Of a stretch of DNA of 53,746 bases, positions 1 to 53,746 are shown piece after piece. Location of the stretch: the IMG/VR virus record IMGVR_UViG_3300009156_000037; one strand, 5' to 3'. Both the position numbers and the translations under genes were made by a program. The stretch's first letter is position 1. The number at the start of each line of letters is the position of its first letter. The notes below the pieces were generated by a model, which had not been told where the DNA came from, made no database searches, and saw only the letters and a list, made by a program, of their open reading frames with translations. The DNA is from a virus.

Positions 1-123
1 GTTGATCTATGTAGATAGTGCTGTTACGCAAGATCCAGTTAGCTTCCTGTTACATAGAGTGATGACTCCTAGACGTATCGGGGGGAGGGGTGGTAAGGTT
101 GGGGGTATGGAGGAGAACGTACG
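1..123. repeat. Left terminal inverted repeat (TIR-L), 123 bp
   Basis: nt 1-123 equal the reverse complement of 53624-53746, compared base by base. Identity stops at nt 124. It contains ATCTA-TG-TAGAT (5-16), CTGTTAC at 21-27 and 47-53, a G-rich SD-like tract and the ATG at 107. Confidence 0.95.
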
Positions 124-298
124 AGGTGCCAGAGACGCCTTCGAAGAGGAGATGGAAGCTCGGGAGCGAGCCTACGAACGTCGCGAAGATCGTCTGATCC
201 AGGACCTCAACGCAGCCAGGCAAGAGAACTTGGAGCTGAAGCTGGAGATTGCGCACCTGGAGAGCGAACTAGCCAACTGGCGAGGTACCCATGACTAA
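107..298 (+). CDS. Hypothetical coiled-coil protein (63 aa); its first 6 codons lie inside TIR-L
   Basis: ATG at 107 is preceded by AAGGTTGGGGG. The E/R/L-rich heptad-like sequence EEEMEARERAYERREDRLIQDLNAARQENLELKLEIAHLESELANW suggests a coiled coil. The longer TTG start at nt 2 is judged unlikely. Confidence 0.6.
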   Translation: MEENVRGARDAFEEEMEARERAYERREDRLIQDLNAARQENLELKLEIAHLESELANWRGTHD

Positions 299-545
299 CG
301 AAGAGGTGGAGGAGAAGGTCCTCGCGGACCCCACCTCCTACCTGAAAGGCTTCGTTGACGGACAGGCCGAGGCCCGCAGGTTCACCTGCCGGTTCTGCCA
401 CCTTCGCATCGACTGGTACACCAAGTACCGGATGTGGTTAACGGGCCGCCCATCGGGGCGACACTTGGACCGCAAGCAGAGGGCCACCTGCCGCGCCTTC
501 AACAACCCTGACGTACTGAACCGCCACGATCCCAAGCTCACCTGA
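291..545 (+). CDS. Hypothetical protein (84 aa)
   Basis: ORF with GAGG 5 nt upstream of the ATG. It overlaps the preceding stop by 8 nt (coupled). Confidence 0.6.
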   Translation: MTNEEVEEKVLADPTSYLKGFVDGQAEARRFTCRFCHLRIDWYTKYRMWLTGRPSGRHLDRKQRATCRAFNNPDVLNRHDPKLT

Positions 546-555
546 GGAGGAGCTA

Positions 556-717
556 GTGGAGAAGAAGGACAACCGGCCGCGCAACAGCATCGGGGACGCG
601 AGACGGATGAGCTACGGCACCATCTGGCAGCGGATGCTTGAGGTCTACGCGGTCGTCCCCGAACATGAGCTGCGGGCCATCCACCTGCGCTGGAAGAAGC
701 TGGCGGCCACCACATGA
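556..717 (+). CDS. Hypothetical small protein (53 aa), not in the ORF track
   Basis: GTG at 556 is preceded by TGAGGAGGAG. Its stop overlaps the next start as ATGA (714-717). Translated by hand: VEKKDNRPRNSIGDARRMSYGTIWQRMLEVYAVVPEHELRAIHLRWKKLAATT. Confidence 0.55.
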   Translation: MEKKDNRPRNSIGDARRMSYGTIWQRMLEVYAVVPEHELRAIHLRWKKLAATT

Positions 718-1040
718 GCGGTAAAAGAGCACCACGTATCCCGCTGCCTGAGGTGCTGGTGGGGCAGTTCCGGTCCAGGTTGCGCCAGGAACGCCTGGCC
801 CGCAAGATGACCTTGGACGAGGTCGCCGCGCTGGTGGGTGTGGCAAGAACATCGGTGGGCGACTGGGAGCGGGGCGTTTGTTTGCCCACCCCCGATCACG
901 CTGTCAGGTGGGCGTTGGCGGTGGGTGTCAAGCTCAGCTTCGAGGCCATCGTGACACCGCTCAACGAGTACGTACCCAGTGCCATCACCACCCAGTCCGT
1001 GCCTCGGGTGACGATCCGTCGCCGAGAAGATGAGGTGTAG
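714..1040 (+). CDS. XRE/Cro-CI-type helix-turn-helix transcriptional regulator
   Basis: LRQERLARKMTLDEVAALVGVARTSVGDWERG matches the classic HTH_3 pattern. Confidence 0.75.
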   Translation: MSGKRAPRIPLPEVLVGQFRSRLRQERLARKMTLDEVAALVGVARTSVGDWERGVCLPTPDHAVRWALAVGVKLSFEAIVTPLNEYVPSAITTQSVPRVTIRRREDEV

Positions 1041-1070
1041 TATCGGGCGCGTGTGTGAGGCCCGTCAGGC

Positions 1071-1111
1071 AAACGAACCCCCCTCAGGTAAACCCTGAGG
1101 GGGGTTCGTTT
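1071..1111. terminator. Bidirectional hairpin terminator between convergent genes
   Basis: Perfect 18-bp stem AAACGAACCCCCCTCAGG / CCTGAGGGGGGTTCGTTT with a 5-nt loop. It lies between the + gene ending at 1040 and the - gene ending at 1142. Confidence 0.8.
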
Positions 1112-1141
1112 GTCCCTCCCACCGTGGCGGGAACGTGACTG

Positions 1142-1354
1142 TCAGCCCGAAACTGATTCATCCCGCTGATGCTGGTCCTCAGCCTCACGGTTTCCTGGTG
1201 GTGATGGTGGGACTGGGTCGTGGCCGGACCCTCGGCAGTTCATTGGTGGCCACGAGCCGTCTTTAGCGCCGTGGTTCCACACCTTGCCGGCCTTGGTTAG
1301 TCGGTGCGATGTGTTGCAGATAGGGCAGTGACCTCGTGGTTGCTTGTTAGTCAT
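1142..1354 (-). CDS. Small Cys-containing (zinc-ribbon-like) protein (70 aa)
   Basis: Internal ATG at 1354 is preceded by AAGGAG. Contains HCPICNTSHRL...NCRGSG. The longer ORF upstream (to 1549) has off-frame-like P/R/T composition. Confidence 0.55.
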   Translation of the reverse strand: MTNKQPRGHCPICNTSHRLTKAGKVWNHGAKDGSWPPMNCRGSGHDPVPPSPPGNREAEDQHQRDESVSG

Positions 1355-1532
1355 CTGTCTCCTTGGCGGGGTGGTGCTTGTGGTTGGGGGCCTTGGCGCA
1401 CGTGAACCGAGTGGTCCAGGCGTACAAGGTGGAGAAGACCTGTTCGTGACTAACCAGCTCCCATGAGCCGAAAACCTGTTGTATGCGGCAGTTGCACCAT
1501 TTGCACCAGGCTCTACTGTGACGTACCACCAT
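1347..1532 (-). CDS. Small Cys-rich hypothetical protein (61 aa)
   Basis: GGAGGAG lies 9 nt upstream of the ATG. Contains the WCKWCNC motif. Confidence 0.5.
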   Translation of the reverse strand: MVVRHSRAWCKWCNCRIQQVFGSWELVSHEQVFSTLYAWTTRFTCAKAPNHKHHPAKETDD

Positions 1533-1728
1533 GAAACAGGCTCCTCCACATAATCGCCGCGACCTCTTTGTAGTGACTCTTGTCGTCAGGTCTCAAGGTG
1601 GCCCACACATCGTCTCGTGCCTGCCGGTTGCGAACGGAGGCCAGGCTCTCAGTCCTGGCCTCCGTCGCAACCATTTTGGCCAGCAGCAGGATTCGAGGGT
1701 TGGGCTTCGCTTCCGGCTGCTCTGCCAT
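1513..1728 (-). CDS. Hypothetical protein (71 aa)
   Basis: ATG at 1728 forms TGATG with the upstream stop. The N-terminal extension in the ORF track is judged spurious. Confidence 0.5.
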   Translation of the reverse strand: MAEQPEAKPNPRILLLAKMVATEARTESLASVRNRQARDDVWATLRPDDKSHYKEVAAIMWRSLFHGGTSQ

Positions 1729-2558
1729 CAGGACCGCTTCCTCCACGGGGGCAGCGTGTTGATGCGCTTGCCCTTGTTGTACTCCTCGGTGAGCAGGTCC
1801 GCGACCGCCATGACGATGCGGATCCGCTTCATCTTGGACCACTGCTGGGCCTGCGCCAGGAAGGCGAACGGTCCACCCGGGTAGCCGGACAGCTTGTCCG
1901 CCAGCGTGGGCAGGTCCACCAGGTCACCGTGCTCGGCGAGCAGGCGACCGATGCCCTCGAACAGGGCACCCTGGACACCGTAGCGGTCGTTGCCCCAGGC
2001 CTTGGAGATGACGAAGATGGTGGCCTCCACCAGGTTCGGCTCGGCGTCCAGCTTCTTCGACAGGTGGTAGATGCGCTCCACCGCCGCCACGGCGGCCACG
2101 TTGCCGTTGCCGACCTGCGGGGACACCGTCCAGCCGCGAGCCCGCAGCATGTCGGAGATCTCCAGGGCCGCCTCGTCCTCGGCGGTGCCGCGCACCTTGA
2201 ACTTGTCGATGACGCGGGGCTTGGTGGTGAAGTTGAGGTCCAGGAACAGCTGTGCCTCCTGCTTGAGGGTCAGGCCCTCGAACACGCGGCATGGTATGGC
2301 ACCTTCGTTGCTGGTTACTTCCTGGACGGTGCGCCACCGGTGCTGCCCATCGACAATGATGTCGACGCGCTTGGTGCCGTTGGGGGTGCGCCGTCGCGAC
2401 ACCGTGATGGTGCCCAGCGCATCCCAGCTGAAGTTCCGCTTCATCTTCTCGACCTTGTGCAGGTCGAGGGGACGCTGCACCAGGGGGTCTGTTTCCAGGT
2501 CGGAGACCGGGATCATTTCCTCGGTGTAGTGCGGGAGTTCTTTCGCCGCTTCAGCCAT
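1728..2558 (-). CDS. DGQHR-domain protein (DndB-like, ParB/Srx superfamily)
   Basis: IIVDGQHRWRTV is followed by QLFLDLNFTTKPRVIDKF, the two signature blocks of the DGQHR/DndB family. AAGGA SD is present. Confidence 0.75.
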   Translation of the reverse strand: MAEAAKELPHYTEEMIPVSDLETDPLVQRPLDLHKVEKMKRNFSWDALGTITVSRRRTPNGTKRVDIIVDGQHRWRTVQEVTSNEGAIPCRVFEGLTLKQEAQLFLDLNFTTKPRVIDKFKVRGTAEDEAALEISDMLRARGWTVSPQVGNGNVAAVAAVERIYHLSKKLDAEPNLVEATIFVISKAWGNDRYGVQGALFEGIGRLLAEHGDLVDLPTLADKLSGYPGGPFAFLAQAQQWSKMKRIRIVMAVADLLTEEYNKGKRINTLPPWRKRS

Positions 2559-3363
2559 TCTCTCGTTCCTTTCGTTCTTTCCTCAGGCGATTGCCCAAGA
2601 TCATTACCTTCCCCTTGATCGCGGCGAGTGCCGCTGTCAAGTTGTCGATCTCCTCCGTGGTGATTCCTGGCCGGATGTGTCCGATCCTGTCGAATGCGTT
2701 CACGACACCAGTTGCCTGGATCAGAAGACCATTGATCAGTTGTCGTTGTTCCTGCTCAGTGCCACCATGGCGACCCACCCTCTTGTACATTTTCAGTCTT
2801 CCTGCCGCCGCATGTATGGTCAGTTCTCCACTATCCACCTGTGCCGCAAGTTCAGCTGCTATACGACCTTCCTCATTGTTGAGGAGGGCCCGCCTGTACA
2901 GGGTGTGCGAGTGGTTGAGGATGGATTCCGTGGATCCCACCGCCTTTGCAACGAGAGGGCGAGTTGGTCCTATCGGGTCTCGTAGGTGCTTGGGTTTGCC
3001 CCGTCTGGCCTCTCGGCCGGCCATCATCCGTGCCATGATCTGGTCGTACAGGTCCTCGTACAGGAGGAAGATGCGGCGCGGTGAAACGGGTCGTTCCTGC
3101 ACACCGTGCTCATGTGTCCTTCTCAGGTGTGCAATTGATTGGTCGAAGGTTGCAGACCTCACGCATGCGATAGCTTGTCTTCCGTTGTTCTGAAAGACAC
3201 GGATACGTCGCAGTCCGTCGATGAGCTGGTTGTCCTGATCCAGTAGTACCGGGATCTTGAGGTCCAGGTGTGCTATGGAGGCCTCAAGGCCACTGAGGTC
3301 ATCACCTTGTTCAAGGTCACGAGAGATCTTGATGTCGGCAATGAGAACCGACTCCACTTTCAC
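2551..3363 (-). CDS. ParB N-terminal-domain-like protein
   Basis: IPVLLDQDNQLIDGLRRIRV resembles the ParB/Srx core. Start is taken at GTG 3363 after GGGAGGAG; the ORF-track N-terminus overlaps the primase gene and looks off-frame. There is an 8-nt overlap with the DGQHR gene. Confidence 0.6.
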   Translation of the reverse strand: MKVESVLIADIKISRDLEQGDDLSGLEASIAHLDLKIPVLLDQDNQLIDGLRRIRVFQNNGRQAIACVRSATFDQSIAHLRRTHEHGVQERPVSPRRIFLLYEDLYDQIMARMMAGREARRGKPKHLRDPIGPTRPLVAKAVGSTESILNHSHTLYRRALLNNEEGRIAAELAAQVDSGELTIHAAAGRLKMYKRVGRHGGTEQEQRQLINGLLIQATGVVNAFDRIGHIRPGITTEEIDNLTAALAAIKGKVMILGNRLRKERKERENG

Positions 3364-3389
3364 TCTGATGACTCCTCCCGTCGTCCGGT

Positions 3390-3406
3390 CCCAGGGGACC
3401 CCTGGG
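3390..3406. promoter_or_regulatory. 17-bp perfect palindrome CCCAGGGG-A-CCCCTGGG upstream of the ParB-like gene
   Basis: Read directly. It lies in the ~98-nt gap between the primase stop (3462) and GTG 3363. Confidence 0.4.
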
Positions 3407-3461
3407 GTTCTGAGTGCGACAGTAGCGCACCCCGTCAACAATGACAAGCGTCCTAGGATGA

Positions 3462-5915
3462 TTAGTCGAGTGCGGGCATCATGGTGCCCAAAATGCTCAC
3501 CCCAGTGCAGCGACCAATACCCCGCCACACCCGACCGGTGGCCTCCCGCACGTACTGCAAGGCTAGTCGTCCCGACTCCAGTCGGTGTACGAATCGGCGC
3601 TGGCCCAGGGCCCGTTCCCCCGTGTCTTTCAGCCACTCCGTGTACATCCGGTACAACTCCCTGCCCCGGATCTTGGTCTCAGGTGCCAGCTCCAGCACCC
3701 CCTCGTCCACGGTCTCCTCAATGAAGCGCATCACCTGGTCCGACTGGGACCGGTGCTCGGCCACCGCCGCCAGGATCTGCTCCGGCTCGCCCAACCCGTG
3801 TTCCAAGAAGTCGTAGAGGCCCTCCAGGAGCCAGTTGAGGATCCCGTCAGCCTCCTTGATGAGCACCTTGCGGGCCAGGTCCGGCTCCTCCTTGTGCTCA
3901 CCGTCGCGGGTGAACTCGGTCAGGAACGGGATCAGCTTGGCCCGCCGCCAGATCGCACCATCGTCGGAGTTGAACCGGGGTGGGTGGTTGGTGGCGATCC
4001 AGATCGAACACTCCGGTACCCATGACTGGTGCTTCTCGTACAGGTCACGGGAGGTCAGCTCGTCGCGGCCGGTCAGACGCTTGAGCATGTCCTCGTCGAA
4101 CGCGGTCGACTCGGCCGTCTCCGAGCTGGACACGAACCGGCGCCCACGCAGCTGGTGCAGGTCGTGGGTGGGCCCCTTGTCTCGGCTGGCCTTAAAGGTG
4201 CCGGGGGGCGCCGTCACCGCGTAGTCGCCGAACAGCATCCGCATGCACTCGATGAACTGGCTCTTGCCGGTGCCGGAGGGCCCGTAGATGAGGAACATGG
4301 CCCGCTGGTCGGAGTCACCGAACAGGGTGTAGCCCATGGCACGTTGCACATATCTACGGGTCTCAGGGTCGGGCAGGACTTCTTCCATGAAACGTCGGAA
4401 TCGGGGGGCTTCGGCCTTCGGATCGTAGGCGGCAGCCATCACTCGGGTGATCTTGTTGTCGGGGTTGTGTGGCTCCAGGGTGCGAGTTTTCAGGTTGAAT
4501 GTCCCATTGTGCAGATTGAGTAGATGACGGTCGGTGTCCATCTCCTCCCCGCCGAGACTGACCCCCTTCAGCGACTTCAGCCTGCGCATCACCGCATCAC
4601 ATCGGGCCATGAACCGGGTCCGTCGCCAGAACTTCAGCTCAGTTTCGTTGTTCGCTGTCTCGGCCTCGTTTAAGCGCTGCTCAGTGAAATCGAAGTAGCG
4701 ATCCACGGTCACGCCTTTGTAGTCGGGTGACCATTTGCGCCCGTCCCATGCCATGAACATGTTCGTGTGGTAGTTGAAGATAGGGAAGTATCCAAATACT
4801 TCGAAGTGCCAGTGAATGAAGTCCTTGCCGAGAGCATCATCATCCCGCACCACCCTGGGCCGACCACCAACCCGTGTCGGTGTCGTCGGTATGAACTCGT
4901 CCAGTACCGCCACCGAGCTACCAGGTGAAGACCCGCTGAAACCCTTGCTCACCAGGGCCTGAGTGGCCGCATAGAAGTTGCCACCATAGCGGTACGCGGC
5001 CAGGTACCCGAACTTCGAGTAGGTCATGTCTGGTTGCAGCTCGGCAATGTTCGACGAGAACACCTTCAGCAAGTCTGAGCCCCGATAGTTCACGGTCACC
5101 GAGTGGCCGAGCCGGGGGTCCTTACCAGGGCGAGCGTAGTACTCCTCCTCGCCGGTGCTGTGCGAGTAGCGGAACCCGTCCTCCTCCAGTAGGTCACGCC
5201 ACGTGACCTGCTGGGCCCACAGGTCTCCTGGACGTGAACCGGCCCCACTGCTTGTTGGACCTGGGGAGGCAAGGACAGGCAGTGGGGCCGGGGTCTGAGG
5301 CTTTTCACGACGGTCAAGGACGATGGTCAGCGCCTCATGGAACGCACAGCGTTCCCGCCACGACAACCCCAACAGCTGGCCGTACTCACCGGAGGCCAGC
5401 GACCAGGAGTCCCCGGTAGGGTGCACCAGGCCACTGGTGGGGGCGACAATGACGTACCCGCCCTCACCTCGGGTCTCGGACAGCACCTTCCCGGTCTCGC
5501 TGACGGCAATTTTCGTATTACCGGGAACCGAATTATCGGTAATTCGGTAAAGCCAGTGGATGCCACCCGAAGGGGTCCACTCCATGTACCCGTCAGGTCC
5601 GGTTAACTTGTCCCAGACGTAGCCGTAGCCGAGTTCGTCCAGCTCGTTTTGGATGTGGATGAGCAGAGTGCCTTTGGCGGCGTCGGCTTCAAGCTCGGTC
5701 ATTTCCATGTTGCCGGACACGTCGCCGCAGATCAGCGCCAAGCCGAGCTTGGCGTGCCCGTTGCCCCACCATTCATCCAATTGCCCTGACAGTGGTAGCT
5801 CTACCTGGTACTGGCCCCATCGGATGGCCGGCTTTTTGGTCCCGTCGTTGAGTACTGGGATGGTGGACACGCCGGCCGAGTTCCAAATCCGTGCTACCTC
5901 TGCTACTGTGGGCAC
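3462..5915 (-). CDS. Bifunctional primase-polymerase (AEP) / D5-P4-type SF3 helicase
   Basis: The N-terminus WNSAGVSTIPVLNDGTKKPAIRWGQYQ is typical of the prim-pol domain. The C-terminal half has Walker A IYGPSGTGKSQF and D5-like context. GTG start follows TAGGAGG. Confidence 0.85.
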   Translation of the reverse strand: MPTVAEVARIWNSAGVSTIPVLNDGTKKPAIRWGQYQVELPLSGQLDEWWGNGHAKLGLALICGDVSGNMEMTELEADAAKGTLLIHIQNELDELGYGYVWDKLTGPDGYMEWTPSGGIHWLYRITDNSVPGNTKIAVSETGKVLSETRGEGGYVIVAPTSGLVHPTGDSWSLASGEYGQLLGLSWRERCAFHEALTIVLDRREKPQTPAPLPVLASPGPTSSGAGSRPGDLWAQQVTWRDLLEEDGFRYSHSTGEEEYYARPGKDPRLGHSVTVNYRGSDLLKVFSSNIAELQPDMTYSKFGYLAAYRYGGNFYAATQALVSKGFSGSSPGSSVAVLDEFIPTTPTRVGGRPRVVRDDDALGKDFIHWHFEVFGYFPIFNYHTNMFMAWDGRKWSPDYKGVTVDRYFDFTEQRLNEAETANNETELKFWRRTRFMARCDAVMRRLKSLKGVSLGGEEMDTDRHLLNLHNGTFNLKTRTLEPHNPDNKITRVMAAAYDPKAEAPRFRRFMEEVLPDPETRRYVQRAMGYTLFGDSDQRAMFLIYGPSGTGKSQFIECMRMLFGDYAVTAPPGTFKASRDKGPTHDLHQLRGRRFVSSSETAESTAFDEDMLKRLTGRDELTSRDLYEKHQSWVPECSIWIATNHPPRFNSDDGAIWRRAKLIPFLTEFTRDGEHKEEPDLARKVLIKEADGILNWLLEGLYDFLEHGLGEPEQILAAVAEHRSQSDQVMRFIEETVDEGVLELAPETKIRGRELYRMYTEWLKDTGERALGQRRFVHRLESGRLALQYVREATGRVWRGIGRCTGVSILGTMMPALD

Positions 5916-5930
5916 TGATACCTCCTAAAG

Positions 5931-5971
5931 GTGAAGGGCCCTTCCTGTTGGCGGGAATAGGGGCCCTTCAC
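5931..5971. repeat. Inverted repeat GTGAAGGGCCC ... GGGCCCTTCAC (11-bp arms, 19-nt spacer)
   Basis: Read directly. It sits immediately upstream of the primase-helicase start. Confidence 0.7.
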
Positions 5972-6082
5972 TTTGTTGGTTAAGAGGGTGCCCGACGCGC
6001 AGGAAGACAGGGCAGTGTGGACATCATCCACCAGTTGGCCCCAATGCGCTAGCCCCGACACGGACCTTTCGACCTCTGAAAA

Positions 6083-6142
6083 GTTTCGCCTACGATCTGT
6101 TGGCCAGTTGGCCACATCTAACCTCAAAATCGTAGGCGAAAC
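6083..6142. repeat. 14-bp inverted repeat enclosing tandem GTTGGCCA GTTGGCCA
   Basis: GTTTCGCCTACGAT (6083-6096) pairs with ATCGTAGGCGAAAC (6129-6142). The loop holds two adjacent GTTGGCCA copies, and AGTTGGCC occurs again at ~6033-6040. Confidence 0.7.
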
Positions 6143-6159
6143 CTTCCACTACCCTTCGG

Positions 6160-6774
6160 CTAGAAGGGCGCCTCCGGGCTTTGCGGCGGGTAGGGAGGCG
6201 GGGGTGGCGTCTGCCCCATGAGCCGCGCTGCGCCACGATCGGCCTGGGCCGCCATCCGCTGCAAGGTGCTTTGCGCGTGGGCGGCCGTGTTCACGGTGGT
6301 GCTCACCGGCGGACTTACCGGGGCAGCGGTGGGGTCCTGCTGCTTCCAGCGCTCCGACTTGACGAAGTTCGGGTGCTCAACCAGCCACTTGGAACCACGG
6401 GCCACCGCTTCCGGATCCTGAGTGGCGGAACGCAGCTCGAACGGGGGGTTGCCCATGGTGGCCACACCTTGGACCATCCAGGCCAGCATGGGCCGGGGCG
6501 AGTCGATGCGGGGTCGCAGGGCCTGGATCAACTTGGCATTGCGCCACCAGATCCGTTGCCCGAGAACCCCGTATTGACCGGTGGGCTCGTCGAGCCAGTC
6601 CAAGTTGACCACGTCTACGATGATCACGTCGGAGGGCTTGTCGGGGCGGGAGTACTTGGTGGGGGAGTCGGCGATGTAGTCGACCGCCCACACGAGTAGC
6701 AAGTTGCCAACGATCTCCTTCGGTGGCATCAGGACGCCGGTGGTGGGGGCCGGTTCGTCGAAAGGTTGCGTCAT
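6160..6774 (-). CDS. Hypothetical protein with SSB-like C-terminal tail (possible ssDNA-binding protein)
   Basis: AAGGAG SD. The Pro-rich C-terminus ends ...PPPPPYPPQSPEAPF, reminiscent of the ...PPF/IPF tip of bacterial SSBs. It sits between the nuclease and primase genes. I could not verify an OB fold. Confidence 0.35.
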   Translation of the reverse strand: MTQPFDEPAPTTGVLMPPKEIVGNLLLVWAVDYIADSPTKYSRPDKPSDVIIVDVVNLDWLDEPTGQYGVLGQRIWWRNAKLIQALRPRIDSPRPMLAWMVQGVATMGNPPFELRSATQDPEAVARGSKWLVEHPNFVKSERWKQQDPTAAPVSPPVSTTVNTAAHAQSTLQRMAAQADRGAARLMGQTPPPPPYPPQSPEAPF

Positions 6775-6816
6775 GTCGCGATCTCCTTGTTCTGGTTCGT
6801 GTTCTGGTACTTGGGT

Positions 6817-7629
6817 TCAGCTGCCGGGACAGCCGAAATTGTCCGCTGACTGGTCGGGGCCCATGTCGGGCCGATAGAACGGACAGAAGCCGCACTGGTA
6901 GGCCACTGCGGGGATCTGTTGGAAGCGGTGGGGGTTGCTGGCTATGTCGAGGTCCAGTACCGAAGCCGCGACCCGGTACATCCGGTCCAATGCCGCCAGT
7001 GCCACCTCTTCACTGTAGTCGCCCACCCATACGTACATGTTGGACAGCCATCCGGAGCGGGGGTAGAAGGCCAAGGCGACCTTCTTGACCGGCATACCGG
7101 CCAGCCGGTATCCGTACCCATACAGCTGGACTTGCACCACATACTCGGGTGGCGGGCCGTCCTTGGGGATCTTTCTCATGACGTCGGGTCCGGCCGACTT
7201 GTGGTCGATCACCATCTCGTCGTGGTACAGGTCGGAAGTGCCGCTGATGAACTCACCGATCTGCAACTTGCGTTCCGTGGTCCAGCCAGCCTGATCACGG
7301 AACGTTTTCTCCAACCACATGTGGATGGCCTGACCCACGGTTGCTGGCCACGGGTCGGTGCGGGTGTTCACCGCCGGGGTTTCGGTTAGCAGATAGGCGA
7401 TCTTCCGGTCGCAGGGTGTGCCCAGATCTGAGGGGCCGAGGCTCTTTTGCAGGGTTCTTGGGTCGTTGTTGGCCGCGTCCAAGATGATGGTCATGAGGTC
7501 GTCGCGTAGTTTGCGGGCCAGGGGGTCTTCGTCGAAAGGTTCCGTGAACATGGGGCAGGTGGGGTGGTTGATCCGGTCTTCTTCGCCGGGTACCACCATC
7601 ATTTCGGTGTTGCATACCACGCAGTTCAC
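6817..7629 (-). CDS. Cas4/RecB-family PD-(D/E)xK exonuclease with Cys cluster
   Basis: Contains GTSDLYHDEMVIDHKS (D...D/ExK), QVQLYGYGY (QxxxY) and C-terminal CGFCPF...C plus an N-terminal Cys. Start is taken at GTG 7629, forming GTGA with the upstream stop; ATG 7665 is the alternative. Confidence 0.75.
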   Translation of the reverse strand: MNCVVCNTEMMVVPGEEDRINHPTCPMFTEPFDEDPLARKLRDDLMTIILDAANNDPRTLQKSLGPSDLGTPCDRKIAYLLTETPAVNTRTDPWPATVGQAIHMWLEKTFRDQAGWTTERKLQIGEFISGTSDLYHDEMVIDHKSAGPDVMRKIPKDGPPPEYVVQVQLYGYGYRLAGMPVKKVALAFYPRSGWLSNMYVWVGDYSEEVALAALDRMYRVAASVLDLDIASNPHRFQQIPAVAYQCGFCPFYRPDMGPDQSADNFGCPGS

Positions 7630-8063
7630 GCAACTCGCTCCGTGGTTTGGTCTTTGAGTACCCACATGCCGAGGATGCCCAGGTCTATTGCGTTGAGCTG
7701 ACCTTGTCGAATTTCCACCATCAGACGTTCCAGGGGCGTGCCTTTCTGTTCGGCGTAGTGGTGGAGTGGGGTGACGTCGTTGAGTTGGTACCCGGCGTCC
7801 TCGAACTGTTCGATTGTTTTGAGTGCTCTGTTGTAGAAACGCCCAATTCTGCCAGCGGTGAGTGGGCGGATCATGATCGCCTCGGCTGGATCACGTTCCC
7901 ATAGCCGGTACGCCGCCGGTGAGGTTTGAAGCAGTTCAGACATGAAGCTGCGGCTCACCCCCAGCTTGGTGCGCAGCTCCAGCAGGGCGCCGGAGGAGAT
8001 GGCATCCCGGCCAGCCTGTTCGTCTTGGGCAAGGTAGTACTCGTACACGTCGTCCAGACTCAT
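7626..8063 (-). CDS. HTH DNA-binding protein, first gene of the leftward block
   Basis: ATG at 8063 follows GGAAGGGAGAGG. LRTKLGVSRSFMSELLQTSPAAYRLWER is HTH-like. Confidence 0.55.
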   Translation of the reverse strand: MSLDDVYEYYLAQDEQAGRDAISSGALLELRTKLGVSRSFMSELLQTSPAAYRLWERDPAEAIMIRPLTAGRIGRFYNRALKTIEQFEDAGYQLNDVTPLHHYAEQKGTPLERLMVEIRQGQLNAIDLGILGMWVLKDQTTERVA

Positions 8064-8173
8064 GACACCCACCTCTCCCTTCCGACTTCTCGCAGGATAG
8101 ACCTCACAGATCCCCACTGGGAAGACGGTAGGGGGAGGGTGTGACAGTTTCAGTTTCCACCTAAAGTGATCAT
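8064..8173. promoter_or_regulatory. Divergent promoter region between the leftward replication block and the rightward late block
   Basis: 110-nt gap between divergent genes. GTGACA (8141-8146) and TAAAGT (8162-8167) lie on the + strand, with TATCCT on the - strand. Tandem CAGTTT CAGTTT is present. Confidence 0.45.
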
Positions 8174-9619
8174 ATGGCGCTCAGCCTGGCAGAACGGTTG
8201 GCCCTGGTCCCGGTAGAGATCAGGGAGCCGTGGCTTGCCCAGCTACCGGCCAGCGTGCTGGAGGAGATGATCCGGGGCGAGTGGTGGTTCCTGGCCCGTC
8301 CGGAGCAGATCCCACCTGAAGGTGACGAGCTGATCTACCTGTACATGGCCGGTCGGGGCGCTGGCAAGAGCCGTTCGGGCTCCGAGTGGATCGTGGACAG
8401 GGTCGAAAAGCACCCCTTTGACCGTCATGGGGTACCCACCGAGTGGCTGGTCGTGGCCAACACCTTGGCCGATGCCCGCACCATCAACGCCGAAGGTCCG
8501 TCAGGGATCTTGAACGTGCTCAACCGGCGTCGTATCGAGCATCGATACAAGCAGTCGCCACGACCGATGGTCCTGTTCCCGGACGGTGCCAAGATCTATC
8601 TGGAGGGCGCAGACGATCCGGACACAGGGCGTGGATACAACGCCGCCGGTGCCCTTTGTGACGAGATGGCCATGTGGGTCAAACCGTATGAGACCTGGTA
8701 CGAGGGGCTCATGCCAGCACTGCGGGCTGACCTCATCAATGATCACCCACGTGCATTTGTCACCACGACCCCCAAGCCGATCAAGCTGCTCATCGAGTGG
8801 CTGGCCCGCGACGACGGCTCCGTTCATGTTATTACCGGATCAACATTTGACAACGCAACGAACCTTTCACGTCACGTCTTGGCGGAACTACGTAAACGGT
8901 ACGAGGGCACTGCCCTGGGCGAGCAGGAGCTGTACGGCAAGCTACTGGAGCTGTCCGGCGGTGGCCTTTTCAAGCGGATGGACATCGTCAAGAACCGGGT
9001 TACCCGTGCCTATGTCGATGAGCAGGACATCATCTCCACCATCGTCGGGATGGACCCGAACCTTACCGGCGAAGAGGCCGAGACTGGGATCGTCGTGATG
9101 AGCCGTTCCAAAGACGATCATCAATATGTTCTGGCTGATCGCACCGTGCCGTACTCCGGAAGGGCAGCATCCCTGGCAGCCTGGCGGGCAGTGGCAGAGT
9201 TCGGCGCCGACTTCCTCGTCTACGAAGAGAACCTCGGCAAACGGTTCCTGCAAGAAGTCCTCCAGGACGCTTACCAAGAGCTGGTCGAGGAAGGTTTGTT
9301 CCCCCGCTACACCACCGCACCTATGAAGCCAGTCCATGCCCGTCATGGCAAGAAAACCCGGGCCGAACCGGTGGCTATGCGCAGCGAACAGGGTCGTCTA
9401 CACCTGGTCGGCGAGTGGGAGCAGCTGGAAAACCAGATGGTTCTGTTCGACCCGGAGTCCACCCGAGAGTCGCCGGACCGCATGGATGCCATGGTCCACG
9501 CCTCGTTGCAGCTGATGGCTGGGGAGAAGAAGCGGATGCGTATCGCGGACCCGTCCCGGTATGCCTGGAACATTGACCCGTCCGGCTACAGCGTGACCAA
9601 CCTTGAGAATCTCGTCTAA
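8174..9619 (+). CDS. Terminase large subunit
   Basis: Walker A is LYMAGRGAGKSRSG and Walker B-like is ALCDEMAMW. The nuclease half has GMDP... and DRMDAMVHA. It is followed by the portal gene. Confidence 0.9.
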   Translation: MALSLAERLALVPVEIREPWLAQLPASVLEEMIRGEWWFLARPEQIPPEGDELIYLYMAGRGAGKSRSGSEWIVDRVEKHPFDRHGVPTEWLVVANTLADARTINAEGPSGILNVLNRRRIEHRYKQSPRPMVLFPDGAKIYLEGADDPDTGRGYNAAGALCDEMAMWVKPYETWYEGLMPALRADLINDHPRAFVTTTPKPIKLLIEWLARDDGSVHVITGSTFDNATNLSRHVLAELRKRYEGTALGEQELYGKLLELSGGGLFKRMDIVKNRVTRAYVDEQDIISTIVGMDPNLTGEEAETGIVVMSRSKDDHQYVLADRTVPYSGRAASLAAWRAVAEFGADFLVYEENLGKRFLQEVLQDAYQELVEEGLFPRYTTAPMKPVHARHGKKTRAEPVAMRSEQGRLHLVGEWEQLENQMVLFDPESTRESPDRMDAMVHASLQLMAGEKKRMRIADPSRYAWNIDPSGYSVTNLENLV

Positions 9620-9681
9620 CAGAAATTTAGAGCATTTTTGTATCTACCTATTGCGTAGATCTTCCCCTTAAGCTATAGGGC

Positions 9682-9969
9682 ATGACGCTGGTCGTAATCC
9701 TCGTCGTGGCAGTAGCGGCCGTGACCCGCCTGACGCGGCTGTTCGTGAACGACGAGATCATGGTCGGCTATCGACGGTGGGTGGTACACCGGTTCGGGGC
9801 CGATTCGAAAGCCAGCTACTGGGCCCACTGTCCTTGGTGCACGTCCATGTGGGTCGCCGCGCTTGTCATGCCACCAGCTGTGGTGTGGCCTAACCGGTGG
9901 GTGCTTGCCGGACTTGCTGTTCCCGCAGCTAGCCTAGTCACTGGACTGATCTTGGAGCGTGAGAAGTAA
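9682..9969 (+). CDS. Small membrane protein, DUF1360-like
   Basis: Hydrophobic segments plus HCPWCTSMWVAAL, matching the C-x-W-C...W motif of that family. Confidence 0.55.
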   Translation: MTLVVILVVAVAAVTRLTRLFVNDEIMVGYRRWVVHRFGADSKASYWAHCPWCTSMWVAALVMPPAVVWPNRWVLAGLAVPAASLVTGLILEREK

Positions 9970-11885
9970 TGAACCTGCGGGGGCAACGTAAGAGCAGGGA
10001 CCTGGCGGTCCCACACGTGGCGCCAGAGTCCCTTGTTGCTTCCGCCGCGCGCATTACCTCCCTAGAAGGTGGCGGCTGGCGCACCTACAAGTTCGGTGAC
10101 GAAACGTGGCAGCAGGAGACATGGCGTCTCTACGACCTGATCGGTGAATTCCACTTCCTCGCCAACTGGATCGGATCGGCCTGCTCCCGGGTGCGTATCT
10201 ATGTTGCCAACGTAGACGACAACGGGCGCATCCAGCAGGAATCCACTGACAAGAAGGTGGTCGGACTTGCCGACACCCTGTTCGGTTCCCCCACCGCCAA
10301 ATCTGAGGCATTGCGAATGCTTGGTGTCAACCTGACTGTGGCTGGCGCCTGCTACATCATCGGTCGCTCCACCGATGATCCTGAGGAAGACGACTGGGCG
10401 GTGGTGTCCTGTTCCGAGCTGCGCCGCTACGGGGGCGACGTCTCGTTTGTGTGGCCGGACGGTAGCAAGGAGAAGCTCAACCCGGAGCGGGACATCATCA
10501 TCAGGGTGTGGACCCCCCATCCGAGACGGAGCATGTGGGCTGACTGTCCAGCCCGTGCCGCCATGCCGATGCTGTGGGAGATTGAGCGGTTGACCCGCTA
10601 CGTCTTCGCGCAGATCGACTCACGCCTGGTCTCTGCCGGTATGGTGCCGATCCCGAAGGAGACCAGCTTCCCTGACATTGACTCCGATATCACGGGGGCG
10701 GAGGCCCTGACTGAACGATTCGTTCGGTTGGGGTCTGCTTCATTGAAGGGGGAGGGCACGGCGGCGGGCGTGGTACCCATGTTCGTGGAGATGCCGATGG
10801 AGGCACTCGGCAAGATCAGTAATGTGGAGTTCGCCTCGACGTTGTCTCAGCAGGCTATGGAGCTGCGTTCGGAGGCCATTCGCCGGTTCGCTTTGGCGAT
10901 GGACGTGGACCCATCCATCCTGTCCGGGGCGGGGGAGGCCAACCACTGGGGCGCCTGGCAGATCATGGAAGGCCAAATCAAGATCCACATTGAGCCCCTC
11001 ATGACCCGTATCTGTGACGCCCTCACCCAAGCCTACCTACGACCCGCTCTCAAAGACGTCAAAGGCAAAGACCCCGATCGCTTTGCCTACTGGTTCGACA
11101 CTGCCCCCCTGACCGTACGGCCACAGCGTCTCCAAGACACCCTCAACCTGTACGAGAAGAACATCGTCAGCGCGCAAGCGGTTCGCCTAGCCGGCGACTA
11201 CAAGAACTCCGACGCACCCAGCGACGACGAAGACGTCCAGCGGTTCATGCGCGAGTTGATGCTGCGTGACCCCAATCTGTTCCAGATCCCCGCCGTACGC
11301 AAAGTTGTCGGCATCACCGACGAGATCCTGCCACCCGACACAGTCGTTACCCCCATGCCAACTGGCCCCGGTGGTGCCGGGCCACCCCCGCCGCCACCCC
11401 CGCCCACCGGGATCGTGCCCGTCAACCCGGCCCCTATACCAGTCGACTCGGAAGCCCAGAACGCCCTACCCGGACCTGGTGGGGGCAAAGGTGTCCCGTC
11501 CGGCGCCCCCACCGGCGTGGTGGCCTCCACCGGGGTACCCAACCAGCTCACCACATTCGTGGTCGCCAACGCGGCTGTACTGCGGGCCCTGGAAGTGGCC
11601 GGCAAACGGCTGGCCGGAAACTACCATCGCCTCGACTTCACCGTACTGTCCCACGAAATCCACACCAAAATGAAGCCCGACCCTGATAAAACCCTCAAGC
11701 TGCTCAATGGGGCTTGGGATCATTTGGAGATCCTCGCTACACATCTCAACCTTGATGTGGATGTTCATAAACTTCAGCAGGTGTTGCACGGCTACTGTAT
11801 GCAGTTGCTGGAGTCGGGGCAGCCGCATCAGGTTCAACACTTGGCCGATGTGTTGAAGCGACGGGGGCTCATCGATGCCCCGTGA
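9969..11885 (+). CDS. Portal protein
   Basis: A 638-aa ORF directly after the terminase region and before the MuF-like gene. Coupled by TAATG. It carries an internal poly-Pro tract. Confidence 0.75.
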   Translation: MNLRGQRKSRDLAVPHVAPESLVASAARITSLEGGGWRTYKFGDETWQQETWRLYDLIGEFHFLANWIGSACSRVRIYVANVDDNGRIQQESTDKKVVGLADTLFGSPTAKSEALRMLGVNLTVAGACYIIGRSTDDPEEDDWAVVSCSELRRYGGDVSFVWPDGSKEKLNPERDIIIRVWTPHPRRSMWADCPARAAMPMLWEIERLTRYVFAQIDSRLVSAGMVPIPKETSFPDIDSDITGAEALTERFVRLGSASLKGEGTAAGVVPMFVEMPMEALGKISNVEFASTLSQQAMELRSEAIRRFALAMDVDPSILSGAGEANHWGAWQIMEGQIKIHIEPLMTRICDALTQAYLRPALKDVKGKDPDRFAYWFDTAPLTVRPQRLQDTLNLYEKNIVSAQAVRLAGDYKNSDAPSDDEDVQRFMRELMLRDPNLFQIPAVRKVVGITDEILPPDTVVTPMPTGPGGAGPPPPPPPPTGIVPVNPAPIPVDSEAQNALPGPGGGKGVPSGAPTGVVASTGVPNQLTTFVVANAAVLRALEVAGKRLAGNYHRLDFTVLSHEIHTKMKPDPDKTLKLLNGAWDHLEILATHLNLDVDVHKLQQVLHGYCMQLLESGQPHQVQHLADVLKRRGLIDAP

Positions 11886-12600
11886 CAACGATGAGGCCAC
11901 CGTGTACCGGGTCGTGTCGGCAGCGCTGACCCGGTGGCTCAGCGCCACTCGGGACTTGGTGATGGCCCCATTTCGTCGCTACCGGCTGATGCCCAACCCG
12001 TCTGGCGTCGCGGCGACTCAGCAGTTGTGGGACGACGAGGTGGACACGATCATCACCGTCCTAGGACGCATCGCTATGGGTGCCTGGGCTGAAGCCACTG
12101 ATGTCCCCCCGGTGTCCCGCCACGCCTTCGTTATGAGTCAGCTCGCCCAAACCCAGAACCTGCTAGTTCGCATCCCAGACGAGGTGTACAACCTGGTCTT
12201 TGCCGAGATAACAGATGGGGTGAATGCCGGTGAAAATTTGGATCAGGTGGCTGCGCGCATTGACGCGCTTCTCAACTTCACCGCAAGCGAAAGATGGCCC
12301 AATCGCGCCCGCACCATTGCCACCACTGAAGTTACCCGTGCTTATGGCGCTGGAACTCTCGCCGCTGGCATGGAACAGTCCCGTGTCACCGGTCGAATGC
12401 TGCGCAAACGCTGGGACACTGAACACGATCAGCGTGTACGGGCCACCCACCGTGACGTGGATGGTGCGGTAGTGGACTTGACCATGCCCTTCTACGTGGG
12501 TGGTTTTCCACTTCTTTTCCCCGGTGACCCTTTAGCACCGGCCGATGAAGTGGTCAACTGTAGATGCGACCTGGTCATCGTTAACGAGAGGGGTCGGTGA
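11875..12600 (+). CDS. MuF-like minor head protein
   Basis: RARTIATTEVTRAYGAG, DQRVRATH and VVNCRCDL are typical Phage_Mu_F/SPP1 gp7 blocks. Confidence 0.75.
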   Translation: MPRDNDEATVYRVVSAALTRWLSATRDLVMAPFRRYRLMPNPSGVAATQQLWDDEVDTIITVLGRIAMGAWAEATDVPPVSRHAFVMSQLAQTQNLLVRIPDEVYNLVFAEITDGVNAGENLDQVAARIDALLNFTASERWPNRARTIATTEVTRAYGAGTLAAGMEQSRVTGRMLRKRWDTEHDQRVRATHRDVDGAVVDLTMPFYVGGFPLLFPGDPLAPADEVVNCRCDLVIVNERGR

Positions 12601-15068
12601 TGGTAGACCCGAACCCGGCCCGAGGGATGCCACTGGCGTTGCAGCGCTACTGGCTGGCGGGTAAAGGCGCGGCGAAGATTCGCTGGGGTATGCCGCACGA
12701 TTTCAACCGGTGCGTGCGACAACTGCGCAAGTACTTCCCGAAAAACCCTCAAGGCTTGTGCAACATCCTGCACCAGAAAGCTCTGGGTGCCCCGCCCGGT
12801 AAAGGCCATCCTGGCGAGCACGCCATGCTCGCGGCGGCCAGTGAGATGCAAGACATGGGCGCGCTGTGGGCTGGCCCGCTTGCCCCCATCGGGCGCCCCA
12901 CTGGTGAACCCGCCAAGACGCGGGTGTTCGAACCGGGTTCGATGGGGCACCGCTCGCTGCCGCTGCCGTTGGCCTACCGCAAGGTCAACTCGGGTTCACA
13001 CCAAGGTGCGGTCACCGTGGGCCGCATCCTCGGCTTCACCATCGGCCCCGACCACGAAGGCCAGGACTGGGCCTGGGCGTGGGGGGACTGGCTCAACGAG
13101 GACATCGTGCCCGAGGTCAAAGAGGCTCGGTACATGGTCCAGCAGGGTGTGGTCGGTCCCAGCGTCGACCCCGGTGGGCGGGCCATCGCCACCATCAACC
13201 CGGAAAATGGCTACGAGCACACCATCGAGTACACGGTCGGTGGGGTCACCCTGGTCGCTATCCCCGCGTTCGCGTCGATGCGCCTGTTCGATTTGGACGA
13301 GGATGGCATGTGGCCGGACGACGACCCCGACATGATGGGTGACTATGAGGGATTCGACTCTGACGACAGCGCTGACTGTGGCTGTGGCGACGGATATGTC
13401 TTACGTGTGGGTGAGGCCGACACGTATGCGGTCAACCCGGCCGGGTGGCGTGGGCTCCCCCTGGCGCCTCGTGATGCAGTCTTTGACAATGACGACGCGG
13501 TCAAGCGGATCACCGCGTGGGCCCAGGTCAACGCCCAGGGTGCTGACGTCGATAAGCTGCGCCGCGCATTCATGTGGCGAGACCCCCGCCAGCCGGAGAC
13601 GGCGACCCAGGCGTACCGCCTTCCGGTAGGCGACATCATCAACGGACGACTGACTTTGATCTACCACGCCATCTACGCCGCCGCCGCCCTGATCTCCGGC
13701 GCCCACGGTGGGCTCCCCAACGTGCCCGATGAGGACAAGAACCAGCTCCGCAACGTCATCACCGACATCTACAAGGAGATGGCGGCCGAATTCAATGACC
13801 CATCGGTGCGGGCCCCCTGGGACCGGCCAGAGACGCAAGGTAAGGAGTTCGCCATGGCCGATTCCCCCGTTGAGCCCTACGGTGACGTGAAGTACGCCGA
13901 CCCTGGCTACCGGGACAACAAGAAGCGCTACCCGATCGACACGGAGGAACACGCTCGGGCGGCCTGGAGCTACATCAACAAGCGCAAGAATGCCGCGTTC
14001 TACACTCCCGAACAGCTCAAAACGATCAAGGAACGGATCCGGGCTGCCCTGAAGAAGTTCGGAGTAACCGTGTCCGAGGAGGCCGGCGAACACGCCATGG
14101 ACTACGCACACCTACTCAACCCACCAGCGGCCTGGTTCGAGGACCCCGAGTTCGACGCCAGGACGCCGCTCACCGTCACCGACGATGGGCAGGTCTACGG
14201 CCACCTGGCCGCATGGGGCGAGTGTCATCGCGACGTCACCAACCGGGAATGTGTCCTGGCGCCCCACTCCAAGCAGGGCTACGACCCGTTCCACCTTGGT
14301 GCGGTGCAGACCGACGACGGCAAGCTGGTCAAAGTCGGCAAGATCGTCATGGACACCCGTCACGCCGACATCCGCCACGGATACGCCTCCGCCGCCCTGC
14401 ACTACGACAACACCGGTGACGAGGTTGCCGTGGTCCGGGCAGGCGAAGATGAGCATGGCGTATGGGTGGCCGGTGCGGTAGTACCCGAGGTCGACCAGAA
14501 GAAGATCGCCAAGCTGCGCCGCTCCCCACTGTCCGGGGACTGGCGCCGCGTCGACGGCAACCTGGAGCTGACCGCCGCCCTGGCCGTCAACGTGCCCGCC
14601 TTCCCCGTGTACGCCATGGACGGTGACGAGCGAACCGCTCTCGTCGCTGCCGGAGCTGTCTACCCCGACCCGGAAGCAGGCACCTTCAGCATCGACATGG
14701 ACCAGATCCGGGAGCATGTCCGCGACCAGGTACAGGAGCAGGAAGCCCAGGAGGATCGGGGTTGGCGGCTGCGGGAAATCCTGGAACAGGAGGAGGACCT
14801 GCTTCAAGCCAAACGGGCCGCCATGCTCGCGGCCATTTATGCTGCGGAAACAGGAGATGCCCCCCTACCAGTTCAGCAGGACGTGGCTGATTTGGCGTCG
14901 GAGGCGGCCATGTTGGACCGTCAAGCCAACGCCCAGTTCACCATCGTGCAAGAGCCGGAAGGGGCCAACTCCTCTGGTCAGGAAGTGGAGGAGCCGGCCC
15001 CAGTCCAGGGCGAAGGTCAGGTTCCTGTGTCGCAGGCTAGCGTGCCAGGACAGGGAGCGGGGTACTAA
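12597..15068 (+). CDS. Capsid maturation protease (multi-domain, scaffold-like acidic C-terminus)
   Basis: YWLAGKGAAKIRWGMPHDFNRCV, YADPGYRDNKKRYPIDTEEHARAAWSYI and HLAAWGECHRD are blocks I associate with actinophage head proteases. It lies between the MuF and capsid genes. Confidence 0.6.
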   Translation: MMVDPNPARGMPLALQRYWLAGKGAAKIRWGMPHDFNRCVRQLRKYFPKNPQGLCNILHQKALGAPPGKGHPGEHAMLAAASEMQDMGALWAGPLAPIGRPTGEPAKTRVFEPGSMGHRSLPLPLAYRKVNSGSHQGAVTVGRILGFTIGPDHEGQDWAWAWGDWLNEDIVPEVKEARYMVQQGVVGPSVDPGGRAIATINPENGYEHTIEYTVGGVTLVAIPAFASMRLFDLDEDGMWPDDDPDMMGDYEGFDSDDSADCGCGDGYVLRVGEADTYAVNPAGWRGLPLAPRDAVFDNDDAVKRITAWAQVNAQGADVDKLRRAFMWRDPRQPETATQAYRLPVGDIINGRLTLIYHAIYAAAALISGAHGGLPNVPDEDKNQLRNVITDIYKEMAAEFNDPSVRAPWDRPETQGKEFAMADSPVEPYGDVKYADPGYRDNKKRYPIDTEEHARAAWSYINKRKNAAFYTPEQLKTIKERIRAALKKFGVTVSEEAGEHAMDYAHLLNPPAAWFEDPEFDARTPLTVTDDGQVYGHLAAWGECHRDVTNRECVLAPHSKQGYDPFHLGAVQTDDGKLVKVGKIVMDTRHADIRHGYASAALHYDNTGDEVAVVRAGEDEHGVWVAGAVVPEVDQKKIAKLRRSPLSGDWRRVDGNLELTAALAVNVPAFPVYAMDGDERTALVAAGAVYPDPEAGTFSIDMDQIREHVRDQVQEQEAQEDRGWRLREILEQEEDLLQAKRAAMLAAIYAAETGDAPLPVQQDVADLASEAAMLDRQANAQFTIVQEPEGANSSGQEVEEPAPVQGEGQVPVSQASVPGQGAGY

Positions 15069-15071
15069 CAC

Positions 15072-18000
15072 ATGGCCGGTGTCGGCGACAGCTGGGGCAC
15101 GCGGGAGGAACTACTCCACCCACGTGACCGTCATGGCCGTTTCCGCTCCGCGTGGAAGATGGCCGAAGGTGTCGTCGACAAGCTCATATCACGGCTGGCC
15201 GCATTCAACCCCCGCACCTTCACCTCCGACGAGGAGGCGGGTCACTACTCCCAGGCTCGGGGCGGACGCTACAAGCGTGGTGAGAACCGGGAAAGCGTCG
15301 TTCGGGCCATGTTCCGGGGCTACAGCACTGTCAACGACGACCTGCGGGCTGGTAAAACACCACCCGAGGTGGCGGTCTTTGACCGGGCCATGCAACCCAC
15401 CGACGAGGACCTCATCCTGTCCCGAACCGTAGGCCCGGAAGCGTTCGGTCTCGACGCGTCCACCATTGACCAGATTGAGGAGTACACCGGCAAACTGGTC
15501 GCCGACAAGGCCTACAGCTCGGTACAGCTGGGCACCCCCACCCGACGTCCCGGTTCAGTCACCATCACCTACGCCACCCCCAAAGGCACCCCGGCCATCT
15601 TCCCGTGGGCGTCGCCTGGACAGGCGACCAGGGAGGTGATCCTGGACCACGATCAGCCGTTCCGGATCACCAAGGTGGACCCTGATGGCCAAGGTGGGTA
15701 CTCAGTCTTGGCGGTAGTGGAGCCCAAAGGTACTGGCGGCGAGGTCAAGCCGATAGGGACCAGAGCACTACAACCGACTACCCCAGAACCTGAGGCCCCC
15801 AACGCTCCTGCCGCCCCGCAGGCACCTGTGCAGACTGGTCAACCGGGACGGCCGGAGATCCCACCGGCCCCCCGCAACGAGCCGGTGATCAGTGAGTCCA
15901 TCGGCGGTGGCCCCCAGGCCCCAGGGGCACCTGAGGCCCCAGGAACACCACAGGCACCACAGGTGACCACCCCGGAAGCTCCAGCCGCACCAGTGGACTT
16001 CCGGCAGGCTGTCAAGGACGCCAACCTGCCGGTGCCATCGAAAGGCCCACGGCGCAAGGCATGGAATGAGGCCTTCCTCAGCCTGACCATGCGTCGTCGT
16101 GATCCTGATGATGTGCTTCGCGAGTTGGACTCCGACATGAAGGCCTTCCGCCTTGAACAGGAGGATCGCCTATCGCGTGGCGAAAAGGCGGACCTGCATT
16201 TCGGCGACGACCTGGACGCTCTCAAGCAGCTCGACGACCTGATCCGGGAGAACTACAACATTCCGAGGACCGGGGAAAAGCAGGCCCTGGCACCTGAGGC
16301 CCCCGCTGCGCTCGAAGCCCCCGCTGCTCCGAAGCGTCGCCGTGGCGGTGGTGGATCTCAAAGCAACGCTACCCCCAAGGAGAAGGCCGCCGTTCGGCAA
16401 AGTCAACGGGAACGTGGCATTCGCAAAGAGGCGCCACCTAAGAAGCAGGCGCCGCCACCACAGGTACCCGAGCCGTCTACTGAGGGGCAGCAACTTCTCG
16501 ACGCCGCTGGGATCACCGCCAAGCCGAAGACGGACATGGGCAGGGCAGGTATCGCTATCACAGCGGACCAGGTTGCCCGTAAGAAGCTATCCAAGAAGAA
16601 GGCCGGCGAGCGGCTACGGTCATTTGCCGACAGTGGCACGGCCGGTGAGGACGCTGACCTGGTTCGGCAAGTTGCTGATGCCATTGATCCACCGAAGTTG
16701 GCCGCCCCCACCAAGAAGGCCGTCCCAGCTGAGGCTGTTCCTGAGCCGTCTACGCCTGCTGGTGTGCCTGGATTCCGGTCCCGCAAGATAGCTGGGTCGC
16801 CGGACACTCGTATTGGTGCCGAGACCCAGCGTTACGTGGATGATTTGGTTAAGCGCGGGGACTACGAGGGTGCCCGCACTCGGATAAAGTCGGCTGTCGC
16901 CGACCTGCGGTCTCGCAAGCTCACCAACGACGACCTGTTGTCTAGGCTGGACAGTGATCCAGATTCCCTGGAATCCACTCGTAAAGGTGAGATTGAGGCG
17001 CTGCGTAACCTGGACGAGGAGATCGCGCACCAGGCGAAGAAGGCTGCACCAGCCAAGAAGGCGGCACCTGAGCCACGTACCCCCGGTCAACCGCCCAGGC
17101 GAGCGGTGAAGAAGGTTGCCCCTGAGGGTGCCTTGGCACCCACGCCCAAGGCTGAGGCTGAAGCGGGACGTAAGCCCACCTTGGACGAGGTCCGGGGGAT
17201 GAAAGTTACCGAGCTTCGGGCCGAGGCCAAGAAGCACGGCATCAAGATCTCCTCCACCCGGAAGGCGGACATCGCGGAGGAGCTGGCCCGCAAACTGGAC
17301 CTGACACCAGGTGAAGGTCAGCCACCGGCCAAGAAGGTGGCCAAGGCTGTCGTCCCCACTGACCTTGATGCGGACCTCAACACCACCATCCCTAACCTGC
17401 GCAAGATCGCCGAGCAGGAGCAGATCGAGGTACCCAAGAGCGTCAGGCTCAAGGCTGATCTTCAGCGCTACATCCACGACACGCGCCGCAGTGGTGCCCC
17501 GATCCGAGCGCAGCAGGCACAAGAACGCATTAAGGCCACCAAGACCGACCTGAAGGACGTCAACGCACCCGAGGCGGCCCAGGTGGTGCTGGACCGGATG
17601 ACCATCGCCCAGATGCGTCAGCTAGCTGATGAGAAGGGCATCACCATCCCAAAGACGGCCAAGCGGAAGGCCGACGTCAAAGAGGCCTTGGCTCGTAGCC
17701 TCAATCCACCGGATACGTTCAAGCCGGCCCCCGCACCTGCACGTGAGGCGCCCCCCATCCAGATCCCCGAAGACCACCCGGCGGTGCAGCTCGTGGACCG
17801 GATGCTGAACGAGTTGAACCAAACCCAGATCCGGGAGGCCCTCGCCGAGCAGGGCATCACTGACATCCTGCCTGAAGGGGACCTTGACCGGGAGAAAATC
17901 CTCCACGCCATGTTCCGTCGCGCTGCCCAGATGGAGCTGGCCCACATCCAGGCGCAGCGAGTCAAACGCAAGAAGGCCGCCGCGAAGGTCACTGAGGCGT

Positions 18001-19376
18001 TGGCCCCGGCTGCCCCCTCCGCTGACCTGGACGAACTGGTACGCGATCTAGACCCTGAGATCCTGGCGCGTCGCCAGCCGACGCTTGACAGCGTTCGTGA
18101 AGGTCTCCTCAACCCGAGGAAGACCCCCGCCCAAGTAGGTCGTGAGCTTGCGTCGAACGCACAGCACATTGAAGACTCTACGGCCATCCGGTACGGCGGT
18201 TGGCAAACCCGTCGCCCTGGTGAAGACGAAGAGTTCCGTCGCGAGCTTCAGGAGAAGTACGACAAGGGTATGGCTGAAGTTGCCGAGCTACGTAAGCTGG
18301 CCGACCGGCTGAAGTCCACCCGCCGCAAGCCAGTCAAGAAGGCTGTCCCGAAGGCTACTACAAAGGCTGCCCCGGCCCCCGACATCCCGGCCTCGGTCCT
18401 GGCTGGTATGCGGGAGCGCCAATGGACCGAGCCCATGATCGAAGACATGCGCCAGCTCGGTCCATTGGGTTGGAAGCCATGGTATGAGCATGAGGTGCAA
18501 GACAAGTTGCCGTTTGAGTTGAAGGACTACTCGAACAGCGAGCGTCGGCTACAGGTGGCGTTCGAGTCGAAGACTCCGGTGGACAAGTTCGTGGAGCAGA
18601 TGGAGGCGGACCGTAAGCGCGTCGACAAGGAGTTGGCGCAACCAAAGTCGGCTAAGACTGCCCCAGCCTCGGTGAAAGTGTCCACCGAGGCGACCCCGCC
18701 AGTGCGACAGGTGTTTGGTGGAACCACCGACGAGAGGGGCCGTATTATTAAAATCAACCGGCCGAACGAGGACGAACCTATCCACCTGCCCAACGGTGGC
18801 GTTGACCAGGGGCTATTGCACCTCGACTCGGAGATCGGGAAGGCCTGGCAGGACCTCTACCGTGACCCTCGCCCACCCAACTCACTGATCAACGAGTTGG
18901 CTCATATCGGCGAAGATGTAGGCACCGGCAAATTGAGTGTGGGCGATGCTGTCGCCCGGCTTAAGGCACTGAAGGGTCGCACCTCCGACCCGGCGGTGGC
19001 CCAACGGATCCAAGAACTCATCGCGAACCTGGACGCACCCGCCGCCGACGTCCCCAACCTCCCAGATTCGGTTCCCGAAGTGGTCCGCAAGCTGGTGGCC
19101 GACGTCGCCGCTATGCCCACCATGCGTAAGACTGGTCGGATAGGAACCGAAAACCGCCGCCGGTCTGTGTTGGACGAACTAGTTGACTTGATTCGTCGAA
19201 TTGACGCAGGCGAAGTCGACACCTTTGAGGCTGAGGTAATGCTGCGGGAGCGTCGCGTCCACGAAGGTATGGACGGGGCCACCCAGTATTGGCGTCTTGT
19301 CGAAAGTCTGTTTGGGCGTAACAACCCCAACTCGCGTGAAATCCGGACGTGGATCCGGCACAATCAACCACAGTAG
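15072..19376 (+). CDS. 1434-aa head-module megaprotein with an N-terminal ADP-ribosyltransferase-like domain, Pro-rich linkers, four HeH (SAP/Rho-N-like) repeats and a C-terminal domain
   Basis: The ordered R-S-E signature is FRGYS, AYSSVQLG, ATREVILD. An HPRDRHGRFR motif lies at the N-terminus. Repeats such as VTELRAEAKKHGIKISSTRKADIAEELARKL follow. Confidence 0.65.
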   Translation: MAGVGDSWGTREELLHPRDRHGRFRSAWKMAEGVVDKLISRLAAFNPRTFTSDEEAGHYSQARGGRYKRGENRESVVRAMFRGYSTVNDDLRAGKTPPEVAVFDRAMQPTDEDLILSRTVGPEAFGLDASTIDQIEEYTGKLVADKAYSSVQLGTPTRRPGSVTITYATPKGTPAIFPWASPGQATREVILDHDQPFRITKVDPDGQGGYSVLAVVEPKGTGGEVKPIGTRALQPTTPEPEAPNAPAAPQAPVQTGQPGRPEIPPAPRNEPVISESIGGGPQAPGAPEAPGTPQAPQVTTPEAPAAPVDFRQAVKDANLPVPSKGPRRKAWNEAFLSLTMRRRDPDDVLRELDSDMKAFRLEQEDRLSRGEKADLHFGDDLDALKQLDDLIRENYNIPRTGEKQALAPEAPAALEAPAAPKRRRGGGGSQSNATPKEKAAVRQSQRERGIRKEAPPKKQAPPPQVPEPSTEGQQLLDAAGITAKPKTDMGRAGIAITADQVARKKLSKKKAGERLRSFADSGTAGEDADLVRQVADAIDPPKLAAPTKKAVPAEAVPEPSTPAGVPGFRSRKIAGSPDTRIGAETQRYVDDLVKRGDYEGARTRIKSAVADLRSRKLTNDDLLSRLDSDPDSLESTRKGEIEALRNLDEEIAHQAKKAAPAKKAAPEPRTPGQPPRRAVKKVAPEGALAPTPKAEAEAGRKPTLDEVRGMKVTELRAEAKKHGIKISSTRKADIAEELARKLDLTPGEGQPPAKKVAKAVVPTDLDADLNTTIPNLRKIAEQEQIEVPKSVRLKADLQRYIHDTRRSGAPIRAQQAQERIKATKTDLKDVNAPEAAQVVLDRMTIAQMRQLADEKGITIPKTAKRKADVKEALARSLNPPDTFKPAPAPAREAPPIQIPEDHPAVQLVDRMLNELNQTQIREALAEQGITDILPEGDLDREKILHAMFRRAAQMELAHIQAQRVKRKKAAAKVTEALAPAAPSADLDELVRDLDPEILARRQPTLDSVREGLLNPRKTPAQVGRELASNAQHIEDSTAIRYGGWQTRRPGEDEEFRRELQEKYDKGMAEVAELRKLADRLKSTRRKPVKKAVPKATTKAAPAPDIPASVLAGMRERQWTEPMIEDMRQLGPLGWKPWYEHEVQDKLPFELKDYSNSERRLQVAFESKTPVDKFVEQMEADRKRVDKELAQPKSAKTAPASVKVSTEATPPVRQVFGGTTDERGRIIKINRPNEDEPIHLPNGGVDQGLLHLDSEIGKAWQDLYRDPRPPNSLINELAHIGEDVGTGKLSVGDAVARLKALKGRTSDPAVAQRIQELIANLDAPAADVPNLPDSVPEVVRKLVADVAAMPTMRKTGRIGTENRRRSVLDELVDLIRRIDAGEVDTFEAEVMLRERRVHEGMDGATQYWRLVESLFGRNNPNSREIRTWIRHNQPQ

Positions 19377-19388
19377 AGGAGGGCACCT

Positions 19389-19541
19389 ATGTGCAACTGC
19401 GGTAAGGCTGCCACCAGCAGCAACGATACTCAGCCCTACGTCGTCACCTTCCCTGACGGCACCAAGAAGGTCGTCAACTCCGAACACGCCGCAAAGGTGG
19501 AAGTGACGATGAAAGGTGGCGGAACCTACAGCAGAGTGTGA
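19389..19541 (+). CDS. Small protein MCNCGKA... (50 aa), not in the ORF track
   Basis: AGAGGAGGG SD precedes the ATG at 19389. Hand translation runs to TGA 19539-19541. Third positions are GC-rich. Confidence 0.5.
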   Translation: MCNCGKAATSSNDTQPYVVTFPDGTKKVVNSEHAAKVEVTMKGGGTYSRV

Positions 19542-19673
19542 TACTGTCTTCACACGTAACTGGTAGCTGCGTTTTGGGCCAGTACCAGGAAGAACTGAAC
19601 ACCTTCTCACCGGTGGCAGTGCTCTGGGCCGCATCGGGAGCCCCGATACACGCTCTCGAAGCAGGAGACTGCA

Positions 19674-21419
19674 ATGGACTTCCAGGTACCCGAGGATCTT
19701 AAGGTCCTCACCATTGCCGCGCTGAAGAAGCTCATCGCGAAGGCCCAGGCCGAGTACGCCACTCTCAAGGAGACGGCCGACCCGGACACGGTCACCGACG
19801 AAGATCTGGAAAACCTTCAGGCGCTGCTCCAGTTCGCCATGACCGACGCCCCCAACGAGATCGCAAACCGGCAGCGGCGCGCGGCCGAGTTCAACACCCT
19901 GCCCGCCGATGCCGAGCCGGCCGAGGAGCCAGCTGGTGACGAAGGTGACAGTCCCGATGCTGCTGAAGCAGATGGCGCCGACGAGGAAGAGTCGGTCGCC
20001 GAAGAGGGCCTGACCGCCAGCGGCAAGGTCAAGCCGAAGGTCAAGGACCTCGTCAAGCACAACAGCGGCGAACCTGACGTCCCCGTCTACGAGCGCCCCA
20101 ACTACTCCACCCTGGTCGCGGCGGCTGGCGTGCCCAACTATGAGGCCGGCCAGAAGCTGGACACCATGCTGGAAGTGGCGAAGGCGTTCGAGGCCCGCTC
20201 CGCCGGCCACGGCCGCATCTCCGCTGGTGCCGCTTCGGGTCCCGTGCACTACCCGGTGGCCCAGCTGGTTCGCAACTACCCGGCCGAGTTCAGTGTCAAC
20301 GGCGACGACACCGACTATCCGAAGCTGCTGGAGGTGGCCTCCGAGACCCGACTGCCCGGTGGCAGCCTGCTCGCCTCGGTGGAGGCCCGCCGTAAGGAGA
20401 TCGAGGAGGCCAACCCTGGCCGGGACTCCCTGGTCGCGGCGGCCGGCTGGTGTGCCCCGTCGGAGACGGACTACTCGATCTGTCTTCAGATCACCACGGA
20501 TGGCATGTACGACGCCCCCGAGGTGCAGGCCCGCCGGGGTGGTATCCGCCACAACACCGGCATCGAGTTCGACTCGATCTTCGGTACCGGCACCGGCTTC
20601 TTCGACCTGACTGAGGCGCAGGTCGCGTCGGGTACCACCAAGACCTGTCTGGAGATCCCCTGCCCGTCGTTCACCGACGACCGCCTCGGTGTGACCGGTC
20701 TGTGTCTGACCGGCAACATCCTGTCGATTCGAGGGTACCCGGAGTTCACCGCCACCTTCGTTCGTGGCGCCCTGGCCGCGTCCGCCCACCAGATCAACCG
20801 GGAGCAGATCGCTGACGTGGTCGCCGGTTCCACCTCGGTGAACCTGAGCGCCGCGCAGCCGTGGGCCACCGACGTGTCGGTGGTGTCGCAGGTGCTTTCG
20901 GCGGTGGAGATGGCCATCGTCGACATCAAGTACCGGCTGCGGATGCAGCGGAACGCCACCCTTGAGGTGGTCATGCCGTACTGGATCCTGGCCCAGATGC
21001 GCGCCGACTGGATCCGCCGCAACGGTGGCAACTACGCCGACATGCTGTGTCTGGCTGACTCGGCCATCTCCAGCGCGTTCAGCTGCCGTGGCGCCCGGGT
21101 GCAGTACGTCTACGACTGGCAGGACGCGTTCAGCAACGTCTCGGCGACCGGTGCCGGTGCCGACACCCCGATCAACTTCCTGAACAAGGAACTTCAGTTC
21201 CTGGTGTACCCGGCGGGTACCTGGGTGCGGGCGGTGTCGGACGTGATCACGCTGAACAGCGTGTACGACTCCACCAAGCTGGCCACCAACCAGGTCACCC
21301 ACCTGTTCACAGAAACCGGCTGGGCGATGATCCGGATGTGTCCGGTGAGTCGGGTCTACACGGTTCCGATCTGCCCGAGCGGCCGGACCGGTAACCAGCA
21401 GACCATCACCTGTCCCTAA
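19674..21419 (+). CDS. Major capsid protein with N-terminal scaffold-like (coiled-coil plus acidic) domain
   Basis: GCAGGAG SD. The first ~130 aa are coiled-coil and acidic. The body contains AAGWCAPSE and is capsid-sized. A strong hairpin follows the gene. Confidence 0.7.
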   Translation: MDFQVPEDLKVLTIAALKKLIAKAQAEYATLKETADPDTVTDEDLENLQALLQFAMTDAPNEIANRQRRAAEFNTLPADAEPAEEPAGDEGDSPDAAEADGADEEESVAEEGLTASGKVKPKVKDLVKHNSGEPDVPVYERPNYSTLVAAAGVPNYEAGQKLDTMLEVAKAFEARSAGHGRISAGAASGPVHYPVAQLVRNYPAEFSVNGDDTDYPKLLEVASETRLPGGSLLASVEARRKEIEEANPGRDSLVAAAGWCAPSETDYSICLQITTDGMYDAPEVQARRGGIRHNTGIEFDSIFGTGTGFFDLTEAQVASGTTKTCLEIPCPSFTDDRLGVTGLCLTGNILSIRGYPEFTATFVRGALAASAHQINREQIADVVAGSTSVNLSAAQPWATDVSVVSQVLSAVEMAIVDIKYRLRMQRNATLEVVMPYWILAQMRADWIRRNGGNYADMLCLADSAISSAFSCRGARVQYVYDWQDAFSNVSATGAGADTPINFLNKELQFLVYPAGTWVRAVSDVITLNSVYDSTKLATNQVTHLFTETGWAMIRMCPVSRVYTVPICPSGRTGNQQTITCP

Positions 21420-21428
21420 TCAGTGACC

Positions 21429-21454
21429 GAGGGGGCCAGGCAACTGGCCCCCTC
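21429..21454 (+). terminator. Strong hairpin immediately after the capsid gene
   Basis: GAGGGGGCCA-GGCAAC-TGGCCCCCTC, a 10-bp perfect stem. There is no clear T-tract, so it may be an attenuator or stabiliser. Confidence 0.6.
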
Positions 21455-21483
21455 AGGGCAACTGCCACTGAGAGGAGGACAGG

Positions 21484-22338
21484 GTGTCCACATTCGCCAA
21501 CGGGCTACTTCTCATCGACCCGCCACAGTCGCCTATGCGGCCGTATGGCATCTTCGACGTGGCCTTGGGGCCCATGACGTTCCCCAATCCGGCCGTGGAA
21601 GGCGCCGGGATCATCTACGTGCCCGACGCGTGCGAAGACGACATCTTCCTCATCGCCACGACCTGCCCACCCGTCACCGGCGAGAAGACGTTCTCCACCA
21701 TCGAGGCGCCAGTGTCTGGCAGCCCGTTCGTGGTCCTGACCTCCTACACGTGCGGCACCATCGGCTTCACGTTCGCCGAGATCGAGCAGCGGGTCCGCAC
21801 CAGGATGGACCTGCGCGAGCAGCGGGCAGTGGAGCGTCGGATCTGGCAGGGCTCCACGGGTGGGCTGGGCACCATCCCTGGCCTGTTCGCCAACGCCACC
21901 AACCTGGGCTCGGCCGGCTGTCCCACCGAGGCGGTGGAGATCCTGGAGCAGGCGTTGGCAGACAACGCGGTTCTTGGTGGCATCATCCACGCCCGACCGG
22001 GCATGTCGGCGCACCTGGCAAACAGTTACCTGATCCAAGAGGGTCCTGGCCGACTGAAGCGGACCATCATCAACACCCCGTACGTGTTCGGTGCTGGTTA
22101 TAGCGGTGTTGGTCCCACCGGCCAGGCTGTTACTGGCTCCACAGAATGGATGTACGCCTCCGGCCGGGTACTGATCTGGGCGGGCGACACGGTGGTGCCG
22201 CCGCCGCAGCAGACCATGGACCGTTCCACCAACCAGCAGAAGGTGATCGCTGAACGAATGTTCAACGTGATCATCGAGTGTGGTGTGTGGGCGGTCGAAG
22301 TGACCCGAACCTGTACCACTTCTGGGGGTGGCACGTAA
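21484..22338 (+). CDS. Head-associated structural protein (possible second HK97-fold-like protein)
   Basis: GTG follows GAGGAGG. The C-terminal pattern (IIHARPGMSAHL ... ASGRVLIWAGD ... NQQKVIAERMFNVII) loosely resembles HK97-type capsid C-termini. The function is uncertain. Confidence 0.4.
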   Translation: MSTFANGLLLIDPPQSPMRPYGIFDVALGPMTFPNPAVEGAGIIYVPDACEDDIFLIATTCPPVTGEKTFSTIEAPVSGSPFVVLTSYTCGTIGFTFAEIEQRVRTRMDLREQRAVERRIWQGSTGGLGTIPGLFANATNLGSAGCPTEAVEILEQALADNAVLGGIIHARPGMSAHLANSYLIQEGPGRLKRTIINTPYVFGAGYSGVGPTGQAVTGSTEWMYASGRVLIWAGDTVVPPPQQTMDRSTNQQKVIAERMFNVIIECGVWAVEVTRTCTTSGGGT

Positions 22339-22619
22339 TGCCTAAGACGATTCGGCCTGAGAACCCGGAAGAGTTCGAAAAGGTAACCAGAGTCCTGCTG
22401 GACTTGGCCGATCGAGCCAAAGACGTGGCCACAACCACGCAGTACGAAACCTTGGCCCTGGTCGTACCGGACTACCTGTACGAACGCTACCAGGCCTACC
22501 TGGATCAAGAGGAAACCGTGGAGGACACAGAGCCTCCGAAGCGGCGTCCCGGTCGCCCCCGTAAGGCCCAACCTGCACCTGAGGTTGAGCTTGAGCCCGA
22601 ACCCGAGCAGGAGTCCTAG
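22338..22619 (+). CDS. Small acidic protein with AT-hook-like motif
   Basis: TAATG coupling. Contains KRRPGRPRKAQP, with an acidic C-terminus. Confidence 0.55.
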   Translation: MPKTIRPENPEEFEKVTRVLLDLADRAKDVATTTQYETLALVVPDYLYERYQAYLDQEETVEDTEPPKRRPGRPRKAQPAPEVELEPEPEQES

Positions 22620-22621
22620 CC

Positions 22622-23341
22622 ATGACCTCTGTGTGTTACACCCCGTGGAAGGTCCCTCGGGTCCGGCTGACGAAGATCGACCCGAACTGTGGGATCCCGT
22701 TGACCGGCTGCTCCACTGTGGTCACTGATGGCATCATTTCGGTGGCCATGACTAAGGAGTACGAGGACCGGGAAGAGTTCTTCGTCAAAAACGGTGACGG
22801 CATCTTCTGCGTGAAGGAGACCAACGCGCCGATCCTGAAGTGGATCGGGCTGGAGTTGACCTTCTGTCAGGTCGACCCGGAGGCGGTCAACATCATGACC
22901 GCCGAGCCGCTGGTGGCCGACAACGCGGACAGCCCCCGCAACACCGGCTACTCCACCCAGGAGAACACCACCCAGACGGCCAGCTTCGCCCTGGAAACCT
23001 GGACCCGTATCTCCGGCACATCCACACCATGTACCGGCTCCAACAACATCGAATACGGGTACATGCTGTTCCCGTGGGTGGTGGAAGGCCGGGTCGGTGA
23101 CATCACCTTCGAGAACGGTGCGGTCAGCTTCGTGGTTACTGGCGCCCGGACCCGGTCCGGTTCACTGTGGGGCACTGGTCCCTACTTCGTGGACCTATCC
23201 GACGCCACGGCCACACTCAACAACCCGATCTCGCTGCTGACGCCGATCACTTCACTACAGCATCACCGCATGTTCCTGACCCGACTGGCCCCGCCAACGT
23301 CGGCGTGTGGCTGTGCGCCGCTGTTCGACCTGATCCCATAA
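22622..23341 (+). CDS. Virion structural protein (candidate tail tube or capsid accessory protein)
   Basis: A 239-aa beta-rich ORF in the head-tail region with 8 Cys. No secure motif was found. Confidence 0.4.
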   Translation: MTSVCYTPWKVPRVRLTKIDPNCGIPLTGCSTVVTDGIISVAMTKEYEDREEFFVKNGDGIFCVKETNAPILKWIGLELTFCQVDPEAVNIMTAEPLVADNADSPRNTGYSTQENTTQTASFALETWTRISGTSTPCTGSNNIEYGYMLFPWVVEGRVGDITFENGAVSFVVTGARTRSGSLWGTGPYFVDLSDATATLNNPISLLTPITSLQHHRMFLTRLAPPTSACGCAPLFDLIP

Positions 23342-23368
23342 CCAGGGGGTATATGAGAGGGGGCCGCG

Positions 23369-24172
23369 ATGGTTGACGTGTTCACCAGCGTGGCCCCCGC
23401 CATGCCCTGCTCCTGGTCGGTGGACGTGTCGTGCTGTTCCACGTGGAGCGACTACAGCACCGAACTGCAAACAGCGGCGGCCGAATATGGGGCGTTCACC
23501 ATGTGGGCGGCCACCGGTCGTCGCTTCGGTCTGTGTACTCGAACGATCCGCCCGTGTGGTCGCCAGTGCACTAACTGTGCCAATGGCTACTTCTGGTCGG
23601 AGGGCATGTGGGTTCCCTACATCTTCAATGGGATTTGGCGCAACTGCTGGTGTGGCTCCAATCTGGGCTGCTGCACCTGTCAACCGTCATGCCAGGTGTG
23701 GCTTCCGGGCCCAGTCGCTTCGATCCCAGCTACTGGTATCACCCAGGACGGGGCGGTGGTGCCAGTCAATTCGTGGCGGGTCGACAACGGCATGTGGCTG
23801 GTCCGCACCGATGATGAATGCTGGCCGGACTGCCAGGACTACGACGCGGACTCGGGTACCAACACCTTGATGGTGACCTACCAGCAGGGGCTACCGGTCC
23901 CGGCGATCTTGTCCCGAGCGGCGGGGGAGCTGGCCTGCGAATGGGCCAAGTCTTGCCTTGGCCAGCCGTGTCGGCTGCCGCAGCGGGTCCAGTCGATCAG
24001 CCGGCAGGGGATCACCATCGCCATGGTGGATGTGGATTCGCTGCTGATCCGTGGTTTTACCGGCATTCAGACGGTGGATCAGGTGATTGCCATGTTCAAC
24101 CCGTACGGGCTGAAGTCGGAGATGAAGATCTCTACCCCTGACGCGCCCGTCAGTAGGACGGTGAGCTTCTGA
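23369..24172 (+). CDS. Head-to-tail adaptor (Cys-rich)
   Basis: MPCSW...WAATGRRFGLCTRTIRPCGRQC matches the actinophage adaptor pattern (RFGxCxxxxRPC). 18 Cys in 267 aa. Confidence 0.6.
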   Translation: MVDVFTSVAPAMPCSWSVDVSCCSTWSDYSTELQTAAAEYGAFTMWAATGRRFGLCTRTIRPCGRQCTNCANGYFWSEGMWVPYIFNGIWRNCWCGSNLGCCTCQPSCQVWLPGPVASIPATGITQDGAVVPVNSWRVDNGMWLVRTDDECWPDCQDYDADSGTNTLMVTYQQGLPVPAILSRAAGELACEWAKSCLGQPCRLPQRVQSISRQGITIAMVDVDSLLIRGFTGIQTVDQVIAMFNPYGLKSEMKISTPDAPVSRTVSF

Positions 24173-24600
24173 TGGCCAACGCCGCCTTCAACCGGTACAA
24201 GTCGGGCATCCAGCTGGCCGACTACGACCTGCTGGTCGCCTCAATCAAGGGCAGTCTGCTACGTGGGTACACCTTCGACGCCACCCACCAGACGGTAGCC
24301 GACGTCCTAGCCGCCGGTGGTGTTCTCAACGGCACTACCCCGGCCCTGGTCAACCCGACCATGACCAACGGGGTCTTCGACGCGGACGACACCACCCTCA
24401 CCGCTGCCGCGAACGCCACCAACCACGGTCTGCTGCTGTACCAGTCTTCGGCAGTCACCGGCGGTGCGGATGTAGCCACCAACCTTCAGCTGCTCATCGC
24501 CTACTACGACACGGGTACGGGTCTACCCATCCAGCCGGGCGCGGGTGTGGTCAACATTGTATGGAGCGCGGGAGCCTCGAAGATCCTCGCTGCGACGTGA
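24172..24600 (+). CDS. Virion structural protein (142 aa)
   Basis: Coupled by TGATG. Ala/Thr/Gly-rich, beta-like. The role is unknown. Confidence 0.5.
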   Translation: MANAAFNRYKSGIQLADYDLLVASIKGSLLRGYTFDATHQTVADVLAAGGVLNGTTPALVNPTMTNGVFDADDTTLTAAANATNHGLLLYQSSAVTGGADVATNLQLLIAYYDTGTGLPIQPGAGVVNIVWSAGASKILAAT

Positions 24601-24611
24601 GGCGGTAGACC

Positions 24612-25970
24612 ATGAGCATTGGTATCCGCTCCGTCACCGACGTCATCACCACCAGCGCCACGATTACTCTCAACACGCCTGCCACCGGAGCCACCGCGCA
24701 GGTAGGCGACTTCCTGCTCATCATCCACCTCAACGACTTCTACGCCCTGGCCAACATGGGCACCCCCAGCGTCACTACCGGCACCCCCACCATCAACCCC
24801 ATCAACAACGCCACCGCTGACGATGGCGCCACTGGCGGTCACCAAAAGTGGTACTGGGCTGTCGTCAACACCCCTGGTGCCCAAACCGTCACGGTCACCG
24901 AGTCGGCACCCGGCGACGAGGACAAGGCACTCATCGTCTATGTCATGACCGGGGTGGACACGGCCAATCCGATCGAGGACTCGAACAACGCCAACGGGGC
25001 CGGTGGCACCAGCAACCTGCACGTGGCGCCATCGGTGTCGCCCGGTAGCGCCACCGCCATGATGGTTTGTGCGGCCAACCCTGGCGGCGGTGCCTCGTTC
25101 GCAAATTATGGTGTACCGGCCAGCATGACCTTGCAGGTCAACCACCAGCAGGGCGGCATCACCATCGGCTCGGCCACCGAGCAACTGGCCGCGTTCGGGG
25201 CCACCGGTACCCGCACATTCACAGCCCTGTTCAACAGCACCCGCTGGGTTGCTTCATCGGTAGCGATTCGCACCGACTCCGGAATGTCGATCACCCCGGA
25301 TAGCCTCACTGTGCCGATCACCCTCGGCGCACCCACCGTCTCCCAGAGCTTCACCATCACCCCCGACTCGCTCACCGTGCCGATCACGCTGGGGGCGCCC
25401 CAGGTAACCCAGCCCAGCCCGTTAGGACCTGATCCCGTGGAGGACTTGGCTCTAGCTCTGCTGGCCTGCCTTCAGGCTCAGGGAGCCCGTCTAGGAACCG
25501 ACGCACCAGCCGAATACTGTCTGCGCGTGGGCAGCGAAGTTGCTCACGACGCTGGCCTCAACCAGGACCTGTGTTGCGACGGTCTGGGCTATGTGTCGTT
25601 GGGTGAGATCTACCCATCGGCGGCATCGTTTCCGGAAATGGACATTGTCCGTCAGGTGCAGGCCAACTGTCCGATACCGGCATGGGCGGTGGATTTGCAG
25701 GTGGGCATCATCCGCTGTGTGCCCACCGGCGACGCTGATGCGGGACCCAGCTGCGCCGACTGGAACGAAGCAGCCACCCTCAACTTCCGCGACGCGCAGG
25801 TGCTGCGCCTGGTGTCGTGCTGCTTCAAGCAGGTGGTGCCCACGTTGGCGTTCATGGACGGCATGTCGGTAGTGATCAACCGACAGTTGCAGCGGACCCC
25901 GTTCGGTGGATGTGTGGAACGCTACATGTCGATCACGGTGCAGTTCCCCAACCTCGACTGTGGGTGTTAG
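24612..25970 (+). CDS. Structural protein with a Thr/Gly-rich N-domain, a duplicated 22-aa linker and a Cys-rich connector-like C-domain
   Basis: GAGGCGG SD. The internal tandem repeat is ITPDSLTVPITLGAP. The C-terminal domain has 12 Cys (LCCDGLGYVSLGEIYP...). Confidence 0.55.
   Translation: MSIGIRSVTDVITTSATITLNTPATGATAQVGDFLLIIHLNDFYALANMGTPSVTTGTPTINPINNATADDGATGGHQKWYWAVVNTPGAQTVTVTESAPGDEDKALIVYVMTGVDTANPIEDSNNANGAGGTSNLHVAPSVSPGSATAMMVCAANPGGGASFANYGVPASMTLQVNHQQGGITIGSATEQLAAFGATGTRTFTALFNSTRWVASSVAIRTDSGMSITPDSLTVPITLGAPTVSQSFTITPDSLTVPITLGAPQVTQPSPLGPDPVEDLALALLACLQAQGARLGTDAPAEYCLRVGSEVAHDAGLNQDLCCDGLGYVSLGEIYPSAASFPEMDIVRQVQANCPIPAWAVDLQVGIIRCVPTGDADAGPSCADWNEAATLNFRDAQVLRLVSCCFKQVVPTLAFMDGMSVVINRQLQRTPFGGCVERYMSITVQFPNLDCGC
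25290..25412 (+). repeat. In-frame tandem duplication (66-nt unit, about 1.9 copies)
   Basis: ATCACCCCGGATAGCCTCACTGTGCCGATCACCCTCGG... repeats at 25356 with synonymous differences. It encodes ITPDSLTVPITLGAP(T/Q)V(S/T)Q twice. Confidence 0.85.
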
Positions 25971-25972
25971 TC

Positions 25973-26398
25973 GTGGCGAAGGTCGTCATTCACCACGGTC
26001 AGGCCCAGCTGACCGCCACCCGCTTCGCCCGCAAGAAGGTGGAAGCGGCCCTACGTGATGTGGAAATCAACGCCAAGATACGGGCCTCCCACGGGCCCTA
26101 CGCAACCGGTTACCTCGCCTCGACCATCACCAAACACGTGTACACCACCCCGCTCGGGGTTCGTGGCAGGGTGGGTTCTGACCTGAGCTACGCCGGGGTG
26201 GCCGAACGTGGCGCCCGTGCCCACATCATCCGACCACGGGTGGCTAAGGCGCTGCACTTCTACTGGCGCAGGGTGGGCCACACGGTGACGTTGGCAAAAG
26301 TCAACCACCCTGGTATGGAAGGTAAAGGCTACCTTCGGGAGTCATTGATCCAGGCAGGTAGACGCCACAATCTGCGGGTAGTCATCAGGTACAGCTAA
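25973..26398 (+). CDS. HK97 gp10-family head-tail joining / tail completion protein
   Basis: SYAGVAERGARAHIIRPRVAKALHF ... KVNHPGMEGKGYLRESL matches the gp10-family pattern. GTG start lies just after the upstream stop. Confidence 0.6.
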   Translation: MAKVVIHHGQAQLTATRFARKKVEAALRDVEINAKIRASHGPYATGYLASTITKHVYTTPLGVRGRVGSDLSYAGVAERGARAHIIRPRVAKALHFYWRRVGHTVTLAKVNHPGMEGKGYLRESLIQAGRRHNLRVVIRYS

Positions 26399-26407
26399 TA
26401 TGCCTTC

Positions 26408-26758
26408 ATGGCTGAAGATCCCGGACGTGAAACCCGCATCATCGAGGTGAAGGGCCGCACCATTGTGGTCCGTAAGTTGCGTGATGCCCAGTTCGGTCTG
26501 CTGGTGCGCGAAGCTAACGCGGTCAAACGGGCGGTGGCGGAACGCAACAAGGACCGTCTGACGCGTGCCACTGACCTGATCATGAAGGCTCTTGCCTCAG
26601 CAGTGGTGCAGGAGGAGGACCGGGACTGGCTGGACGACCTGACCGCCGCTGGTGAGCTGGACTTCAGCGACCTGGTGGCCGTGATCAAGGCATTCAACGA
26701 GGATGAAGACAAGCCCAAGGCTTCGGTGAGACGTGGTCGCCCGGCCAAGCGGACATGA
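26408..26758 (+). CDS. Tail assembly chaperone (gpG-like)
   Basis: Position immediately upstream of the tape measure gene. The size and the IIEVKGRTIVVRKLRDAQFGLL pattern are typical. Confidence 0.65.
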   Translation: MAEDPGRETRIIEVKGRTIVVRKLRDAQFGLLVREANAVKRAVAERNKDRLTRATDLIMKALASAVVQEEDRDWLDDLTAAGELDFSDLVAVIKAFNEDEDKPKASVRRGRPAKRT

Positions 26759-27326
26759 GGTTTCTACCGCTGTCCCGTTAGCCCCCCGCCTGGTCACCGA
26801 CCTGACCTGGTCCCTTCAGCCGTGGCCGATCACCATCACCGTGGGCCCGATTGAGGCCGTCATTGAGGCGCTGCCAGCCTCGACGTGGGTGGCGATCCTG
26901 CTGTCGGATCCGTTCGATAGCGAGGACATCATCGGGCTGGCTGGCGTGGATGCGCAGGCTGCGGTAGACGAGGCCCTGTTCGATGAGACGATCACGTTGG
27001 AGCAGCTCGACAACTTGGTACTTGAGGTCGTGTCCACGGTGGCGGCCAGACCATGGTATGTGGCATACCGCATCGTCGCGGTGGCCAAACAGGTGTGGGA
27101 CACCCACGGTCTAGGCGGACGCCTGGTCACTGAGGGGGTGGACGCATCGCGGCTGTCCCTGTCGGCCTGGCTGGATGCGGTCATGTTCGTGTTGGCGCAG
27201 ATGGTGGCACCTAAGGATTTGGCCATGTTCTACAGTCAGCTGGAGATCCCCCCGGCCGATGTTACTGTGGAAGAACAAGAAATGGAAATGAGCCGCGACG
27301 CCTTCATGTCACTGATGGCCAACTGA
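26733..27326 (+). CDS. Second tail assembly chaperone ORF (gpT-like)
   Basis: It overlaps the gpG-like stop region. Its frame is +1 relative to the upstream gene and opens only from 26730. Either an own GTG start at 26733 or a non-canonical frameshift is possible. Confidence 0.5.
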   Translation: MVARPSGHEVSTAVPLAPRLVTDLTWSLQPWPITITVGPIEAVIEALPASTWVAILLSDPFDSEDIIGLAGVDAQAAVDEALFDETITLEQLDNLVLEVVSTVAARPWYVAYRIVAVAKQVWDTHGLGGRLVTEGVDASRLSLSAWLDAVMFVLAQMVAPKDLAMFYSQLEIPPADVTVEEQEMEMSRDAFMSLMAN

Positions 27327-27391
27327 TATCCTGCTGGTCAGTGGCGCCTTGATTGCCCACATGTCACCTAGCGTGGAGAGGTGGTGTGGGC

Positions 27392-29476
27392 ATGACGCGG
27401 CCAGATGGCGAGGCATTCATCGATGTCCATGCCAACACGAAACCGTATGACCGGGAACTGGAAACCGGGGTCCGTAAAGCGTCCGCTGACGCCGACGACC
27501 TTCTCGACGCGGTAGGCAAAGACTGGGGTGACACCCTCGCCGAATCCACCTCGAAAGAGCTGGGTAAACACGGCCGCGACTTCGCTGACTCCATCGAACG
27601 TGGTATCAGCCACGAAGTTGTCCACATCCGGGGCAAGAGGTATGTCATTGATCGGCGTGGCCGTCTCCACGACGCTGCTGGCCGCTTCGTCAAGGCGTTC
27701 GAGGATGAGGTCGAAGACGCCTTCCTACGCTCCGCTGGTGGGGGCGCCGGTAACGTCTTCAACCGCATCGGCACCGCCATCTCCGACGCCATCGGATCCG
27801 GGTTCAACGTCTCCGGCAAATCCCCACTGATCGCCTTCCTGGTTCCCCTGGTCGGCGTCATCGTCGGCCTGGTTATTGGTGCGATCCAGGCCGTCAACAT
27901 CCTCATCGCACTGTTGACCACCTTGCCCGCTCTGATCGCCTCCATCGGTCTTCAGGTTGGGGTGCTGTTCATTGCCTTCAAGGGTCTAGGCACAGCCATC
28001 TCCGGTGCATTTGCAGCTAAAAATGCTGAAGAACTGCAAGAAGCCTTGAAGGGGTTGACCCCCGAGGCCCAGACCTTCGTCAAGTCTCTGCTGCCCCTCA
28101 AAGACCTGTTCAAGTCCATCCAGAGGGTCGTCCAGTCCAACTTTTTCCGGGCCATGGGTGACCCGCTGAGCTTCCTACGATTCCTGAGCCCCACCCTGAT
28201 CTCCGGGTTCGGCATGCTGGCCACCAGCATGGGTCGCTTCTTCCGGGACCTGGGCGTCTTCTTCAACTCGCCTACCTTCATTACCTTCGTCCGGGACATT
28301 TTCCCTGCCACTGCCAGGTGGATTCAAACGTTCGGGCCGGCCTTCATCAAGATCCTTGGCGCCCTGATCGGGGCAGCAGACCAGGCCATCCCGTTCCTGG
28401 AACACGTCGGCATGTTCATCAGCCTCAACCTTGCCAGCCTGGCACGCCGCCTCAACGACATGATCCGAAGCGGCGGCTTCCAGCAGTGGCTGGCCGGCAT
28501 GGAACGCAGCTTCGAACTGTTCGGTGGGTTCCTTCTGGACGCGCTCAGGCTCGTTGGCGTCCTAATGAGCGTGCTCAACCAAGAGGGCGCCGACGAGATT
28601 TTCAAGGCATTCCAGGATGCCTTCCAGCAGCTGGCCTTCTTCCTTGCATCCCCAGCCGGTCGACAAGCCCTAGAGGGGCTCATTAACGCGGCGATCATCT
28701 CCATCAAGGTGTTCACCGGCCTACTGGAGATCATCCTGCTGATACTCGCTGCCATCGAAACCGTAGGCGAGGCCCTCAACGAGCTGTGGAAATGGTTGAC
28801 CACCATAGCCTTCCCCGCCATCGGGGACTTCTTCAGCTGGCTTGGTGGCGCCATCGCCGACTTCTTCGCCGGGATCGTTGGTCACCTCGCCCCGGTCGGT
28901 AGCGCCATCAGGGCAACCTTCGGGTCCATCACCAGCGGTATCCGAGCCAACCTGGACCAGGCCATCGCCTTCGTGACGAGCCTGCCGGGCAGGACACGGG
29001 CCGCTGTGGGAAACCTGGACAACCTGCTCTACAACGCCGGTCGTAGCATGATCCAAGGGTTCATCAACGGCATCAGGTCCAAGCTCGGTGACCTCGCCAA
29101 CATCGCCAAGAATGCCATCCACACCGTCACTGACTGGTTCCCCGGCTCCCCGGCCAAGGAAGGCCCCCTGTCCGGCCAGGGTTACAGCCTGCTGCGGGGC
29201 GAGCGGATGGCGCAAGACTTCGGTGCCGGTATGCGTCGGGGTTTCAGTGGTCTGCGCGACAGCCTCAGCACCGACCTAGGTGGCCTGGTGGACATGTTGA
29301 CCCCGTCCAACACCACCACCAACGGGGTCGTGTTCGGTCCTGGTTCGGTGAAGGTCACTTTCGAGGGTGTTGTACCCACTGAGGATGAGGCCCGTCGCAC
29401 CGGCCGAGCAGTGGGTGCCGGGATCAGCGACCAGCTGGCACGGCGTAACACTGTTCTAGCGGTGAGGACACTCTGA
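27392..29476 (+). CDS. Tape measure protein
   Basis: 694 aa, with a central hydrophobic/Gly-Ala-rich helical region. Position follows the chaperones. ATG at 27392 follows GGAGAGGTGG. Confidence 0.8.
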   Translation: MTRPDGEAFIDVHANTKPYDRELETGVRKASADADDLLDAVGKDWGDTLAESTSKELGKHGRDFADSIERGISHEVVHIRGKRYVIDRRGRLHDAAGRFVKAFEDEVEDAFLRSAGGGAGNVFNRIGTAISDAIGSGFNVSGKSPLIAFLVPLVGVIVGLVIGAIQAVNILIALLTTLPALIASIGLQVGVLFIAFKGLGTAISGAFAAKNAEELQEALKGLTPEAQTFVKSLLPLKDLFKSIQRVVQSNFFRAMGDPLSFLRFLSPTLISGFGMLATSMGRFFRDLGVFFNSPTFITFVRDIFPATARWIQTFGPAFIKILGALIGAADQAIPFLEHVGMFISLNLASLARRLNDMIRSGGFQQWLAGMERSFELFGGFLLDALRLVGVLMSVLNQEGADEIFKAFQDAFQQLAFFLASPAGRQALEGLINAAIISIKVFTGLLEIILLILAAIETVGEALNELWKWLTTIAFPAIGDFFSWLGGAIADFFAGIVGHLAPVGSAIRATFGSITSGIRANLDQAIAFVTSLPGRTRAAVGNLDNLLYNAGRSMIQGFINGIRSKLGDLANIAKNAIHTVTDWFPGSPAKEGPLSGQGYSLLRGERMAQDFGAGMRRGFSGLRDSLSTDLGGLVDMLTPSNTTTNGVVFGPGSVKVTFEGVVPTEDEARRTGRAVGAGISDQLARRNTVLAVRTL

Positions 29477-32400
29477 TGGGCAGCTACAACCCCAACCAGC
29501 CCCGCATCGTTGGCCAGGAATGGGTACCGATCCGCAACGAGGACGTGGCGTTCTCCCCAGCCATCAAGTCGGTGGAGCGGGGATTCGAGTTCACTCTCAC
29601 CTCAGCCCAGACCCTCCAAGATGGACGCTTCTATCTGAAAGAGTGGCCTGACGGAGACGCCAACGGGCAAGTCTTCTTCATGTCGATTTACCCCCGTGGC
29701 CGTGAAGCCGACACGGGGCCCATCCGCCGGGTTGTGATCCCCTGCAACAACGGTGGTATCAGTGGCACCGGTGTCACCATCGTACCCGCCACTGTCAGTG
29801 TTGCTGACGCCCTGTCTGACCCCTCAGATGAAAAGTATGTTCACAGCTTCTCGGGTGGCAACACTACTGTCCAGACCAGGGTGGCCGGGTATTTCGCGGT
29901 AAACAACTACGCTCAGGAGCTTAACGGTAAGAGGATCATTGGCGTCAACCTTCTCTACAACGTCTCCGGCTTCCTCGACCTGATCACCCAGTCTGGTAAC
30001 AGTTGGGGCTTTTCCATCGAACAGGATTCGGGCTATCCGAATGGCTCCATTTACGGTAGTTCAATCATTGGAACCGTTCAGGGCGCCACGTGGACAAGCA
30101 CCTTCTTCGGTAACGGGCCAGTTGAGCGGCTCGCATTTGGGGAAGTAGACCACGCCTGGAATGCCCCCACCAGTCCAGAGAACACCTCAGACAGGTTTCC
30201 GTGGACGTTCGCCGGTCTGCAACGATTCGAGGCAACCGCTGCCAACCGCCATGCCGTCTGGTTCAAGGGCAGCACCAGTGGTCCTACGGCGTACGAGATG
30301 CGACTGCACTACATGGCCCTGGAAGTCTTCTACTGCGAAGAACAACGGGTAGCGGTAGCCGGGCGCAGCTTTGGCTTCGACTCCTCACACACGACCCGTA
30401 ACACGCCCTACGGCTACGGTGTCAACATCGTGCCAATGCGTACTCCTGTCGCATTGGCCACGAATCCAGTTCTTCAGCCTGGCGATTACAGTGTGGTGTT
30501 CGCACTCGCGGATCAGGGCGCGGAATACGGTGTGGCTTCCCAGTCGTATCCGAAACTGAATGGGCTACGAGAACTGTATAGCTTGCCAGGCATGGCAGGG
30601 GTACAGCTGGATCTTCCATTCCCCATTGACCCGGACGTCGTGGGCAAGACTTTCACGGAGACCAGTACCCACATACTGCCCCAGCTGTCGGTGCACACGT
30701 CAGGTGGACCCATCATCGACCTGCACGCCTACGGACGTCAGGCGGTGGCCCCCGTGTATGGGTCGATCTACGCGGAGGCGGAGATTGACGACGATGTGGT
30801 ACCAGCGCCGGGCGCCCCATACCCATGGGTGCGTTACTACGCCCGCCGGTGGGGTGACACGGTCACCCCACTAGTACTCACCAACCAGGCAGCCACTGGA
30901 CAGTCGGTCTTCATCACCCCCGCAGAATGGGATGCGCTAGACGAGATCGTGGACCGATGGAAGGAGATCACGCTTCGATTTGCGTCACCACCCACCATCT
31001 CCACTGCGGCGGGTAGCCCCGACTGGAGGTGGACGGCTGCCGGTGAGTTGGCCGGTAACCGGTGGGAGGTGCTGGGCGCCTACGCCCCGGCGTTGTCGGG
31101 TATTACGGGGAACCTGTACAACCTGGTGCCGTCACCGAATCAGCTGTCGGGGGCCACGTACTTCGGTACAAACGCACAGCTGACGTGGCAGACGATCACC
31201 CCTCCGGTGTCAGGTGTGGCGGCGGACCCCACCGCAGACGGTGTCCTAATCTTCGCGCAGGACATGCCCACCGTCACCGGGTTTGGTATTAGCACGCTAA
31301 GCCAGCCGGTGTCTGGTATCGGCACCAACTGCGGGGTCAACCCGTGCTGCATCCCTAGTGCAATCTCCTACAACCGTCTGACCTGGAGTGCCTCGCCAGG
31401 TATTGTCTACGACCTGTTCAACAACCGGACAGCGGCTAGCGGCTGGGGTAATGCTGACGTAGGTGGCGCCTGGACAAGAACGGGCGGTCTAGCGGCGGAC
31501 TACTATGTCCAAAATGGATCAGCATTCCATAGTCTGAGTGCTGTTAACACATCCCACTACAGCACTATCAGCAATGGGATCCGCGACTCAGACATCACCG
31601 TCGACTTCACTGTGCCGGTTGTGGCGTTGGGTGGCGACATTCAGGTCAGTGTCGTTTCCCGCTACGTTGACGTCAACAACCAATACATGGTCACAGTGTT
31701 CTTTCACACCAATGGCACCTATGACATAGCCATCCGTATCAATAACGGTGGCGTGTTCACCACGTTAGCCACGTCGGGCACCTTGGGCGGCTACCAAGCC
31801 AACAGTCGCTTCCACGTAAGGGTTCGTACCGTTGGGTCCACAATCTGGGCCAAGGTGTGGCCCTATGGCCTGGATGAACTGGATGAGTGGCAAGTCACCA
31901 CTGTCAACTCCACCATCACCACCCCCGGTGGGGTGGGTGTCAACAGCTTCCTGGCCGGTTCGAACACCAACACCCTGCCGGTGGTTATCACGTTCGACAA
32001 CTTCATCGTCACCCCCATCGGGTGGGGGTCCTACGAACTGCAACGCATGGACACAGTGGACACCACCTGGCAGACAATCATGTTGGCCACCAACCCCGGC
32101 GTAGTGTCGTTCAACGACTACGAGGCCCGGGTGGGCATCCTTACCTCCTACCGGATCCGGGGCGTGGACACATACGGGTTCTACGGGTTGTGGTCCGTTA
32201 CCGTCTCGGCCACCATCACTGACCCTGGCGTCACCATCGGTTGCACTGGCGGACATGTGCTCATCTTCACGTCCAACGCGTCTATCACCGGTGGCTACAA
32301 CCTGGCCTACTCGTCGGTGTGGGAAGGTCGCGTGGAGGAGGGGTTCACCTTCCCCGAGGCTGGCGAAGTGCAGTTGCAAAAGATGTATGGTCGCGACTTC

Positions 32401-32682
32401 GTGACTGCATTTCGTCCCTTGGAACGTGGAGGTGAACGGTTCAGTCGTACTGTGCTGGTGCAGGCTGCCGCTATCGCCACACCAAACCTGGGGGACTTCC
32501 GTTCCCTGCGGGATATGGCTTGGGCCGATCTGCCGTATGTGTGTGTGCGCGATGAGGACGGGAACCGCTGGTTTGCCACGGTGTTGGTGCCGGGCGGCAA
32601 CGTGCGCCGGTCTCGGCAGCTGTACATGGCCCCAGTGGACATCATCGAGGTGACCGATGAACCGGCGCAGGTGGACCCATGA
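29476..32682 (+). CDS. Large minor tail protein with concanavalin/LamG-like jelly-roll segment
   Basis: 1068 aa, TGATG-coupled to the tape measure gene. The segment GWGNADVGGAWTRTGG ... STIWAKVW ... ITFDNFIV looks like a lectin-type beta-sandwich. Confidence 0.65.
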   Translation: MGSYNPNQPRIVGQEWVPIRNEDVAFSPAIKSVERGFEFTLTSAQTLQDGRFYLKEWPDGDANGQVFFMSIYPRGREADTGPIRRVVIPCNNGGISGTGVTIVPATVSVADALSDPSDEKYVHSFSGGNTTVQTRVAGYFAVNNYAQELNGKRIIGVNLLYNVSGFLDLITQSGNSWGFSIEQDSGYPNGSIYGSSIIGTVQGATWTSTFFGNGPVERLAFGEVDHAWNAPTSPENTSDRFPWTFAGLQRFEATAANRHAVWFKGSTSGPTAYEMRLHYMALEVFYCEEQRVAVAGRSFGFDSSHTTRNTPYGYGVNIVPMRTPVALATNPVLQPGDYSVVFALADQGAEYGVASQSYPKLNGLRELYSLPGMAGVQLDLPFPIDPDVVGKTFTETSTHILPQLSVHTSGGPIIDLHAYGRQAVAPVYGSIYAEAEIDDDVVPAPGAPYPWVRYYARRWGDTVTPLVLTNQAATGQSVFITPAEWDALDEIVDRWKEITLRFASPPTISTAAGSPDWRWTAAGELAGNRWEVLGAYAPALSGITGNLYNLVPSPNQLSGATYFGTNAQLTWQTITPPVSGVAADPTADGVLIFAQDMPTVTGFGISTLSQPVSGIGTNCGVNPCCIPSAISYNRLTWSASPGIVYDLFNNRTAASGWGNADVGGAWTRTGGLAADYYVQNGSAFHSLSAVNTSHYSTISNGIRDSDITVDFTVPVVALGGDIQVSVVSRYVDVNNQYMVTVFFHTNGTYDIAIRINNGGVFTTLATSGTLGGYQANSRFHVRVRTVGSTIWAKVWPYGLDELDEWQVTTVNSTITTPGGVGVNSFLAGSNTNTLPVVITFDNFIVTPIGWGSYELQRMDTVDTTWQTIMLATNPGVVSFNDYEARVGILTSYRIRGVDTYGFYGLWSVTVSATITDPGVTIGCTGGHVLIFTSNASITGGYNLAYSSVWEGRVEEGFTFPEAGEVQLQKMYGRDFVTAFRPLERGGERFSRTVLVQAAAIATPNLGDFRSLRDMAWADLPYVCVRDEDGNRWFATVLVPGGNVRRSRQLYMAPVDIIEVTDEPAQVDP

Positions 32683-33737
32683 GTGGTCTGACGACGCTAC
32701 CCCATGACCCCCTACTGGATCTTGATCCGTGGGTGGGTCAACGTCAGTGCACGTTCCGGTTCGCGTTGAGCAATGCCGTTACCGGCGAAAAGTTAGGGGA
32801 TATCAACCCTGTTCGTAACGCCAGCCTTTCCCACGACACCACCCGCACAATCAAACGACAGCTCAGTTTGACCCTTGGCGTGAGAGACACGGCTAACATC
32901 AACCCTCTTACTGACCGGGTCGACGTGTTCATGGTGTTTCCTAATGGGACCGAGTACCCGATGGGACGCTACATGTTCACCGACATGTCGCGGGAAAAGT
33001 TCACTAGCGGAAAAGTGTCATCTAGCATTCTCAATGATGAAATGTTTCTGGTAGACCAAGAAATCAATGAGGGCATCAATGGTCGAGGTCAAAACGTAGC
33101 TACCTTGATCACTACTACTGTGGCTGGGCTGGGTGTGACTTTGGAGGTGGAGCCTACCCCCTTCACATCAGGTGAGTCGTGGACAGTGGGTGCTACTCGT
33201 GGCCAAATCCTAGAAACTTTGTCTGTCTCAGGTGACTACTTCAGTCCCTGGTTCGGCAACGACACAAACCTGCATTTCATCCGTAGCTTCGATCCAGCAA
33301 CTCAGATCCCTCAGTTCGACTTTGACGAAGGAAACCAGGTGATGCGGGCCGGCATCGTGGAGTCAGACGACCTGCTACTGGCCCCCAACAGGTTCGTGGT
33401 GATCAGCAACGCTGCCGACGACACTAGTGCAGCTGTAGTGGGCAGCGCCGACGTCGCCATTTCGGCCCCACATTCCATTCAGAACCGTGGATTCGTGGTG
33501 CAACAGACGAAAGATCTTCAACTTGTTAACGCAGGGCAAGCTCAGGCTGTCGCACAGAACCTCGCTATCAGACAAACCGTGTTCGAGCGGGTGTCACTTG
33601 CCACGGTTCCCGACCCTCGCCACGACTCCTACGACGTGATTCGTTGGCAGGGTGAGCTGTGGCTTGAACTGGGTTGGTCGATGAACCTGGTGGAGGGCGG
33701 GACGATGGGCCACGTGTTGAGAAAGTCGTACTCATGA
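32679..33737 (+). CDS. Minor tail protein (tail tip/hub-like)
   Basis: ATGA-coupled, 352 aa, positioned after the distal tail protein. It contains a lower-GC internal patch. Confidence 0.6.
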   Translation: MSGLTTLPHDPLLDLDPWVGQRQCTFRFALSNAVTGEKLGDINPVRNASLSHDTTRTIKRQLSLTLGVRDTANINPLTDRVDVFMVFPNGTEYPMGRYMFTDMSREKFTSGKVSSSILNDEMFLVDQEINEGINGRGQNVATLITTTVAGLGVTLEVEPTPFTSGESWTVGATRGQILETLSVSGDYFSPWFGNDTNLHFIRSFDPATQIPQFDFDEGNQVMRAGIVESDDLLLAPNRFVVISNAADDTSAAVVGSADVAISAPHSIQNRGFVVQQTKDLQLVNAGQAQAVAQNLAIRQTVFERVSLATVPDPRHDSYDVIRWQGELWLELGWSMNLVEGGTMGHVLRKSYS

Positions 33738-34486
33738 CCCAGTCGACCCCGGAAAAGGAACCTTCGACGTCTGAACTTGTCGGTCTGGGCGCTCAGGCGG
33801 TCGTGGACAATGCGCAGCGGCTAGGGTTGACGTGGACGTTGCGTCCAGCAACAGTTGCGGCGACCATCGACACAATCAGCAACAACCCGAACTCGGGCAT
33901 TATCACCGTGGTCTTCGATGGGGACACGGCAGAGGTGTCGGCTAGTTCGATGGTGGGCGCCTTGTCGGCTGGCGAACGGGTCATGGTACTAGTGGTGCCA
34001 CCAGCAGGCAACTTTGTGGTGGGCCTTTCCACCAGCATTAGCTTGCCGTACGCCCCGGGTCGAGGCATTGTGGGCTCCCACACCGAAACGTCAAACTCGG
34101 GAGCAATCACCACAATCACTACGATCATGACTACGGATCAGGACGTGTTGTTCCGTAGCGATCGGGCGTACGAGTTCACCTTTGTGCACAACCACTTTTC
34201 CAGCGCTGCTGGGGTCTTGGCGCAGTATGCGGTGAACTTGCTGGGCAGTGGGACCAGCTTGGTCATGGGGAACTTCCGTACTGAGGGCGCCGCCTCAACG
34301 GGAGTTTTCTGCTCCAAGGTTGGGGTCAGATTGCGCGGTACCAACACCTTGAACAAGGTGGAGCTGACAGCTCTAGCGGTTTCGGGAAACATCACCATCC
34401 TGGGGTCTGTAACCACACCCAGGCAGTTTTGGGTACGTGACGTGGGGCCTGCCAGTATGTACCCAGGTTTCTTCGAAATTTTGTAG
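33734..34486 (+). CDS. Minor tail protein (possible receptor-binding protein)
   Basis: ATGA-coupled at 33734. Beta-rich, Ser/Thr/Gly-rich. It is the last tail-module gene. Confidence 0.55.
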   Translation: MTQSTPEKEPSTSELVGLGAQAVVDNAQRLGLTWTLRPATVAATIDTISNNPNSGIITVVFDGDTAEVSASSMVGALSAGERVMVLVVPPAGNFVVGLSTSISLPYAPGRGIVGSHTETSNSGAITTITTIMTTDQDVLFRSDRAYEFTFVHNHFSSAAGVLAQYAVNLLGSGTSLVMGNFRTEGAASTGVFCSKVGVRLRGTNTLNKVELTALAVSGNITILGSVTTPRQFWVRDVGPASMYPGFFEIL

Positions 34487-34495
34487 CCTAAGTCC

Positions 34496-35554
34496 GTGAA
34501 AGTCTACGTTCTACCCGCTGACGCCCATGGTTGTGGCCACTTCCGGTTGATTTGGCCAGCGAACGTGCTGCGGCAGATGGGTCATGACGTGGTCATCATG
34601 CCGCCGAACCAGCAGAGTGGCTTCCTCGCCAAGATTGAGGAGTCGGCTCCTGGGATGGAGCGGTTGAAGAGTATTCAAGTTCCAGCGGATGCCGATGTGA
34701 TTGTGTTGCAGCGGCCTGGGCATCCGCTGCAACCCCAGATGATCGACATCATGCGGGGCAACGGCATCGCTGTGGTCATCGATATGGACGACGACATGTC
34801 GTCCATTCATCAGGACAATTCAGCCTTCCACATGTACCGGCACACGTCTGGCACGCCCTTGTCGTGGAAACACGCCACTGAGTCGTGTAAGCGGGCCACC
34901 TTGGTGACCACGTCCACGTCAGCCTTGCAGAAGGTTTACGCTCAGCACGGTCGAGGCGTGGTACTTGACAACTATGTACCCGGTACGTACCTGGCCTTCA
35001 ACAAGATCGTCACTGGGCACTTCGGCTGGGCCGGCAACATTGGCTCACATCCCAACGACCCCCAGGTTACTGCCCCTGCTGTGCAGCGACTCATGGACGA
35101 CGGGTACCGTTTTGCTACGGTAGGCAACAAGAAGGGTATCAAGGAGGCATTTCGCCTCAAGCAGGACCCTTTCTGTACAGGCGCTACCGGCCTGACCGAC
35201 TTCGCCTTGACCATGAGCCGCACCTTCGACGTGGGCATGGTCCCACTGGCCGCGACCAGCTTCAACACCTCCAAGTCGAGGCTGAAGGGCATCGAAATGT
35301 CGGCCGTGGGCATCCCATGGGTTGCCTCACCCAGGGCTGAATACCGTACACTCGTCAAGAAGTCAGGGGGAGGGCTCCTTGCGGAGACCCCGAAGGAGTG
35401 GTACAACCAGCTCAGACGGCTCCTTGACGACTACGTGCTCCACAGGGAGCTGGCGGAGGCGGGCAAGTCCTACATGATGACCCAGACCTATGAGGCCAAC
35501 GCCTGGCGGTGGATCGAGGCCTGGACGAGAGCATTGGAGATACAGCGCAGATGA
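34496..35554 (+). CDS. Glycosyltransferase (GT-B / GT1-like)
   Basis: The N-terminus is MKVYVLPADAHGCGHFRLIWPANVLRQMGHDVVIM. The C-terminal half GIPWVASPRAEYRTLVKKSGGGLLAETPKEWYNQLRRLLDD resembles GT1 donor-binding blocks. SD is weak. Confidence 0.6.
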   Translation: MKVYVLPADAHGCGHFRLIWPANVLRQMGHDVVIMPPNQQSGFLAKIEESAPGMERLKSIQVPADADVIVLQRPGHPLQPQMIDIMRGNGIAVVIDMDDDMSSIHQDNSAFHMYRHTSGTPLSWKHATESCKRATLVTTSTSALQKVYAQHGRGVVLDNYVPGTYLAFNKIVTGHFGWAGNIGSHPNDPQVTAPAVQRLMDDGYRFATVGNKKGIKEAFRLKQDPFCTGATGLTDFALTMSRTFDVGMVPLAATSFNTSKSRLKGIEMSAVGIPWVASPRAEYRTLVKKSGGGLLAETPKEWYNQLRRLLDDYVLHRELAEAGKSYMMTQTYEANAWRWIEAWTRALEIQRR

Positions 35555-35868
35555 ACGATGAGGTTAAGGGATACGTGATGGCAGACAAGGATGCCATCGA
35601 GGAGTACGCCAGAATTGTGGCACAGGCCATTCATCAGGCGCATGACCAACACAACGAGACTGCCGTTCTAGATCCTGTTGAATATCTGACTGTCGACCAG
35701 GAAATCCGTGGTTTGGCAATCCAGGCTGCTTGTTCTTTTGGCGATACCGGCGGCCTCCGGACCGCGCTACTCCGCGCCGACCTGATTGCTCAGTACATCA
35801 AAACAGGTGAGATACGAATAGAGGGTACTCCTTCTGGGGATATCAATACGACGAGAGTGAGAGTGTGA
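35551..35868 (+). CDS. Hypothetical protein
   Basis: ATGA-coupled ATG at 35551. ATG 35578 is an alternative start. Confidence 0.5.
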   Translation: MNDEVKGYVMADKDAIEEYARIVAQAIHQAHDQHNETAVLDPVEYLTVDQEIRGLAIQAACSFGDTGGLRTALLRADLIAQYIKTGEIRIEGTPSGDINTTRVRV

Positions 35869-35929
35869 TGTTAGTGCACCTGCGAAAGAACAGGACCATG
35901 AATGAAAGGGCGAGAGAACAGGTATAGGA

Positions 35930-36184
35930 ATGAAATGGGAGTTTGATTCCACGCGCCGGTACCAGGGGTGGTTCAAAATCATGGACACCTGGATCCCAAT
36001 AGAAAACATTCATTCTATGGAGGTGATAGAGGACAACCGTGAGTATAGGGGTGGACAGTGGCGCATCTTCTTCAGGTTCCATCACGGTGGAGGCACCTGG
36101 GCGGACGGGTTTAGTTCGAAGGAGGAAGCTCACAGTTACATTCGAGACATGCTGGAGTTAGCGTCAAATGATTCAGCCGGGTGA
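35930..36184 (+). CDS. Hypothetical protein in a lower-GC patch
   Basis: An ORF with many A/T-ending codons, unlike its neighbours. Confidence 0.5.
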   Translation: MKWEFDSTRRYQGWFKIMDTWIPIENIHSMEVIEDNREYRGGQWRIFFRFHHGGGTWADGFSSKEEAHSYIRDMLELASNDSAG

Positions 36185-36395
36185 CTTGGTCACATTCGCG
36201 GACGGCTACCACTTCTATATCACCGTCCACGGGCCTCTGGTGACAGGAACTTGCGCCGACTGCGGCACACCAGTGGCGGTGGTCGGCTACACCGACCGGG
36301 TCAACCAGTGGGGTTTGAAGGAAGACACCGGTGGTGGGGTAGTACCCCGCTGTTCCGGATGTGCCCGTAGATTTCACGGATTGGACGAGGCATGA
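36168..36395 (+). CDS. Small zinc-ribbon-like protein
   Basis: Paired Cys motifs CADCG ... CSGC. TTG 36186 is an alternative start. Confidence 0.5.
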   Translation: MIQPGDLVTFADGYHFYITVHGPLVTGTCADCGTPVAVVGYTDRVNQWGLKEDTGGGVVPRCSGCARRFHGLDEA

Positions 36396-36694
36396 TCGTT
36401 TACATTTCCATCGGCAACAGCGACGACGTGCTCACCCAGCAAGAGTGGGCCTTATTCTGCTGTGACGTGCATGATCTCCTGATCGCAGTAGACGTGCAAT
36501 TTCACGGGAAGTGGTACTCGGCCCCAGTTTCCCGATACCAGAACGCCTGTTTCTGTGTGGAGTTTTCCCCGGCTAGGGTATCCACTGCCCACCTGATACA
36601 GGCCCTAAGGCGTTTCGCCCACAAGTACCGTCAGCAATCCATTGCCTGGGCGGAAGTGCCCATCACCGAGTTCCTGAGTCCGTCCAATGATTAG
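36392..36694 (+). CDS. Hypothetical protein
   Basis: ATGA-coupled ORF of 100 aa. Confidence 0.55.
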   Translation: MIVYISIGNSDDVLTQQEWALFCCDVHDLLIAVDVQFHGKWYSAPVSRYQNACFCVEFSPARVSTAHLIQALRRFAHKYRQQSIAWAEVPITEFLSPSND

Positions 36695-37343
36695 CGTCTT
36701 ACTGCCCAGCAGAGATCGGGTGGATCTGCTGCGACGCTCCATCGACTCCCTGTTCCGGATGGCATCTGACGAGGACAACATCGAGGTCCTGGTTGGCATC
36801 GACCAAGACGACGGGGTCACCCAGGCGGCCGTCCAATCGAACGGTATACGGATACGGCAGATCCTCGCGTACACGGCCGATGAGCGGTTTGGGTACCACC
36901 GCCTGCACGAATACTTCAACATGCTGTGGGTCCACGGTCGGGGCAACTGGTTCTTGCTCTGGAACGACGACGCGGTCATGTTGACCCCCGGCTGGGACCA
37001 CCAGCTGGACGAGCTGAGACCGGGGGTGGCTTGCCTGCATGGCAACCACGACCCGTTCAACGTGTTCCCGGCCGTGCACCGCACCGTGGTCGAGGCAATG
37101 GGCCACTTCTCCCTGTCCAACCACAACGACTCATGGCTGGTCGATGTGGCGTTGGGGGTGCCTTGCTTGCGGGACACCACCATCCAGGTGCTGCATGATC
37201 GCTTCGATCTGACTGGCAACAACAACGACACCATCTACCAGCAAAGCCGGGGAGGCTACCGCACCCTGGAGTACTACGGTCCGGAGCTATCCGAACTACG
37301 TGGCCAGGACGTGCTGAAGGTCAGGAAGGCGTTGGGGTTGTGA
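36687..37343 (+). CDS. Glycosyltransferase family 2-like (GT-A)
   Basis: ISVLLPSRDRVDLLRRSIDSL at the N-terminus and WNDDAVM (DxD-like). Confidence 0.65.
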   Translation: MISVLLPSRDRVDLLRRSIDSLFRMASDEDNIEVLVGIDQDDGVTQAAVQSNGIRIRQILAYTADERFGYHRLHEYFNMLWVHGRGNWFLLWNDDAVMLTPGWDHQLDELRPGVACLHGNHDPFNVFPAVHRTVVEAMGHFSLSNHNDSWLVDVALGVPCLRDTTIQVLHDRFDLTGNNNDTIYQQSRGGYRTLEYYGPELSELRGQDVLKVRKALGL

Positions 37344-38239
37344 AAACGGCGTTGGTGACGGGCAGCAGCGGATTCGTCGGCACCTACCTGAAACTTGCCC
37401 TGGTCGATAAGGACATCATCCCGATCAGCTACGACCTTGGTGAAGGTGACGATGTCCGTAACTACGAACGGCTGCGCTCCGTCATAGCCCACACGGATCC
37501 GGACTACATCTTCCACCTGGCCGCCCAGGCGTACGTGCCGGAGGCCACCACCGATGTGCGACGGGCCTTCGACGTGAACGTGAACGGCACCGTCAACGTG
37601 TTGGAGGCGTGTCGGCAGACTGGTTGCCAGGCCAAGATCCTGATCACGGGTACGTCGGAGGAGTACGGTTTCGTTACCCATCCTGCCAGTGAGCTGATTA
37701 CTGAGGAGTCCTGCTGTCTACCGGATACCCCGTATGGGGTGTCGAAGCTGGCCGCCAGCCAGATGGGTTTGGCATACCATCGCCTGTACGGGATGCATGT
37801 GGTGGTGACCAGGGCCTGGAACCACACCGGGCCAGGGCACAGCAGCATGTACGCCCTGCCGGCGTTCGCCCGCCGAGTGGCCGAAGTTGAGGCGGGGATC
37901 CGAGAAGAGGTTACCCACGGCAATCTGGACTCGGTGCGTAACTACACCAATGTTAACGACATCGTGAAGGCGTACCTGTTGGCCGTCGAATTGGAGCCGG
38001 GCGTGTACAACCTGTGCTCCGAGCAAACAGTGTCACTGAGGTACGCATTGGACCACCTGTGCTCGCTGGCTAATGTCGAGATTCCCCGGGTAGAGGTTAC
38101 TCACCTGTCGAGGCCACACGGCAGTTACCCACGCCCGTCGGCAGAGAAGATGTGGAACATGACAGGCTGGACAGCGCAGATCCTTCTGATGCAGACGTTG
38201 GGGGATCTGCTCAACTACTGGAGGGAACGTGTCACGTGA
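37340..38239 (+). CDS. Extended SDR, NDP-sugar 4,6-dehydratase/epimerase-like
   Basis: VTGSSGFVGTYL (Rossmann), GTSEEYG (TSE as in GDP-mannose 4,6-dehydratases), YGVSKLA (YxxxK), RAWNHTGPG. Confidence 0.75.
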   Translation: MKTALVTGSSGFVGTYLKLALVDKDIIPISYDLGEGDDVRNYERLRSVIAHTDPDYIFHLAAQAYVPEATTDVRRAFDVNVNGTVNVLEACRQTGCQAKILITGTSEEYGFVTHPASELITEESCCLPDTPYGVSKLAASQMGLAYHRLYGMHVVVTRAWNHTGPGHSSMYALPAFARRVAEVEAGIREEVTHGNLDSVRNYTNVNDIVKAYLLAVELEPGVYNLCSEQTVSLRYALDHLCSLANVEIPRVEVTHLSRPHGSYPRPSAEKMWNMTGWTAQILLMQTLGDLLNYWRERVT

Positions 38240-39429
38240 GGATCTCTGATCGTTGTCGTAGCTGCGGCAGCAACGACCTGATCCAGGTCTATGACTTGGG
38301 CGACCAGTACCTGTCTGACTTCCGGGAAGACTCCAGTAAGCCAGCAAAATTCCCGTTGACGTTGATGTTTTGTTCCCACTGCACCTTGGTGCAGTTGGCG
38401 CACACGGCGAACCGGGAGCTGCTGTACACCGACAACTATGGGTTCCGGTCGGGGGTGAATCCGGCTATCGCGGCGGACCTGAAGTCCATTGTGGACCAGG
38501 CGCTAACCTACAACGAAGCTGGGGCCTGGCTGGACATCGCCTGCAACGACGGCACCCTGCTCAGTTTCGTGCCACCTGAGCAGTGGTACCGCGTGGGCGT
38601 GGATCCGGTGGAGAAGTTCTTCGACTCGTCCAAGAACTACGCCAATGAGATTTACACGGATTACTTCGATGCAGCCGCGTTCATGGACGAGCAGTTCGAT
38701 GTGGTCACATCGATTTCGATGTTCTACGACGTGGACGACGTGAACGAGTTCGTGGCGGGGGTGGCCCGGATTCTCAGCCGTCGTGGCGTGTGGATCATCC
38801 AGCAGAACTACCTGCTCCCTATGATAAAGATCGGGGCCATCGACAACGTTTGCCACGAGCACCTCACCTACTTCAGCCTGCGTGCCCTGGTGTCATTGCT
38901 GGGCCGTTACGACCTAGAGGTCATCGACGTGTCCACCAGCGACGTCAACGGTGGCGTGCTACGCACCGTGGTGGTTCACAAGGACCGATGGCCACGCCAA
39001 TCATCGGTAGACGCCCAGTTGGAGGTTGAGGCTGGTCTGGTTCAAGCACACGTGTACCTGAACTTCGCCAACCGGGCCACCGCCAACCTAATCAAACTAA
39101 ATCAACTAATACGTACCGCTGCCAAAACCAGGGACCGTATTTTCATCTACGGTGCCTCCACAAGGGGGGCGGTGCTGTGGCAGGCCGCCGGGATCGACAA
39201 CATGGTGGTGGACTTCGCAGTGGAGCGGCAGCCAGAGAAGGTGGGTAAGTGGTACAGCCCGGTCGGGGTGCGGATCATCTCGGAGGAGCAGATGCGTCAG
39301 TTGAACCCCCACTATCTGCTGGTGGGGCCATGGTGGCATCGGGACATGTTCATGCAGCGTGAGGCCGAGTTTCTTAGCAACGGCGGGAAGATGATCTTCC
39401 CGCTTCCTTCCGTAGAGGTGGTGGGCTAG
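38236..39429 (+). CDS. NDP-hexose C-methyltransferase (TylCIII-like architecture)
   Basis: An N-terminal Zn-binding pattern CRSCGS...VYDLGDQYLSDF...FCSHCTLVQL, then a SAM-methyltransferase core and a C-terminal Rossmann-like domain. GTGA-coupled start at 38236. Confidence 0.75.
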   Translation: MRISDRCRSCGSNDLIQVYDLGDQYLSDFREDSSKPAKFPLTLMFCSHCTLVQLAHTANRELLYTDNYGFRSGVNPAIAADLKSIVDQALTYNEAGAWLDIACNDGTLLSFVPPEQWYRVGVDPVEKFFDSSKNYANEIYTDYFDAAAFMDEQFDVVTSISMFYDVDDVNEFVAGVARILSRRGVWIIQQNYLLPMIKIGAIDNVCHEHLTYFSLRALVSLLGRYDLEVIDVSTSDVNGGVLRTVVVHKDRWPRQSSVDAQLEVEAGLVQAHVYLNFANRATANLIKLNQLIRTAAKTRDRIFIYGASTRGAVLWQAAGIDNMVVDFAVERQPEKVGKWYSPVGVRIISEEQMRQLNPHYLLVGPWWHRDMFMQREAEFLSNGGKMIFPLPSVEVVG

Positions 39430-39587
39430 TGAATATTGTCTATGGATTCGTGTCCATAATCGTCATCGTAGTTGCTGTCACACTTGCTGCCGCAACAGCA
39501 GAAAACTTCGCTCAAGCGGCAGAACGCATCGGCGGCATAGCCATGCTCGCAATTGCGGCACTTCTGCTCTGGATGGTGTTCTCATGA
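39429..39587 (+). CDS. Small two-helix membrane protein (52 aa), not in the ORF track
   Basis: TAGTG coupling at the start and ATGA coupling at the end. Hand translation: VNIVYGFVSIIVIVVAVTLAAATAENFAQAAERIGGIAMLAIAALLLWMVFS. Confidence 0.5.
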   Translation: MNIVYGFVSIIVIVVAVTLAAATAENFAQAAERIGGIAMLAIAALLLWMVFS

Positions 39588-40831
39588 ACGTCGGAGTACT
39601 GGGCCTAGGACGAATGGGCTTGGTCCTAGCGGAAGCCTTTGCGGCAACTGGACGCTACGATACTTACGGCTGGGACATTGACCTAGCCGGCGTCGAGGCA
39701 CGTCTGGCCAATCCCGTAGAGGACATGCCAACAGTAGGCTTTCAGTTATCGTCTACATTGGACGAATTCGTCACGTCTGCTGAGCTGATCTTCGTATGTG
39801 TGCAGACACCACACCCACCCGGATATGACGGCAGCACCCCCCTAGACAAGGTGCCGACCAACTTCGACTACACATACCTGGTCGACGCCATCACCCGGCT
39901 AGCGTTGGTGGCACACCAGCGCCAACTGATCCGCACAGTGGGAATCATGTCCACCGTCGCCCCCGGGGCCATTGCCGCCCACATCATGAACGTGCCTCAC
40001 CGGGAATACCTGAACATCGTCTACTGCCCCAGCTTCATCAGCCTGGGCACCATCTACCACGACCTGTGCAACCCCCGCCTCATCCTGATCGGCAGCAACG
40101 ACGAGGCGACCGGTAACTTCGCCCCGTCCAGCAGGGTCACCGTGGCACTGAGGCTGCTAGCCACTGGATCCGAGGCACCGGTGGTTCACACCACCATCGA
40201 AGAGGCCGAACTGGCCAAGATGGCCAGCAACGGGCTCCAGTCCCTAAAGATCGGCTACATCAACCATCTCGCCGAGATAGCGGACCGGATGAACATCAAC
40301 ATTGACCGGGTAACTGGGGCCCTACGCGCCTCCAAAGAGGTGGCCTGGATTCCCCACGCTGGCATGGTGGATGGGGGCGCCTGTCGGCCCCGTGACCTGG
40401 TCACCATGTCCTGGTTCGAGCAGCACTGCGACACCTCCACCGCCATGTTCACGTACCTGAACATGCAGCGCGACGAACAGGCCCAACGCCTGGCGGAACG
40501 AGTAACCGCTGTGGCCTACGGGCACAGCTTGGGGGTTTGCGTCCTCGGCAAAACGTACAAGCCGGGCGTACCGTACCGAGAGGGTTCCCCCGCTGATCTG
40601 CTTCGGCACAACCTGGACGCGTTGGCGACATTGCACACCGTGGACCAGTGGGATCCTGACGTGGACGGCCCGCGCGAGTTTCGTCACCCCTGGGTGTTTG
40701 TGGTGGCTACCCCCCACGAAGCGTTCAAGGTCATGGACCACCCGTGGGGGTCGATCGTCATCGACCCCTGGAACATCGTCACCCGCAGGATAGAGGGTGT
40801 CCGTTACATCTTCCCCGGTAGGGAGCACTAA
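39584..40831 (+). CDS. Nucleotide-sugar 6-dehydrogenase (UDP-glucose/GDP-mannose dehydrogenase family)
   Basis: VGVLGLGRMGL (GxGxxG), EEAELAKMASNGLQSLKIGYINHLAEIADRMNINIDRV, and catalytic-Cys block DGGACRPRD. Confidence 0.8.
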   Translation: MNVGVLGLGRMGLVLAEAFAATGRYDTYGWDIDLAGVEARLANPVEDMPTVGFQLSSTLDEFVTSAELIFVCVQTPHPPGYDGSTPLDKVPTNFDYTYLVDAITRLALVAHQRQLIRTVGIMSTVAPGAIAAHIMNVPHREYLNIVYCPSFISLGTIYHDLCNPRLILIGSNDEATGNFAPSSRVTVALRLLATGSEAPVVHTTIEEAELAKMASNGLQSLKIGYINHLAEIADRMNINIDRVTGALRASKEVAWIPHAGMVDGGACRPRDLVTMSWFEQHCDTSTAMFTYLNMQRDEQAQRLAERVTAVAYGHSLGVCVLGKTYKPGVPYREGSPADLLRHNLDALATLHTVDQWDPDVDGPREFRHPWVFVVATPHEAFKVMDHPWGSIVIDPWNIVTRRIEGVRYIFPGREH

Positions 40832-41592
40832 TGGTCAACTTTGAGGAGCAGGTGCAGGCCTGGTCGTCGCCACCAGTTGATGACATCGGCTACATTCCAT
40901 CCAGTGACTTACTTGCTAAGACCGGGGGCGAGCTGCTGGACATCATCAGCCAGATGCGGGCTATTCGGTACAGCACCGAAGGCTGGCGCAACCGTGACAA
41001 CGCCTGGCGCGATGACCTACTCCTAGATGACACCGAAGGCAAGATCGTTCTCGACTTCGGCTGTGGTGTAGGCATGGAGGCGTTGGAGTACGCCCGGCAT
41101 GGCAACGCGGTAGCGATCGCGGACATCTCCCCCACCAACCTGCTGCTGGCAGCTCGGGTCTTCGCGCTGCACGACGAGACCCTCTACGACATCCTCCAGG
41201 TCGGGCCCTCCTACCCCTACGCCCCCGTCGCTGCCGAAATCTACGACGTGGTGCATTGCTCCGGAGTGCTGCACCACATCCCATGGGCTCAGGATGTCCT
41301 CCACTGGTTCCACGAGATCCTGATCCCAGGAGGCGAGGTCCGCCTGATGCTGTACTCCGATCGAGGCTGGCAGCTATACATGGGCTCAGAGCCGCCGGCT
41401 GACGTCACCCAGCATGGCCAGTTCCACCAGTTTGTGCGCACCTTCGACCAGGTGGGCGGGTACGCAGACTGGTACGACGAACAGAAGCTGGTAACCATGG
41501 CGGGGGACAGATTCGAGCTGGTGGCGTTCTCCTACATCACCGACAATGACCGGTACTGCATCGCGAGACTGAAGAGGAGGGAATTGACATGA
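40831..41592 (+). CDS. Class I SAM-dependent methyltransferase
   Basis: Motif I is VLDFGCGVGMEAL. Downstream are VVHCSGVLHHIP and GGEVRLM. Confidence 0.75.
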   Translation: MVNFEEQVQAWSSPPVDDIGYIPSSDLLAKTGGELLDIISQMRAIRYSTEGWRNRDNAWRDDLLLDDTEGKIVLDFGCGVGMEALEYARHGNAVAIADISPTNLLLAARVFALHDETLYDILQVGPSYPYAPVAAEIYDVVHCSGVLHHIPWAQDVLHWFHEILIPGGEVRLMLYSDRGWQLYMGSEPPADVTQHGQFHQFVRTFDQVGGYADWYDEQKLVTMAGDRFELVAFSYITDNDRYCIARLKRRELT

Positions 41593-41774
41593 TTGGGCCA
41601 ACAATCAGACAGGTGACCCTAGGTCTCGGCTCGAACCAAAGAACCAGCCTGGCATTTCTGGAGAACTTCTGTCAGGAGATGCGTTCTATGGGTGCACCCG
41701 ATGATCAAATCATCGGTCTAGAAAATTATGGCAATACCTACTACTCCCTTAGAACAGAAGTCGAGGTCCAATGA
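41589..41774 (+). CDS. Hypothetical small protein (lower GC)
   Basis: ATGA-coupled at both ends. Confidence 0.45.
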   Translation: MIGPTIRQVTLGLGSNQRTSLAFLENFCQEMRSMGAPDDQIIGLENYGNTYYSLRTEVEVQ

Positions 41775-42370
41775 TTCCTGGGATCACGGTGGCGATCCCA
41801 TGCCACCTGTCACGGATTCGTAACGGCATGCTGGGGCGGGCGATGATGTCCGTGTACTCCCAGATCTACCCGGCCGCCGGTGTCTCGATAGCCATGGACC
41901 TGGAGGGTCGTGGCGCTCCCTTCACCCGTCAGCGCGCCCTCAACGGCGTCGACACGGAGTGGGTGGCGTTTCTGGACAGCGACGACTACTTCATGGTTCA
42001 CCACCTTCAAGCCCTTTGGGAGGCGCAGCAGGAGACAGGAGCTGACTATGTCTACAGCTGGTTCCAAACCGACCCACCAGGCCATGATCCGTTCCCGAGT
42101 ACTCATTTCACGGAGCCGTGGGACAACGACAACCCCCGCCAGACGACCATCACGACGTTGGTGCGTACTGACCTGGCCCGGTCAGTCGGTTTCTGGGAGC
42201 CGAAAGATGAAGACGAGTTTCCGAATGGCCTCCGGGTGGGTGAGGACTGGATCTTCACCCTCGGCTGTCTTGAGAATGGAGCGAAGATCCATCACGTGGT
42301 GGAGCGCACATGGGTATGGGCCCACCACGGTAAGAACAGCTCGGGGCGCCCTGGTCATGGTGACGCTTGA
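41771..42370 (+). CDS. Glycosyltransferase family 2-like (GT-A)
   Basis: ITVAIPCHLSRIRNGMLGRAMMSVYSQ and the FLDSDDYF DxD motif. Confidence 0.7.
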   Translation: MIPGITVAIPCHLSRIRNGMLGRAMMSVYSQIYPAAGVSIAMDLEGRGAPFTRQRALNGVDTEWVAFLDSDDYFMVHHLQALWEAQQETGADYVYSWFQTDPPGHDPFPSTHFTEPWDNDNPRQTTITTLVRTDLARSVGFWEPKDEDEFPNGLRVGEDWIFTLGCLENGAKIHHVVERTWVWAHHGKNSSGRPGHGDA

Positions 42371-42564
42371 GTAGGCGAGAATCGTGGACCTGTGAGGCCT
42401 CCGTTGATGTGCAGACGGAGGCCCACACAGGCAAACCGCTAGTGATCATGTGCTGGAAGCCGGCTCACCTGTTCCCATTCCCCGCCCTCGGGTTCGAAAT
42501 CGCCCTCTGCCCCGACCACGAATCTGTCCTAGACAAGTACCAAGGACAAGGAAGGAAATCGTGA
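42367..42564 (+). CDS. Hypothetical small protein
   Basis: TTGA-coupled TTG start, which is uncertain. Later GTG and ATG starts are possible. Confidence 0.4.
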   Translation: MSRRESWTCEASVDVQTEAHTGKPLVIMCWKPAHLFPFPALGFEIALCPDHESVLDKYQGQGRKS

Positions 42565-43097
42565 GATATCGAAACGTGGTAGCAGCCGTTGCCATCGCCG
42601 TTCTTGCCGCCGTGGCACCCACTGCATCAGCGGCGGCAGCAGATGCCCCTCGGGAGAACATTCTTCAGATCGCGTTCTTCCGTCACTCCGGACTGTGTTT
42701 GTGGATTGACGCATCCAACCTCAACGGGGAAGACTACGTCCAAGGCGAATGTAACGACCCATCGCACGTGGAGGAGCGCTTCCAGCTCGTCCGGACCTGC
42801 TCGACCTGCCAGAGTTTCTATCTGGTCAACAACAACGGTAAGTGCATGACTGTGGCAAGCGCCGTTACCGGGAATGGTGCTGATGTCAACCAGTACACCT
42901 GCACTGCTGGTGCCTCCAACCAGTGGCTGTTTTTCGACGCGACTATCCACGCCGGATACTGGCGGATCCGATTCGCCCATTCCGGCAAGTGCGCGGCGGT
43001 TATTGCCTCGTCCCAGCTGGTCGGGACTGAGGTGCATCAGTGGACGTGCGGAGAATACGACGCTGAGGCACTGTTTTTCCGTAGCCCGTTGACCTGA
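42561..43097 (+). CDS. Secreted ricin-type beta-trefoil lectin
   Basis: GTG at 42561 follows AAGGAAGGAAATC. The signal-peptide-like N-terminus is VAAVAIAVLAAVAPTASAAAA. Three trefoil repeats each have a GxC and a Q-x-W-like element (ERFQLV, NQWLFF, HQWTCG). Confidence 0.75.
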   Translation: MRYRNVVAAVAIAVLAAVAPTASAAAADAPRENILQIAFFRHSGLCLWIDASNLNGEDYVQGECNDPSHVEERFQLVRTCSTCQSFYLVNNNGKCMTVASAVTGNGADVNQYTCTAGASNQWLFFDATIHAGYWRIRFAHSGKCAAVIASSQLVGTEVHQWTCGEYDAEALFFRSPLT

Positions 43098-43143
43098 ACT
43101 TGCCACTGGACAAGGCACGGTTGGCAGGGGGACCCTTCAAGTT

Positions 43144-43377
43144 ATGAGTGTTGATGTGGGCAACATCGTGCACTACCACCTGGGGTCCTCATGTCAGCCG
43201 TTCCTGATTCTGGTGGATGATCCGTACAACACAAACCGGTCTGGTCTGAGCTTCTCTGAGGGCATCCTTGGCGCCCTCGTTAGTACCCAACGCAACGGCG
43301 TTGCCTATAGCAACGCCGAATCGAACCCGGCGTACGCCACTGGCACCTGGCACCGCAACTACGAATGCAATCACTAA
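43144..43377 (+). CDS. Hypothetical protein
   Basis: ORF of 77 aa between the lectin and endolysin genes. SD is weak. Confidence 0.45.
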   Translation: MSVDVGNIVHYHLGSSCQPFLILVDDPYNTNRSGLSFSEGILGALVSTQRNGVAYSNAESNPAYATGTWHRNYECNH

Positions 43378-43412
43378 CAGACAAAACCCCAACGATCCTT
43401 TAGCCTGGAGCT

Positions 43413-44225
43413 ATGGCCACATTGGTCCAGCTCCAGGCTGAAGTGTGGTGGCGGAACGAATTCGTCCCCCCACCACTTCAGAAGCTCATCGTTGACCTGC
43501 GCGAGTTCTACGGGGTGCCGGCCGGCAACATCGGCTCCAAGGGCGATGAGAACCATCTGCGTGGCTACCATCGTTCCCGTAACTGGATCAAGAACTCGGC
43601 CTACTGCACCAATCGCACCTACTCGGTCAGCGAGACTCCCGGCAACCGGTCTGGCGGCAACAGCGACTGGTTATCGGCTATCGATATCACCATCCCCCGC
43701 GACGAGCTGCTCCAGATGTGCCAACGCCTCGACGTGGGAGTCCGGTCGGGGCGGTTCGAGAAGATTACCGAGTGGTACGGCAACAAGGACGGCGACACCC
43801 GAGTCGATGGGTACAACAACATCCGCAACGAGGTCGCCAGCTCCGACTCCAGTCACCTGTGGCACTGCCACATCAGCTTCGACCGTGGGGCTGTTGGCCT
43901 GGACAACCATGATGATGTGTTCGAACTGCTCACCGGAGGAGTTGACGTGCCACTTAGCGACGACAAGGACTTCAAGGCACTCATCGAGAGGGTGCAGGGA
44001 CTCCAGGGTATGGAGGATCCGATCACGTTCCAGATTGCCGGTGAACCCAGCCCCCGCAACGAAGCTAACCTGCTGGCCCAGGCCGTCAGGGATCTTCAGG
44101 CGAAGGTCGAGGCGCTCATCACGTCAGGGGTACCAGTTCCGGGCGCGGTCAACCTGACCCCGGAAAGCGTCCAGGAGGTCGCTGACGCGGTGGTCGACGA
44201 GGAGCAGGCAAGGTTGGAGAACTGA
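43413..44225 (+). CDS. Endolysin (zinc peptidase, M15-like)
   Basis: GDENHLRGYHRS, SAIDITIP and SHLWHCHISF give a His/Asp metal-ligand pattern. It lies directly upstream of a membrane protein. Confidence 0.6.
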   Translation: MATLVQLQAEVWWRNEFVPPPLQKLIVDLREFYGVPAGNIGSKGDENHLRGYHRSRNWIKNSAYCTNRTYSVSETPGNRSGGNSDWLSAIDITIPRDELLQMCQRLDVGVRSGRFEKITEWYGNKDGDTRVDGYNNIRNEVASSDSSHLWHCHISFDRGAVGLDNHDDVFELLTGGVDVPLSDDKDFKALIERVQGLQGMEDPITFQIAGEPSPRNEANLLAQAVRDLQAKVEALITSGVPVPGAVNLTPESVQEVADAVVDEEQARLEN

Positions 44226-44662
44226 TGGTCAGACAGTTCAATCTGCCGGAACGTAACCCGTGGCCCCAAGTGGTCCTGGCCTTGGGGTTGGCCGGAATCC
44301 TGGTAAGTGGGGCAGTGGTATTGCTGTCTTTAGGCCGCTCCGAGTCAGTGATCTTGACCTTGGCGGCCCTGATCGCTGGACCTGCCCTAGCCTGGTTCGC
44401 CACCAACACCAACCAGAAACTGGAGCAAGTCAAGGAGCTGTCCAACGGTTCCCTCGATCGCCGTGACACGCAGCTGGAGGACACCACCAAACGGTTGGTG
44501 GAGATGAACGAGCGGCTGCTAGCCCTGATCGCCCAGACCCATCCCAACATCCCCACCGACGTTGCGGAAAGGCTCATGCCCACAGCTAGCGTGGCCATGG
44601 AGCAGAACCCGAGCGCCCCGGTTCCTTTGGACTCCCGCGCGCAAATCACGGGACGCCTCTGA
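44225..44662 (+). CDS. Holin-like membrane protein
   Basis: TGATG-coupled to the endolysin gene. Two hydrophobic helices are followed by a coiled-coil tail. Confidence 0.55.
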   Translation: MVRQFNLPERNPWPQVVLALGLAGILVSGAVVLLSLGRSESVILTLAALIAGPALAWFATNTNQKLEQVKELSNGSLDRRDTQLEDTTKRLVEMNERLLALIAQTHPNIPTDVAERLMPTASVAMEQNPSAPVPLDSRAQITGRL

Positions 44663-44667
44663 TTGGT

Positions 44668-45012
44668 ATGACCACACATCGTCGGTACTACTTCGAACAC
44701 CCGGGAGCATGGGACAGGGACGAGGCGTACACAATCATCCTAGGACGATTACGGGATGCCTGCGAACGCAACTGGTGGTTCAACGAACCCCTGGTGCAGG
44801 GGCAACCGTTCGGCCGGCTGACGTTTGAGTTCACCGCGTCGGGGCGTGACCAATGGTGGTGTCATGTGCGGGCCATGAACTTGGCCAAGCTGTGCTACCG
44901 GGCCATTGGGATGGCCGACAGGGACGTGCCAGAGCCACTGTGGGAGCCGCTGGAACGTGATGGAGGGCGCTACCGTGTCCCCGTGACCCCCCAGGACGCC
45001 GGGGAAGGGTAG
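44668..45012 (+). CDS. Hypothetical protein, last gene of the rightward block
   Basis: ORF of 114 aa, Trp/Arg-rich. Confidence 0.5.
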   Translation: MTTHRRYYFEHPGAWDRDEAYTIILGRLRDACERNWWFNEPLVQGQPFGRLTFEFTASGRDQWWCHVRAMNLAKLCYRAIGMADRDVPEPLWEPLERDGGRYRVPVTPQDAGEG

Positions 45013-45101
45013 CGCCCTCCTGGGCAGTGCTCCTCGGGTCATCCACACGTGCCCTCGGAGCTTTCCCCCGGCCATCTGGTGTGGCATAGGCCAGAGATCT
45101 T

Positions 45102-45124
45102 CCGCAGCTGCCCGCTGCGGTTTG
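45102..45124 (+). terminator. Rho-independent-type terminator of the late block
   Basis: CCGCAGC-TGCCC-GCTGCGG followed by TTTG. Confidence 0.65.
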
Positions 45125-45300
45125 TCCCCCCTCAGGACTTGAACCGTGATGAACGCCGACTCGTCGCTGCCTAAGACAGTCTTCGTTGGGGGGCCGGAGC
45201 GCAGGTCTGGCTACCTTCGCAGGAAGGATCATGACCAGCCTTCGGGCTGAAACGTCACACGCAAAGTACCCGTTAACGCTCCCTATCATGTCTGGTGTCG

Positions 45301-45374
45301 AAGCGGGGACAGGATTCGAACCTGTGACCTCCAGATTATGAGCCTGGTGTGCTACCGAGCTGCACTACCCCGCT
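45301..45374 (-). tRNA. tRNA-Met: tRNA-Met (anticodon CAU); could alternatively be a lysidine-type tRNA-Ile
   Basis: Hand-folded cloverleaf. Acceptor AGCGGGG/CCCCGCT, D stem GTGC/GCAC, anticodon stem CCAGG/TCTGG with loop CTCATAA, T arm ACAGG-TTCGAAT-CCTGT. No encoded CCA. Confidence 0.85.
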
Positions 45375-45378
45375 AGGT

Positions 45379-45448
45379 GGGCTGGACCCGGGGTGGGCGG
45401 AGTCCAGCCCAGTCTGGATCAACGGAAACGGGGGTCGTCGTCCAGACT
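45379..45448 (-). terminator. Two consecutive hairpins between the last right-arm gene and the tRNA
   Basis: GGGCTGGAC/GTCCAGCCC (45379-45387 / 45402-45410) and AGTCTGGA/TCCAGACT (45411-45418 / 45441-45448). Confidence 0.45.
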
Positions 45449-45454
45449 CTTATT

Positions 45455-45706
45455 TCAGCCTACCCACCCCTGGCCAGCGCGTCTACCACTGGCATAGTCG
45501 GCTGACCCAAGTTGCGCCACATCTGTCAGCATGTCTGGTTCCCGGCGCAAACCCAACATGTCGATAACCAGTTCAAGGTCGTCTTCCGACCAGTCATGGT
45601 TGATCGAATACCAGAGCAGGTAGTCTTCGGCCCGGGCCTGAGCCCGCTTTTTAGCAGCCAGCTCCGCAAGCCGCTGCTGCTCGTGGATCTCCTTCAGTGT
45701 GTCCAT
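45455..45706 (-). CDS. Hypothetical protein
   Basis: ORF of 83 aa. The start abuts the upstream stop (TAGATG). Confidence 0.55.
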   Translation of the reverse strand: MDTLKEIHEQQRLAELAAKKRAQARAEDYLLWYSINHDWSEDDLELVIDMLGLRREPDMLTDVAQLGSADYASGRRAGQGWVG

Positions 45707-45928
45707 CTACACCGCCTGGTTGAAGTACTCATCCTTGGTGACATGACCGTGACGCACCGGCTGCGGTAGCCGGCCGATGTGCCACAGGTTGTCGTTTTCG
45801 CTGCATCGGTACACACTCTTGTGTTCCGAGTGGCGATGGGCAATCTTGCGGGCCCGATGGCGATGGGTGTAGGACAACTTGTTGTGCGTGTAACACCAGG
45901 CCACTGCCAGGTTGGTGTGTCCGCTCAT
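45707..45928 (-). CDS. Small His/Cys-rich protein
   Basis: ATG at 45928 follows GGAGG and forms ATGA with the upstream stop. Contains WCYTHNK ... VYRCSENDNLWHIG. Confidence 0.55.
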   Translation of the reverse strand: MSGHTNLAVAWCYTHNKLSYTHRHRARKIAHRHSEHKSVYRCSENDNLWHIGRLPQPVRHGHVTKDEYFNQAV

Positions 45929-46524
45929 GTGAGAACCTCCGCCGGTACTGGTGATTGGGTGGTACGCCACCCAGTACGCAGGTGACGTAGGGAAGGGAAT
46001 TCAGATGTGTGAGTATTGAGGCATTCCACCTGGTGTGGGGTGTACCCGTCTGCTCGGTGGTGGCCCACATACACTTCACCGCCGGCCAGGACGGCTTTCT
46101 CGTAGACTTCCAGGGCCACCTGTTCAGGGGTGCGGGGGGTGGTGAGCAGCCACCAGTCGTGCCACCATTCGCGCAGGCTACGGCGGGGGCCATTGAGCCA
46201 GGCCTGCTCGTCGTCGTTGCGAGGCATTACGGCACGTTCCCAGGCGGTGGCGGGTAGGTGATCCTCCTTGTCGAGGTCGTCCCAGGTGTAGTCGCGGGCC
46301 AGTGGGGAACGAGTCACTGTGTAGTTGTTGACCTTGGTTACGTCCACGTCCAGACCGGTGAGGATCCGAGTCACTTCTGCTTGGTCACGCTGTCGAAGCT
46401 GGTACTTGTGTTGCTGGCGACGCTGTTCACGCCACTGATCCCACAAGGTGTGCGCCCACCGGATCAGGTACCCGGAGGCGAAAACCCCACCGATCCAGGC
46501 GTGGTTTGCCACGAACTCGGTCAT
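45925..46524 (-). CDS. Hypothetical protein with N-terminal hydrophobic helix, Trp-rich
   Basis: ATG at 46524 follows GGTGGAGG and is ATGA-coupled. The longer ORF-track N-terminus is judged off-frame-like. Confidence 0.5.
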   Translation of the reverse strand: MTEFVANHAWIGGVFASGYLIRWAHTLWDQWREQRRQQHKYQLRQRDQAEVTRILTGLDVDVTKVNNYTVTRSPLARDYTWDDLDKEDHLPATAWERAVMPRNDDEQAWLNGPRRSLREWWHDWWLLTTPRTPEQVALEVYEKAVLAGGEVYVGHHRADGYTPHQVECLNTHTSEFPSLRHLRTGWRTTQSPVPAEVLT

Positions 46525-46760
46525 CGTTGGTACGCCTCCACCCACAGTCGGGACTGAGCGATCAGGACGCGGCGCAGCTTGCGCCACTGGTGCGTTTCCA
46601 TGGCGATGGTGGCGTAGCCAGGATGCGGCCACAGCTCTACGAGCAGCTCCATCGCGTCCGTCATGATCTCGAAGTCGACCATGGCCTGCTTGGTTCGTTG
46701 GTCGTTGTCGGTGTCCAGGTGCATAACCTGAGTATCCTCATTGCCCACGGTGATCTCCAT
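46521..46760 (-). CDS. Hypothetical protein
   Basis: ORF of 79 aa. ATG 46724 with GAGGA is an alternative start that avoids the 23-nt overlap. Confidence 0.5.
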   Translation of the reverse strand: MEITVGNEDTQVMHLDTDNDQRTKQAMVDFEIMTDAMELLVELWPHPGYATIAMETHQWRKLRRVLIAQSRLWVEAYQR

Positions 46761-47100
46761 TCAGTGCGGGTAGGGCCATGGCCAGCAGGGTCACGAAGTC
46801 TTCTCCCGTCATGATCACATAGCCATCCTTCGGGGAGGCCTTGCCCCGCCGCTTCGCCCAGACGACAGCGAACAACGCCTGGGCGTTGTTCCGTTCCTTC
46901 GTGGCCTCGGCCACCCAACCAGCTAGATCAAAACGGGCAGCGTTCTTAGCCTCAATGACGCACCGGGGGATACCGGCAATGTCGCCGCGATCGTTGGATC
47001 CGGTCAGAGCCCGACGTTCCACGTTAGGCCATTGCCTGTCCGAGAGGAAGTCGACGATGGCGGACTCCCAGCTGGTGCCCTTGGCCTTCGATCTGTTCAC
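46738..47100 (-). CDS. PD-(D/E)xK endonuclease, Holliday-junction-resolvase-like
   Basis: KGTSWESAIVDFL ... NDRGDIAG ... VIEAKN gives the E...D...ExK pattern. GTG at 47100 follows GGAGG and is GTGA-coupled. Confidence 0.6.
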   Translation of the reverse strand: MNRSKAKGTSWESAIVDFLSDRQWPNVERRALTGSNDRGDIAGIPRCVIEAKNAARFDLAGWVAEATKERNNAQALFAVVWAKRRGKASPKDGYVIMTGEDFVTLLAMALPALNGDHRGQ

Positions 47101-47288
47101 GCACCAACCTCCCAGTTGGCGTCGTGGATTGGACAACCAGCAGTGGTCCACCAGCCGTCCGGTGGCCATGGCGCCCATTTGCCGTGGTTGTTGTCCAGTA
47201 CTGGGCACAGGCAACCCATGTTGAGGGCCTCGTTGGATCCGGGGTTGGGGGGCCTTTCGCCGTGAAGTACCGCTTGTGCCGCTGTCAT
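47097..47288 (-). CDS. Hypothetical small protein
   Basis: Coupled ORF of 63 aa, Cys/Trp-containing. Confidence 0.45.
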   Translation of the reverse strand: MTAAQAVLHGERPPNPGSNEALNMGCLCPVLDNNHGKWAPWPPDGWWTTAGCPIHDANWEVGA

Positions 47289-47707
47289 GTTCTCACTGTC
47301 CTTCTACGGGCGCGTTCCTTGTGCTTACGGTTGGCAGCCCGCGACGCGCACGACGTCGCACAGTACTTCTGCCGACTTGAGTAGCGACGAAACAGCTGGT
47401 TGCAGTTGGCGCAGAAGGCTTCAACGTCGAGCGGGCCCAGGGTGGAGGTGCCGTTCCAGCTGCGTCGGGCAGTGAAGTTGTGACCGCCGAGGATCACCCC
47501 GATGGCCCCGCTGTCGTAGCCGTACTGTTTGCATTCCTTCTTGACAGGGCAGGTTGTGCAGATGGCTCGGGCGCGCTCGTTGAAGGCGAACTGGACGGGG
47601 TCACCGGTGCCCTTGCCATCGACCAACGACCACCATTCAGGGTCGTAGTTGCGACATTCGGCAAGGTTCTTCCAGTGTGTTCCAGTCTCCCTGACCTTGA
47701 TCTTCAC
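47285..47707 (-). CDS. WhiB-like Fe-S transcription factor with extra C-terminal Cys4 zinc-ribbon and basic tail
   Basis: CRNYDPEWW ... ICTTCPVKKEC is the WhiB four-Cys pattern. The C-terminus is FCANCNQLF...YCATSCASRAANRKHKERARRR. GTG at 47707 follows GGAAGGAG. Confidence 0.75.
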   Translation of the reverse strand: MKIKVRETGTHWKNLAECRNYDPEWWSLVDGKGTGDPVQFAFNERARAICTTCPVKKECKQYGYDSGAIGVILGGHNFTARRSWNGTSTLGPLDVEAFCANCNQLFRRYSSRQKYCATSCASRAANRKHKERARRRTVRT

Positions 47708-47991
47708 TCTTCGATCTCCTTCCTCCCTGCTTCCAGTTGCTCCGGTACCCACAGGTCGTGGCCCCGTTGGTGATGCCCTGTCCACCTGATGCCGTGGCCG
47801 GACAGATTGACAACGTAATGGGTATTGATGTGGTGAATGGGTTCGAGAATGTCCCAGCTCCGAACGAACTCGCGTTCCACCTCCAACCTAACCTCAGGGT
47901 TCTGCATCTGGATGGCGATGAACTGGTCATGTGGGAATCGGACGATGACGCCGGCCCACTCAGGTCGTCGCGGCGGGTTCCACTGCGCCAT
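47704..47991 (-). CDS. Hypothetical protein
   Basis: ATG at 47991 follows GAGGAGG. It overlaps the upstream gene by 32 nt. Confidence 0.45.
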   Translation of the reverse strand: MAQWNPPRRPEWAGVIVRFPHDQFIAIQMQNPEVRLEVEREFVRSWDILEPIHHINTHYVVNLSGHGIRWTGHHQRGHDLWVPEQLEAGRKEIEE

Positions 47992-48337
47992 CGTCGCTGG
48001 CCTCCTCGGTGAATTCTTCAGTGATCTTGTCGACAACGCCCGCCTCCCAGGCGCACTTGAAGTCGGAGAAGGCAGCGATCAGGGTCCGACCGATAGGGGA
48101 AACCGACCAGAACTTCAGCTGTTCGTAGCCACCCTTGGTGCCCTCGTAGGTCATGGCATCGGCATACACCGCCCAAGTGGTCTGAACGTCCTGCTTGGAC
48201 TTACCATTCCAGTGCTCAGTGAGGACGTGGAAGGTCTTCATGGTTTCTCCTCGGGCATCGTAGTAGCCACGCTGGTACCAGTAGGCTTCTGGCTGATCAG
48301 CGTTTGGTACCAGGTCAATTGGTAGGGGGACTTTCAT
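47960..48337 (-). CDS. Hypothetical protein with acidic C-terminus
   Basis: ATGA-coupled ORF of 125 aa. Confidence 0.55.
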   Translation of the reverse strand: MKVPLPIDLVPNADQPEAYWYQRGYYDARGETMKTFHVLTEHWNGKSKQDVQTTWAVYADAMTYEGTKGGYEQLKFWSVSPIGRTLIAAFSDFKCAWEAGVVDKITEEFTEEASDDGAVEPAATT

Positions 48338-48699
48338 TCGGTCACCAGCCGGAACTGGCGAACGTGGTACTGCTCAGCGATCTCCGGGTGACGCTTACGG
48401 AATGCGTCCATGTCGAAGACCTGTTGGGTCTTGGTGCGCATGAAGTGCTGCGCCAGGTCGGGGTGTTCACGCTGGATGCGGGCTTCGGCGTAGCGTTCGC
48501 TGGGACGGTAGGTGATGATCTTCTCGTCGCCCACCTGGCCAGCGTGGGCGTCACCAATCTCCTTGATCAACTGGGTTTTGAGATTGTCGGCGATGGCCTG
48601 CCACGCTTCTGCGTTGGCACGGGCTTCCTTCCAGTTGGTGACCAGCTCAGGGTCAAGCTGGACGGCCGGTTCGTCCTCGTAGCGATCTGGTAGTGGCAT
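48334..48699 (-). CDS. Hypothetical protein
   Basis: CAGGAG SD. ORF of 121 aa. Confidence 0.55.
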   Translation of the reverse strand: MPLPDRYEDEPAVQLDPELVTNWKEARANAEAWQAIADNLKTQLIKEIGDAHAGQVGDEKIITYRPSERYAEARIQREHPDLAQHFMRTKTQQVFDMDAFRKRHPEIAEQYHVRQFRLVTE

Positions 48700-48730
48700 G
48701 TCTACTCCTGTTCGTTCGTGACGGGCTTGC

Positions 48731-48748
48731 AGGGGTAAGCTTACCCCT
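48731..48748. terminator. 18-bp perfect palindrome AGGGGTAAGCTTACCCCT spanning a stop codon
   Basis: Read directly. It lies at the 3' end of the 48741-49037 gene, upstream of the next SD. Confidence 0.45.
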
Positions 48749-49037
48749 CCCCTCCCTCCAGGAGGTCAAGTTGACCTTGAAGAACCTCAGTAGGAGGACC
48801 TAACACCTTGGATCGGGGAGTTCCCACACATTTGGGGCACAGGTATACATCGAGACGTTTACCTGTTTCACTGAATCCATGGAAGATGTGCCACCCGTGG
48901 GCCCGAGCCCGGTTCTCCGTCTCCAACCAGTCCTCAGAGGCCCAGACCACGATGCAGTCATCCTTGCCAGTAGCACAGACCAGCCACTTACTGCTCACCA
49001 TCCAGGAACTCTCTCTTCCATCACTTTTCCTCTCCAT
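48741..49037 (-). CDS. Hypothetical protein
   Basis: The C-terminal part is plausible (HGWHIFHGFSETGKRLDVYLCPKC). The start is uncertain, either 49037 or 49001. Confidence 0.4.
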   Translation of the reverse strand: MERKSDGRESSWMVSSKWLVCATGKDDCIVVWASEDWLETENRARAHGWHIFHGFSETGKRLDVYLCPKCVGTPRSKVLGPPTEVLQGQLDLLEGGEG

Positions 49038-49266
49038 CCGAGACGAATCTGTCACATGACGAAAAGTGTTGAGCTTCATCTTGTGTGTAGTAGCCAAACT
49101 CGTTCGTCTTGCGATCCCACCAGCCATGACGATGATCCGATGTGATGAACTCCGCGTACCGCCCTGATTCGTTGTGAGACCAGACCAGCACGCGGTCGAT
49201 ACGTGGGTCACCGGTTACGCGTTGCACCCGGCGCACGTTCTTCGCGTTGAGAACATTCACTCCCAT
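49021..49266 (-). CDS. Hypothetical protein
   Basis: GAAGGAAAAAG SD. It is preceded by an AT-rich gap. Confidence 0.55.
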   Translation of the reverse strand: MGVNVLNAKNVRRVQRVTGDPRIDRVLVWSHNESGRYAEFITSDHRHGWWDRKTNEFGYYTQDEAQHFSSCDRFVSDGEEK

Positions 49267-49310
49267 CTTTTTCCTTCATTCGTTTAATTAACTAAACGAG
49301 ATATCAAACG

Positions 49311-49592
49311 TCAATGCTCATCGGCATCCAGCCTCCACTGCTGAAGGGCAATGTCCAATACCTTGATCTCAGACATTTCCCTCAGGGCCCGGTTCGCGTC
49401 CTGGGTGATCACATCCTCGATACATTCCGCCCGGTCACAGGGGATGTCGTGATGGCCCACCGTGCACAGGTGGTAGCAGTCCGGCCGGGTGTCCACATTC
49501 GGGTGGCACACCGGCTCCCCGTTGATGGTCGCCCATCCACCCACATAGTCGCCCATCTGACGGTGACAGTGGGCACAGATCGCCAACGCCAT
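49311..49592 (-). CDS. Cys/His-rich small protein
   Basis: TGATG-coupled ATG at 49592. Contains CAHCH ... CHPN ... CYHLC ... PCDRAEC. Confidence 0.5.
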   Translation of the reverse strand: MALAICAHCHRQMGDYVGGWATINGEPVCHPNVDTRPDCYHLCTVGHHDIPCDRAECIEDVITQDANRALREMSEIKVLDIALQQWRLDADEH

Positions 49593-49831
49593 CAGTGCAC
49601 CGCCCTCGCCGCGAACGTGACCCCACCATGGCTGTGGGCGGGCATCACCGGCGCCCTGGTGAACCTCAGCGAGGACACCTCCAGCCGCAACGCCACCGTG
49701 CAATGGGGGCAGCCGTTGTCCAGCGCCCGAGACTGAGTGGACCGTGGGCGATGCAAACAGTCGCACCAGGAGCCGCCACGGCACAGCTCGTGGCGACCCT
49801 CTTTACAGTCGGTGCAGATGAACTGAGGCAT
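49592..49831 (-). CDS. Cys-rich small protein
   Basis: TAATG-coupled. Contains FICTDCKEGRHELCRGGSWCDC. Codon third positions are GC-rich. Confidence 0.45.
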   Translation of the reverse strand: MPQFICTDCKEGRHELCRGGSWCDCLHRPRSTQSRALDNGCPHCTVALRLEVSSLRFTRAPVMPAHSHGGVTFAARAVH

Positions 49832-50211
49832 TAGTCGAACACCACCCCAGTGACCTTGGTGAGATGTTCCTTGAGGCGGTCAACCTCATGCCCGTCGTCG
49901 ACCGGACCCCAGAAGAAGATCTCGTCGGCCTGCTTCGCGTCCAAGCCAAGTAGCTGCATTGCCACCTGTGGCACTGAGCATTGACAACCAATGGAGTGAC
50001 CGTCATCAGAAAAGCAAGGCGCCGGGTTGCCATCCTTGTCGAGGACACGCATCGCGCCATCCATACGGCCGGACACGATGAGGGTCCAGCCTGCGACACA
50101 GGCGAATGTGCCACAGCGACTCTTGACGGCCCACTCTTCCTGGTCCCAGAACTGGGGGAACGTCTCGATCTGCTTAACTACCGTCCTGAAAAGTTCCTCG
50201 TTAACTGTCAC
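49831..50211 (-). CDS. Hypothetical protein
   Basis: GTGA-coupled ORF of 126 aa. Confidence 0.55.
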   Translation of the reverse strand: MTVNEELFRTVVKQIETFPQFWDQEEWAVKSRCGTFACVAGWTLIVSGRMDGAMRVLDKDGNPAPCFSDDGHSIGCQCSVPQVAMQLLGLDAKQADEIFFWGPVDDGHEVDRLKEHLTKVTGVVFD

Positions 50212-50432
50212 CTGTCTACCTCCGCTATCCGTTTGATCAGCTCGGTGGCCTGCCTGAGGTTGTCGCGTAACGTAGTGTGGAGGTTCCAGAATGTCTCATC
50301 ATGGAACAGACCTGACTGTTCAAGCTCCTTGATCACGTCACCGAGCGCTTGGGCGTACCCACCAACGTAGTGGCGTTGAACCTGCCTGTCGCCTCGGTCC
50401 TGGTGGGGTGCCACAGTCGACCAAATGATCAT
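50208..50432 (-). CDS. Hypothetical protein
   Basis: GGGAG SD. ORF of 74 aa. Confidence 0.55.
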   Translation of the reverse strand: MIIWSTVAPHQDRGDRQVQRHYVGGYAQALGDVIKELEQSGLFHDETFWNLHTTLRDNLRQATELIKRIAEVDR

Positions 50433-50434
50433 CC

Positions 50435-50653
50435 TTACTCCCTGATCAAGCTACGATACTCGTCGATGAACACCTTGACTGCCTCGTACATGTCGCGGGG
50501 CGTTGCCCCACCCACTGTCTTCAGCTGACGGATCAGCAGCTCCCGAGGCTGAATGTTGTCCAAGTGCTCCAGCAACGAGCTGAGCGTCTCCACCTGGATC
50601 GCCTCGTACAAGTCAGGCGTGAGGAGCCACCCCTGACGGTGCAGCTCCTCCAC
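50435..50653 (-). CDS. Hypothetical protein (start uncertain)
   Basis: The stop is secure. ATG 50779 would overlap the upstream gene by 85 nt and give an R/G-rich N-terminus, so GTG 50653 is preferred. Confidence 0.4.
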   Translation of the reverse strand: MEELHRQGWLLTPDLYEAIQVETLSSLLEHLDNIQPRELLIRQLKTVGGATPRDMYEAVKVFIDEYRSLIRE

Positions 50654-50694
50654 CAGGCTCGTCCCATCGTTGATGGCCCGGGCGTGTAGGCGAC

Positions 50695-50973
50695 CTATCG
50701 CCTCGTAGGTTGCTGAGTCAACAGCTCCACCATGGCGGCGATCCCGTAGGTGTCGGCCAGGTCCTTGTGATCTCTCCATGCCCCCACCAGGTCACGATAG
50801 GTCTGGTCGTAGCGAAGCTCTGAATCGAGGATGAACCGGTCCGATGTCTTGTTGCCGTAGAAGCGACGGTACTGGGGCAGCTTCTTTGCCTCTGTCGCCT
50901 CATAGTCGGTGACCTTCTTGTAGGCCTGCGCCATCAGCTTGAGTTCACGCTGGTGGCGTTCGACATTAGTCAT
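50695..50973 (-). CDS. Hypothetical protein
   Basis: ORF of 92 aa with an 8-nt overlap with the upstream gene. Confidence 0.55.
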   Translation of the reverse strand: MTNVERHQRELKLMAQAYKKVTDYEATEAKKLPQYRRFYGNKTSDRFILDSELRYDQTYRDLVGAWRDHKDLADTYGIAAMVELLTQQPTRR

Positions 50974-51322
50974 CTTCGATCAACTTCTCGAAGGCATCGG
51001 CGATCTTGTTGAAGTCCCAGCGCTCCTGGTCATTGGCACAGGTAGCAGGAGTGCCATGTACTACATTGGGATCAGGCAGTGGGGGATCGTCTTCATCGAA
51101 GCCGTACCAGTCAGCTACCTCAGCGGGAAGAACCTCACTCTCACCCCAGTAGTAACCCAGCAATATGCTGGGATCTTGATTTTTGGCCACCTCGGTAAAC
51201 ACACCAAGGCAACAGTGCCTCGGTCCACTTCCATCGTCGTAGCGTAGTGACCCGAAGCCCTGCTTGTAGTTGCCGGACCGTAGCGCCTCAATACCGAGGC
51301 GGACTCGTTCCTTATTGATCAT
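50966..51322 (-). CDS. Hypothetical protein
   Basis: Strong SD TTAAGGAGGAATC before the ATG. It is the first gene after a 90-nt gap. Confidence 0.65.
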   Translation of the reverse strand: MINKERVRLGIEALRSGNYKQGFGSLRYDDGSGPRHCCLGVFTEVAKNQDPSILLGYYWGESEVLPAEVADWYGFDEDDPPLPDPNVVHGTPATCANDQERWDFNKIADAFEKLIEDD

Positions 51323-51413
51323 GATTCCTCCTTAACGGACCCCAGGACCGACAGGGATATGGTGGTCACCTGCCAGCCCCGGGCGTCTTGTGATGGGCAA
51401 CTTCAGACTGGGA

Positions 51414-51707
51414 CTAGTCTACTGGGGAGGGGTGGGGTTCGCTACTCTCCCGTCGAAGGATCGCTCGACCCTCCTCCACCAGCCTCGACACGGTGCTACG
51501 TCTCGTACCCGTTGACTCAGCCAGCTTGGTGGCGTCCCAATCTTCCTGACTAACCACCCTCACCGCCACCAGACGCCTGCGCCGACCCATAGACGACAAC
51601 AGGTCTTGGATCACCGCGAACCACTCACCAGTGGTACGAAACTGGTCAACCTCTGACATGGCATCTAGTTCAGCCCACAGGGCCTCCTCCCATGCCGGTG
51701 TAGACAC
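51414..51707 (-). CDS. HTH DNA-binding protein
   Basis: ATKLAESTGTRRSTVSRLVEEGRAIL is a C-terminal HTH pattern. Confidence 0.55.
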   Translation of the reverse strand: MSTPAWEEALWAELDAMSEVDQFRTTGEWFAVIQDLLSSMGRRRRLVAVRVVSQEDWDATKLAESTGTRRSTVSRLVEEGRAILRRESSEPHPSPVD

Positions 51708-51711
51708 TGTG

Positions 51712-51930
51712 CTACCTCCCTTGACTCAAGAACATTTCCAAGTACGAGAGTAGCTCCTCATGCCCCACCAGGGATACCTCCCCGCCGGTGGACAAAATGT
51801 ACGAATCGTCTAGTCGATGGATCAGGAACTCGTCAGTCTCGACCGGGAACTTCGAGACCGGCTCCTCCACCCGGCGATGCCGGGCACGATACGGGCTACC
51901 GCTCACCGTGGCGACCCTTATCCTTTCCAC
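51712..51930 (-). CDS. Hypothetical protein (start uncertain)
   Basis: ORF of 72 aa. It overlaps the upstream gene by 35 nt if ATG 51930 is used. Confidence 0.4.
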   Translation of the reverse strand: MERIRVATVSGSPYRARHRRVEEPVSKFPVETDEFLIHRLDDSYILSTGGEVSLVGHEELLSYLEMFLSQGR

Positions 51931-52120
51931 TTAACTCCCGCTCCAACCTCTTATCCGACATGTCCATGACATAGGTATACCAAGCGACAAGTCCCGCCCA
52001 TATAGCGCCACCCACCACACACAAGTGACGATTAGCCCAAGACTGTGAGGCGTACCAGGCCACCATTGCCGACCAGGCAATAAAGATGAGGAATACAGTC
52101 AGCCTATACGCCAGACTCAT
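51896..52120 (-). CDS. Small membrane protein (two hydrophobic helices)
   Basis: ATGA-coupled ATG at 52120. Contains LTVFLIFIAWSAMVAWY and VVGGAIWAGLVAWY. Confidence 0.55.
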   Translation of the reverse strand: MSLAYRLTVFLIFIAWSAMVAWYASQSWANRHLCVVGGAIWAGLVAWYTYVMDMSDKRLERELSGKDKGRHGER

Positions 52121-52518
52121 GTCGTCCACTCCTCATCCCACGCCACCACAAATGTAGGAATTCCCGCTTCCTTCGCCTTGCGAAGACAATCCCCGGTACC
52201 TGATGAACCACCACGATGGAAACCAATCACCATGTCGGCGCCCTCATGAACCATGAGACTGTTACGGACAGGCCCCGCAGCCTTGCCGTGTGCGCGCCAA
52301 TCAGCCGGGTAGGGTTCCACAGACACCCCGTCATCGCTGCGACGGCGAGCCCACCCATCGACCAACCGGTCAGCACCAGTCGGACAGTCACCGTGAACAA
52401 CCACCAGCGGTTCACGCAGCAGATTGCACAGTTCCTTGAGTCGGTGCAGAACCGAATACACGGTCCATTCCGCCCAAGGGCCCTCCCAATGGCGGGAACC
52501 AGTGACGATAACTCTCAT
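52117..52518 (-). CDS. SLOG-superfamily protein (DUF2493-like)
   Basis: MRVIVTGSRHW ... VVVHGDCPTGADRLVDGWA ... PADWRAHGKAAGPVRNSLM ... follows AAGGAGG. Confidence 0.65.
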   Translation of the reverse strand: MRVIVTGSRHWEGPWAEWTVYSVLHRLKELCNLLREPLVVVHGDCPTGADRLVDGWARRRSDDGVSVEPYPADWRAHGKAAGPVRNSLMVHEGADMVIGFHRGGSSGTGDCLRKAKEAGIPTFVVAWDEEWTT

Positions 52519-52718
52519 CAATCCTCCTTCTTGTGGGCGGGATGCCACACCACCGGGGACCACATCTGGGTGTAGCCCCGGCGGGGCACCCACAGCTGGG
52601 TACGTGAACCCCACGTCAACGCCACGATGAGGCACCCCCAGCGGGTGGTTACGTAGATCCGGGCCGGGGCACCGTACTTGCGACAGTCCCGGTCCAAAAG
52701 GCAGCAGTGAACGTTCAC
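52518..52718 (-). CDS. Hypothetical small protein
   Basis: GTGA-coupled start and TGATG-coupled end. Cys/Trp-rich. Confidence 0.4.
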   Translation of the reverse strand: MNVHCCLLDRDCRKYGAPARIYVTTRWGCLIVALTWGSRTQLWVPRRGYTQMWSPVVWHPAHKKED

Positions 52719-52978
52719 GACTGTTCCTGATTCATCAACTCGATCAGAAACTGAAGAACCCTACGCGTGTGTACCTGCTCCTGGTGCATAGATACAGTAG
52801 CGATCACCGGGACGTTGTTTGCCGCGTAGCAGCTACGAAGCCAGTCGGCTAAGACGGCGAGCGCGGCGTCAGCATCGCCGAAGCGGTCCGCAAACACTGT
52901 CGGTTCGCAGGTCCGATCAGGACAGTGGAGGTCATGAAGGGCAACGGCAATCCGCTCGCGCAGTGAGGGAACGTTCAC
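52715..52978 (-). CDS. Hypothetical protein
   Basis: GTGA-coupled start within the same 14-nt motif as the next gene. Confidence 0.5.
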   Translation of the reverse strand: MNVPSLRERIAVALHDLHCPDRTCEPTVFADRFGDADAALAVLADWLRSCYAANNVPVIATVSMHQEQVHTRRVLQFLIELMNQEQS

Positions 52979-53151
52979 GACTTCTTCCTTCTGGTCAACA
53001 GCAGCGCGACCAGGAACATGGGGCCTAGGATCGCGGGCAGGATCGACTCCTGGATGTGTGCGTAGATCCAGGCGTCATCGTTGAGGCGCAGTAGACCGAC
53101 AACAAGCACACCGAGGCCGATGGTCAGGCAGCACCGAATGAAGGTCATCAT
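52975..53151 (-). CDS. Small membrane protein
   Basis: ATGA-coupled ATG at 53151; longer starts at 53163 and 53193 are possible. Two hydrophobic helices and an RRKKS tail. Confidence 0.5.
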   Translation of the reverse strand: MMTFIRCCLTIGLGVLVVGLLRLNDDAWIYAHIQESILPAILGPMFLVALLLTRRKKS

Positions 53152-53384
53152 GACGGTGGCCATTGCCCCAACATGCCACGGGAGGCACGCCAACGCGCCA
53201 CCGCCACCCGCTTCACGTCGGCGTCACTGTAGCGACGATGCCCACCCGGTGTCTTGATGCAACGCACCTGACCCCGGTTGGCCCAGGTACGCAGTGTCTT
53301 CGGGTGAACCTTCAAGATCTGGCAGGCCTCACCTGGAGTCAACCAACCCGCAGCCTGAAGCCTGCTCTTACCCACCAACTTCAT
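53148..53384 (-). CDS. MerR/excisionase-type HTH DNA-binding protein
   Basis: LTPGEACQILKVHPKTLRTWANRGQVRCIKTPGGHRRY matches the HTH_17/Xis-like pattern. Confidence 0.7.
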   Translation of the reverse strand: MKLVGKSRLQAAGWLTPGEACQILKVHPKTLRTWANRGQVRCIKTPGGHRRYSDADVKRVAVARWRASRGMLGQWPPS

Positions 53385-53640
53385 CTTGTTCCTCCATCGC
53401 CTTGATGGTGGCGAGAATGTTCAGGCCCCGCTGGACCCTCGGGTCGGCCACGATCCCCTGATACTCGGGCAGGGTCGGCTTACGCAGCGACAGTCCACCG
53501 TTGTAGTGGACCCATATAGACGGGGCCATGCAGCCCTCGCACAGGGTGACGTCGTCTTCCTGGGGCCCGTCGTCACCGGTCAGGTTGGTGTGCGCCCGGA
53601 AGCCGCGACCGCACCACGCGCACCGTACGTTCTCCTCCAT
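53368..53640 (-). CDS. Zinc-ribbon-like protein; its first 6 codons lie inside TIR-R
   Basis: ATG at 53640 has the same SD and the same MEENVR start as the left-end gene. It then diverges to CAWCGRG ... CEGC. Confidence 0.6.
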   Translation of the reverse strand: MEENVRCAWCGRGFRAHTNLTGDDGPQEDDVTLCEGCMAPSIWVHYNGGLSLRKPTLPEYQGIVADPRVQRGLNILATIKAMEEQDEVGG

Positions 53641-53746
53641 ACCCCCAACCTTACCACCCCTCCCCCCGATACGTCTAGGAGTCATCACTCTATGTAACAG
53701 GAAGCTAACTGGATCTTGCGTAACAGCACTATCTACATAGATCAAC
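53624..53746. repeat. Right terminal inverted repeat (TIR-R), 123 bp
   Basis: Exact reverse complement of nt 1-123. Confidence 0.95.

Follow-up and report, generated by a model that had tools for sequence, protein, structure and literature searches.

In this report, we establish the structure of two overlapping virus genes, their conserved pairing and cis elements, and the family membership and fold of their products, which we term protein 1 and protein 2. The genes lie in a stretch of DNA of 53,746 nucleotides (IMG/VR record IMGVR_UViG_3300009156_000037), which was analysed whole and is called the window below. Our best explanation, advanced tentatively, is that the pair constitutes a ParA-independent, NTP-gated DNA-binding or regulatory module of the early replication region. 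Such a module would consist of two ParB/Srx-fold proteins encoded in one conserved, translationally coupled cassette, with neither ParA nor a DNA-modification enzyme; protein 2 would serve as its DNA-targeting subunit and protein 1 as its nucleotide-sensing subunit.

Layout and conservation of the gene pair

Both ORFs are real, conserved genes. A first-pass annotation of this DNA had described two overlapping genes downstream of a primase-helicase gene. Both are confirmed here, on the minus strand and directly downstream of that gene (Table 1). The gene for protein 2 is the upstream member and overlaps that for protein 1 by 8 nt (ATGGCTGA); protein 2 contains the sequence IPVLLDQDNQLIDGLRR. 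The pair's neighbours are genes for a Cas4-like exonuclease and the primase-helicase. On the 3' side, the 71-aa ORF has no Pfam or PHROG matches, and no third gene at this position is convincingly conserved across loci, the clusters found there being mostly spurious high-GC ORFs. Farther along, a perfect hairpin separates the convergent leftward operon from a rightward HTH_3 operon (an HTH_3 repressor-like gene lies at 714-1040). This hairpin is likely a bidirectional terminator that closes the transcription unit.

Table 1. Positions of the gene pair, its motifs and its surroundings in the window
Feature	Position	Strand	Remarks
Protein 2 gene	3363-2551	minus	270 aa; GTG start; RBS GGGAGGAG at 3379-3372
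Protein 1 gene	2558-1728	minus	276 aa; ATG start
Prim-Pol/D5_N/DUF5906 primase-helicase gene	5915-3462	minus	817 aa; named from domain matches; immediately upstream of the pair
71-aa ORF	1513..1728	minus	ATG overlaps the protein 1 stop by one base (TGATG); lineage-specific
Perfect hairpin, 19-nt arms	1070..1112		inverted repeat I7; 100% complementary; 5-nt loop
Promoter-like TTGTCA-17 nt-TACTGT	3419..3447	minus	upstream of protein 2
17-bp palindrome CCCAGGGG-T-CCCCTGGG	3390..3406		between the -10 element and the RBS
Protein 2, N-terminal ParB domain	residues ~4-106		hhalign versus canonical ParB
Protein 2, GLRR motif	3205..3216	minus	ParB box II (GERR P-motif), catalytic Glu replaced by Leu
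Protein 2, putative HTH	residues ~133-160		sequence pattern (RPLVAKAVGSTESILNHSHTLYRRA) and predicted helices only
Protein 2, conserved C-terminal helical region	residues ~204-268; 2560..2754	minus	
Protein 1, DGQHR motif	2351-2337	minus	box II equivalent of ParB GERR; aligned to Noc GERR
Protein 1, LFLDLN block	2249-2232	minus	box III equivalent; Noc alignment

The pairing of the two genes is not a product of chance. A protein-2-family gene abuts the DUF6551 gene (DUF6551 being the family of protein 1, as described below) upstream and on the same strand in 47 of 68 DUF6551 loci, a count that reaches 51 after one iteration of the HMM. The reverse co-occurrence, from the protein 2 family to DUF6551, concerns a few contigs only. 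Other carriers of the pair are a 64%-identical relative, a 68-kb relative and prophages of M. abscessus, in which it is gp44/gp45. Of 70 loci, 32 have a primase homologue immediately upstream of the pair, and three more have one, in another arrangement, 2-3 kb downstream. Related 55-64 kb phages of a single clade supply much of this primase adjacency, which may reflect shared ancestry.

The DUF6551 gene of temperate Mycobacterium and Staphylococcus phages is located, together with an upstream partner, just after cro. At more distant loci, the upstream partner of DUF6551 is a different HTH protein, an arrangement that fits a scheme of “DNA-binding adaptor plus DUF6551”. Cluster F1 mycobacteriophages and the Staphylococcus phage phiRS7 carry unrelated partners upstream of DUF6551; thus, protein 2 is not an obligate partner. 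Remote homology to protein 2 was examined for Ramsey gp48 and phiRS7 Orf33, and rejected for both. Comparison with cultured phages gave no match, either by megablast with positions 1500-6200 or by tblastn with protein 2, and a search of GTDB genome contigs with DUF6551 patterns returned zero confirmed relatives.

Two ParB-fold proteins

We accept protein 1 as a member of Pfam family DUF6551 (PF20188) on family evidence. Its own score against this model is 26.7 bits, for a GA of 26.8, and 45 of its 48 word-indexed homologues, with identities down to 26%, had been pre-annotated as PF20188. Further, the protein matches phrog_1033 at 9.4e-15, and Ramsey gp49 scores 62.5 bits against DUF6551. The first-pass annotation had called protein 1 “DndB-like” and placed it among DGQHR proteins. 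The former description stands at the level of the superfamily and falls for the DndB family proper, the real home of the protein being DUF6551. Judged by the refuting condition that the annotation had set for itself, strict placement in the DGQHR family fails, with 34.2 bits (E 2.2e-8; residues 41-113 only) against a trusted cut-off for TIGR03187 of 58.85; sub-threshold similarity to this model is present in 33 of 44 family members (E<=1e-3; best 5.6e-11).

Three specific identities for protein 1 were considered and rejected. As DndB, it scores below the cut-offs of both Pfam PF14072 (18.4 bits; GA 29.1) and TIGR04172 (24.5 bits; cut-off 450), and no Dnd domain is on record among the window's genes. 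As DpdB (NF041060), it reaches 11.9 bits for an equivalog cut-off of 300, with no TGT on record in the window; the sole PADLOC match is likewise a weak DpdB one (E 0.0032). GmrSD/DUF262 was set aside on a GmrSD_N score of 14.5 versus 33.2 bits and on an all-helical C-terminal domain that has no nuclease match.

The notion of a tandem ParB/Srx-fold pair lacking ParA, also put forward in the first-pass annotation, is upheld by profiles, hhalign and AF2/Foldseek. Its call for structure prediction was borne out for protein 1, whose AF2 model has a pLDDT of 94.3, and not for protein 2, whose model from three sequences is unusable (pLDDT 48.6). The best Foldseek matches of the protein 1 model in the PDB are ParB-CDP/CTP, ParB-CTPgS, Noc, pNOB8 ParB-N and Srx, with a probability of 1.00 for ParB-CDP, ParB-CTPgS, Noc and sulfiredoxin. 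Matches in BFVD have TM values of 0.76-0.80, and the protein 1 profile matches Noc at E 0.0038. Judged by this model, protein 1 is a member of the ParB/Srx superfamily, with the ParB N-terminal fold and the Gly-x-x-Arg loop of box II.

Protein 1 keeps all three nucleotide-binding boxes (VQR, DGQHR and EA..F..LN). In its family, G71, H73 and R74 are invariant, Q72 being variable (W, M or G among relatives); F105 is also invariant, and E101, A102 and N109 are nearly so. In the alignment, the Asn of ParB ENLQR falls on N109. In DRaCALA assays, binding of CTP or ATP was recorded for phage DUF6551 ParB-fold proteins (PMC12704722). Those ParB-CTPase-fold proteins have the Pfam family, the fold and the residues of boxes I, II and III in common with protein 1, but they are other proteins, and neither a function nor a partner is described for them in that study. 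The conserved ParB-like partner upstream of DUF6551 is not mentioned there and is reported here.

Protein 2 alone has zero matches in Pfam, and a three-sequence profile of it retrieved nothing from the PDB. A profile of 71 family sequences was required; it matches ParB/Spo0J/Noc chains at E 7e-13 to 1e-10. The PF02195 profile, by which the first-pass annotation would have recognised the ParB gene, misses protein 2 itself and matches 42 of the 71 family members. Alignment of protein 2 with canonical ParB by hhalign covers residues 4-106 (97.8% probability, E 1.2e-12), the homology stopping at about residue 106. On these profile comparisons, protein 2 is a member of the ParB N-terminal domain family PF02195 and a genuine ParB homologue. 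An exhaustive HMMER search returned 273 cluster representatives of homologues at E<=1e-3, and the family HMM finds phiGD20-1 gp44 at 1e-42.

Among the 71 family members, G50 is invariant, and D49, R52, R53 and Q206 are nearly invariant. The GLRR of protein 2 aligns to ParB GERR. The phosphate-binding arginines are kept in GxRR and probably also in box I, and the CTPase catalytic residues of canonical ParB are missing: GERR has become GLRR, the position of the QPR Gln is Ile/Ser (in a box I alignment that is tentative), and the box III Asn (ENLQR) aligns with Gly87. The family has no matches to PF17762 or PF23552 (HTH_ParB and ParB C-terminal dimerisation), and no profile detects the putative HTH. 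Neither protein, and none of the 71 members of the protein 2 family, has the ParA-binding motif [LFI]G[KR]G[LFI]. Identity as a canonical ParABS ParB (TIGR00180) was rejected for protein 2, which in the window comes without ParA, the ParA-binding motif, the CTPase residues or a parS cluster.

The C-terminal region of protein 2 is retained even in the most divergent upstream partners of DUF6551 genes. In the partners at loci L041, L062, L064, L066 and L071, HMM matches are limited to profile positions ~210-266. This pattern of conservation suggests that the region may be an interface with protein 1.

Upstream elements and genomic context

In one relative (L005), the intergenic sequence upstream of the protein 2 gene is 88% identical to that of the window, the adjacent protein being 64% identical. 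An element of the form TTGAC(G/A)-16/18-TAC(A/T)GT occurs at the same place in ~14 of 18 relatives. A strict sigma-70 scan of positions 1-8400 called no promoter, the element in Table 1 included, and the promoter call therefore rests on conservation across relatives. The palindrome is retained in L005 with one inner-pair change, and many relatives have G/C-rich palindromes of different sequence at the equivalent position. The window holds no second copy of the palindrome at up to 3 mismatches, no repeated palindrome family and no parS array, and the surroundings of the pair show neither iterons nor repeated binding sites. In RNA folding, the palindrome leader of the window is no better than shuffles (z = +0.32); the 18 leaders together gave mixed z-scores, with some relatives at -2 to -3.6, so that folding does not separate an operator from a stem-loop. 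The palindrome is a candidate operator or 5' stem-loop, and in the latter case might be an mRNA feature that has nothing to do with either protein.

The first-pass annotation had also noted the absence of ParA, Dnd and TGT, and both the recorded Pfam matches and a Walker A scan agree with it. No frame of the window contains the deviant Walker A motif KGGxxGK[ST], and among the Pfam matches recorded for its called genes there is no ParA, Dnd, Dpd/TGT, TET/JBP dioxygenase or integrase domain. An inverted-repeat-flanked segment of the genome is missing from the window; the absence of ParA and of modification genes is therefore valid for the window only. The 123-nt “TIR” was rejected as a real terminal repeat, as it marks an assembler boundary and not a physical genome end. 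The earlier suggestion that the pair binds genome ends is weakened by this result, whereas a link to the origin or to replication gains some support from the conserved primase adjacency. A third suggestion, a counter-measure against modification-dependent defence, has no contextual support.

Methyltransferase and glycosyltransferase genes are present at 34.5-42.4 kb, in a cluster 35 kb away from the pair. Their Pfam matches (epimerase, sugar C-methyltransferase-type Methyltransf_13/14, UDP-glucose dehydrogenase and glycosyltransferases) suggest sugar biosynthesis. No modification gene lies beside the pair in the loci with annotated or clustered neighbours.

Possible roles of the pair

We infer that the two proteins would form a heteromer, with a DNA target, a nucleotide dependence and a biological role as follows. 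The pair would be transcribed from its own promoter inside an early replication/recombination operon. The NTP-gated complex would then be loaded onto phage DNA; the palindrome in the pair's leader is a possible site. Once loaded, it would regulate early transcription, replication or both.

Several known systems resemble parts of this proposal. DndB (PF14072/TIGR04172), the regulator of the dnd phosphorothioation operon, has the DGQHR motif and a ParB/Srx N-domain in common with protein 1 (PMC4507180). Its reported NTP binding and DNA binding at its own promoter (PMC4507180, PMC12704722) have a counterpart in our proposed model only. The similarity to protein 1 extends over ~55 residues, the C-terminal domain differs, and there is no dndCDE here. 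DpdB, the ATPase partner of DpdA in 7-deazaguanine DNA modification (PMC10164549), is also a DGQHR-type ParB-like NTPase with a partner protein on DNA, but protein 1 scores far below its cut-off and the window has neither DpdA nor TGT. One of the best structural matches of protein 1 (TMq 0.40-0.42) is to the ParB N-domain of the pNOB8 AspA-ParB-ParA system (PDB 5k5a/5k5d), whose logic is likewise that of a site-specific adaptor plus a ParB-fold protein. That system is archaeal, however, needs ParA, uses a small winged-helix protein as its adaptor and has no relationship to the pair at the sequence level.

For protein 2, the closest parallels are orphan ParB proteins. Noc and KorB are regulators that lack ParA; the ParB N-domain is common to them and protein 2, and protein 2 likewise comes with neither ParA nor the ParA-binding motif. 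By its position, the palindrome in the leader of protein 2 is what would be expected of an autoregulated DNA-binding ParB. Protein 2 differs in its GLRR in place of GERR, in the missing QPR Gln and box III Asn, and in its undetected HTH_ParB and dimerisation domains. Further, its coupled partner is a second ParB-fold protein, whereas the Noc/KorB type is coupled to KorA or has a membrane-targeting helix. The phage ParB associated with 5mYOX is a ParA-free homologue that activates a partner protein on dsDNA (PMC13229309). Mutations in its NTP site had little effect, and the ParB fold can thus act non-catalytically (PMC13229309). Its partner is a TET/JBP dioxygenase, absent here, and that ParB has no DNA-binding domain.

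The position of the pair would also be compatible with a replication-origin accessory, which would have the phage origin as its binding site and would recruit or regulate the PrimPol-D5 primase-helicase encoded next to it. Besides the primase adjacency described above, the module is shared with the Cas4-like exonuclease, and the DUF6551 gene of phiRS7 heads a region of Sak, SSB and DnaD-loader genes. Yet the primase-linked loci come mostly from one related clade, M. abscessus prophages and cluster F phages have no such primase within 5 kb on either side of DUF6551, and iterons or repeated sites are lacking near the pair. We regard this alternative as unlikely. Partition or maintenance of an extrachromosomal prophage, either independent of ParA or dependent on a host ParA, would suit a genuine ParB homologue, a window with no integrase domain on record and the presence of an HTH_3 repressor-like gene. 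It is made very improbable by the absence of ParA, the ParA-binding motif and a parS array, by the occurrence of the pair in integrating M. abscessus prophages and of DUF6551 genes in integrase-carrying phages, and by the finding that the TIRs suggestive of a linear plasmid-like genome arose as an artefact of assembly.

A different possibility is that the pair is directed at the host, either by damaging or reorganising host DNA as a ParB-like nuclease or NTPase, or by acting as an anti-defence factor. Relatives are annotated as “ParB-like nuclease domain protein”, the location immediately behind cro, among the early genes of temperate phages, would be appropriate, and ParB-fold ATPase toxins are reported. 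In the cluster F1 phage Girr, the non-homologous upstream neighbour, gp48 (“antirepressor”), is strongly cytotoxic when overexpressed (PMC11075535). However, no HNH or DUF1524 nuclease domain is fused or adjacent to the pair, the lone PADLOC match is weak, and the Ramsey counterpart of Girr gp48 is unrelated to protein 2; such an effector seems decidedly unlikely. An accessory role in DNA modification, like that of DndB, DpdB or the ParB activator of phage T-dioxygenases and with the enzyme encoded elsewhere, has in its favour the sub-threshold DGQHR, DndB and DpdB similarities, the requirement of the 5mYOX thymine dioxygenase for a phage ParB on dsDNA (PMC13229309) and the methyltransferase and glycosyltransferase genes of the window. 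But the called genes of the window have no Dnd, Dpd/TGT or TET/JBP domain on record, the distant sugar and methyltransferase cluster matches sugar biosynthesis, and none of the annotated or clustered loci shows a modification gene beside the pair. We assign this role, too, a very low probability.

The reading that we prefer, an NTP-gated regulatory module, raises a broader and more speculative possibility, to which we give a modest chance. The pair could represent a previously undescribed “two-ParB” switch, in which a catalytically degenerate, DNA-targeting ParB recruits a nucleotide-binding DUF6551 protein to make a ParA-independent, NTP-gated clamp. This switch might be in general use as an early-gene device among phages of Actinobacteria, both temperate and lytic. 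Phages of Firmicutes might use an analogous “HTH adaptor plus DUF6551” to control the early programme (lysis-lysogeny follow-through after cro, and replication licensing).

ParB-fold proteins have only recently been seen as widespread nucleotide switches beyond chromosome segregation, especially on phages. The cassette detailed herein is a genetically tractable case, with two different ParB-fold proteins in one operon and cultivable carriers among the M. abscessus prophages. The protein 2 family, with its ~270 cluster representatives, is currently unannotated. If the two proteins act together, they would show how DNA targeting and nucleotide sensing can be split, the former falling to a degenerate ParB and the latter to a ParB-like protein that binds NTP, and would provide a function for both Pfam DUF6551 and the protein 2 family.

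Identity of the two proteins

Protein 1, as judged from profile scores, an alignment to Noc and a predicted structure, has the ParB/Srx fold and belongs to the DUF6551 family; the DGQHR/DndB group is its sister, and it stays outside that group. Its top Pfam family is DUF6551/PF20188, which it matches at 26.7 bits, just short of the gathering score (26.8); 45 of the 48 homologues, as little as 26% identical, already carry this annotation. PHROG assigns it to phrog_1033, “ParB-like partition protein” (9.4e-15). The first-pass annotation called it a DndB-like DGQHR protein. The fold, the DGQHR motif and a sub-threshold similarity, found in 33/44 family members, bear this out in part, but membership does not follow: the NCBIfam DGQHR model TIGR03187 scored 34.2 bits (E 2.2e-8), below its cut-off of 58.85, and Pfam DndB scored 18.4 bits against a threshold of 29.1. 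Pfam GmrSD_N scored lower than DndB, and NCBIfam TIGR04172 and DpdB were both far under cut-off. The motifs DGQHR and LFLDLN, like IPVLLDQDNQLIDGLRR in protein 2, all lie where that annotation had placed them. The Q of DGQHR varies across the family; R29, G71, H73, R74, F105 and W188 are invariant. In an alignment to Noc, these invariant residues correspond to the Arg of ParB box I, the GERR of box II and the Asn of box III. The AF2 model (44 sequences) has a pLDDT of 94.3, and its top PDB matches include B. subtilis ParB-CDP, M. xanthus ParB-CTPgS/CDP and pNOB8 ParB-N, with Noc, C. crescentus ParB, PadC and sulfiredoxin also among the best. Predicted phage proteins match it at full length (TM 0.76-0.80). 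A 2025 survey (PMC12704722) reports DRaCALA binding of CTP or ATP by ParB-fold proteins of the DUF6551 family from phages.

Protein 2, an orphan ParB-like protein, by itself matched nothing in Pfam, NCBIfam or PADLOC, and its sole PHROG match was weak (phrog_12047, “ParB-like partition nuclease”, 6.4e-4). A word-indexed search returned two relatives only; an exhaustive HMMER search returned 273 cluster representatives, ~270 aa in length. A 71-sequence profile matched H. pylori Spo0J, M. xanthus ParB, T. thermophilus Spo0J and Noc (7e-13 to 1e-10), as well as Srx, SbnI and KorB, and 42 of the 71 members match PF02195. Residues 4-106 align with canonical ParBs (hhalign probability 97.8%, E 1.2e-12). 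G50 is invariant in the family, and L26, P38, D49, R52, R53, R97, R112 and Q206 are nearly so. In contrast to canonical ParBs, protein 2 has GLRR for GERR, lacks the QPR glutamine and carries Gly opposite the box III Asn. Because these residues are lost, established ParB enzymology (hydrolysis residues as given in PMC13229309) makes CTP hydrolysis by protein 2 unlikely; its phosphate contacts may persist. We infer a putative HTH (RPLVAKAVGSTESILNHSHTLYRRA) and a putative C-terminal helical region; the AF2 model, from 3 sequences, was poor. Relatedness between proteins 1 and 2 is confined to the N-domain (hhalign E 4e-5, 70 columns). We are highly confident of both identities.

A conserved gene pair and its surroundings

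The pair lies in a leftward operon within the window's left 8 kb, its two genes overlapping by 8 nt (ATGGCTGA). A small rightward operon, ending in an HTH_3 gene, faces it, and the hairpin between them is likely a bidirectional terminator without a T-run. Ahead of the primase gene, the intergenic DNA may hold a promoter or an origin, as had been flagged from the sequence.

Features of the left-end operon and of other parts of the window
Feature	Coordinates	Strand	Details
Operon gene 1, most upstream		-	145-aa protein
Operon gene 2		-	270-aa Cas4-like exonuclease (phrog_1674, 1.8e-66)
Operon gene 3		-	204-aa protein, function unassigned
Intergenic region	5916-6159		244 nt; 20-nt inverted repeat, arms 6077-6096 / 6129-6148, 90% complementary
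Operon gene 4	5915-3462	-	Prim-Pol/D5_N/DUF5906 primase-helicase, 817 aa
Spacer			98 nt, between primase-helicase and protein 2 genes
Promoter-like element	3447-3419	-	TTGTCA-17-TACTGT, in spacer
Palindrome	3406-3390		CCCAGGGG-T-CCCCTGGG, in spacer; one copy in window
Operon gene 5, protein 2	3363-2551	-	270 aa; GTG start, RBS GGGAGGAG
Operon gene 6, protein 1	2558-1728	-	276 aa
Operon gene 7		-	71-aa ORF; own ATG overlaps protein 1 stop
Operon gene 8, last		-	61-aa ORF
Hairpin between convergent operons	1070-1112		Perfect 19-nt arms, 5-nt loop, CAAACGAACCCCCCTCAGG...CCTGAGGGGGGTTCGTTTG
HTH_3 gene	714-1040	+	Final gene of rightward operon
Sugar-chemistry cluster	34496-43097	+	Two glycosyltransferases (weak matches), NAD-dependent epimerase/dehydratase, Methyltransf_13/14 C-methyltransferase, UDP-glucose/GDP-mannose dehydrogenase, second SAM methyltransferase, Ricin-B lectin protein

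For 64 viral contigs that carry DUF6551 relatives, the ORFs of all six frames were scanned with an HMM for each of the two families. In 47/68 loci (51 after one iteration), several of them near-identical, the DUF6551 gene is abutted upstream by a same-strand ORF of the protein 2 family. The pair occurs in a 64%-identical relative, in a 68-kb relative (preceded by a small HTH_17 gene) and in prophages of M. abscessus, where it is gp44/gp45 of phiGD20-1; gp44, annotated “helix-turn-helix DNA binding domain protein”, matches ParB_N (23.1 bits) and the protein 2 family HMM (1e-42). In the most divergent partners the match is confined to the C-terminal ~60 residues, which suggests that this part is important for working with DUF6551. 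The DUF6551 gene also follows unrelated partners (Ramsey gp48, phiRS7 Orf33, HTH_23-type proteins). Ramsey gp48 has a counterpart in Girr, also numbered gp48, which carries the annotation “antirepressor” and is cytotoxic (PMC11075535). The shared layout is an upstream protein of ~230-480 aa, with an HTH shown in some cases, then DUF6551. No conserved third gene was found 3' of the pair across loci.

In the spacer that precedes protein 2, the window shares 88% identity with L005, a relative whose proteins are 64% identical. A TTGAC(G/A)-16/18-TAC(A/T)GT element holds the same position in ~14/18 relatives, and most have a G/C-rich palindrome, differing in sequence, between the -10 element and the RBS. 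A strict promoter scan was negative and RNA-folding z-scores were mixed. We conclude that the pair has its own predicted promoter, the promoter-like element; the palindrome is a candidate operator or 5' stem-loop. Six fetched loci (L013, L026, L027, L029, L030, L037) share a C-rich motif, CCCACCCC(T)CCC, in the leader or promoter spacer ahead of the ParB-like gene, at a position that varies relative to the -10 element; in some relatives' predicted folds it pairs with a GGGAGG ribosome-binding site.

Extent of the genome and its other genes

The terminal inverted repeat (TIR), assessed with four fetched contigs or loci (L002, L003, L075, L076), is perfect over 123 nt (1-123 and 53624-53746). 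In the MEGAHIT contig that includes the window, its length is exactly 141 nt, equal to the assembler k-mer, and a JGI contig extends 851 nt beyond the left end, with one extra 108-aa gene; a complete linear genome with terminal repeats is therefore ruled out. Further, protein 1 is recorded with the same sequence on a 61,282-nt contig, and a relative's contig folds back through a 5.6-kb segment. Thus, the window probably represents the large unique portion of a ~61-kb genome that has an inverted-repeat-flanked segment. The TIR being an assembly boundary, the proposed end-binding role loses its basis. ORFs 2-298 (+) and 53368-53745 (-) read inward with identical first 41 residues (MIYVDSAVTQDPVSF...MEENVR), encoded by the repeat, then diverge into different proteins.

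On the 68-kb relative (INPhiseqgaiiFebDRAFT_100866061, 68,262 nt; loci L080/L081), a primase-HTH_17-ParB-DUF6551...HTH_3 block occurs twice, inverted, on either side of a unique 5.6-kb segment with ten small genes. The arrangement reflects either a misassembly that folds back through an inverted-repeat-flanked segment or a real large inverted duplication. In the early operon of this relative, a gene for a peptide chain release factor-like protein with an RF-1 domain (L080 5067-5420) lies between an HTH gene and an exonuclease-like gene.

The terminase is <40% identical to that of any cultured phage, which sets this phage at a distance from cultured groups. Two very large genes at 12597-19376 (+), after the portal and Mu-F-like genes, encode 822 aa (DUF6582) and 1434 aa (no Pfam match). 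The sugar-chemistry cluster, downstream of the structural genes, may serve virion glycosylation. Among the leftward genes of the right arm (47285-47707, 52117-52518, 53148-53384) are one for a WhiB-like regulator, which points to an actinobacterial host, and others for a YAcAr/PF10686 protein and an excisionase-like protein of the MerR/HTH_17 type. The window as a whole has no recorded integrase domain.

Role of the pair

In 32/70 loci the gene immediately upstream of the pair is a primase homologue, and in 3 further ones such a gene lies 2-3 kb downstream. In temperate Mycobacterium and Staphylococcus phages, the upstream partner and DUF6551 come right after repressor/cro, heading the early region. 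We tentatively favor, at a little under an even chance, a ParA-independent, NTP-gated DNA-binding or regulatory module of the early replication/regulation region, with protein 2 as the proposed subunit for DNA targeting and protein 1 as that for nucleotide binding. That the pair is instead a replication-origin accessory seems unlikely, and a host-directed effector or anti-defence factor somewhat less likely again.

Partition and DNA-modification accessory functions are each improbable; both lack every contextual hallmark testable in this analysis. The window holds no deviant-Walker-A ParA, no ParA-binding motif and no second ParB-fold gene beyond the pair, and no Dnd, TGT or TET/JBP domain is on record there; the earlier remark that ParA, Dnd and transglycosylase genes are missing holds for the window.

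Both families were already known, as ParB_N orphans and Pfam DUF6551; no description of their conserved coupling as a cassette was found in the searched literature. Rather than a new class of system, the pair on present evidence represents a sound and moderately interesting annotation.

Follow-up and report, generated by a model that had tools for sequence, protein, structure and literature searches.

A 1434-aa phage head-module protein with a predicted N-terminal C3/VIP2-type ADP-ribosyltransferase domain, possibly a head-loaded multi-effector

The window analysed here, a 53,746-nucleotide stretch of viral DNA (IMG/VR record IMGVR_UViG_3300009156_000037), carries a block of head genes in which one unusually long reading frame lies between the protease-like and capsid genes (Table 1). 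The sequence-only reading that had singled out this 4.3-kb gene proved right about its place and integrity: the ORF is real, starting with an ATG 4 nt past the stop of the upstream 823-aa gene and provided with a GGAG-type ribosome-binding site, and it belongs to a tight portal-MuF-protease-X-capsid block (X being the megaprotein gene) in which the portal/MuF and MuF/protease pairs overlap. MuF is a separate gene, as had been stated, and the name "protease" comes from PHROG annotation only (phrog_18402), Pfam and PDB searches having given it no support. No promoter- or terminator-like signals above chance were found in the head-gene block. The order portal-MuF-protease-X recurs in 84 of 84 related loci, and on every contig long enough to show it X is followed by the capsid gene; the megaprotein gene is a fixed head-module member across all relatives examined. 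Equivalents of the small DUF7196 ORF are also kept in relatives (loci L003, L004, L006, L304, and L305). The first 110-200 residues of the capsid protein fall outside the part aligning with the capsid proteins of its relatives, and may act as a built-in scaffold.

Table 1. Features of the head-gene block and of the megaprotein, in window coordinates.
Feature	Coordinates	Strand	Evidence or remark
Portal gene	9969-11885	+	upstream neighbour of megaprotein
MuF-like minor head protein gene, 241 aa	11875-12600	+	PF04233, E 4e-15
823-aa DUF6582 + head-maturation-protease-like protein	12597-15068	+	PF20223 E 1.5e-20; phrog_18402 E 3e-51 at aa 513-692
Megaprotein ORF	15072-19376	+	1434 aa, no cysteine; 145 homologues at E<=1e-3 (metagenome protein search)
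Predicted C3/VIP2-type ART domain, aa 1-218, fold from ~aa 30	15072-15725	+	profile vs PDB, AF2, Foldseek, PF03496
N-terminal leader peptide WGTREELLHPRDRHGRFRSAWK, aa 8-29	15093-15158	+	HPR..GRF invariant in family
R118, predicted catalytic Arg, in LILSRTVG	15423-15425	+	aligned to VIP2 'vyRw' Arg
S150, first Ser of STS-equivalent (AYSSVQ)	15519-15521	+	aligned to VIP2 STS motif
E188, predicted catalytic Glu	15633-15635	+	T-R-E aligned to VIP2 E-K-E
Short linear motif APRNEPVISESIGGGP, aa 266-281, within Pro/Ala-rich linker	15867-15914	+	candidate processing or docking site
Conserved helical block 2, aa 306-400	15987-16271	+	kept in ~85/120 homologues; alignment A3
HeH/SAP/Rho_N repeat 1, aa 709-740	17196-17291	+	Pfam Rho_N E 5e-5, SAP 1e-4; family HMM E 4e-11
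HeH repeat 2, aa 770-805	17379-17486	+	Pfam HeH E 0.02; family HMM E 2e-14; z 9.5 vs repeat 3
HeH repeat 3, aa 842-875	17595-17696	+	family HMM E 3e-13; z 8.9 vs repeat 1
Possible degenerate HeH repeat 4, aa 906-950	17787-17921	+	resembles repeat 3 only (z 4.1)
Conserved helical block 3, aa 980-1100	18009-18371	+	kept in ~25 homologues
C-terminal all-alpha domain, aa 1230-1434	18759-19373	+	invariant H1250, D1252, H1397, E1398; AF2 pLDDT 91.7
DUF7196 ORF, 50 aa, between megaprotein and capsid genes	19389-19541	+	PF23826 E 1.6e-10
Major capsid protein, Rosebush/phiAsp2-like, 581 aa	19674-21419	+	phrog_777 E 3e-131; tblastn to phiAsp2 and Gordonia Wizard capsid genes

Sequence profiles and structure prediction identify residues 1-218 as an ADP-ribosyltransferase (ART) domain with the C3/VIP2-type fold and with R118, S150, and E188 in place. 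Searched against the PDB, the N-domain family profile matched VIP2 (9.7e-14), iota Ia (2e-6), and C3stau (3e-4), while the AlphaFold (AF2) model (pLDDT 86, pTM 0.84) retrieved C3bot1, C3lim, CDTa, and Ia with Foldseek (E ~4e-10, TM 0.6-0.7). The PF03496 score was 24.4 bits for the isolated N-domain, against a cut-off of 23.4 bits, and 20.2 bits in the full protein. The proposal of an ART-like N-terminus thus withstood comparison with known ART folds by both profile and structure. The proposed R-S-E triad survived in part: E188 stood, and the Ser is S150, but the Arg of FRGYS (R82) is unconserved and was rejected as the catalytic residue, R118 being the one that aligns with the VIP2 Arg. The R-S-E ARTs of PF03496, namely VIP2 of Bacillus and iota Ia, CDTa, C2I, and C3 of Clostridium, have the same fold and a common layout with the N-domain (Arg on strand 1, Ser of STS, Glu at the start of strand 5), although identity is only 16-24%. 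These are secreted toxins, whereas here the ART forms the N-terminus of a phage head-module protein.

The E188 motif, T-R-E, has Thr two residues before the Glu and is neither the canonical ExE nor QxE. In known enzymes, a Glu or Gln at this position sets target specificity. Arg occupies the R118 position in 85 of 118 family members and Glu the E188 position in 48 of 118; unlike the VIP2/C3-type toxins, most members lack the Ser/Glu pair. S150 and E188 co-vary among 162 unique N-domains (51 with both, 87 with neither, 24 mixed; odds ratio 31), and the ART catalytic residues are retained in only roughly one member in three. With Ser and Glu retained together in so few N-domains, ADP-ribosylation therefore cannot be the conserved job of the family. 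An Asp is found two residues ahead of the Glu position in 82 of 118 members and might substitute, so that even the "degenerate" members may be active.

Two parts are invariant across the family: the HPRDxxGRF peptide at the N-terminus and a C-terminal domain with His/Asp/His-Glu residues. The HPRDRHGRFR motif noticed earlier lies at aa 16-25 and is indeed invariant in the family, with H16, P17, R18, and G22 in 160 and R23 in 157 of the 162 unique N-domains; the TKVxxDGxGG strand of the N-domain is likewise invariant. In other viral contigs, HPRDxxGRFR directly follows Phage_portal, Portal_Mu, and Phage_Mu_F domains in unrelated phage ORFs, and it also follows a GNAT and ART-PolyVal pair. A literature search found no paper that describes the HPRD motif. 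Portal- and MuF-type head-anchoring domains have been linked to packaged cargo (PMC5512222, PMC9503650).

Behind the ART domain, Pro/Ala-rich spacers occur as described, in six stretches (aa 237-258, 286-300, 407-418, 543-556, 658-670, and 880-897). In family members the APRNEPVISESIGGGP motif is found as a single copy between positions 269 and 335; 30 match it strictly and most match a looser version. Three helical modules that had been called loosely similar are not significantly alike (z 2.9, 2.6, and 0.3 vs shuffles), and neither conserved helical block has a match in the PDB. The four HeH repeats read from the sequence are reduced to three robust ones and a weak fourth, the last missed by both Pfam and the family HMM, which detects HeH repeats in 112 of 121 members. 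A conserved C-terminal domain does exist, at ~205 aa instead of the ~280 aa first suggested. It contains H1397 and E1398 in 202 of 202 sequences, H1250 in 200, and D1252 in 189; fold searches against the PDB and BFVD and sequence searches against the PDB and Pfam gave no match, and 331 cluster representatives were found among 1.84 billion proteins. This all-helical domain is a candidate for a new enzyme or metal-binding fold.

The family is known from metagenomes only, with no match in 50,697 GenBank phage records (tblastn) or 185,579 reference genomes, and its members range from 516 to 7635 aa (15-fold) behind the constant N-domain. The 7635-aa member combines NUDIX with the ART, and some relatives carry PI3/PI4-kinase-like domains.

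Several known systems offer points of comparison. T4 Alt is a head-packaged, injected ADP-ribosyltransferase that modifies host proteins at once, and the mode proposed below would likewise involve a late R-S-E-type ART that travels in the head and enters the cell with the DNA (PMC5512222, PMC9503650). However, hhalign gave a probability of 0.1 for Alt and the megaprotein, aligning only 20 residues around the ExE strand. These residues (aa 573-592 of 682) are close to the C-terminal end of Alt, in contrast to the N-terminal ART of the megaprotein. Alt also lacks HeH repeats and any equivalent of the C-terminal domain, and its gene does not lie between protease and capsid genes. In Microbacterium phages of clusters EH and EJ, a VIP2-type ART is fused to MuF as a predicted virion component (PMC7302621); these fusions and the MuF polymorphic toxins resemble the present case in placing such an ART in the head module of an actinophage-like siphovirus (PMC7302621, PMC5576092, PMC9503650). 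They differ in that MuF and ART are joined, and in that the ART of MuF toxins is a C-terminal toxin tip on a far smaller protein; tblastn found no similarity of the megaprotein to any GenBank phage. Polyvalent proteins of phages and conjugative elements (Iyer et al. 2017) are similarly large and multi-domain, have a late or virion gene context and extreme length variation, and combine an ART with other effector-type domains and Rho-N/SAP HeH domains, as the megaprotein family does with NUDIX and kinase-like domains in relatives. Their ART-PolyVal family is of H-Y-D type, whereas the megaprotein ART is of R-S-E type; LPD, zincin-like metallopeptidase (MPTase), and ART-PolyVal Pfam domains were not found in the megaprotein, and its family has a fixed domain order and a constant N-terminus. 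Cluster EK Microbacterium phages also possess a very large, fast-diverging gene (Burro gp27, >4400 aa), whose product is thought to be processed and virion-associated (PMC7302621), but these are different phages with different gene positions and no detected sequence similarity.

The explanation that we favour, with about even confidence, is that the megaprotein is a head-loaded, Alt-like multi-effector of the "polyvalent effector" type, with loading, processing, ejection, activity, and target as we infer them. Small folded domains are strung on Pro/Ala-rich linkers like beads, in the order HPRDxxGRF peptide, ART, helical block, three to four HeH repeats, second helical block, and C-terminal domain, a layout that would fit passage through the tail tube. 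Expressed late, from the same compact operon as the portal, MuF, protease, and capsid proteins, the protein would enter the procapsid via its constant N-terminal part, might undergo cleavage in its linkers by the head protease, and would be held on the packaged DNA by its HeH repeats. It would then exit the capsid along with the DNA and, like T4 Alt, the ART would ADP-ribosylate a macromolecule of the new host as soon as infection begins, the C-terminal domain adding a second activity. No cultured phage carrying a relative was found; packaging and ejection are therefore argued from gene position and analogy.

An unlikely alternative is that the N-domain is mainly a non-catalytic adaptor (pseudo-ART). 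The family would then share a structural role, holding a long DNA-binding protein to the portal or to the inside of the capsid, and the intact site here would be retained or secondary. VIP2, iota Ia, and CDTa have an inactive N-terminal domain of this kind, through which each toxin binds its translocation partner, and the family profile also matches the one in VIP2. The many N-domains that lack both S/T150 and E188 while the leader peptide and TKVxxDGxGG strand stay invariant point the same way, as does the greater length of degenerate-site members (median 1984 aa vs 1566 aa). However, Arg, Ser, and Glu are all present in the megaprotein and its nearest relatives (P0001-P0004 and about 40 others), and the triad co-varies as a unit, as selection on an active site would give; with the possible Asp substitution, degenerate-site members may be active too.

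It is improbable that the protein is a late, unpackaged cytoplasmic enzyme like T4 ModA/ModB, modifying host or phage proteins such as head components during assembly and placed in the head operon for timing only: the ART fold, intact site, and co-transcription with head genes would suit such an enzyme, but the fixed slot, the invariant terminal peptide common to portal and MuF fusions, the HeH repeats, and growth to 7635 aa with NUDIX and kinase-like domains would be left unexplained. We are equally doubtful of a scaffolding or internal DNA-organising protein, removed at maturation or staying DNA-bound in the head with no action in the host. The gene does occupy the usual scaffold position, and its product has long helical, charged, Pro/Ala-rich stretches and dsDNA-binding HeH repeats; yet the capsid protein may supply its own scaffold, its relatives phiAsp2 and Wizard lack a gene of this kind, enzyme folds of toxin type with an intact site, invariant His/Glu clusters, and NUDIX or kinase-like domains are foreign to scaffolds, and the length variation is hard to square with a size-determining scaffold. 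Very improbable is an ART tethered by the HeH repeats that modifies DNA (that of the host or, on entry, of the phage itself) like pierisin, Scabin, or DarT: an R-S-E-type ART shares one chain with 3-4 dsDNA-binding repeats and T-x-E belongs to neither the Arg- nor the Asn-specific class, but its nearest sequence and fold relatives modify proteins, and neither the sequence hits nor the 50 Foldseek hits listed include a DNA-modifying ART.

For the favoured head-loaded multi-effector, several observations count against it: more than half of the family has lost the Ser/Glu pair, Thr replaces Glu/Gln before the catalytic Glu, sequence kinship with T4 Alt was not detectable, and the window ORFs that were scanned yielded no gene for ADP-ribose removal or immunity. 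It is supported by the ART fold and residues, the fixed slot, size variation, NUDIX and kinase-like additions, shared leader motif, and HeH repeats, and, by analogy, by the precedents of T4 Alt and the Microbacterium MuF-VIP2 fusions. Multi-effector (polyvalent-type) head protein is the better description, with an ART that, in this phage, happens to be intact.

Over its first 218 residues (the N-domain), the megaprotein, the 1434-aa product of an ORF in the head module, is by sequence profile and predicted structure a C3/VIP2-type ADP-ribosyltransferase (ART) fold, and the ART domain put forward in the sequence-only reading was thus recovered in Pfam, in a family profile and in structure prediction. 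As an isolated domain it matches PF03496 (ADPrib_exo_Tox) with 24.4 bits (E 2e-5), above the curated cut-off of 23.4 bits, under which the full-length protein falls with 20.2 bits; the same Pfam entry matches 21 of 28 family N-domains, with a best E of 5.6e-11. A profile built from these 28 N-domains matches VIP2 (E 9.7e-14) and also iota Ia, Lmo0066, C3stau2, CDTa and the C. perfringens binary enterotoxin component a. With the AlphaFold (AF2) model of the domain (pLDDT 86, pTM 0.84), Foldseek retrieved C3bot1, C3bot2, C3lim, CDTa and iota Ia at a probability of 1.00, E of about 4e-10 and TM of 0.60-0.71. Alignment to VIP2 places the catalytic positions at R118 (LILSRTVG), at S150 as the first serine of the STS motif (AYSSVQ) and at E188. 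The serine and glutamate motifs of the ordered R-S-E signature proposed earlier therefore stand, whereas its arginine, in FRGYS (R82), is non-catalytic and unconserved. Two residues ahead of E188 lies T186, and because the motif reads T-R-E in place of ExE or QxE, the target class is not readable from it. An ART that modifies DNA, a reading that the HeH repeats of the same chain would suit, is less likely.

The gene belongs to a head-assembly module whose order, portal-MuF-protease-megaprotein, was found in 84 of 84 loci analysed, with the capsid gene next wherever the contig reaches; the protease-capsid slot may be a general site of head cargo genes. In the window, which has a G+C content of about 60%, the megaprotein ATG lies 4 nt past the stop of the upstream gene with GGAGCGGGG 5' of it, the portal and MuF genes and the MuF and protease genes overlap, and no promoter- or terminator-like signals above chance were found in the 11.5-22 kb region. 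The AT skew is strongly positive (0.16-0.22) over the megaprotein region (window 14001-20000) and about 0 elsewhere, and the 1434-aa chain contains no cysteine.

Features of the megaprotein and its gene neighbourhood (nucleotide positions refer to the window, aa positions to the megaprotein)
Feature	Position	Strand	Remark
Large terminase	8174-9619		upstream of portal
Portal	9969-11885		upstream
Separate MuF gene	11875-12600		upstream; PF04233, E 4e-15
823-aa protease protein	12597-15068		directly upstream; DUF6582 and a C-terminal half matching PHROG head-maturation-protease families
Megaprotein ORF, 1434 codons	15072-19376	+	ORF call
Leader motif HPRDRHGRFR	15117-15146 (aa 16-25)
Pro/Ala-rich linkers	aa 237-258, 286-300, 407-418, 543-556, 658-670, 880-897
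Linker motif PRNEPVISESIGGG	15867-15914 (aa 266-281)
Conserved helical blocks	aa 306-400 and 980-1100		kept in relatives
HeH/SAP/Rho_N repeats 1-3	aa 709-740, 770-805, 842-875		family HMM E 4e-11 to 2e-14
HeH repeat 4	aa 906-950		similar to repeat 3 only, z 4.1
50-aa DUF7196 ORF (MCNCGK...)	19389-19541		between megaprotein and capsid genes; DUF7196 E 1.6e-10
Major capsid protein, 581 aa	19674-21419		downstream; phrog_777, E 3e-131

The upstream protein, called a protease from its PHROG annotation, is composite, with aa 1-70 resembling phrog_6439, aa 426-495 DUF6582 and aa 513-692 head-maturation-protease PHROGs; searches assigned it to no Pfam protease family and gave no PDB match, and its counterpart is divided into separate genes in two relatives (L004 and L305). 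Some relatives carry an Amidase_2 or Peptidase_M15_4 cell-wall hydrolase gene between the protease and megaprotein genes (L004 9036-9902; L006 9149-9961). An ORF of about 50 aa was also seen between the megaprotein and capsid genes in the five relatives looked at, where the copies in L004 and L304 match DUF7196 and the others, of similar size, are unannotated. This recurrence makes the ORF look unlike an immunity gene specific to one domain. A search of 20 other window ORFs for macro, ARH or other immunity genes gave none.

The nearest cultured relatives of the capsid protein, at 36-46% identity, are those of Actinoplanes phage phiAsp2 and of Gordonia Wizard-like and Rosebush-like phages, and a megaprotein-type gene is absent from all of these; in Gordonia phage Wizard the protease-capsid slot is occupied by an 'RNA ligase' gene. 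The remaining genes of the window are those of a siphovirus, among them a tape measure gene, a primase and further phage genes. Behind the tape measure gene, a 1068-aa ORF (29476-32682) with a phosphodiesterase-like region at aa 644-847 (phrog_24476) probably encodes a minor tail protein that includes an enzymatic domain. The tail genes are followed by a sugar-related cluster (34496-43097), perhaps a cassette for glycosylating the virion or the cell surface, with genes for a glycosyltransferase, a nucleotide-sugar epimerase, a UDP-glucose dehydrogenase, a methyltransferase, a family-2 glycosyltransferase and a ricin-type lectin protein. On the contig of the closest relative (L003 865-3070), TROVE (Ro60-like) and ricin-lectin genes lie just upstream of the terminase gene.

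Behind the ART domain, the architecture first proposed for the chain was upheld in part. Of its four HeH repeats, three are recognized by the family HMM and are alike far beyond shuffled sequences (z 8.9 and 9.5), and the fourth is weak at best; such repeats occur in 112 of 121 family members, with 1-5 copies apiece. Its three loosely similar helical modules were ruled out as repeats, their likeness being insignificant against shuffles (z below 3). The two conserved helical blocks gave no PDB match, an NCBIfam search of the megaprotein gave no match, and its PHROG matches are confined to the HeH region, where a hit to the 'endonuclease VII' family phrog_3281 probably reflects an HeH-type module of that family.

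The C-domain, formed by the last about 205 residues (aa 1230-1434), is modelled by AF2 as all-helical with a pLDDT of 91.7, and has neither a fold match in PDB or BFVD nor a sequence match in PDB or Pfam. In 202 instances H1397 and E1398 never vary; H1250 is kept in 200, R1352 in 191 and D1252 in 189, and an acidic residue stands at position 1401 in 199. Such a pattern suggests a site of metal binding or catalysis. The C-domain had also been considered as one among alternative C-termini, a view dropped when a more sensitive HMM detected it in 127 of the 150 members that reach 900 aa; it is therefore a core module, and the kinase-like and NUDIX domains come on top of it. Of the short proteins that seemed to consist of the C-domain alone, the one looked up proved to be a contig-end fragment of a megaprotein.

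A protein search returned 145 homologues, every one metagenomic, and IMG/VR holds at least 98 loci of the family. Megablast and tblastn searches of 50,697 GenBank phage records, with the full-length megaprotein, its N-domain or its leader as query, returned nothing beyond chance-level hits, no N-domain relatives were found in 185,579 reference genomes, and no publication on the family was found in the literature. In the 84 loci the ORF is anywhere from 516 aa to over 3550 aa long; in six IMG/VR loci (L064, L069, L070, L077, L082 and L086; ORF from 10001) the frame exceeds 3550 aa and is still open where the fetched DNA stops, and five of the six lie on contigs of 95-158 kb. An exhaustive C-domain profile search yielded members of 4428 to 7635 aa, which begin with the N-domain except for P0230 and P0206, two proteins of some 5000 aa upwards. 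The largest, of 7635 aa, is the product of a 22.9-kb gene (L305 10001-32908) that takes up 22% of its 105.7-kb contig, occupies the same head-module slot and has gained a NUDIX domain; PI3/PI4-kinase-like domains occur in other members.

The ART site itself is kept unevenly. Among 162 unique N-domains, 51 have both S/T150 and E188, 87 neither and 24 a mixed state (odds ratio 31, p 6e-19, by statistics that ignore phylogeny), and the full Arg/Ser/Glu set is found in 38; the megaprotein and its closest relatives belong to the intact-site group. The position two before the catalytic Glu, compared in 118 members, is D in 82, T in 17, S in 14 and G in 4, and this Asp might be a stand-in for the lost Glu. 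Since the catalytic pair is kept in about one third of the family, ADP-ribosylation cannot be its conserved function, and for the phage of the window it is plausible. The invariant residues of the N-domain lie in the leader (H16, P17, R18, G22, R23 and F24) and in the last strands (D205, G206, G208 and G209), and conservation in the C-domain, a fold without known relative, is stricter than that of the ART site. These losses count in favour of the main rival explanation, in which the N-domain would be above all an adaptor and the megaprotein above all structural; on the other side stands the complete R-S-E set of the megaprotein.

The leader peptide at aa 8-29 extends beyond the family. A search of IMG/VR DNA for patterns encoding HPRDxxGRFR gave 106 stretches, about half of them in the megaprotein family; the others are in unrelated viral ORFs (among them L114, L132, L123, L141, L092, L087, L147 and L182), and an aromatic residue lies 3-9 positions upstream in 41 of 42 such non-family contexts, as against 30 of the 120 matches listed from a chance-dominated scan of reference genomes. 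The latter scan, over 185,579 genomes, gave at least 120 matches, with Arg above 20% around 68 of the 120 listed; these look mostly like off-frame, Arg-rich chance events in GC-rich DNA, and the matches listed held no usable host information. In a Pfam scan of ten non-family ORFs, the motif was placed right after Phage_portal (two), Portal_Mu (one) or Phage_Mu_F (one), behind a GNAT and ART-PolyVal pair (one) and before a PI3/PI4-kinase-like domain (one), two further ORFs encoding proteins with peptidoglycan-binding domains and two having no Pfam match. Portal and MuF domains are head anchors to which published work ties packaged cargo (PMC5512222, PMC9503650). Literature searches turned up no paper on the motif. 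A bolder proposal, which we consider rather unlikely, is that [W/F]x3-6[L/E]HPRDxxGRFR serves phages generally as a tag by which head cargo is addressed or processed, marking the start of the cargo behind a portal/MuF anchor or, here, at the free N-terminus. The family would then be a 'cargo train' with its address at the N-terminus, as long as 7635 aa and delivering several enzymes at once, including the His/Asp/His-Glu domain, and HPRDxxGRFR would be to phages what cargo-loading peptides are to encapsulins. Another short motif, PRNEPVxxE[SA][IV]GGG, is found once per protein across the family, in the otherwise variable Pro/Ala-rich linker behind the ART domain, and is a candidate head-protease cleavage site or docking site.

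Head-module ARTs predicted to be packaged have already been described, namely T4 Alt and the MuF-VIP2 fusions, the latter in Microbacterium phages (PMC7302621), and have been surveyed (PMC9503650). Kinship of the N-domain with T4 Alt is undetectable (hhalign of the N-domain family alignment, probability 0.1 with 20 residues aligned). In MuF toxins and MuF-VIP2, MuF lies N-terminal to the toxin in one chain, whereas the megaprotein lacks PF04233 and MuF is a gene of its own. Polyvalent proteins (Iyer et al. 2017) share with the megaprotein a virion or late gene context, here the head module, and several effector-type domains in one chain, here the ART, the HeH repeats and the conserved His/Glu C-domain, with NUDIX and PI3/PI4-kinase-like domains in relatives; however, their hallmarks (H-Y-D ART-PolyVal, zincin-like metallopeptidase and LPDs) were not found by Pfam in the megaprotein, N-domain or C-domain families. 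The megaprotein is set apart from known cases by an R-S-E ART that is N-terminal and free-standing in a protein without MuF, by its joining to HeH repeats and a domain without known fold, and by a family in which no cultured member was found and most members lack the ART site.

The best-supported interpretation is that the megaprotein is a head-loaded multi-effector protein, Alt-like and polyvalent-like, with an intact VIP2/C3-type ART at its N-terminus. The sequence data show the ART fold with its catalytic residues, the HeH repeats, a gene slot that does not vary, a modular family and a leader shared with other proteins; from gene position and precedent, the protein would be loaded into the procapsid, be processed, leave with the phage DNA and act enzymatically on a target. 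For an Alt-type course, with capsid entry, trimming by the head protease and injection, the head-operon slot and the leader motif common to portal and MuF fusions give indirect support. That it is a late enzyme which stays unpackaged would suit the catalytic residues, and is less likely beside a head-module position held throughout the loci analysed. A scaffold is likewise less likely: phage scaffolding proteins share the protease-capsid gene position, but they are helical, enzyme-free and of near-constant size per lineage, unlike a family with an ART fold and lengths of 516-7635 aa.

Enzymes that are packaged in the head and enter with the DNA act ahead of any phage gene expression, and are relevant to host takeover and to escape from defence systems. 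To our knowledge, those studied are almost only T4 Alt, P1 Dar and N4 vRNAP. The present family, of which no cultured representative was found, comprises hundreds of environmental members, whose genes measure as much as 22.9 kb and hold a fixed head-module position. If packaged, it would offer a natural series in which one carrier bears an active or degenerate ART, NUDIX or kinase-like domains, together with a confidently modelled domain without known fold that holds an invariant polar cluster, and the leader peptide, common to portal/MuF fusions, could be a head-loading or cleavage signal usable for loading foreign proteins into capsids.

What the first reader, a model, noticed from the sequence alone, without database searches (positions are those of the whole stretch)
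34496..42370. An ~8-kb nucleotide-sugar biosynthesis and glycosyltransferase island between the tail and lysis genes
Fourteen coupled genes include three glycosyltransferases (one GT-B-like, two GT-A/GT2-like with DxD). They also include a nucleotide-sugar 6-dehydrogenase (GGACRPRD catalytic block), a 4,6-dehydratase-like extended SDR (TSE, YxxxK), a TylCIII-type NDP-hexose C-methyltransferase (Zn-finger N-domain) and a further SAM methyltransferase. Small membrane and unknown proteins make up the rest. Phage glycosyltransferases that decorate virions are known in mycobacteriophages. A self-contained pathway able to make a keto-deoxy, C-methyl-branched and/or uronic sugar is much more elaborate. 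The glycan could be put on Thr/Ser-rich virion proteins (for example the 24612-25970 N-domain) or on the host envelope.
Basis: partly seen in the sequence, partly recalled or inferred. Interest (0 to 1): 0.75.

Follow-up and report, generated by a model that had tools for sequence, protein, structure and literature searches.

The report
Phage sugar-making and glycosylation gene island
An uncultured phage of actinomycete-type bacteria carries a 7.9-kb block of seven soluble enzymes that most likely make a rare methyl-branched deoxy-sugar and a sugar acid and attach them to a target, probably its own particle, which would extend known phage "glycan coats" to home-made unusual sugars.

Summary
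The island is real and its coordinates match ORF boundaries. It holds 13 co-directional, mostly overlapping ORFs, not 14. Seven are soluble enzymes: a GT-B glycosyltransferase, two GT-A/GT2 glycosyltransferases, a TylC3/TcaB9-type sugar C-methyltransferase, an extended SDR, an NDP-sugar 6-dehydrogenase-family protein and a class-I SAM methyltransferase.

Main correction: the SDR is closest to Rmd GDP-4-keto-6-deoxymannose 4-reductases, not to GMD. It lacks two GMD features, although it keeps the TSE/YxxxK fingerprint.

The closest cellular C-methyltransferases sit next to a GMD scoring 410.6 and 414.9 bits against a 415-bit cut-off. 45 of 80 viral C-methyltransferase loci also have a GMD-type neighbour. 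The likely product is therefore a GDP-linked C-methyl-6-deoxyhexose, with the dehydratase step probably supplied by the host. The pathway is not self-contained.

The seven-enzyme set recurs in at least 8 other high-GC viral contigs. A four-gene core occurs in prophages and phages. A relative of this phage carries a different sugar module at the same locus.

No cultured actinophage in the searched collection has the C-methyltransferase, SDR or dehydrogenase. There is no detectable homology to the proven Corndog genes.

The acceptor is unproven; virion proteins are the most likely one. This is a new variant of a known kind, of moderate interest.

The parts
34496..35554 (+). GT-B fold glycosyltransferase (GT4-clan C-terminal domain), soluble. 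It is the conserved 5' anchor of the island.
   Evidence: PF13692 scores 26.7 bits against a cut-off of 27. All 10 aligned family members hit PF13692 and 7 hit PF00534. It is 35.6% identical to the annotated glycosyltransferase of Arthrobacter phage Atuin. It is 63% identical in L095 and in L177, which carries a different internal module. Maximum KD19 is 0.94.
35551..36694 (+). Four small ORFs of unknown function (35551-35868, 35930-36184, 36168-36395 with CxxC...CxxC, 36392-36694). They are probably passengers and not part of the sugar chemistry.
   Evidence: No Pfam or PHROG hits. They are only partly conserved in the close relative L004 and absent from the other cassettes. Homologues of 36168-36395 and 36392-36694 lie on the opposite strand among other genes in L177 and L178.
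36687..37343 (+). GT-A fold (GT2-like) glycosyltransferase. It is a core cassette member.
   Evidence: Homologues carry PF00535. D39, D41, D42 and N93-D94-D95 are invariant. AF2 pLDDT is 94.8. Foldseek top hits are PcManGT, TarP, SpsA and RmlT. It co-occurs with the SDR and C-MT in L004-L007, L010, L011, L095, L099, L100, L102 and L108.
37340..38239 (+). Extended SDR. It is Rmd-like (GDP-4-keto-6-deoxy-D-mannose 4-reductase-like), with GxxGxxG, TSE and YGVSK motifs.
   Evidence: PDB hits: 2pk3 at E=8e-49 and 6x3b at E=2e-41, both full length; GMD 1db3 at only 69 bits. TIGR01472 scores 81.8 against 415. It lacks the 17-residue GMD insertion and has NHTGPG instead of NHESPRRG. Sources name homologues GDP-4-dehydro-6-deoxy-D-mannose reductase.
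38236..39429 (+). TylC3/TcaB9/MtmC-type NDP-4-keto-hexose C-methyltransferase with a Cys4 zinc N-domain, a SAM domain and the C-terminal domain.
   Evidence: PF08421, PF13489 and PF08484 are present. PDB hits: 4rv9 at E=1.4e-35, 5t64 at 1.5e-28 and TcaB9 entries at about 1e-26. C7, C10, C46, C49 and H207-E208-H209 are invariant. The closest cellular homologues (50-54% identity) sit next to a GMD scoring at the gmd cut-off.
39429..39587 (+). 52-aa hydrophobic protein with two predicted membrane helices; role unknown.
   Evidence: Maximum KD19 is 2.74. No gene is called at this position in L004 or L011. The 63-aa protein at the same position in L010 is not hydrophobic by inspection of its sequence.
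39584..40831 (+). NDP-sugar 6-dehydrogenase-family enzyme (UDP-glucose/GDP-mannose dehydrogenase family). It is a divergent clade seen only on metagenomic contigs.
   Evidence: PF03721 at 56.7 bits and PF00984 at 48.2 bits. TIGR03026 scores 129.9 against 189.8. The best PDB UGDs score 59 bits. The catalytic Cys267 in GGACRPRD, K212, N216 and D271 are invariant. Only 12 relatives were found at E<=1e-10.
40831..41592 (+). Class-I SAM-dependent methyltransferase. It is probably a sugar O-methyltransferase; the substrate is unknown.
   Evidence: PF13489 at 51 bits, plus PF08241 and PF08242. The best PDB hit is UbiG-type O-MT at 40 bits. Every cassette examined that has the dehydrogenase also has this methyltransferase: L001, L004, L010, L011, L095, L099, L104 and L130.
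41589..41774 (+). 61-aa ORF of unknown function.
   Evidence: No family hit. No counterpart was found in L004 by blastp.
41771..42370 (+). GT2 (GT-A fold) glycosyltransferase with a DSDD motif. It is the conserved 3' anchor of the island.
   Evidence: PF00535 at 28.5 bits, above the 23.3 cut-off. It is 55% identical to Streptomyces phage Zuko gp106, annotated glycosyltransferase. It is 54% identical in L177.
42561..43097 (+). Predicted secreted ricin-B-type lectin (hydrophobic N-terminal segment, then a beta-trefoil). It lies just downstream and may be only loosely associated with the island.
   Evidence: PF14200 at 82.2 bits and PF00652. The N-terminal hydrophobic segment is followed by AAAADA. 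It has no counterpart in L004, which has a non-lectin 173-aa gene at this position.

Best explanation
The island is a late-expressed, cytoplasmic glycosylation cassette of an actinomycete-type siphophage.

Its conserved core has four genes: the GT-B, the first GT-A, the Rmd-like SDR and the C-methyltransferase. The core makes a GDP-linked C-methyl-branched 6-deoxyhexose (evalose/virenose type).
- GDP-4-keto-6-deoxy-D-mannose most likely comes from the host's GDP-mannose 4,6-dehydratase.
- The C-methyltransferase methylates it next to the keto group, probably at C-3.
- The SDR then reduces the 4-keto group.

An accessory trio supplies and transfers a second, hexuronic-acid residue and methylates the glycan or a donor sugar. 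The trio is the 6-dehydrogenase, the SAM methyltransferase and the second GT-A.

The three soluble glycosyltransferases assemble a short oligosaccharide on an acceptor present in the cytoplasm late in infection. That acceptor is most likely virion proteins, by analogy with mycobacteriophages Che8, Corndog and Myrna.

What is shown: gene content, folds and families, catalytic motifs, solubility, conservation of the cassette and its genomic contexts.

What is inferred: the GDP nucleotide, the position of methylation, the order of steps, dependence on host GMD, the specificity of the dehydrogenase and methyltransferase, and the acceptor.
For: Enzyme identities.

GDP-mannose route:
- The nearest cellular C-MT clade (50-54% identity) occurs in Micromonospora, Actinomadura, Spirillospora, Nonomuraea and Dactylosporangium. 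There it is directly followed by an SDR. In the two loci tested that SDR scores 410.6 and 414.9 bits on TIGR01472 (cut-off 415). In L020 an aldo/keto reductase follows.
- Of the 80 best IMG/VR C-MT loci, 45 carry a GMD-type neighbour, often with a GMER homologue.
- The cyanophage genome DSL-LC02 has GMD, C-MT, GDP-fucose synthase and then glycosyltransferases in a row.
- The SDR aligns full-length with Rmd reductases and lacks two GMD-specific features.

Core and accessory modules: the core alone occurs in L005/L030, L006/7, L098, L100, L102 and L108. All seven enzymes occur in L004, L010, L011/12 and L095. L001, L099, L104 and L130 hold five or six of the seven within loci that are cut by a contig end or by the flank limit.

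Cytoplasmic, late expression: all seven enzymes lack hydrophobic segments. No flippase, polyprenyl-phosphate transferase or GtrA/B-type gene is present. The island lies in the same uninterrupted + strand unit as the tail genes, with the only strong terminator at 45633. In L010 and L011 it also follows the tail genes.

Virion glycosylation by phage-encoded glycosyltransferases is established in mycobacteriophages (Freeman et al. 2023, as summarised in PMC12363180, PMC11256854 and PMC13313380).

A related phage, L177, has tail proteins 60-64% identical to this one. It keeps the flanking GT-B and GT2 but carries a different internal sugar module. That is the pattern expected for a surface glycan under diversifying selection.
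Against: No glycan or acceptor has been observed.

The island proteins show no detectable sequence similarity to the Corndog gp35-38 genes. None of the three glycosyltransferase tblastn searches returned a Mycobacterium phage.

The capsid and tail proteins have no obvious Ser/Thr-rich tails.

The SDR keeps the GMD fingerprint [ST]SE...Yx3K, and its Glu is conserved in at least 90% of the clade. It could therefore itself be the dehydratase.

The dehydrogenase falls below NCBIfam's trusted cut-off and its substrate is unknown.

In L006/L007 the core cassette lies next to an integrase, and L005 is a prophage. Both facts also fit lysogenic conversion of the host surface.
Confidence: 0.5

Rival explanations
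1. Same sugar chemistry, different first step. The SDR is itself a compact GMD-type 4,6-dehydratase, or a bifunctional dehydratase/reductase. The branch pathway would then start from host GDP-mannose without host GMD. The 4-keto group would be reduced by the SDR itself, by a bifunctional C-methyltransferase of the MtmC kind, or by a host reductase.
For: The SDR has the GMD fingerprint TSE...YGVSK (PMC8987622 Table 1), and the Glu is at least 90% conserved in the phage clade. The third-best PDB hit is a GDP-heptose 4,6-dehydratase (7us5, 114 bits). None of the high-GC cassettes examined carries a separate GMD, whereas most low-GC viral cassettes do. The best PDB match of the C-MT is MtmC (4rv9). 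That the S. argillaceus TylCIII-type enzyme also has 4-ketoreductase activity is stated in PMC3539893; that 4rv9 is this enzyme rests on my own knowledge.
Against: The best matches by a wide margin are two characterised 4-reductases (170 and 145 bits, against 69 for E. coli GMD), and they align end to end. TIGR01472 scores 81.8 against a cut-off of 415. The GMD insertion after beta-2 and the NHESPRRG motif are absent; instead the SDR shares NH(T/I)GPG with Rmd. The reductase 2pk3 also has SSE...YxxxK, so the motif is not diagnostic. One clade member has TSAEYG.
Confidence: 0.3
2. The glycan is put on a host cell-envelope polymer or lipid-linked precursor at the inner face of the membrane, not on virions. 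This would be lysogenic conversion or superinfection exclusion, like the prophage-encoded wall-teichoic-acid glycosyltransferase TarP of S. aureus.
For: The GT-A model matches TarP, TarS and RmlT among its best structural hits. The core cassette occurs in a Rhizomonospora prophage and lies beside an integrase in L006/L007. A predicted secreted ricin-type lectin lies next to the island. Module swapping between relatives also fits a host-surface antigen.
Against: No integrase was found among the window's called genes or larger ORFs. The island sits inside the late tail-to-45.6-kb unit without its own promoter or terminator signal. No membrane-anchored glycosyltransferase, flippase or polyprenyl-phosphate transferase is present. 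TarP-like hits reflect only the shared GT-A fold (9-15% identity).
Confidence: 0.2
3. The glycosyltransferases hypermodify phage DNA by glycosylating hydroxymethyl-pyrimidines. The sugar enzymes would supply the donors, as in phage C5-MT/5mYOX/GT clusters and in SP-15.
For: Phage DNA glycosyltransferases of GT-A and GT-B folds, with partner SDR 'epimerases' and even hexuronic-acid products, are documented (bioRxiv 10.1101/2023.12.21.572611). A UDP-glucose dehydrogenase homologue occurs in Bacillus phage SP-15.
Against: No cytosine C5-methyltransferase, TET/5mYOX dioxygenase, ThyA/ThyX-like hydroxymethylase or other base-modifying gene was detected anywhere in the window by Pfam. The island is linked to tail genes, not to replication genes.
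Confidence: 0.05
4. The dehydrogenase and the SDR act in series as UDP-glucose 6-dehydrogenase plus UDP-glucuronate decarboxylase. They would give a UDP-4-keto-pentose, which the C-methyltransferase then branches.
For: UXS-type decarboxylases are extended SDRs and appear among distant PDB hits (about 46 bits). The dehydrogenase and SDR lie in the same operon.
Against: The SDR and C-MT occur together without any dehydrogenase in the core-only cassettes. The SDR is far closer to Rmd (170 bits) than to UXS (46 bits). C-MT relatives are linked to GMD, not to UXS.
Confidence: 0.05

Closest known systems
Virion-glycosylation genes of mycobacteriophages Che8 (gp110 and neighbours), Corndog (gp35-38) and Myrna (Freeman et al. 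2023, Cell Host Microbe; known here through PMC12363180, PMC11256854 and PMC13313380)
   Same: Both are actinobacteriophage-encoded, soluble GT-A-type glycosyltransferases, with a methyltransferase in Corndog. Both lie in or beside the structural operon. The expected outcome is the same: a glycan on capsid or tail proteins made in the cytoplasm.
   Different: There is no detectable sequence similarity. To my knowledge the proven systems have no nucleotide-sugar tailoring enzymes. This island adds a C-methyltransferase, an Rmd-like SDR and a 6-dehydrogenase. The position differs: after the tail genes here, between portal and protease in Corndog.
GDP-route branched deoxy-sugar pathways: the proposed virenose pathway of Coxiella (GMD, then TylCIII-like C-MT, then reductase; PMC3539893), and the TylC3/TcaB9/MtmC C-3 methyltransferases
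   Same: The C-methyltransferase architecture is the same, with conserved Zn-Cys4 and HEH motifs. The logic is the same: methylate a 4-keto-6-deoxy sugar, then reduce C-4. The link to GDP-mannose dehydratase is seen in the nearest cellular and viral relatives.
   Different: The characterised enzymes act on dTDP-sugars in antibiotic pathways. Here the nucleotide is inferred to be GDP. No dehydratase is encoded, and the reductase is Rmd-like rather than GMER- or TylC2-like.
[quoted passage not shown]
   Same: Full-length alignment at E=8e-49 and 2e-41. The length is about 300 aa. It has no GMD insertion and shares the NHxGPG motif.
   Different: The natural substrate here would be the C-methylated keto-sugar. 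It is paired with a C-methyltransferase rather than a GMD. Its activity is untested.
Viral GMD, C-MT, GMER and glycosyltransferase modules (cyanophage genome DSL-LC02; many low-GC IMG/VR contigs), and virus-encoded GDP-sugar enzymes of chloroviruses (PBCV-1 GMD/GMER)
   Same: These are virus-encoded nucleotide-sugar tailoring genes next to several glycosyltransferases. The C-methyltransferase family is the same (30-36% identity).
   Different: Those modules carry a GMD-type neighbour and often a GMER homologue, and sit in large or low-GC genomes. The high-GC actinophage version replaces both with one Rmd-like SDR and adds a dehydrogenase.
Prophage-encoded TarP and seroconverting phage glycosyltransferases
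   Same: These are phage-borne GT-A enzymes that change a surface glycan. TarP is among the best structural matches of 36687-37343.
   Different: The match is at fold level only (9-15% identity). Those systems act on host wall polymers from prophages. Here the genes lie in the late operon and no integrase was found in the window.

Membership tests
TylC3/TcaB9-type NDP-hexose C-methyltransferase | Three-part architecture: N-terminal Zn-binding domain (PF08421), class-I SAM domain and C-terminal domain (PF08484) | tested here: met
   PF08421 at 52.9 bits (cut-off 31.3), PF13489 at 43.8 bits and PF08484 at 106.7 bits (cut-off 23.5). The alignment to 4rv9, 5t64 and TcaB9 is full length.
TylC3/TcaB9-type NDP-hexose C-methyltransferase | Four Zn-ligand cysteines and the catalytic H-E-H segment are conserved | tested here: met
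   C7, C10, C46, C49 and H207-E208-H209 are invariant in 8 phage homologues. HEHL aligns with HEHL of 4rv9.
TylC3/TcaB9-type NDP-hexose C-methyltransferase | Methylates C-3 of an NDP-4-keto-6-deoxyhexose | not testable with these tools
   Only context is available: neighbouring GMD in cellular and viral relatives.
[quoted passage not shown] | Reaches the equivalog model TIGR01472 | tested here: not met
   81.8 bits against a cut-off of 415, with the match starting only at residue 38. The GMDs next to cellular C-MTs score 410.6 and 414.9.
[quoted passage not shown] | [ST]SE...Yx3K catalytic fingerprint | tested here: met
   GTSEEYG and YGVSK are present; the fingerprint comes from PMC8987622. 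The fingerprint is not exclusive, because Rmd 2pk3 has SSE/YxxxK.
[quoted passage not shown] | Insertion after beta-2 and the NHESPRRG substrate-binding motif, as seen in the GMDs aligned here | tested here: not met
   The 17-residue insertion is absent, and the motif reads NHTGPGHS.
[quoted passage not shown] | Closest characterised relatives, aligned over the full length | tested here: met
   2pk3 at 170 bits (residues 3-296) and 6x3b at 145.5 bits (residues 5-298). JGI names the homologues as this enzyme.
[quoted passage not shown] | NAD(P)H-dependent reduction of the GDP-4-keto sugar | not testable with these tools
   No curated Rmd model appeared in the NCBIfam output. An enzyme assay is needed.
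UDP-glucose/GDP-mannose 6-dehydrogenase family | N-terminal NAD domain and central domain above Pfam thresholds; catalytic Cys, Lys, Asn and Asp present | tested here: met
   PF03721 at 56.7 bits (cut-off 27) and PF00984 at 48.2 bits (cut-off 25.4). C267, K212, N216 and D271 are invariant.
UDP-glucose/GDP-mannose 6-dehydrogenase family | Reaches the NCBIfam subfamily model TIGR03026, or any equivalog that would fix the substrate | tested here: not met
   129.9 bits against 189.8. All equivalog models score far below their cut-offs. The C-terminal PF03720 domain is not detected here and is only faint in one homologue.
Glycosyltransferase family 2 (GT-A fold) | PF00535 match or GT-A fold, with a DxD-type motif | tested here: met
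   41771-42370: PF00535 at 28.5 bits, above 23.3, with DSDD. 36687-37343: no direct hit, but homologues hit PF00535, NDD is invariant, and the confident model matches GT2 structures at E about 1e-9 to 1e-10.
GT-B glycosyltransferases (Glycos_transf_1 / GT4 clan) | C-terminal GT-B domain profile match | tested here: inconclusive
   The window protein scores 26.7 against a cut-off of 27 and has no PDB sequence hit. All 10 of 10 family members hit PF13692 and 7 of 10 hit PF00534 at E<=0.001. The single-sequence structure model was unusable (pLDDT 33).
Mycobacteriophage virion-glycosylation system (Che8/Corndog type) | Homology to the glycosyltransferases shown to be required (Che8 gp110, Corndog gp38) | tested here: not met
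   The three glycosyltransferase tblastn searches returned no Mycobacterium phage. blastp and phmmer against Corndog gp35-38 found nothing below E=0.1. Che8 itself was not compared directly.
Mycobacteriophage virion-glycosylation system (Che8/Corndog type) | Glycans demonstrated on capsid or tail-tube subunits | not testable with these tools
   This needs virions, or co-expression, plus mass spectrometry.
Phage DNA glycosyl-hypermodification clusters | Glycosyltransferases adjacent to a C5-methyltransferase/5mYOX or a ThyA-like hydroxymethylase | tested here: not met
   No such Pfam family was found on any called gene or larger ORF of the window.

The most novel reading that the evidence does not exclude
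A family of siphophages of filamentous actinomycetes coats its virions with an oligosaccharide containing a C-methyl-branched 6-deoxyhexose and a methylated uronic acid. The donors would be made by the phage's own enzymes, including a compact Rmd-like SDR that may combine dehydratase and reductase roles. Related phages would swap the sugar-tailoring module at a fixed locus to vary the glycan, much as bacteria vary O-antigens. To my knowledge this would be the first branched-chain sugar in any viral glycan, and the first evidence of serotype-like glycan diversification in phage particles.
Probability: 0.3. Interest if true: 0.75.

Novelty: new variant of a known kind. Interest (0 to 1): 0.55.

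Why it matters
Glycosylated phage particles are a recent discovery and are known only from a few mycobacteriophages. In those phages the glycan shields virions from antibodies.

This island suggests that other actinophages go further. They appear to make unusual donor sugars themselves and to exchange the sugar-tailoring module between relatives. If that is confirmed, there would be three consequences.
- It would show glycan diversification on phage particles, with effects on phage immunogenicity, stability and host interaction.
- It would provide a compact, soluble, cytoplasmic enzyme set for glyco-engineering with rare branched sugars.
- It would give a function to a large, unnoticed group of viral C-methyltransferase genes. 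At least 478 stretches in IMG/VR encode a relative.

A side result is an uncharacterised actinomycete operon (NUDIX, C-methyltransferase, GMD, aldo/keto reductase) that probably makes a related GDP-sugar.

Tried and rejected
- Megablast of the island and of 22 kb of structural genes against 50,697 phage records gave no match. The phage is only distantly related to known ones; its portal is 35% identical to that of Actinoplanes phage phiAsp2.
- The Freeman et al. 2023 paper could not be read, by DOI or by PMC id. It is cited through secondary sources only.
- Structure prediction of the GT-B failed twice. The single-sequence model had pLDDT 33 and is unusable.
- A PDB sequence search with the GT-B gave nothing. 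The second GT-A gave only weak hits.
- I tried to verify the 'lysis' genes downstream. 43413-44225 has no Pfam, PHROG, PDB or tblastn hit.
- DNA-hypermodification reading: I looked for base-modifying genes across the whole window and found none.
- UDP-glucuronate decarboxylase reading of the SDR: rejected on similarity and on cassette composition.
- Ser/Thr-rich acceptor idea for 24612-25970: its composition is not exceptional, and TRF found no DNA tandem repeat there.
- Literature searches for phage C-methyltransferases or nucleotide-sugar pathways in actinophages found no description of this cassette.
- A promoter/terminator scan showed no internal signals above chance.

Full report
**What is there**

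The window is an actinobacteriophage-type genome with GC about 0.60. It encodes a terminase, portal, MuF, a 581-aa major head protein, a tape measure and tail proteins on the + strand. It also encodes a WhiB and a prim-pol/D5 helicase. It corresponds to a 53.8-kb metagenomic contig, ENA ERZ27258587 k141_6343526.

No record among 50,697 phage genomes matches it at the nucleotide level. Its portal is 35% identical to that of Actinoplanes phage phiAsp2.

Between 34496 and 42370 lie 13 + strand ORFs, not 14. Eleven of the twelve junctions overlap by 1-17 bp. No promoter- or terminator-like signal above chance lies inside. The only strong terminator of the region is at 45633. The island is therefore part of the late unit that also contains the tail genes; 32679-33737 matches tail-protein family phrog_1887.

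The 'lysis' label of the downstream genes could not be verified.

**The seven enzymes**

1. 34496-35554 belongs to a GT-B family.
- Its own Pfam score is just under threshold (26.7 against 27).
- All ten aligned relatives hit PF13692 and seven hit PF00534.

2. 36687-37343 has no Pfam hit, yet three lines of evidence make it a GT-A enzyme.
- Homologues at 50-61% identity carry PF00535.
- The family has invariant DxDD and NDD motifs.
- A confident model (pLDDT 94.8) matches GT2 structures best: PcManGT, TarP, SpsA and RmlT.

3. 41771-42370 passes PF00535.

4. 38236-39429 has the complete TylC3/TcaB9 architecture.
- It aligns end to end with MtmC (4rv9) and TcaB9.
- It keeps the four zinc cysteines and the HEH catalytic segment.

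5. 39584-40831 has the N-terminal and central domains of the UDP-glucose/GDP-mannose dehydrogenase family.
- The catalytic Cys, Lys, Asn and Asp are invariant.
- It is divergent: TIGR03026 scores 129.9 against 189.8, and only 12 relatives were found at E<=1e-10, all metagenomic.
- Its substrate cannot be named.

6. 40831-41592 is a class-I SAM methyltransferase. Its nearest solved relatives are UbiG-type O-methyltransferases.

7. 37340-38239 is an extended SDR, discussed below.

All seven enzymes are predicted soluble. Only the 52-aa ORF at 39429-39587 is hydrophobic.

The four small ORFs at 35551-36694 look like passengers. They are missing from most related cassettes, and two of them lie elsewhere, on the other strand, in relatives.

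**The SDR: reductase-like rather than dehydratase**

Several results point the other way.
- The two best solved relatives are characterised GDP-4-keto-6-deoxy-D-mannose reductases. 2pk3 scores 170 bits and 6x3b scores 145 bits, both aligned over the whole length. E. coli GMD scores 69 bits.
- The gmd equivalog model gives 81.8 bits against a cut-off of 415, and the match starts only at residue 38.
- In an alignment with two GMDs, the phage clade lacks the 17-residue insertion after beta-2.
- In the same alignment it reads NHTGPG where the GMDs read NHESPRRG. The Rmd structures read NHIGPG.
- The reductase 2pk3 itself has SSE/YxxxK, so the fingerprint does not discriminate.

I therefore read the SDR as Rmd-like. 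I keep the dehydratase or bifunctional reading as a live rival at about 0.3, because the Glu is conserved in at least 90% of the clade and no high-GC cassette encodes a separate GMD.

**Which nucleotide sugar**

Three independent contexts tie this C-methyltransferase lineage to GDP-mannose chemistry.

(a) A scan of 185,579 species genomes found a tight clade at 50-54% identity in Micromonospora, Actinomadura, Spirillospora, Nonomuraea, Dactylosporangium and relatives. Identity then drops to 41% or less.
- In most of those chromosomal loci the C-MT is followed directly by another SDR.
- In the two loci tested, that SDR scores 410.6 and 414.9 bits on TIGR01472, whose cut-off is 415.
- In Nonomuraea locus L020 the operon reads NUDIX, C-MT, GMD, aldo/keto reductase, and a GT1 and a P450 lie nearby.

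(b) In IMG/VR at least 478 stretches encode a relative.
- Of the 80 best loci, 45 have a GMD-type neighbour (mean GC 0.37), often with a GDP-fucose-synthase homologue.
- Eight have the Rmd-like SDR directly upstream and no GMD (mean GC 0.64).

(c) The cyanophage genome DSL-LC02 has GMD, C-MT, GDP-L-fucose synthase and five glycosyltransferases in a row. Its authors read this as GDP-fucose synthesis and did not mention the methyltransferase in the passages I read.

The logic is the one proposed for virenose in Coxiella: GMD, then a TylCIII-like methyltransferase, then a reductase (PMC3539893).

The most economical scheme for the island follows.
- Host GMD supplies GDP-4-keto-6-deoxy-D-mannose.
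- The phage C-MT methylates it, probably at C-3.
- The Rmd-like SDR reduces C-4 to give a GDP-6-deoxy-3-C-methylhexose.

These steps are inferred, not shown.

**Modularity and distribution**

The core four are the GT-B, the first GT-A, the SDR and the C-MT. They occur without the others in a Rhizomonospora bruguierae prophage (L005/L030), in two JGI phage contigs (L006/7), and at least in part in L098, L100, L102 and L108.

The dehydrogenase, the SAM methyltransferase and the second GT-A are added in other contigs.
- L004 is a close relative, 71-90% identical.
- L010, L011/12 and L095 also hold all seven enzymes.
- L001, L099, L104 and L130 hold five or six of the seven within cut loci.
- Gene order is shuffled between these contigs.
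- In L010 and L011 the cassette again follows the tail genes.

The added trio is most simply read as supplying, transferring and methylating a uronic-acid residue. This is inference from co-occurrence.

A relative of the window phage, L177, has tail proteins 60-64% identical to this one. At the same locus it carries a GT-B (63% identical) and a GT2 (54% identical). The interior differs: a Methyltransf_24 enzyme, another SDR and a TOD1/MUCI70-like transferase. The locus therefore behaves as a variable glycan island with conserved ends.

**Relation to known systems**

Among cultured phages, only subsets of the glycosyltransferases are found, in the Arthrobacter jumbo phages Atuin, Mimi and Racecar and in Streptomyces phages Zuko and KimJongPhill. 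No cultured actinophage in the collection has the C-MT, the Rmd-like SDR or the dehydrogenase.

Virion glycosylation by phage-encoded glycosyltransferases is established for Che8, Corndog and Myrna. The island proteins show no detectable similarity to Corndog gp35-38. None of the three glycosyltransferase tblastn searches returned a Mycobacterium phage. The resemblance is therefore functional analogy, not membership.

**The acceptor**

Nothing in the sequence proves the acceptor. Several features favour virion proteins, at about 0.5 overall:
- the location in the late operon;
- soluble enzymes;
- the absence of flippase, polyprenyl-phosphate or Gtr-type genes;
- the absence of an integrase in the window;
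- the mycobacteriophage precedent.

Modification of a host wall polymer, as by prophage TarP, remains possible at about 0.2. The core cassette occurs in prophages and beside an integrase.

DNA glycosylation is unlikely at about 0.05. No base-modifying enzyme was found in the window, and such enzymes define those clusters.

**Verdict**

The island is a new variant of a known kind, phage glycosylation and nucleotide-sugar cassettes. It belongs to a recurrent, undescribed actinophage cassette family. Interest is 0.55.

Noticed in passing
window 42561-43097 (+): A predicted secreted ricin-B-type lectin (hydrophobic N-terminal segment, then beta-trefoil; PF14200 at 82 bits) lies between the island and the putative lysis genes. 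The close relative L004 has an unrelated 173-aa gene at this position. Whether the lectin binds the island's glycan or a host glycan is unknown.
   Followed up: partly
L177 3448-9668 (IMGVR_UViG_3300036852_000085): A relative of the window phage carries a different sugar module at the same locus: Methyltransf_24, another SDR and a TOD1/MUCI70-like transferase. The module lies between conserved GT-B and GT2 genes. This is module swapping, as seen in bacterial surface-polysaccharide loci.
   Followed up: partly
L020 7415-11052 (Nonomuraea sp. NBC_01738); similar C-MT plus adjacent SDR in L013-L019, L021-L024, L027, L032 and L053: A chromosomal operon reads NUDIX, C-methyltransferase, GMD (at the gmd cut-off) and aldo/keto reductase, with a GT1 (EryCIII-like) and a P450 nearby. 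It probably makes a GDP-linked C-methyl-deoxyhexose for an unknown glycoside.
   Followed up: partly
IMG/VR loci L095-L174; L093 (Synechococcus phage DSL-LC02, record 100148-102407): TylC3-type C-methyltransferases are common in viral contigs; at least 478 stretches encode a relative. In low-GC contigs they usually lie beside a GMD-type gene and often a GDP-fucose-synthase homologue. In DSL-LC02 the published description reads the flanking genes as GDP-fucose synthesis and does not mention the methyltransferase in the passages read.
   Followed up: partly
window 15072-19376 (+): A 1434-aa protein lies between the MuF-like/DUF6582 genes and the major head protein. It has weak ADP-ribosyltransferase-exoenzyme (residues 96-204), Rho_N-like and endonuclease-VII-like (residues 822-874) segments. 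It may be a large virion-associated or ejected multi-domain protein.
   Followed up: no
window 24612-25970 (+): The 452-aa protein has two adjacent near-identical copies, about 22 residues each, of ITPDSLTVPITLGAP(T/Q)V(S/T)Q. Only its C-terminal domain matches an unknown PHROG (phrog_810). TRF reports no DNA tandem repeat at its default score threshold.
   Followed up: partly
window 43413-45012 (+): The genes read as 'lysis' have no detectable relatives in Pfam, PHROGs, the PDB or 50,697 phage genomes. By eye, 43413-44225 has an H...D...HxH pattern reminiscent of LAS-type zinc peptidases. 44225-44662 has a strongly hydrophobic segment.
   Followed up: partly
window 45300-45374 (-): A single tRNA-Met (CAT) gene lies at the junction between the rightward late genes and the leftward genes, close to the strong terminator at 45633.
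   Followed up: no
window 29476-32682 (+) and 52117-52635 (-): The 1068-aa tail-region protein has a phosphodiesterase-like segment (phrog_24476, residues 644-847). A 172-aa leftward gene carries a YspA/SLOG-family domain (PF10686).
   Followed up: no
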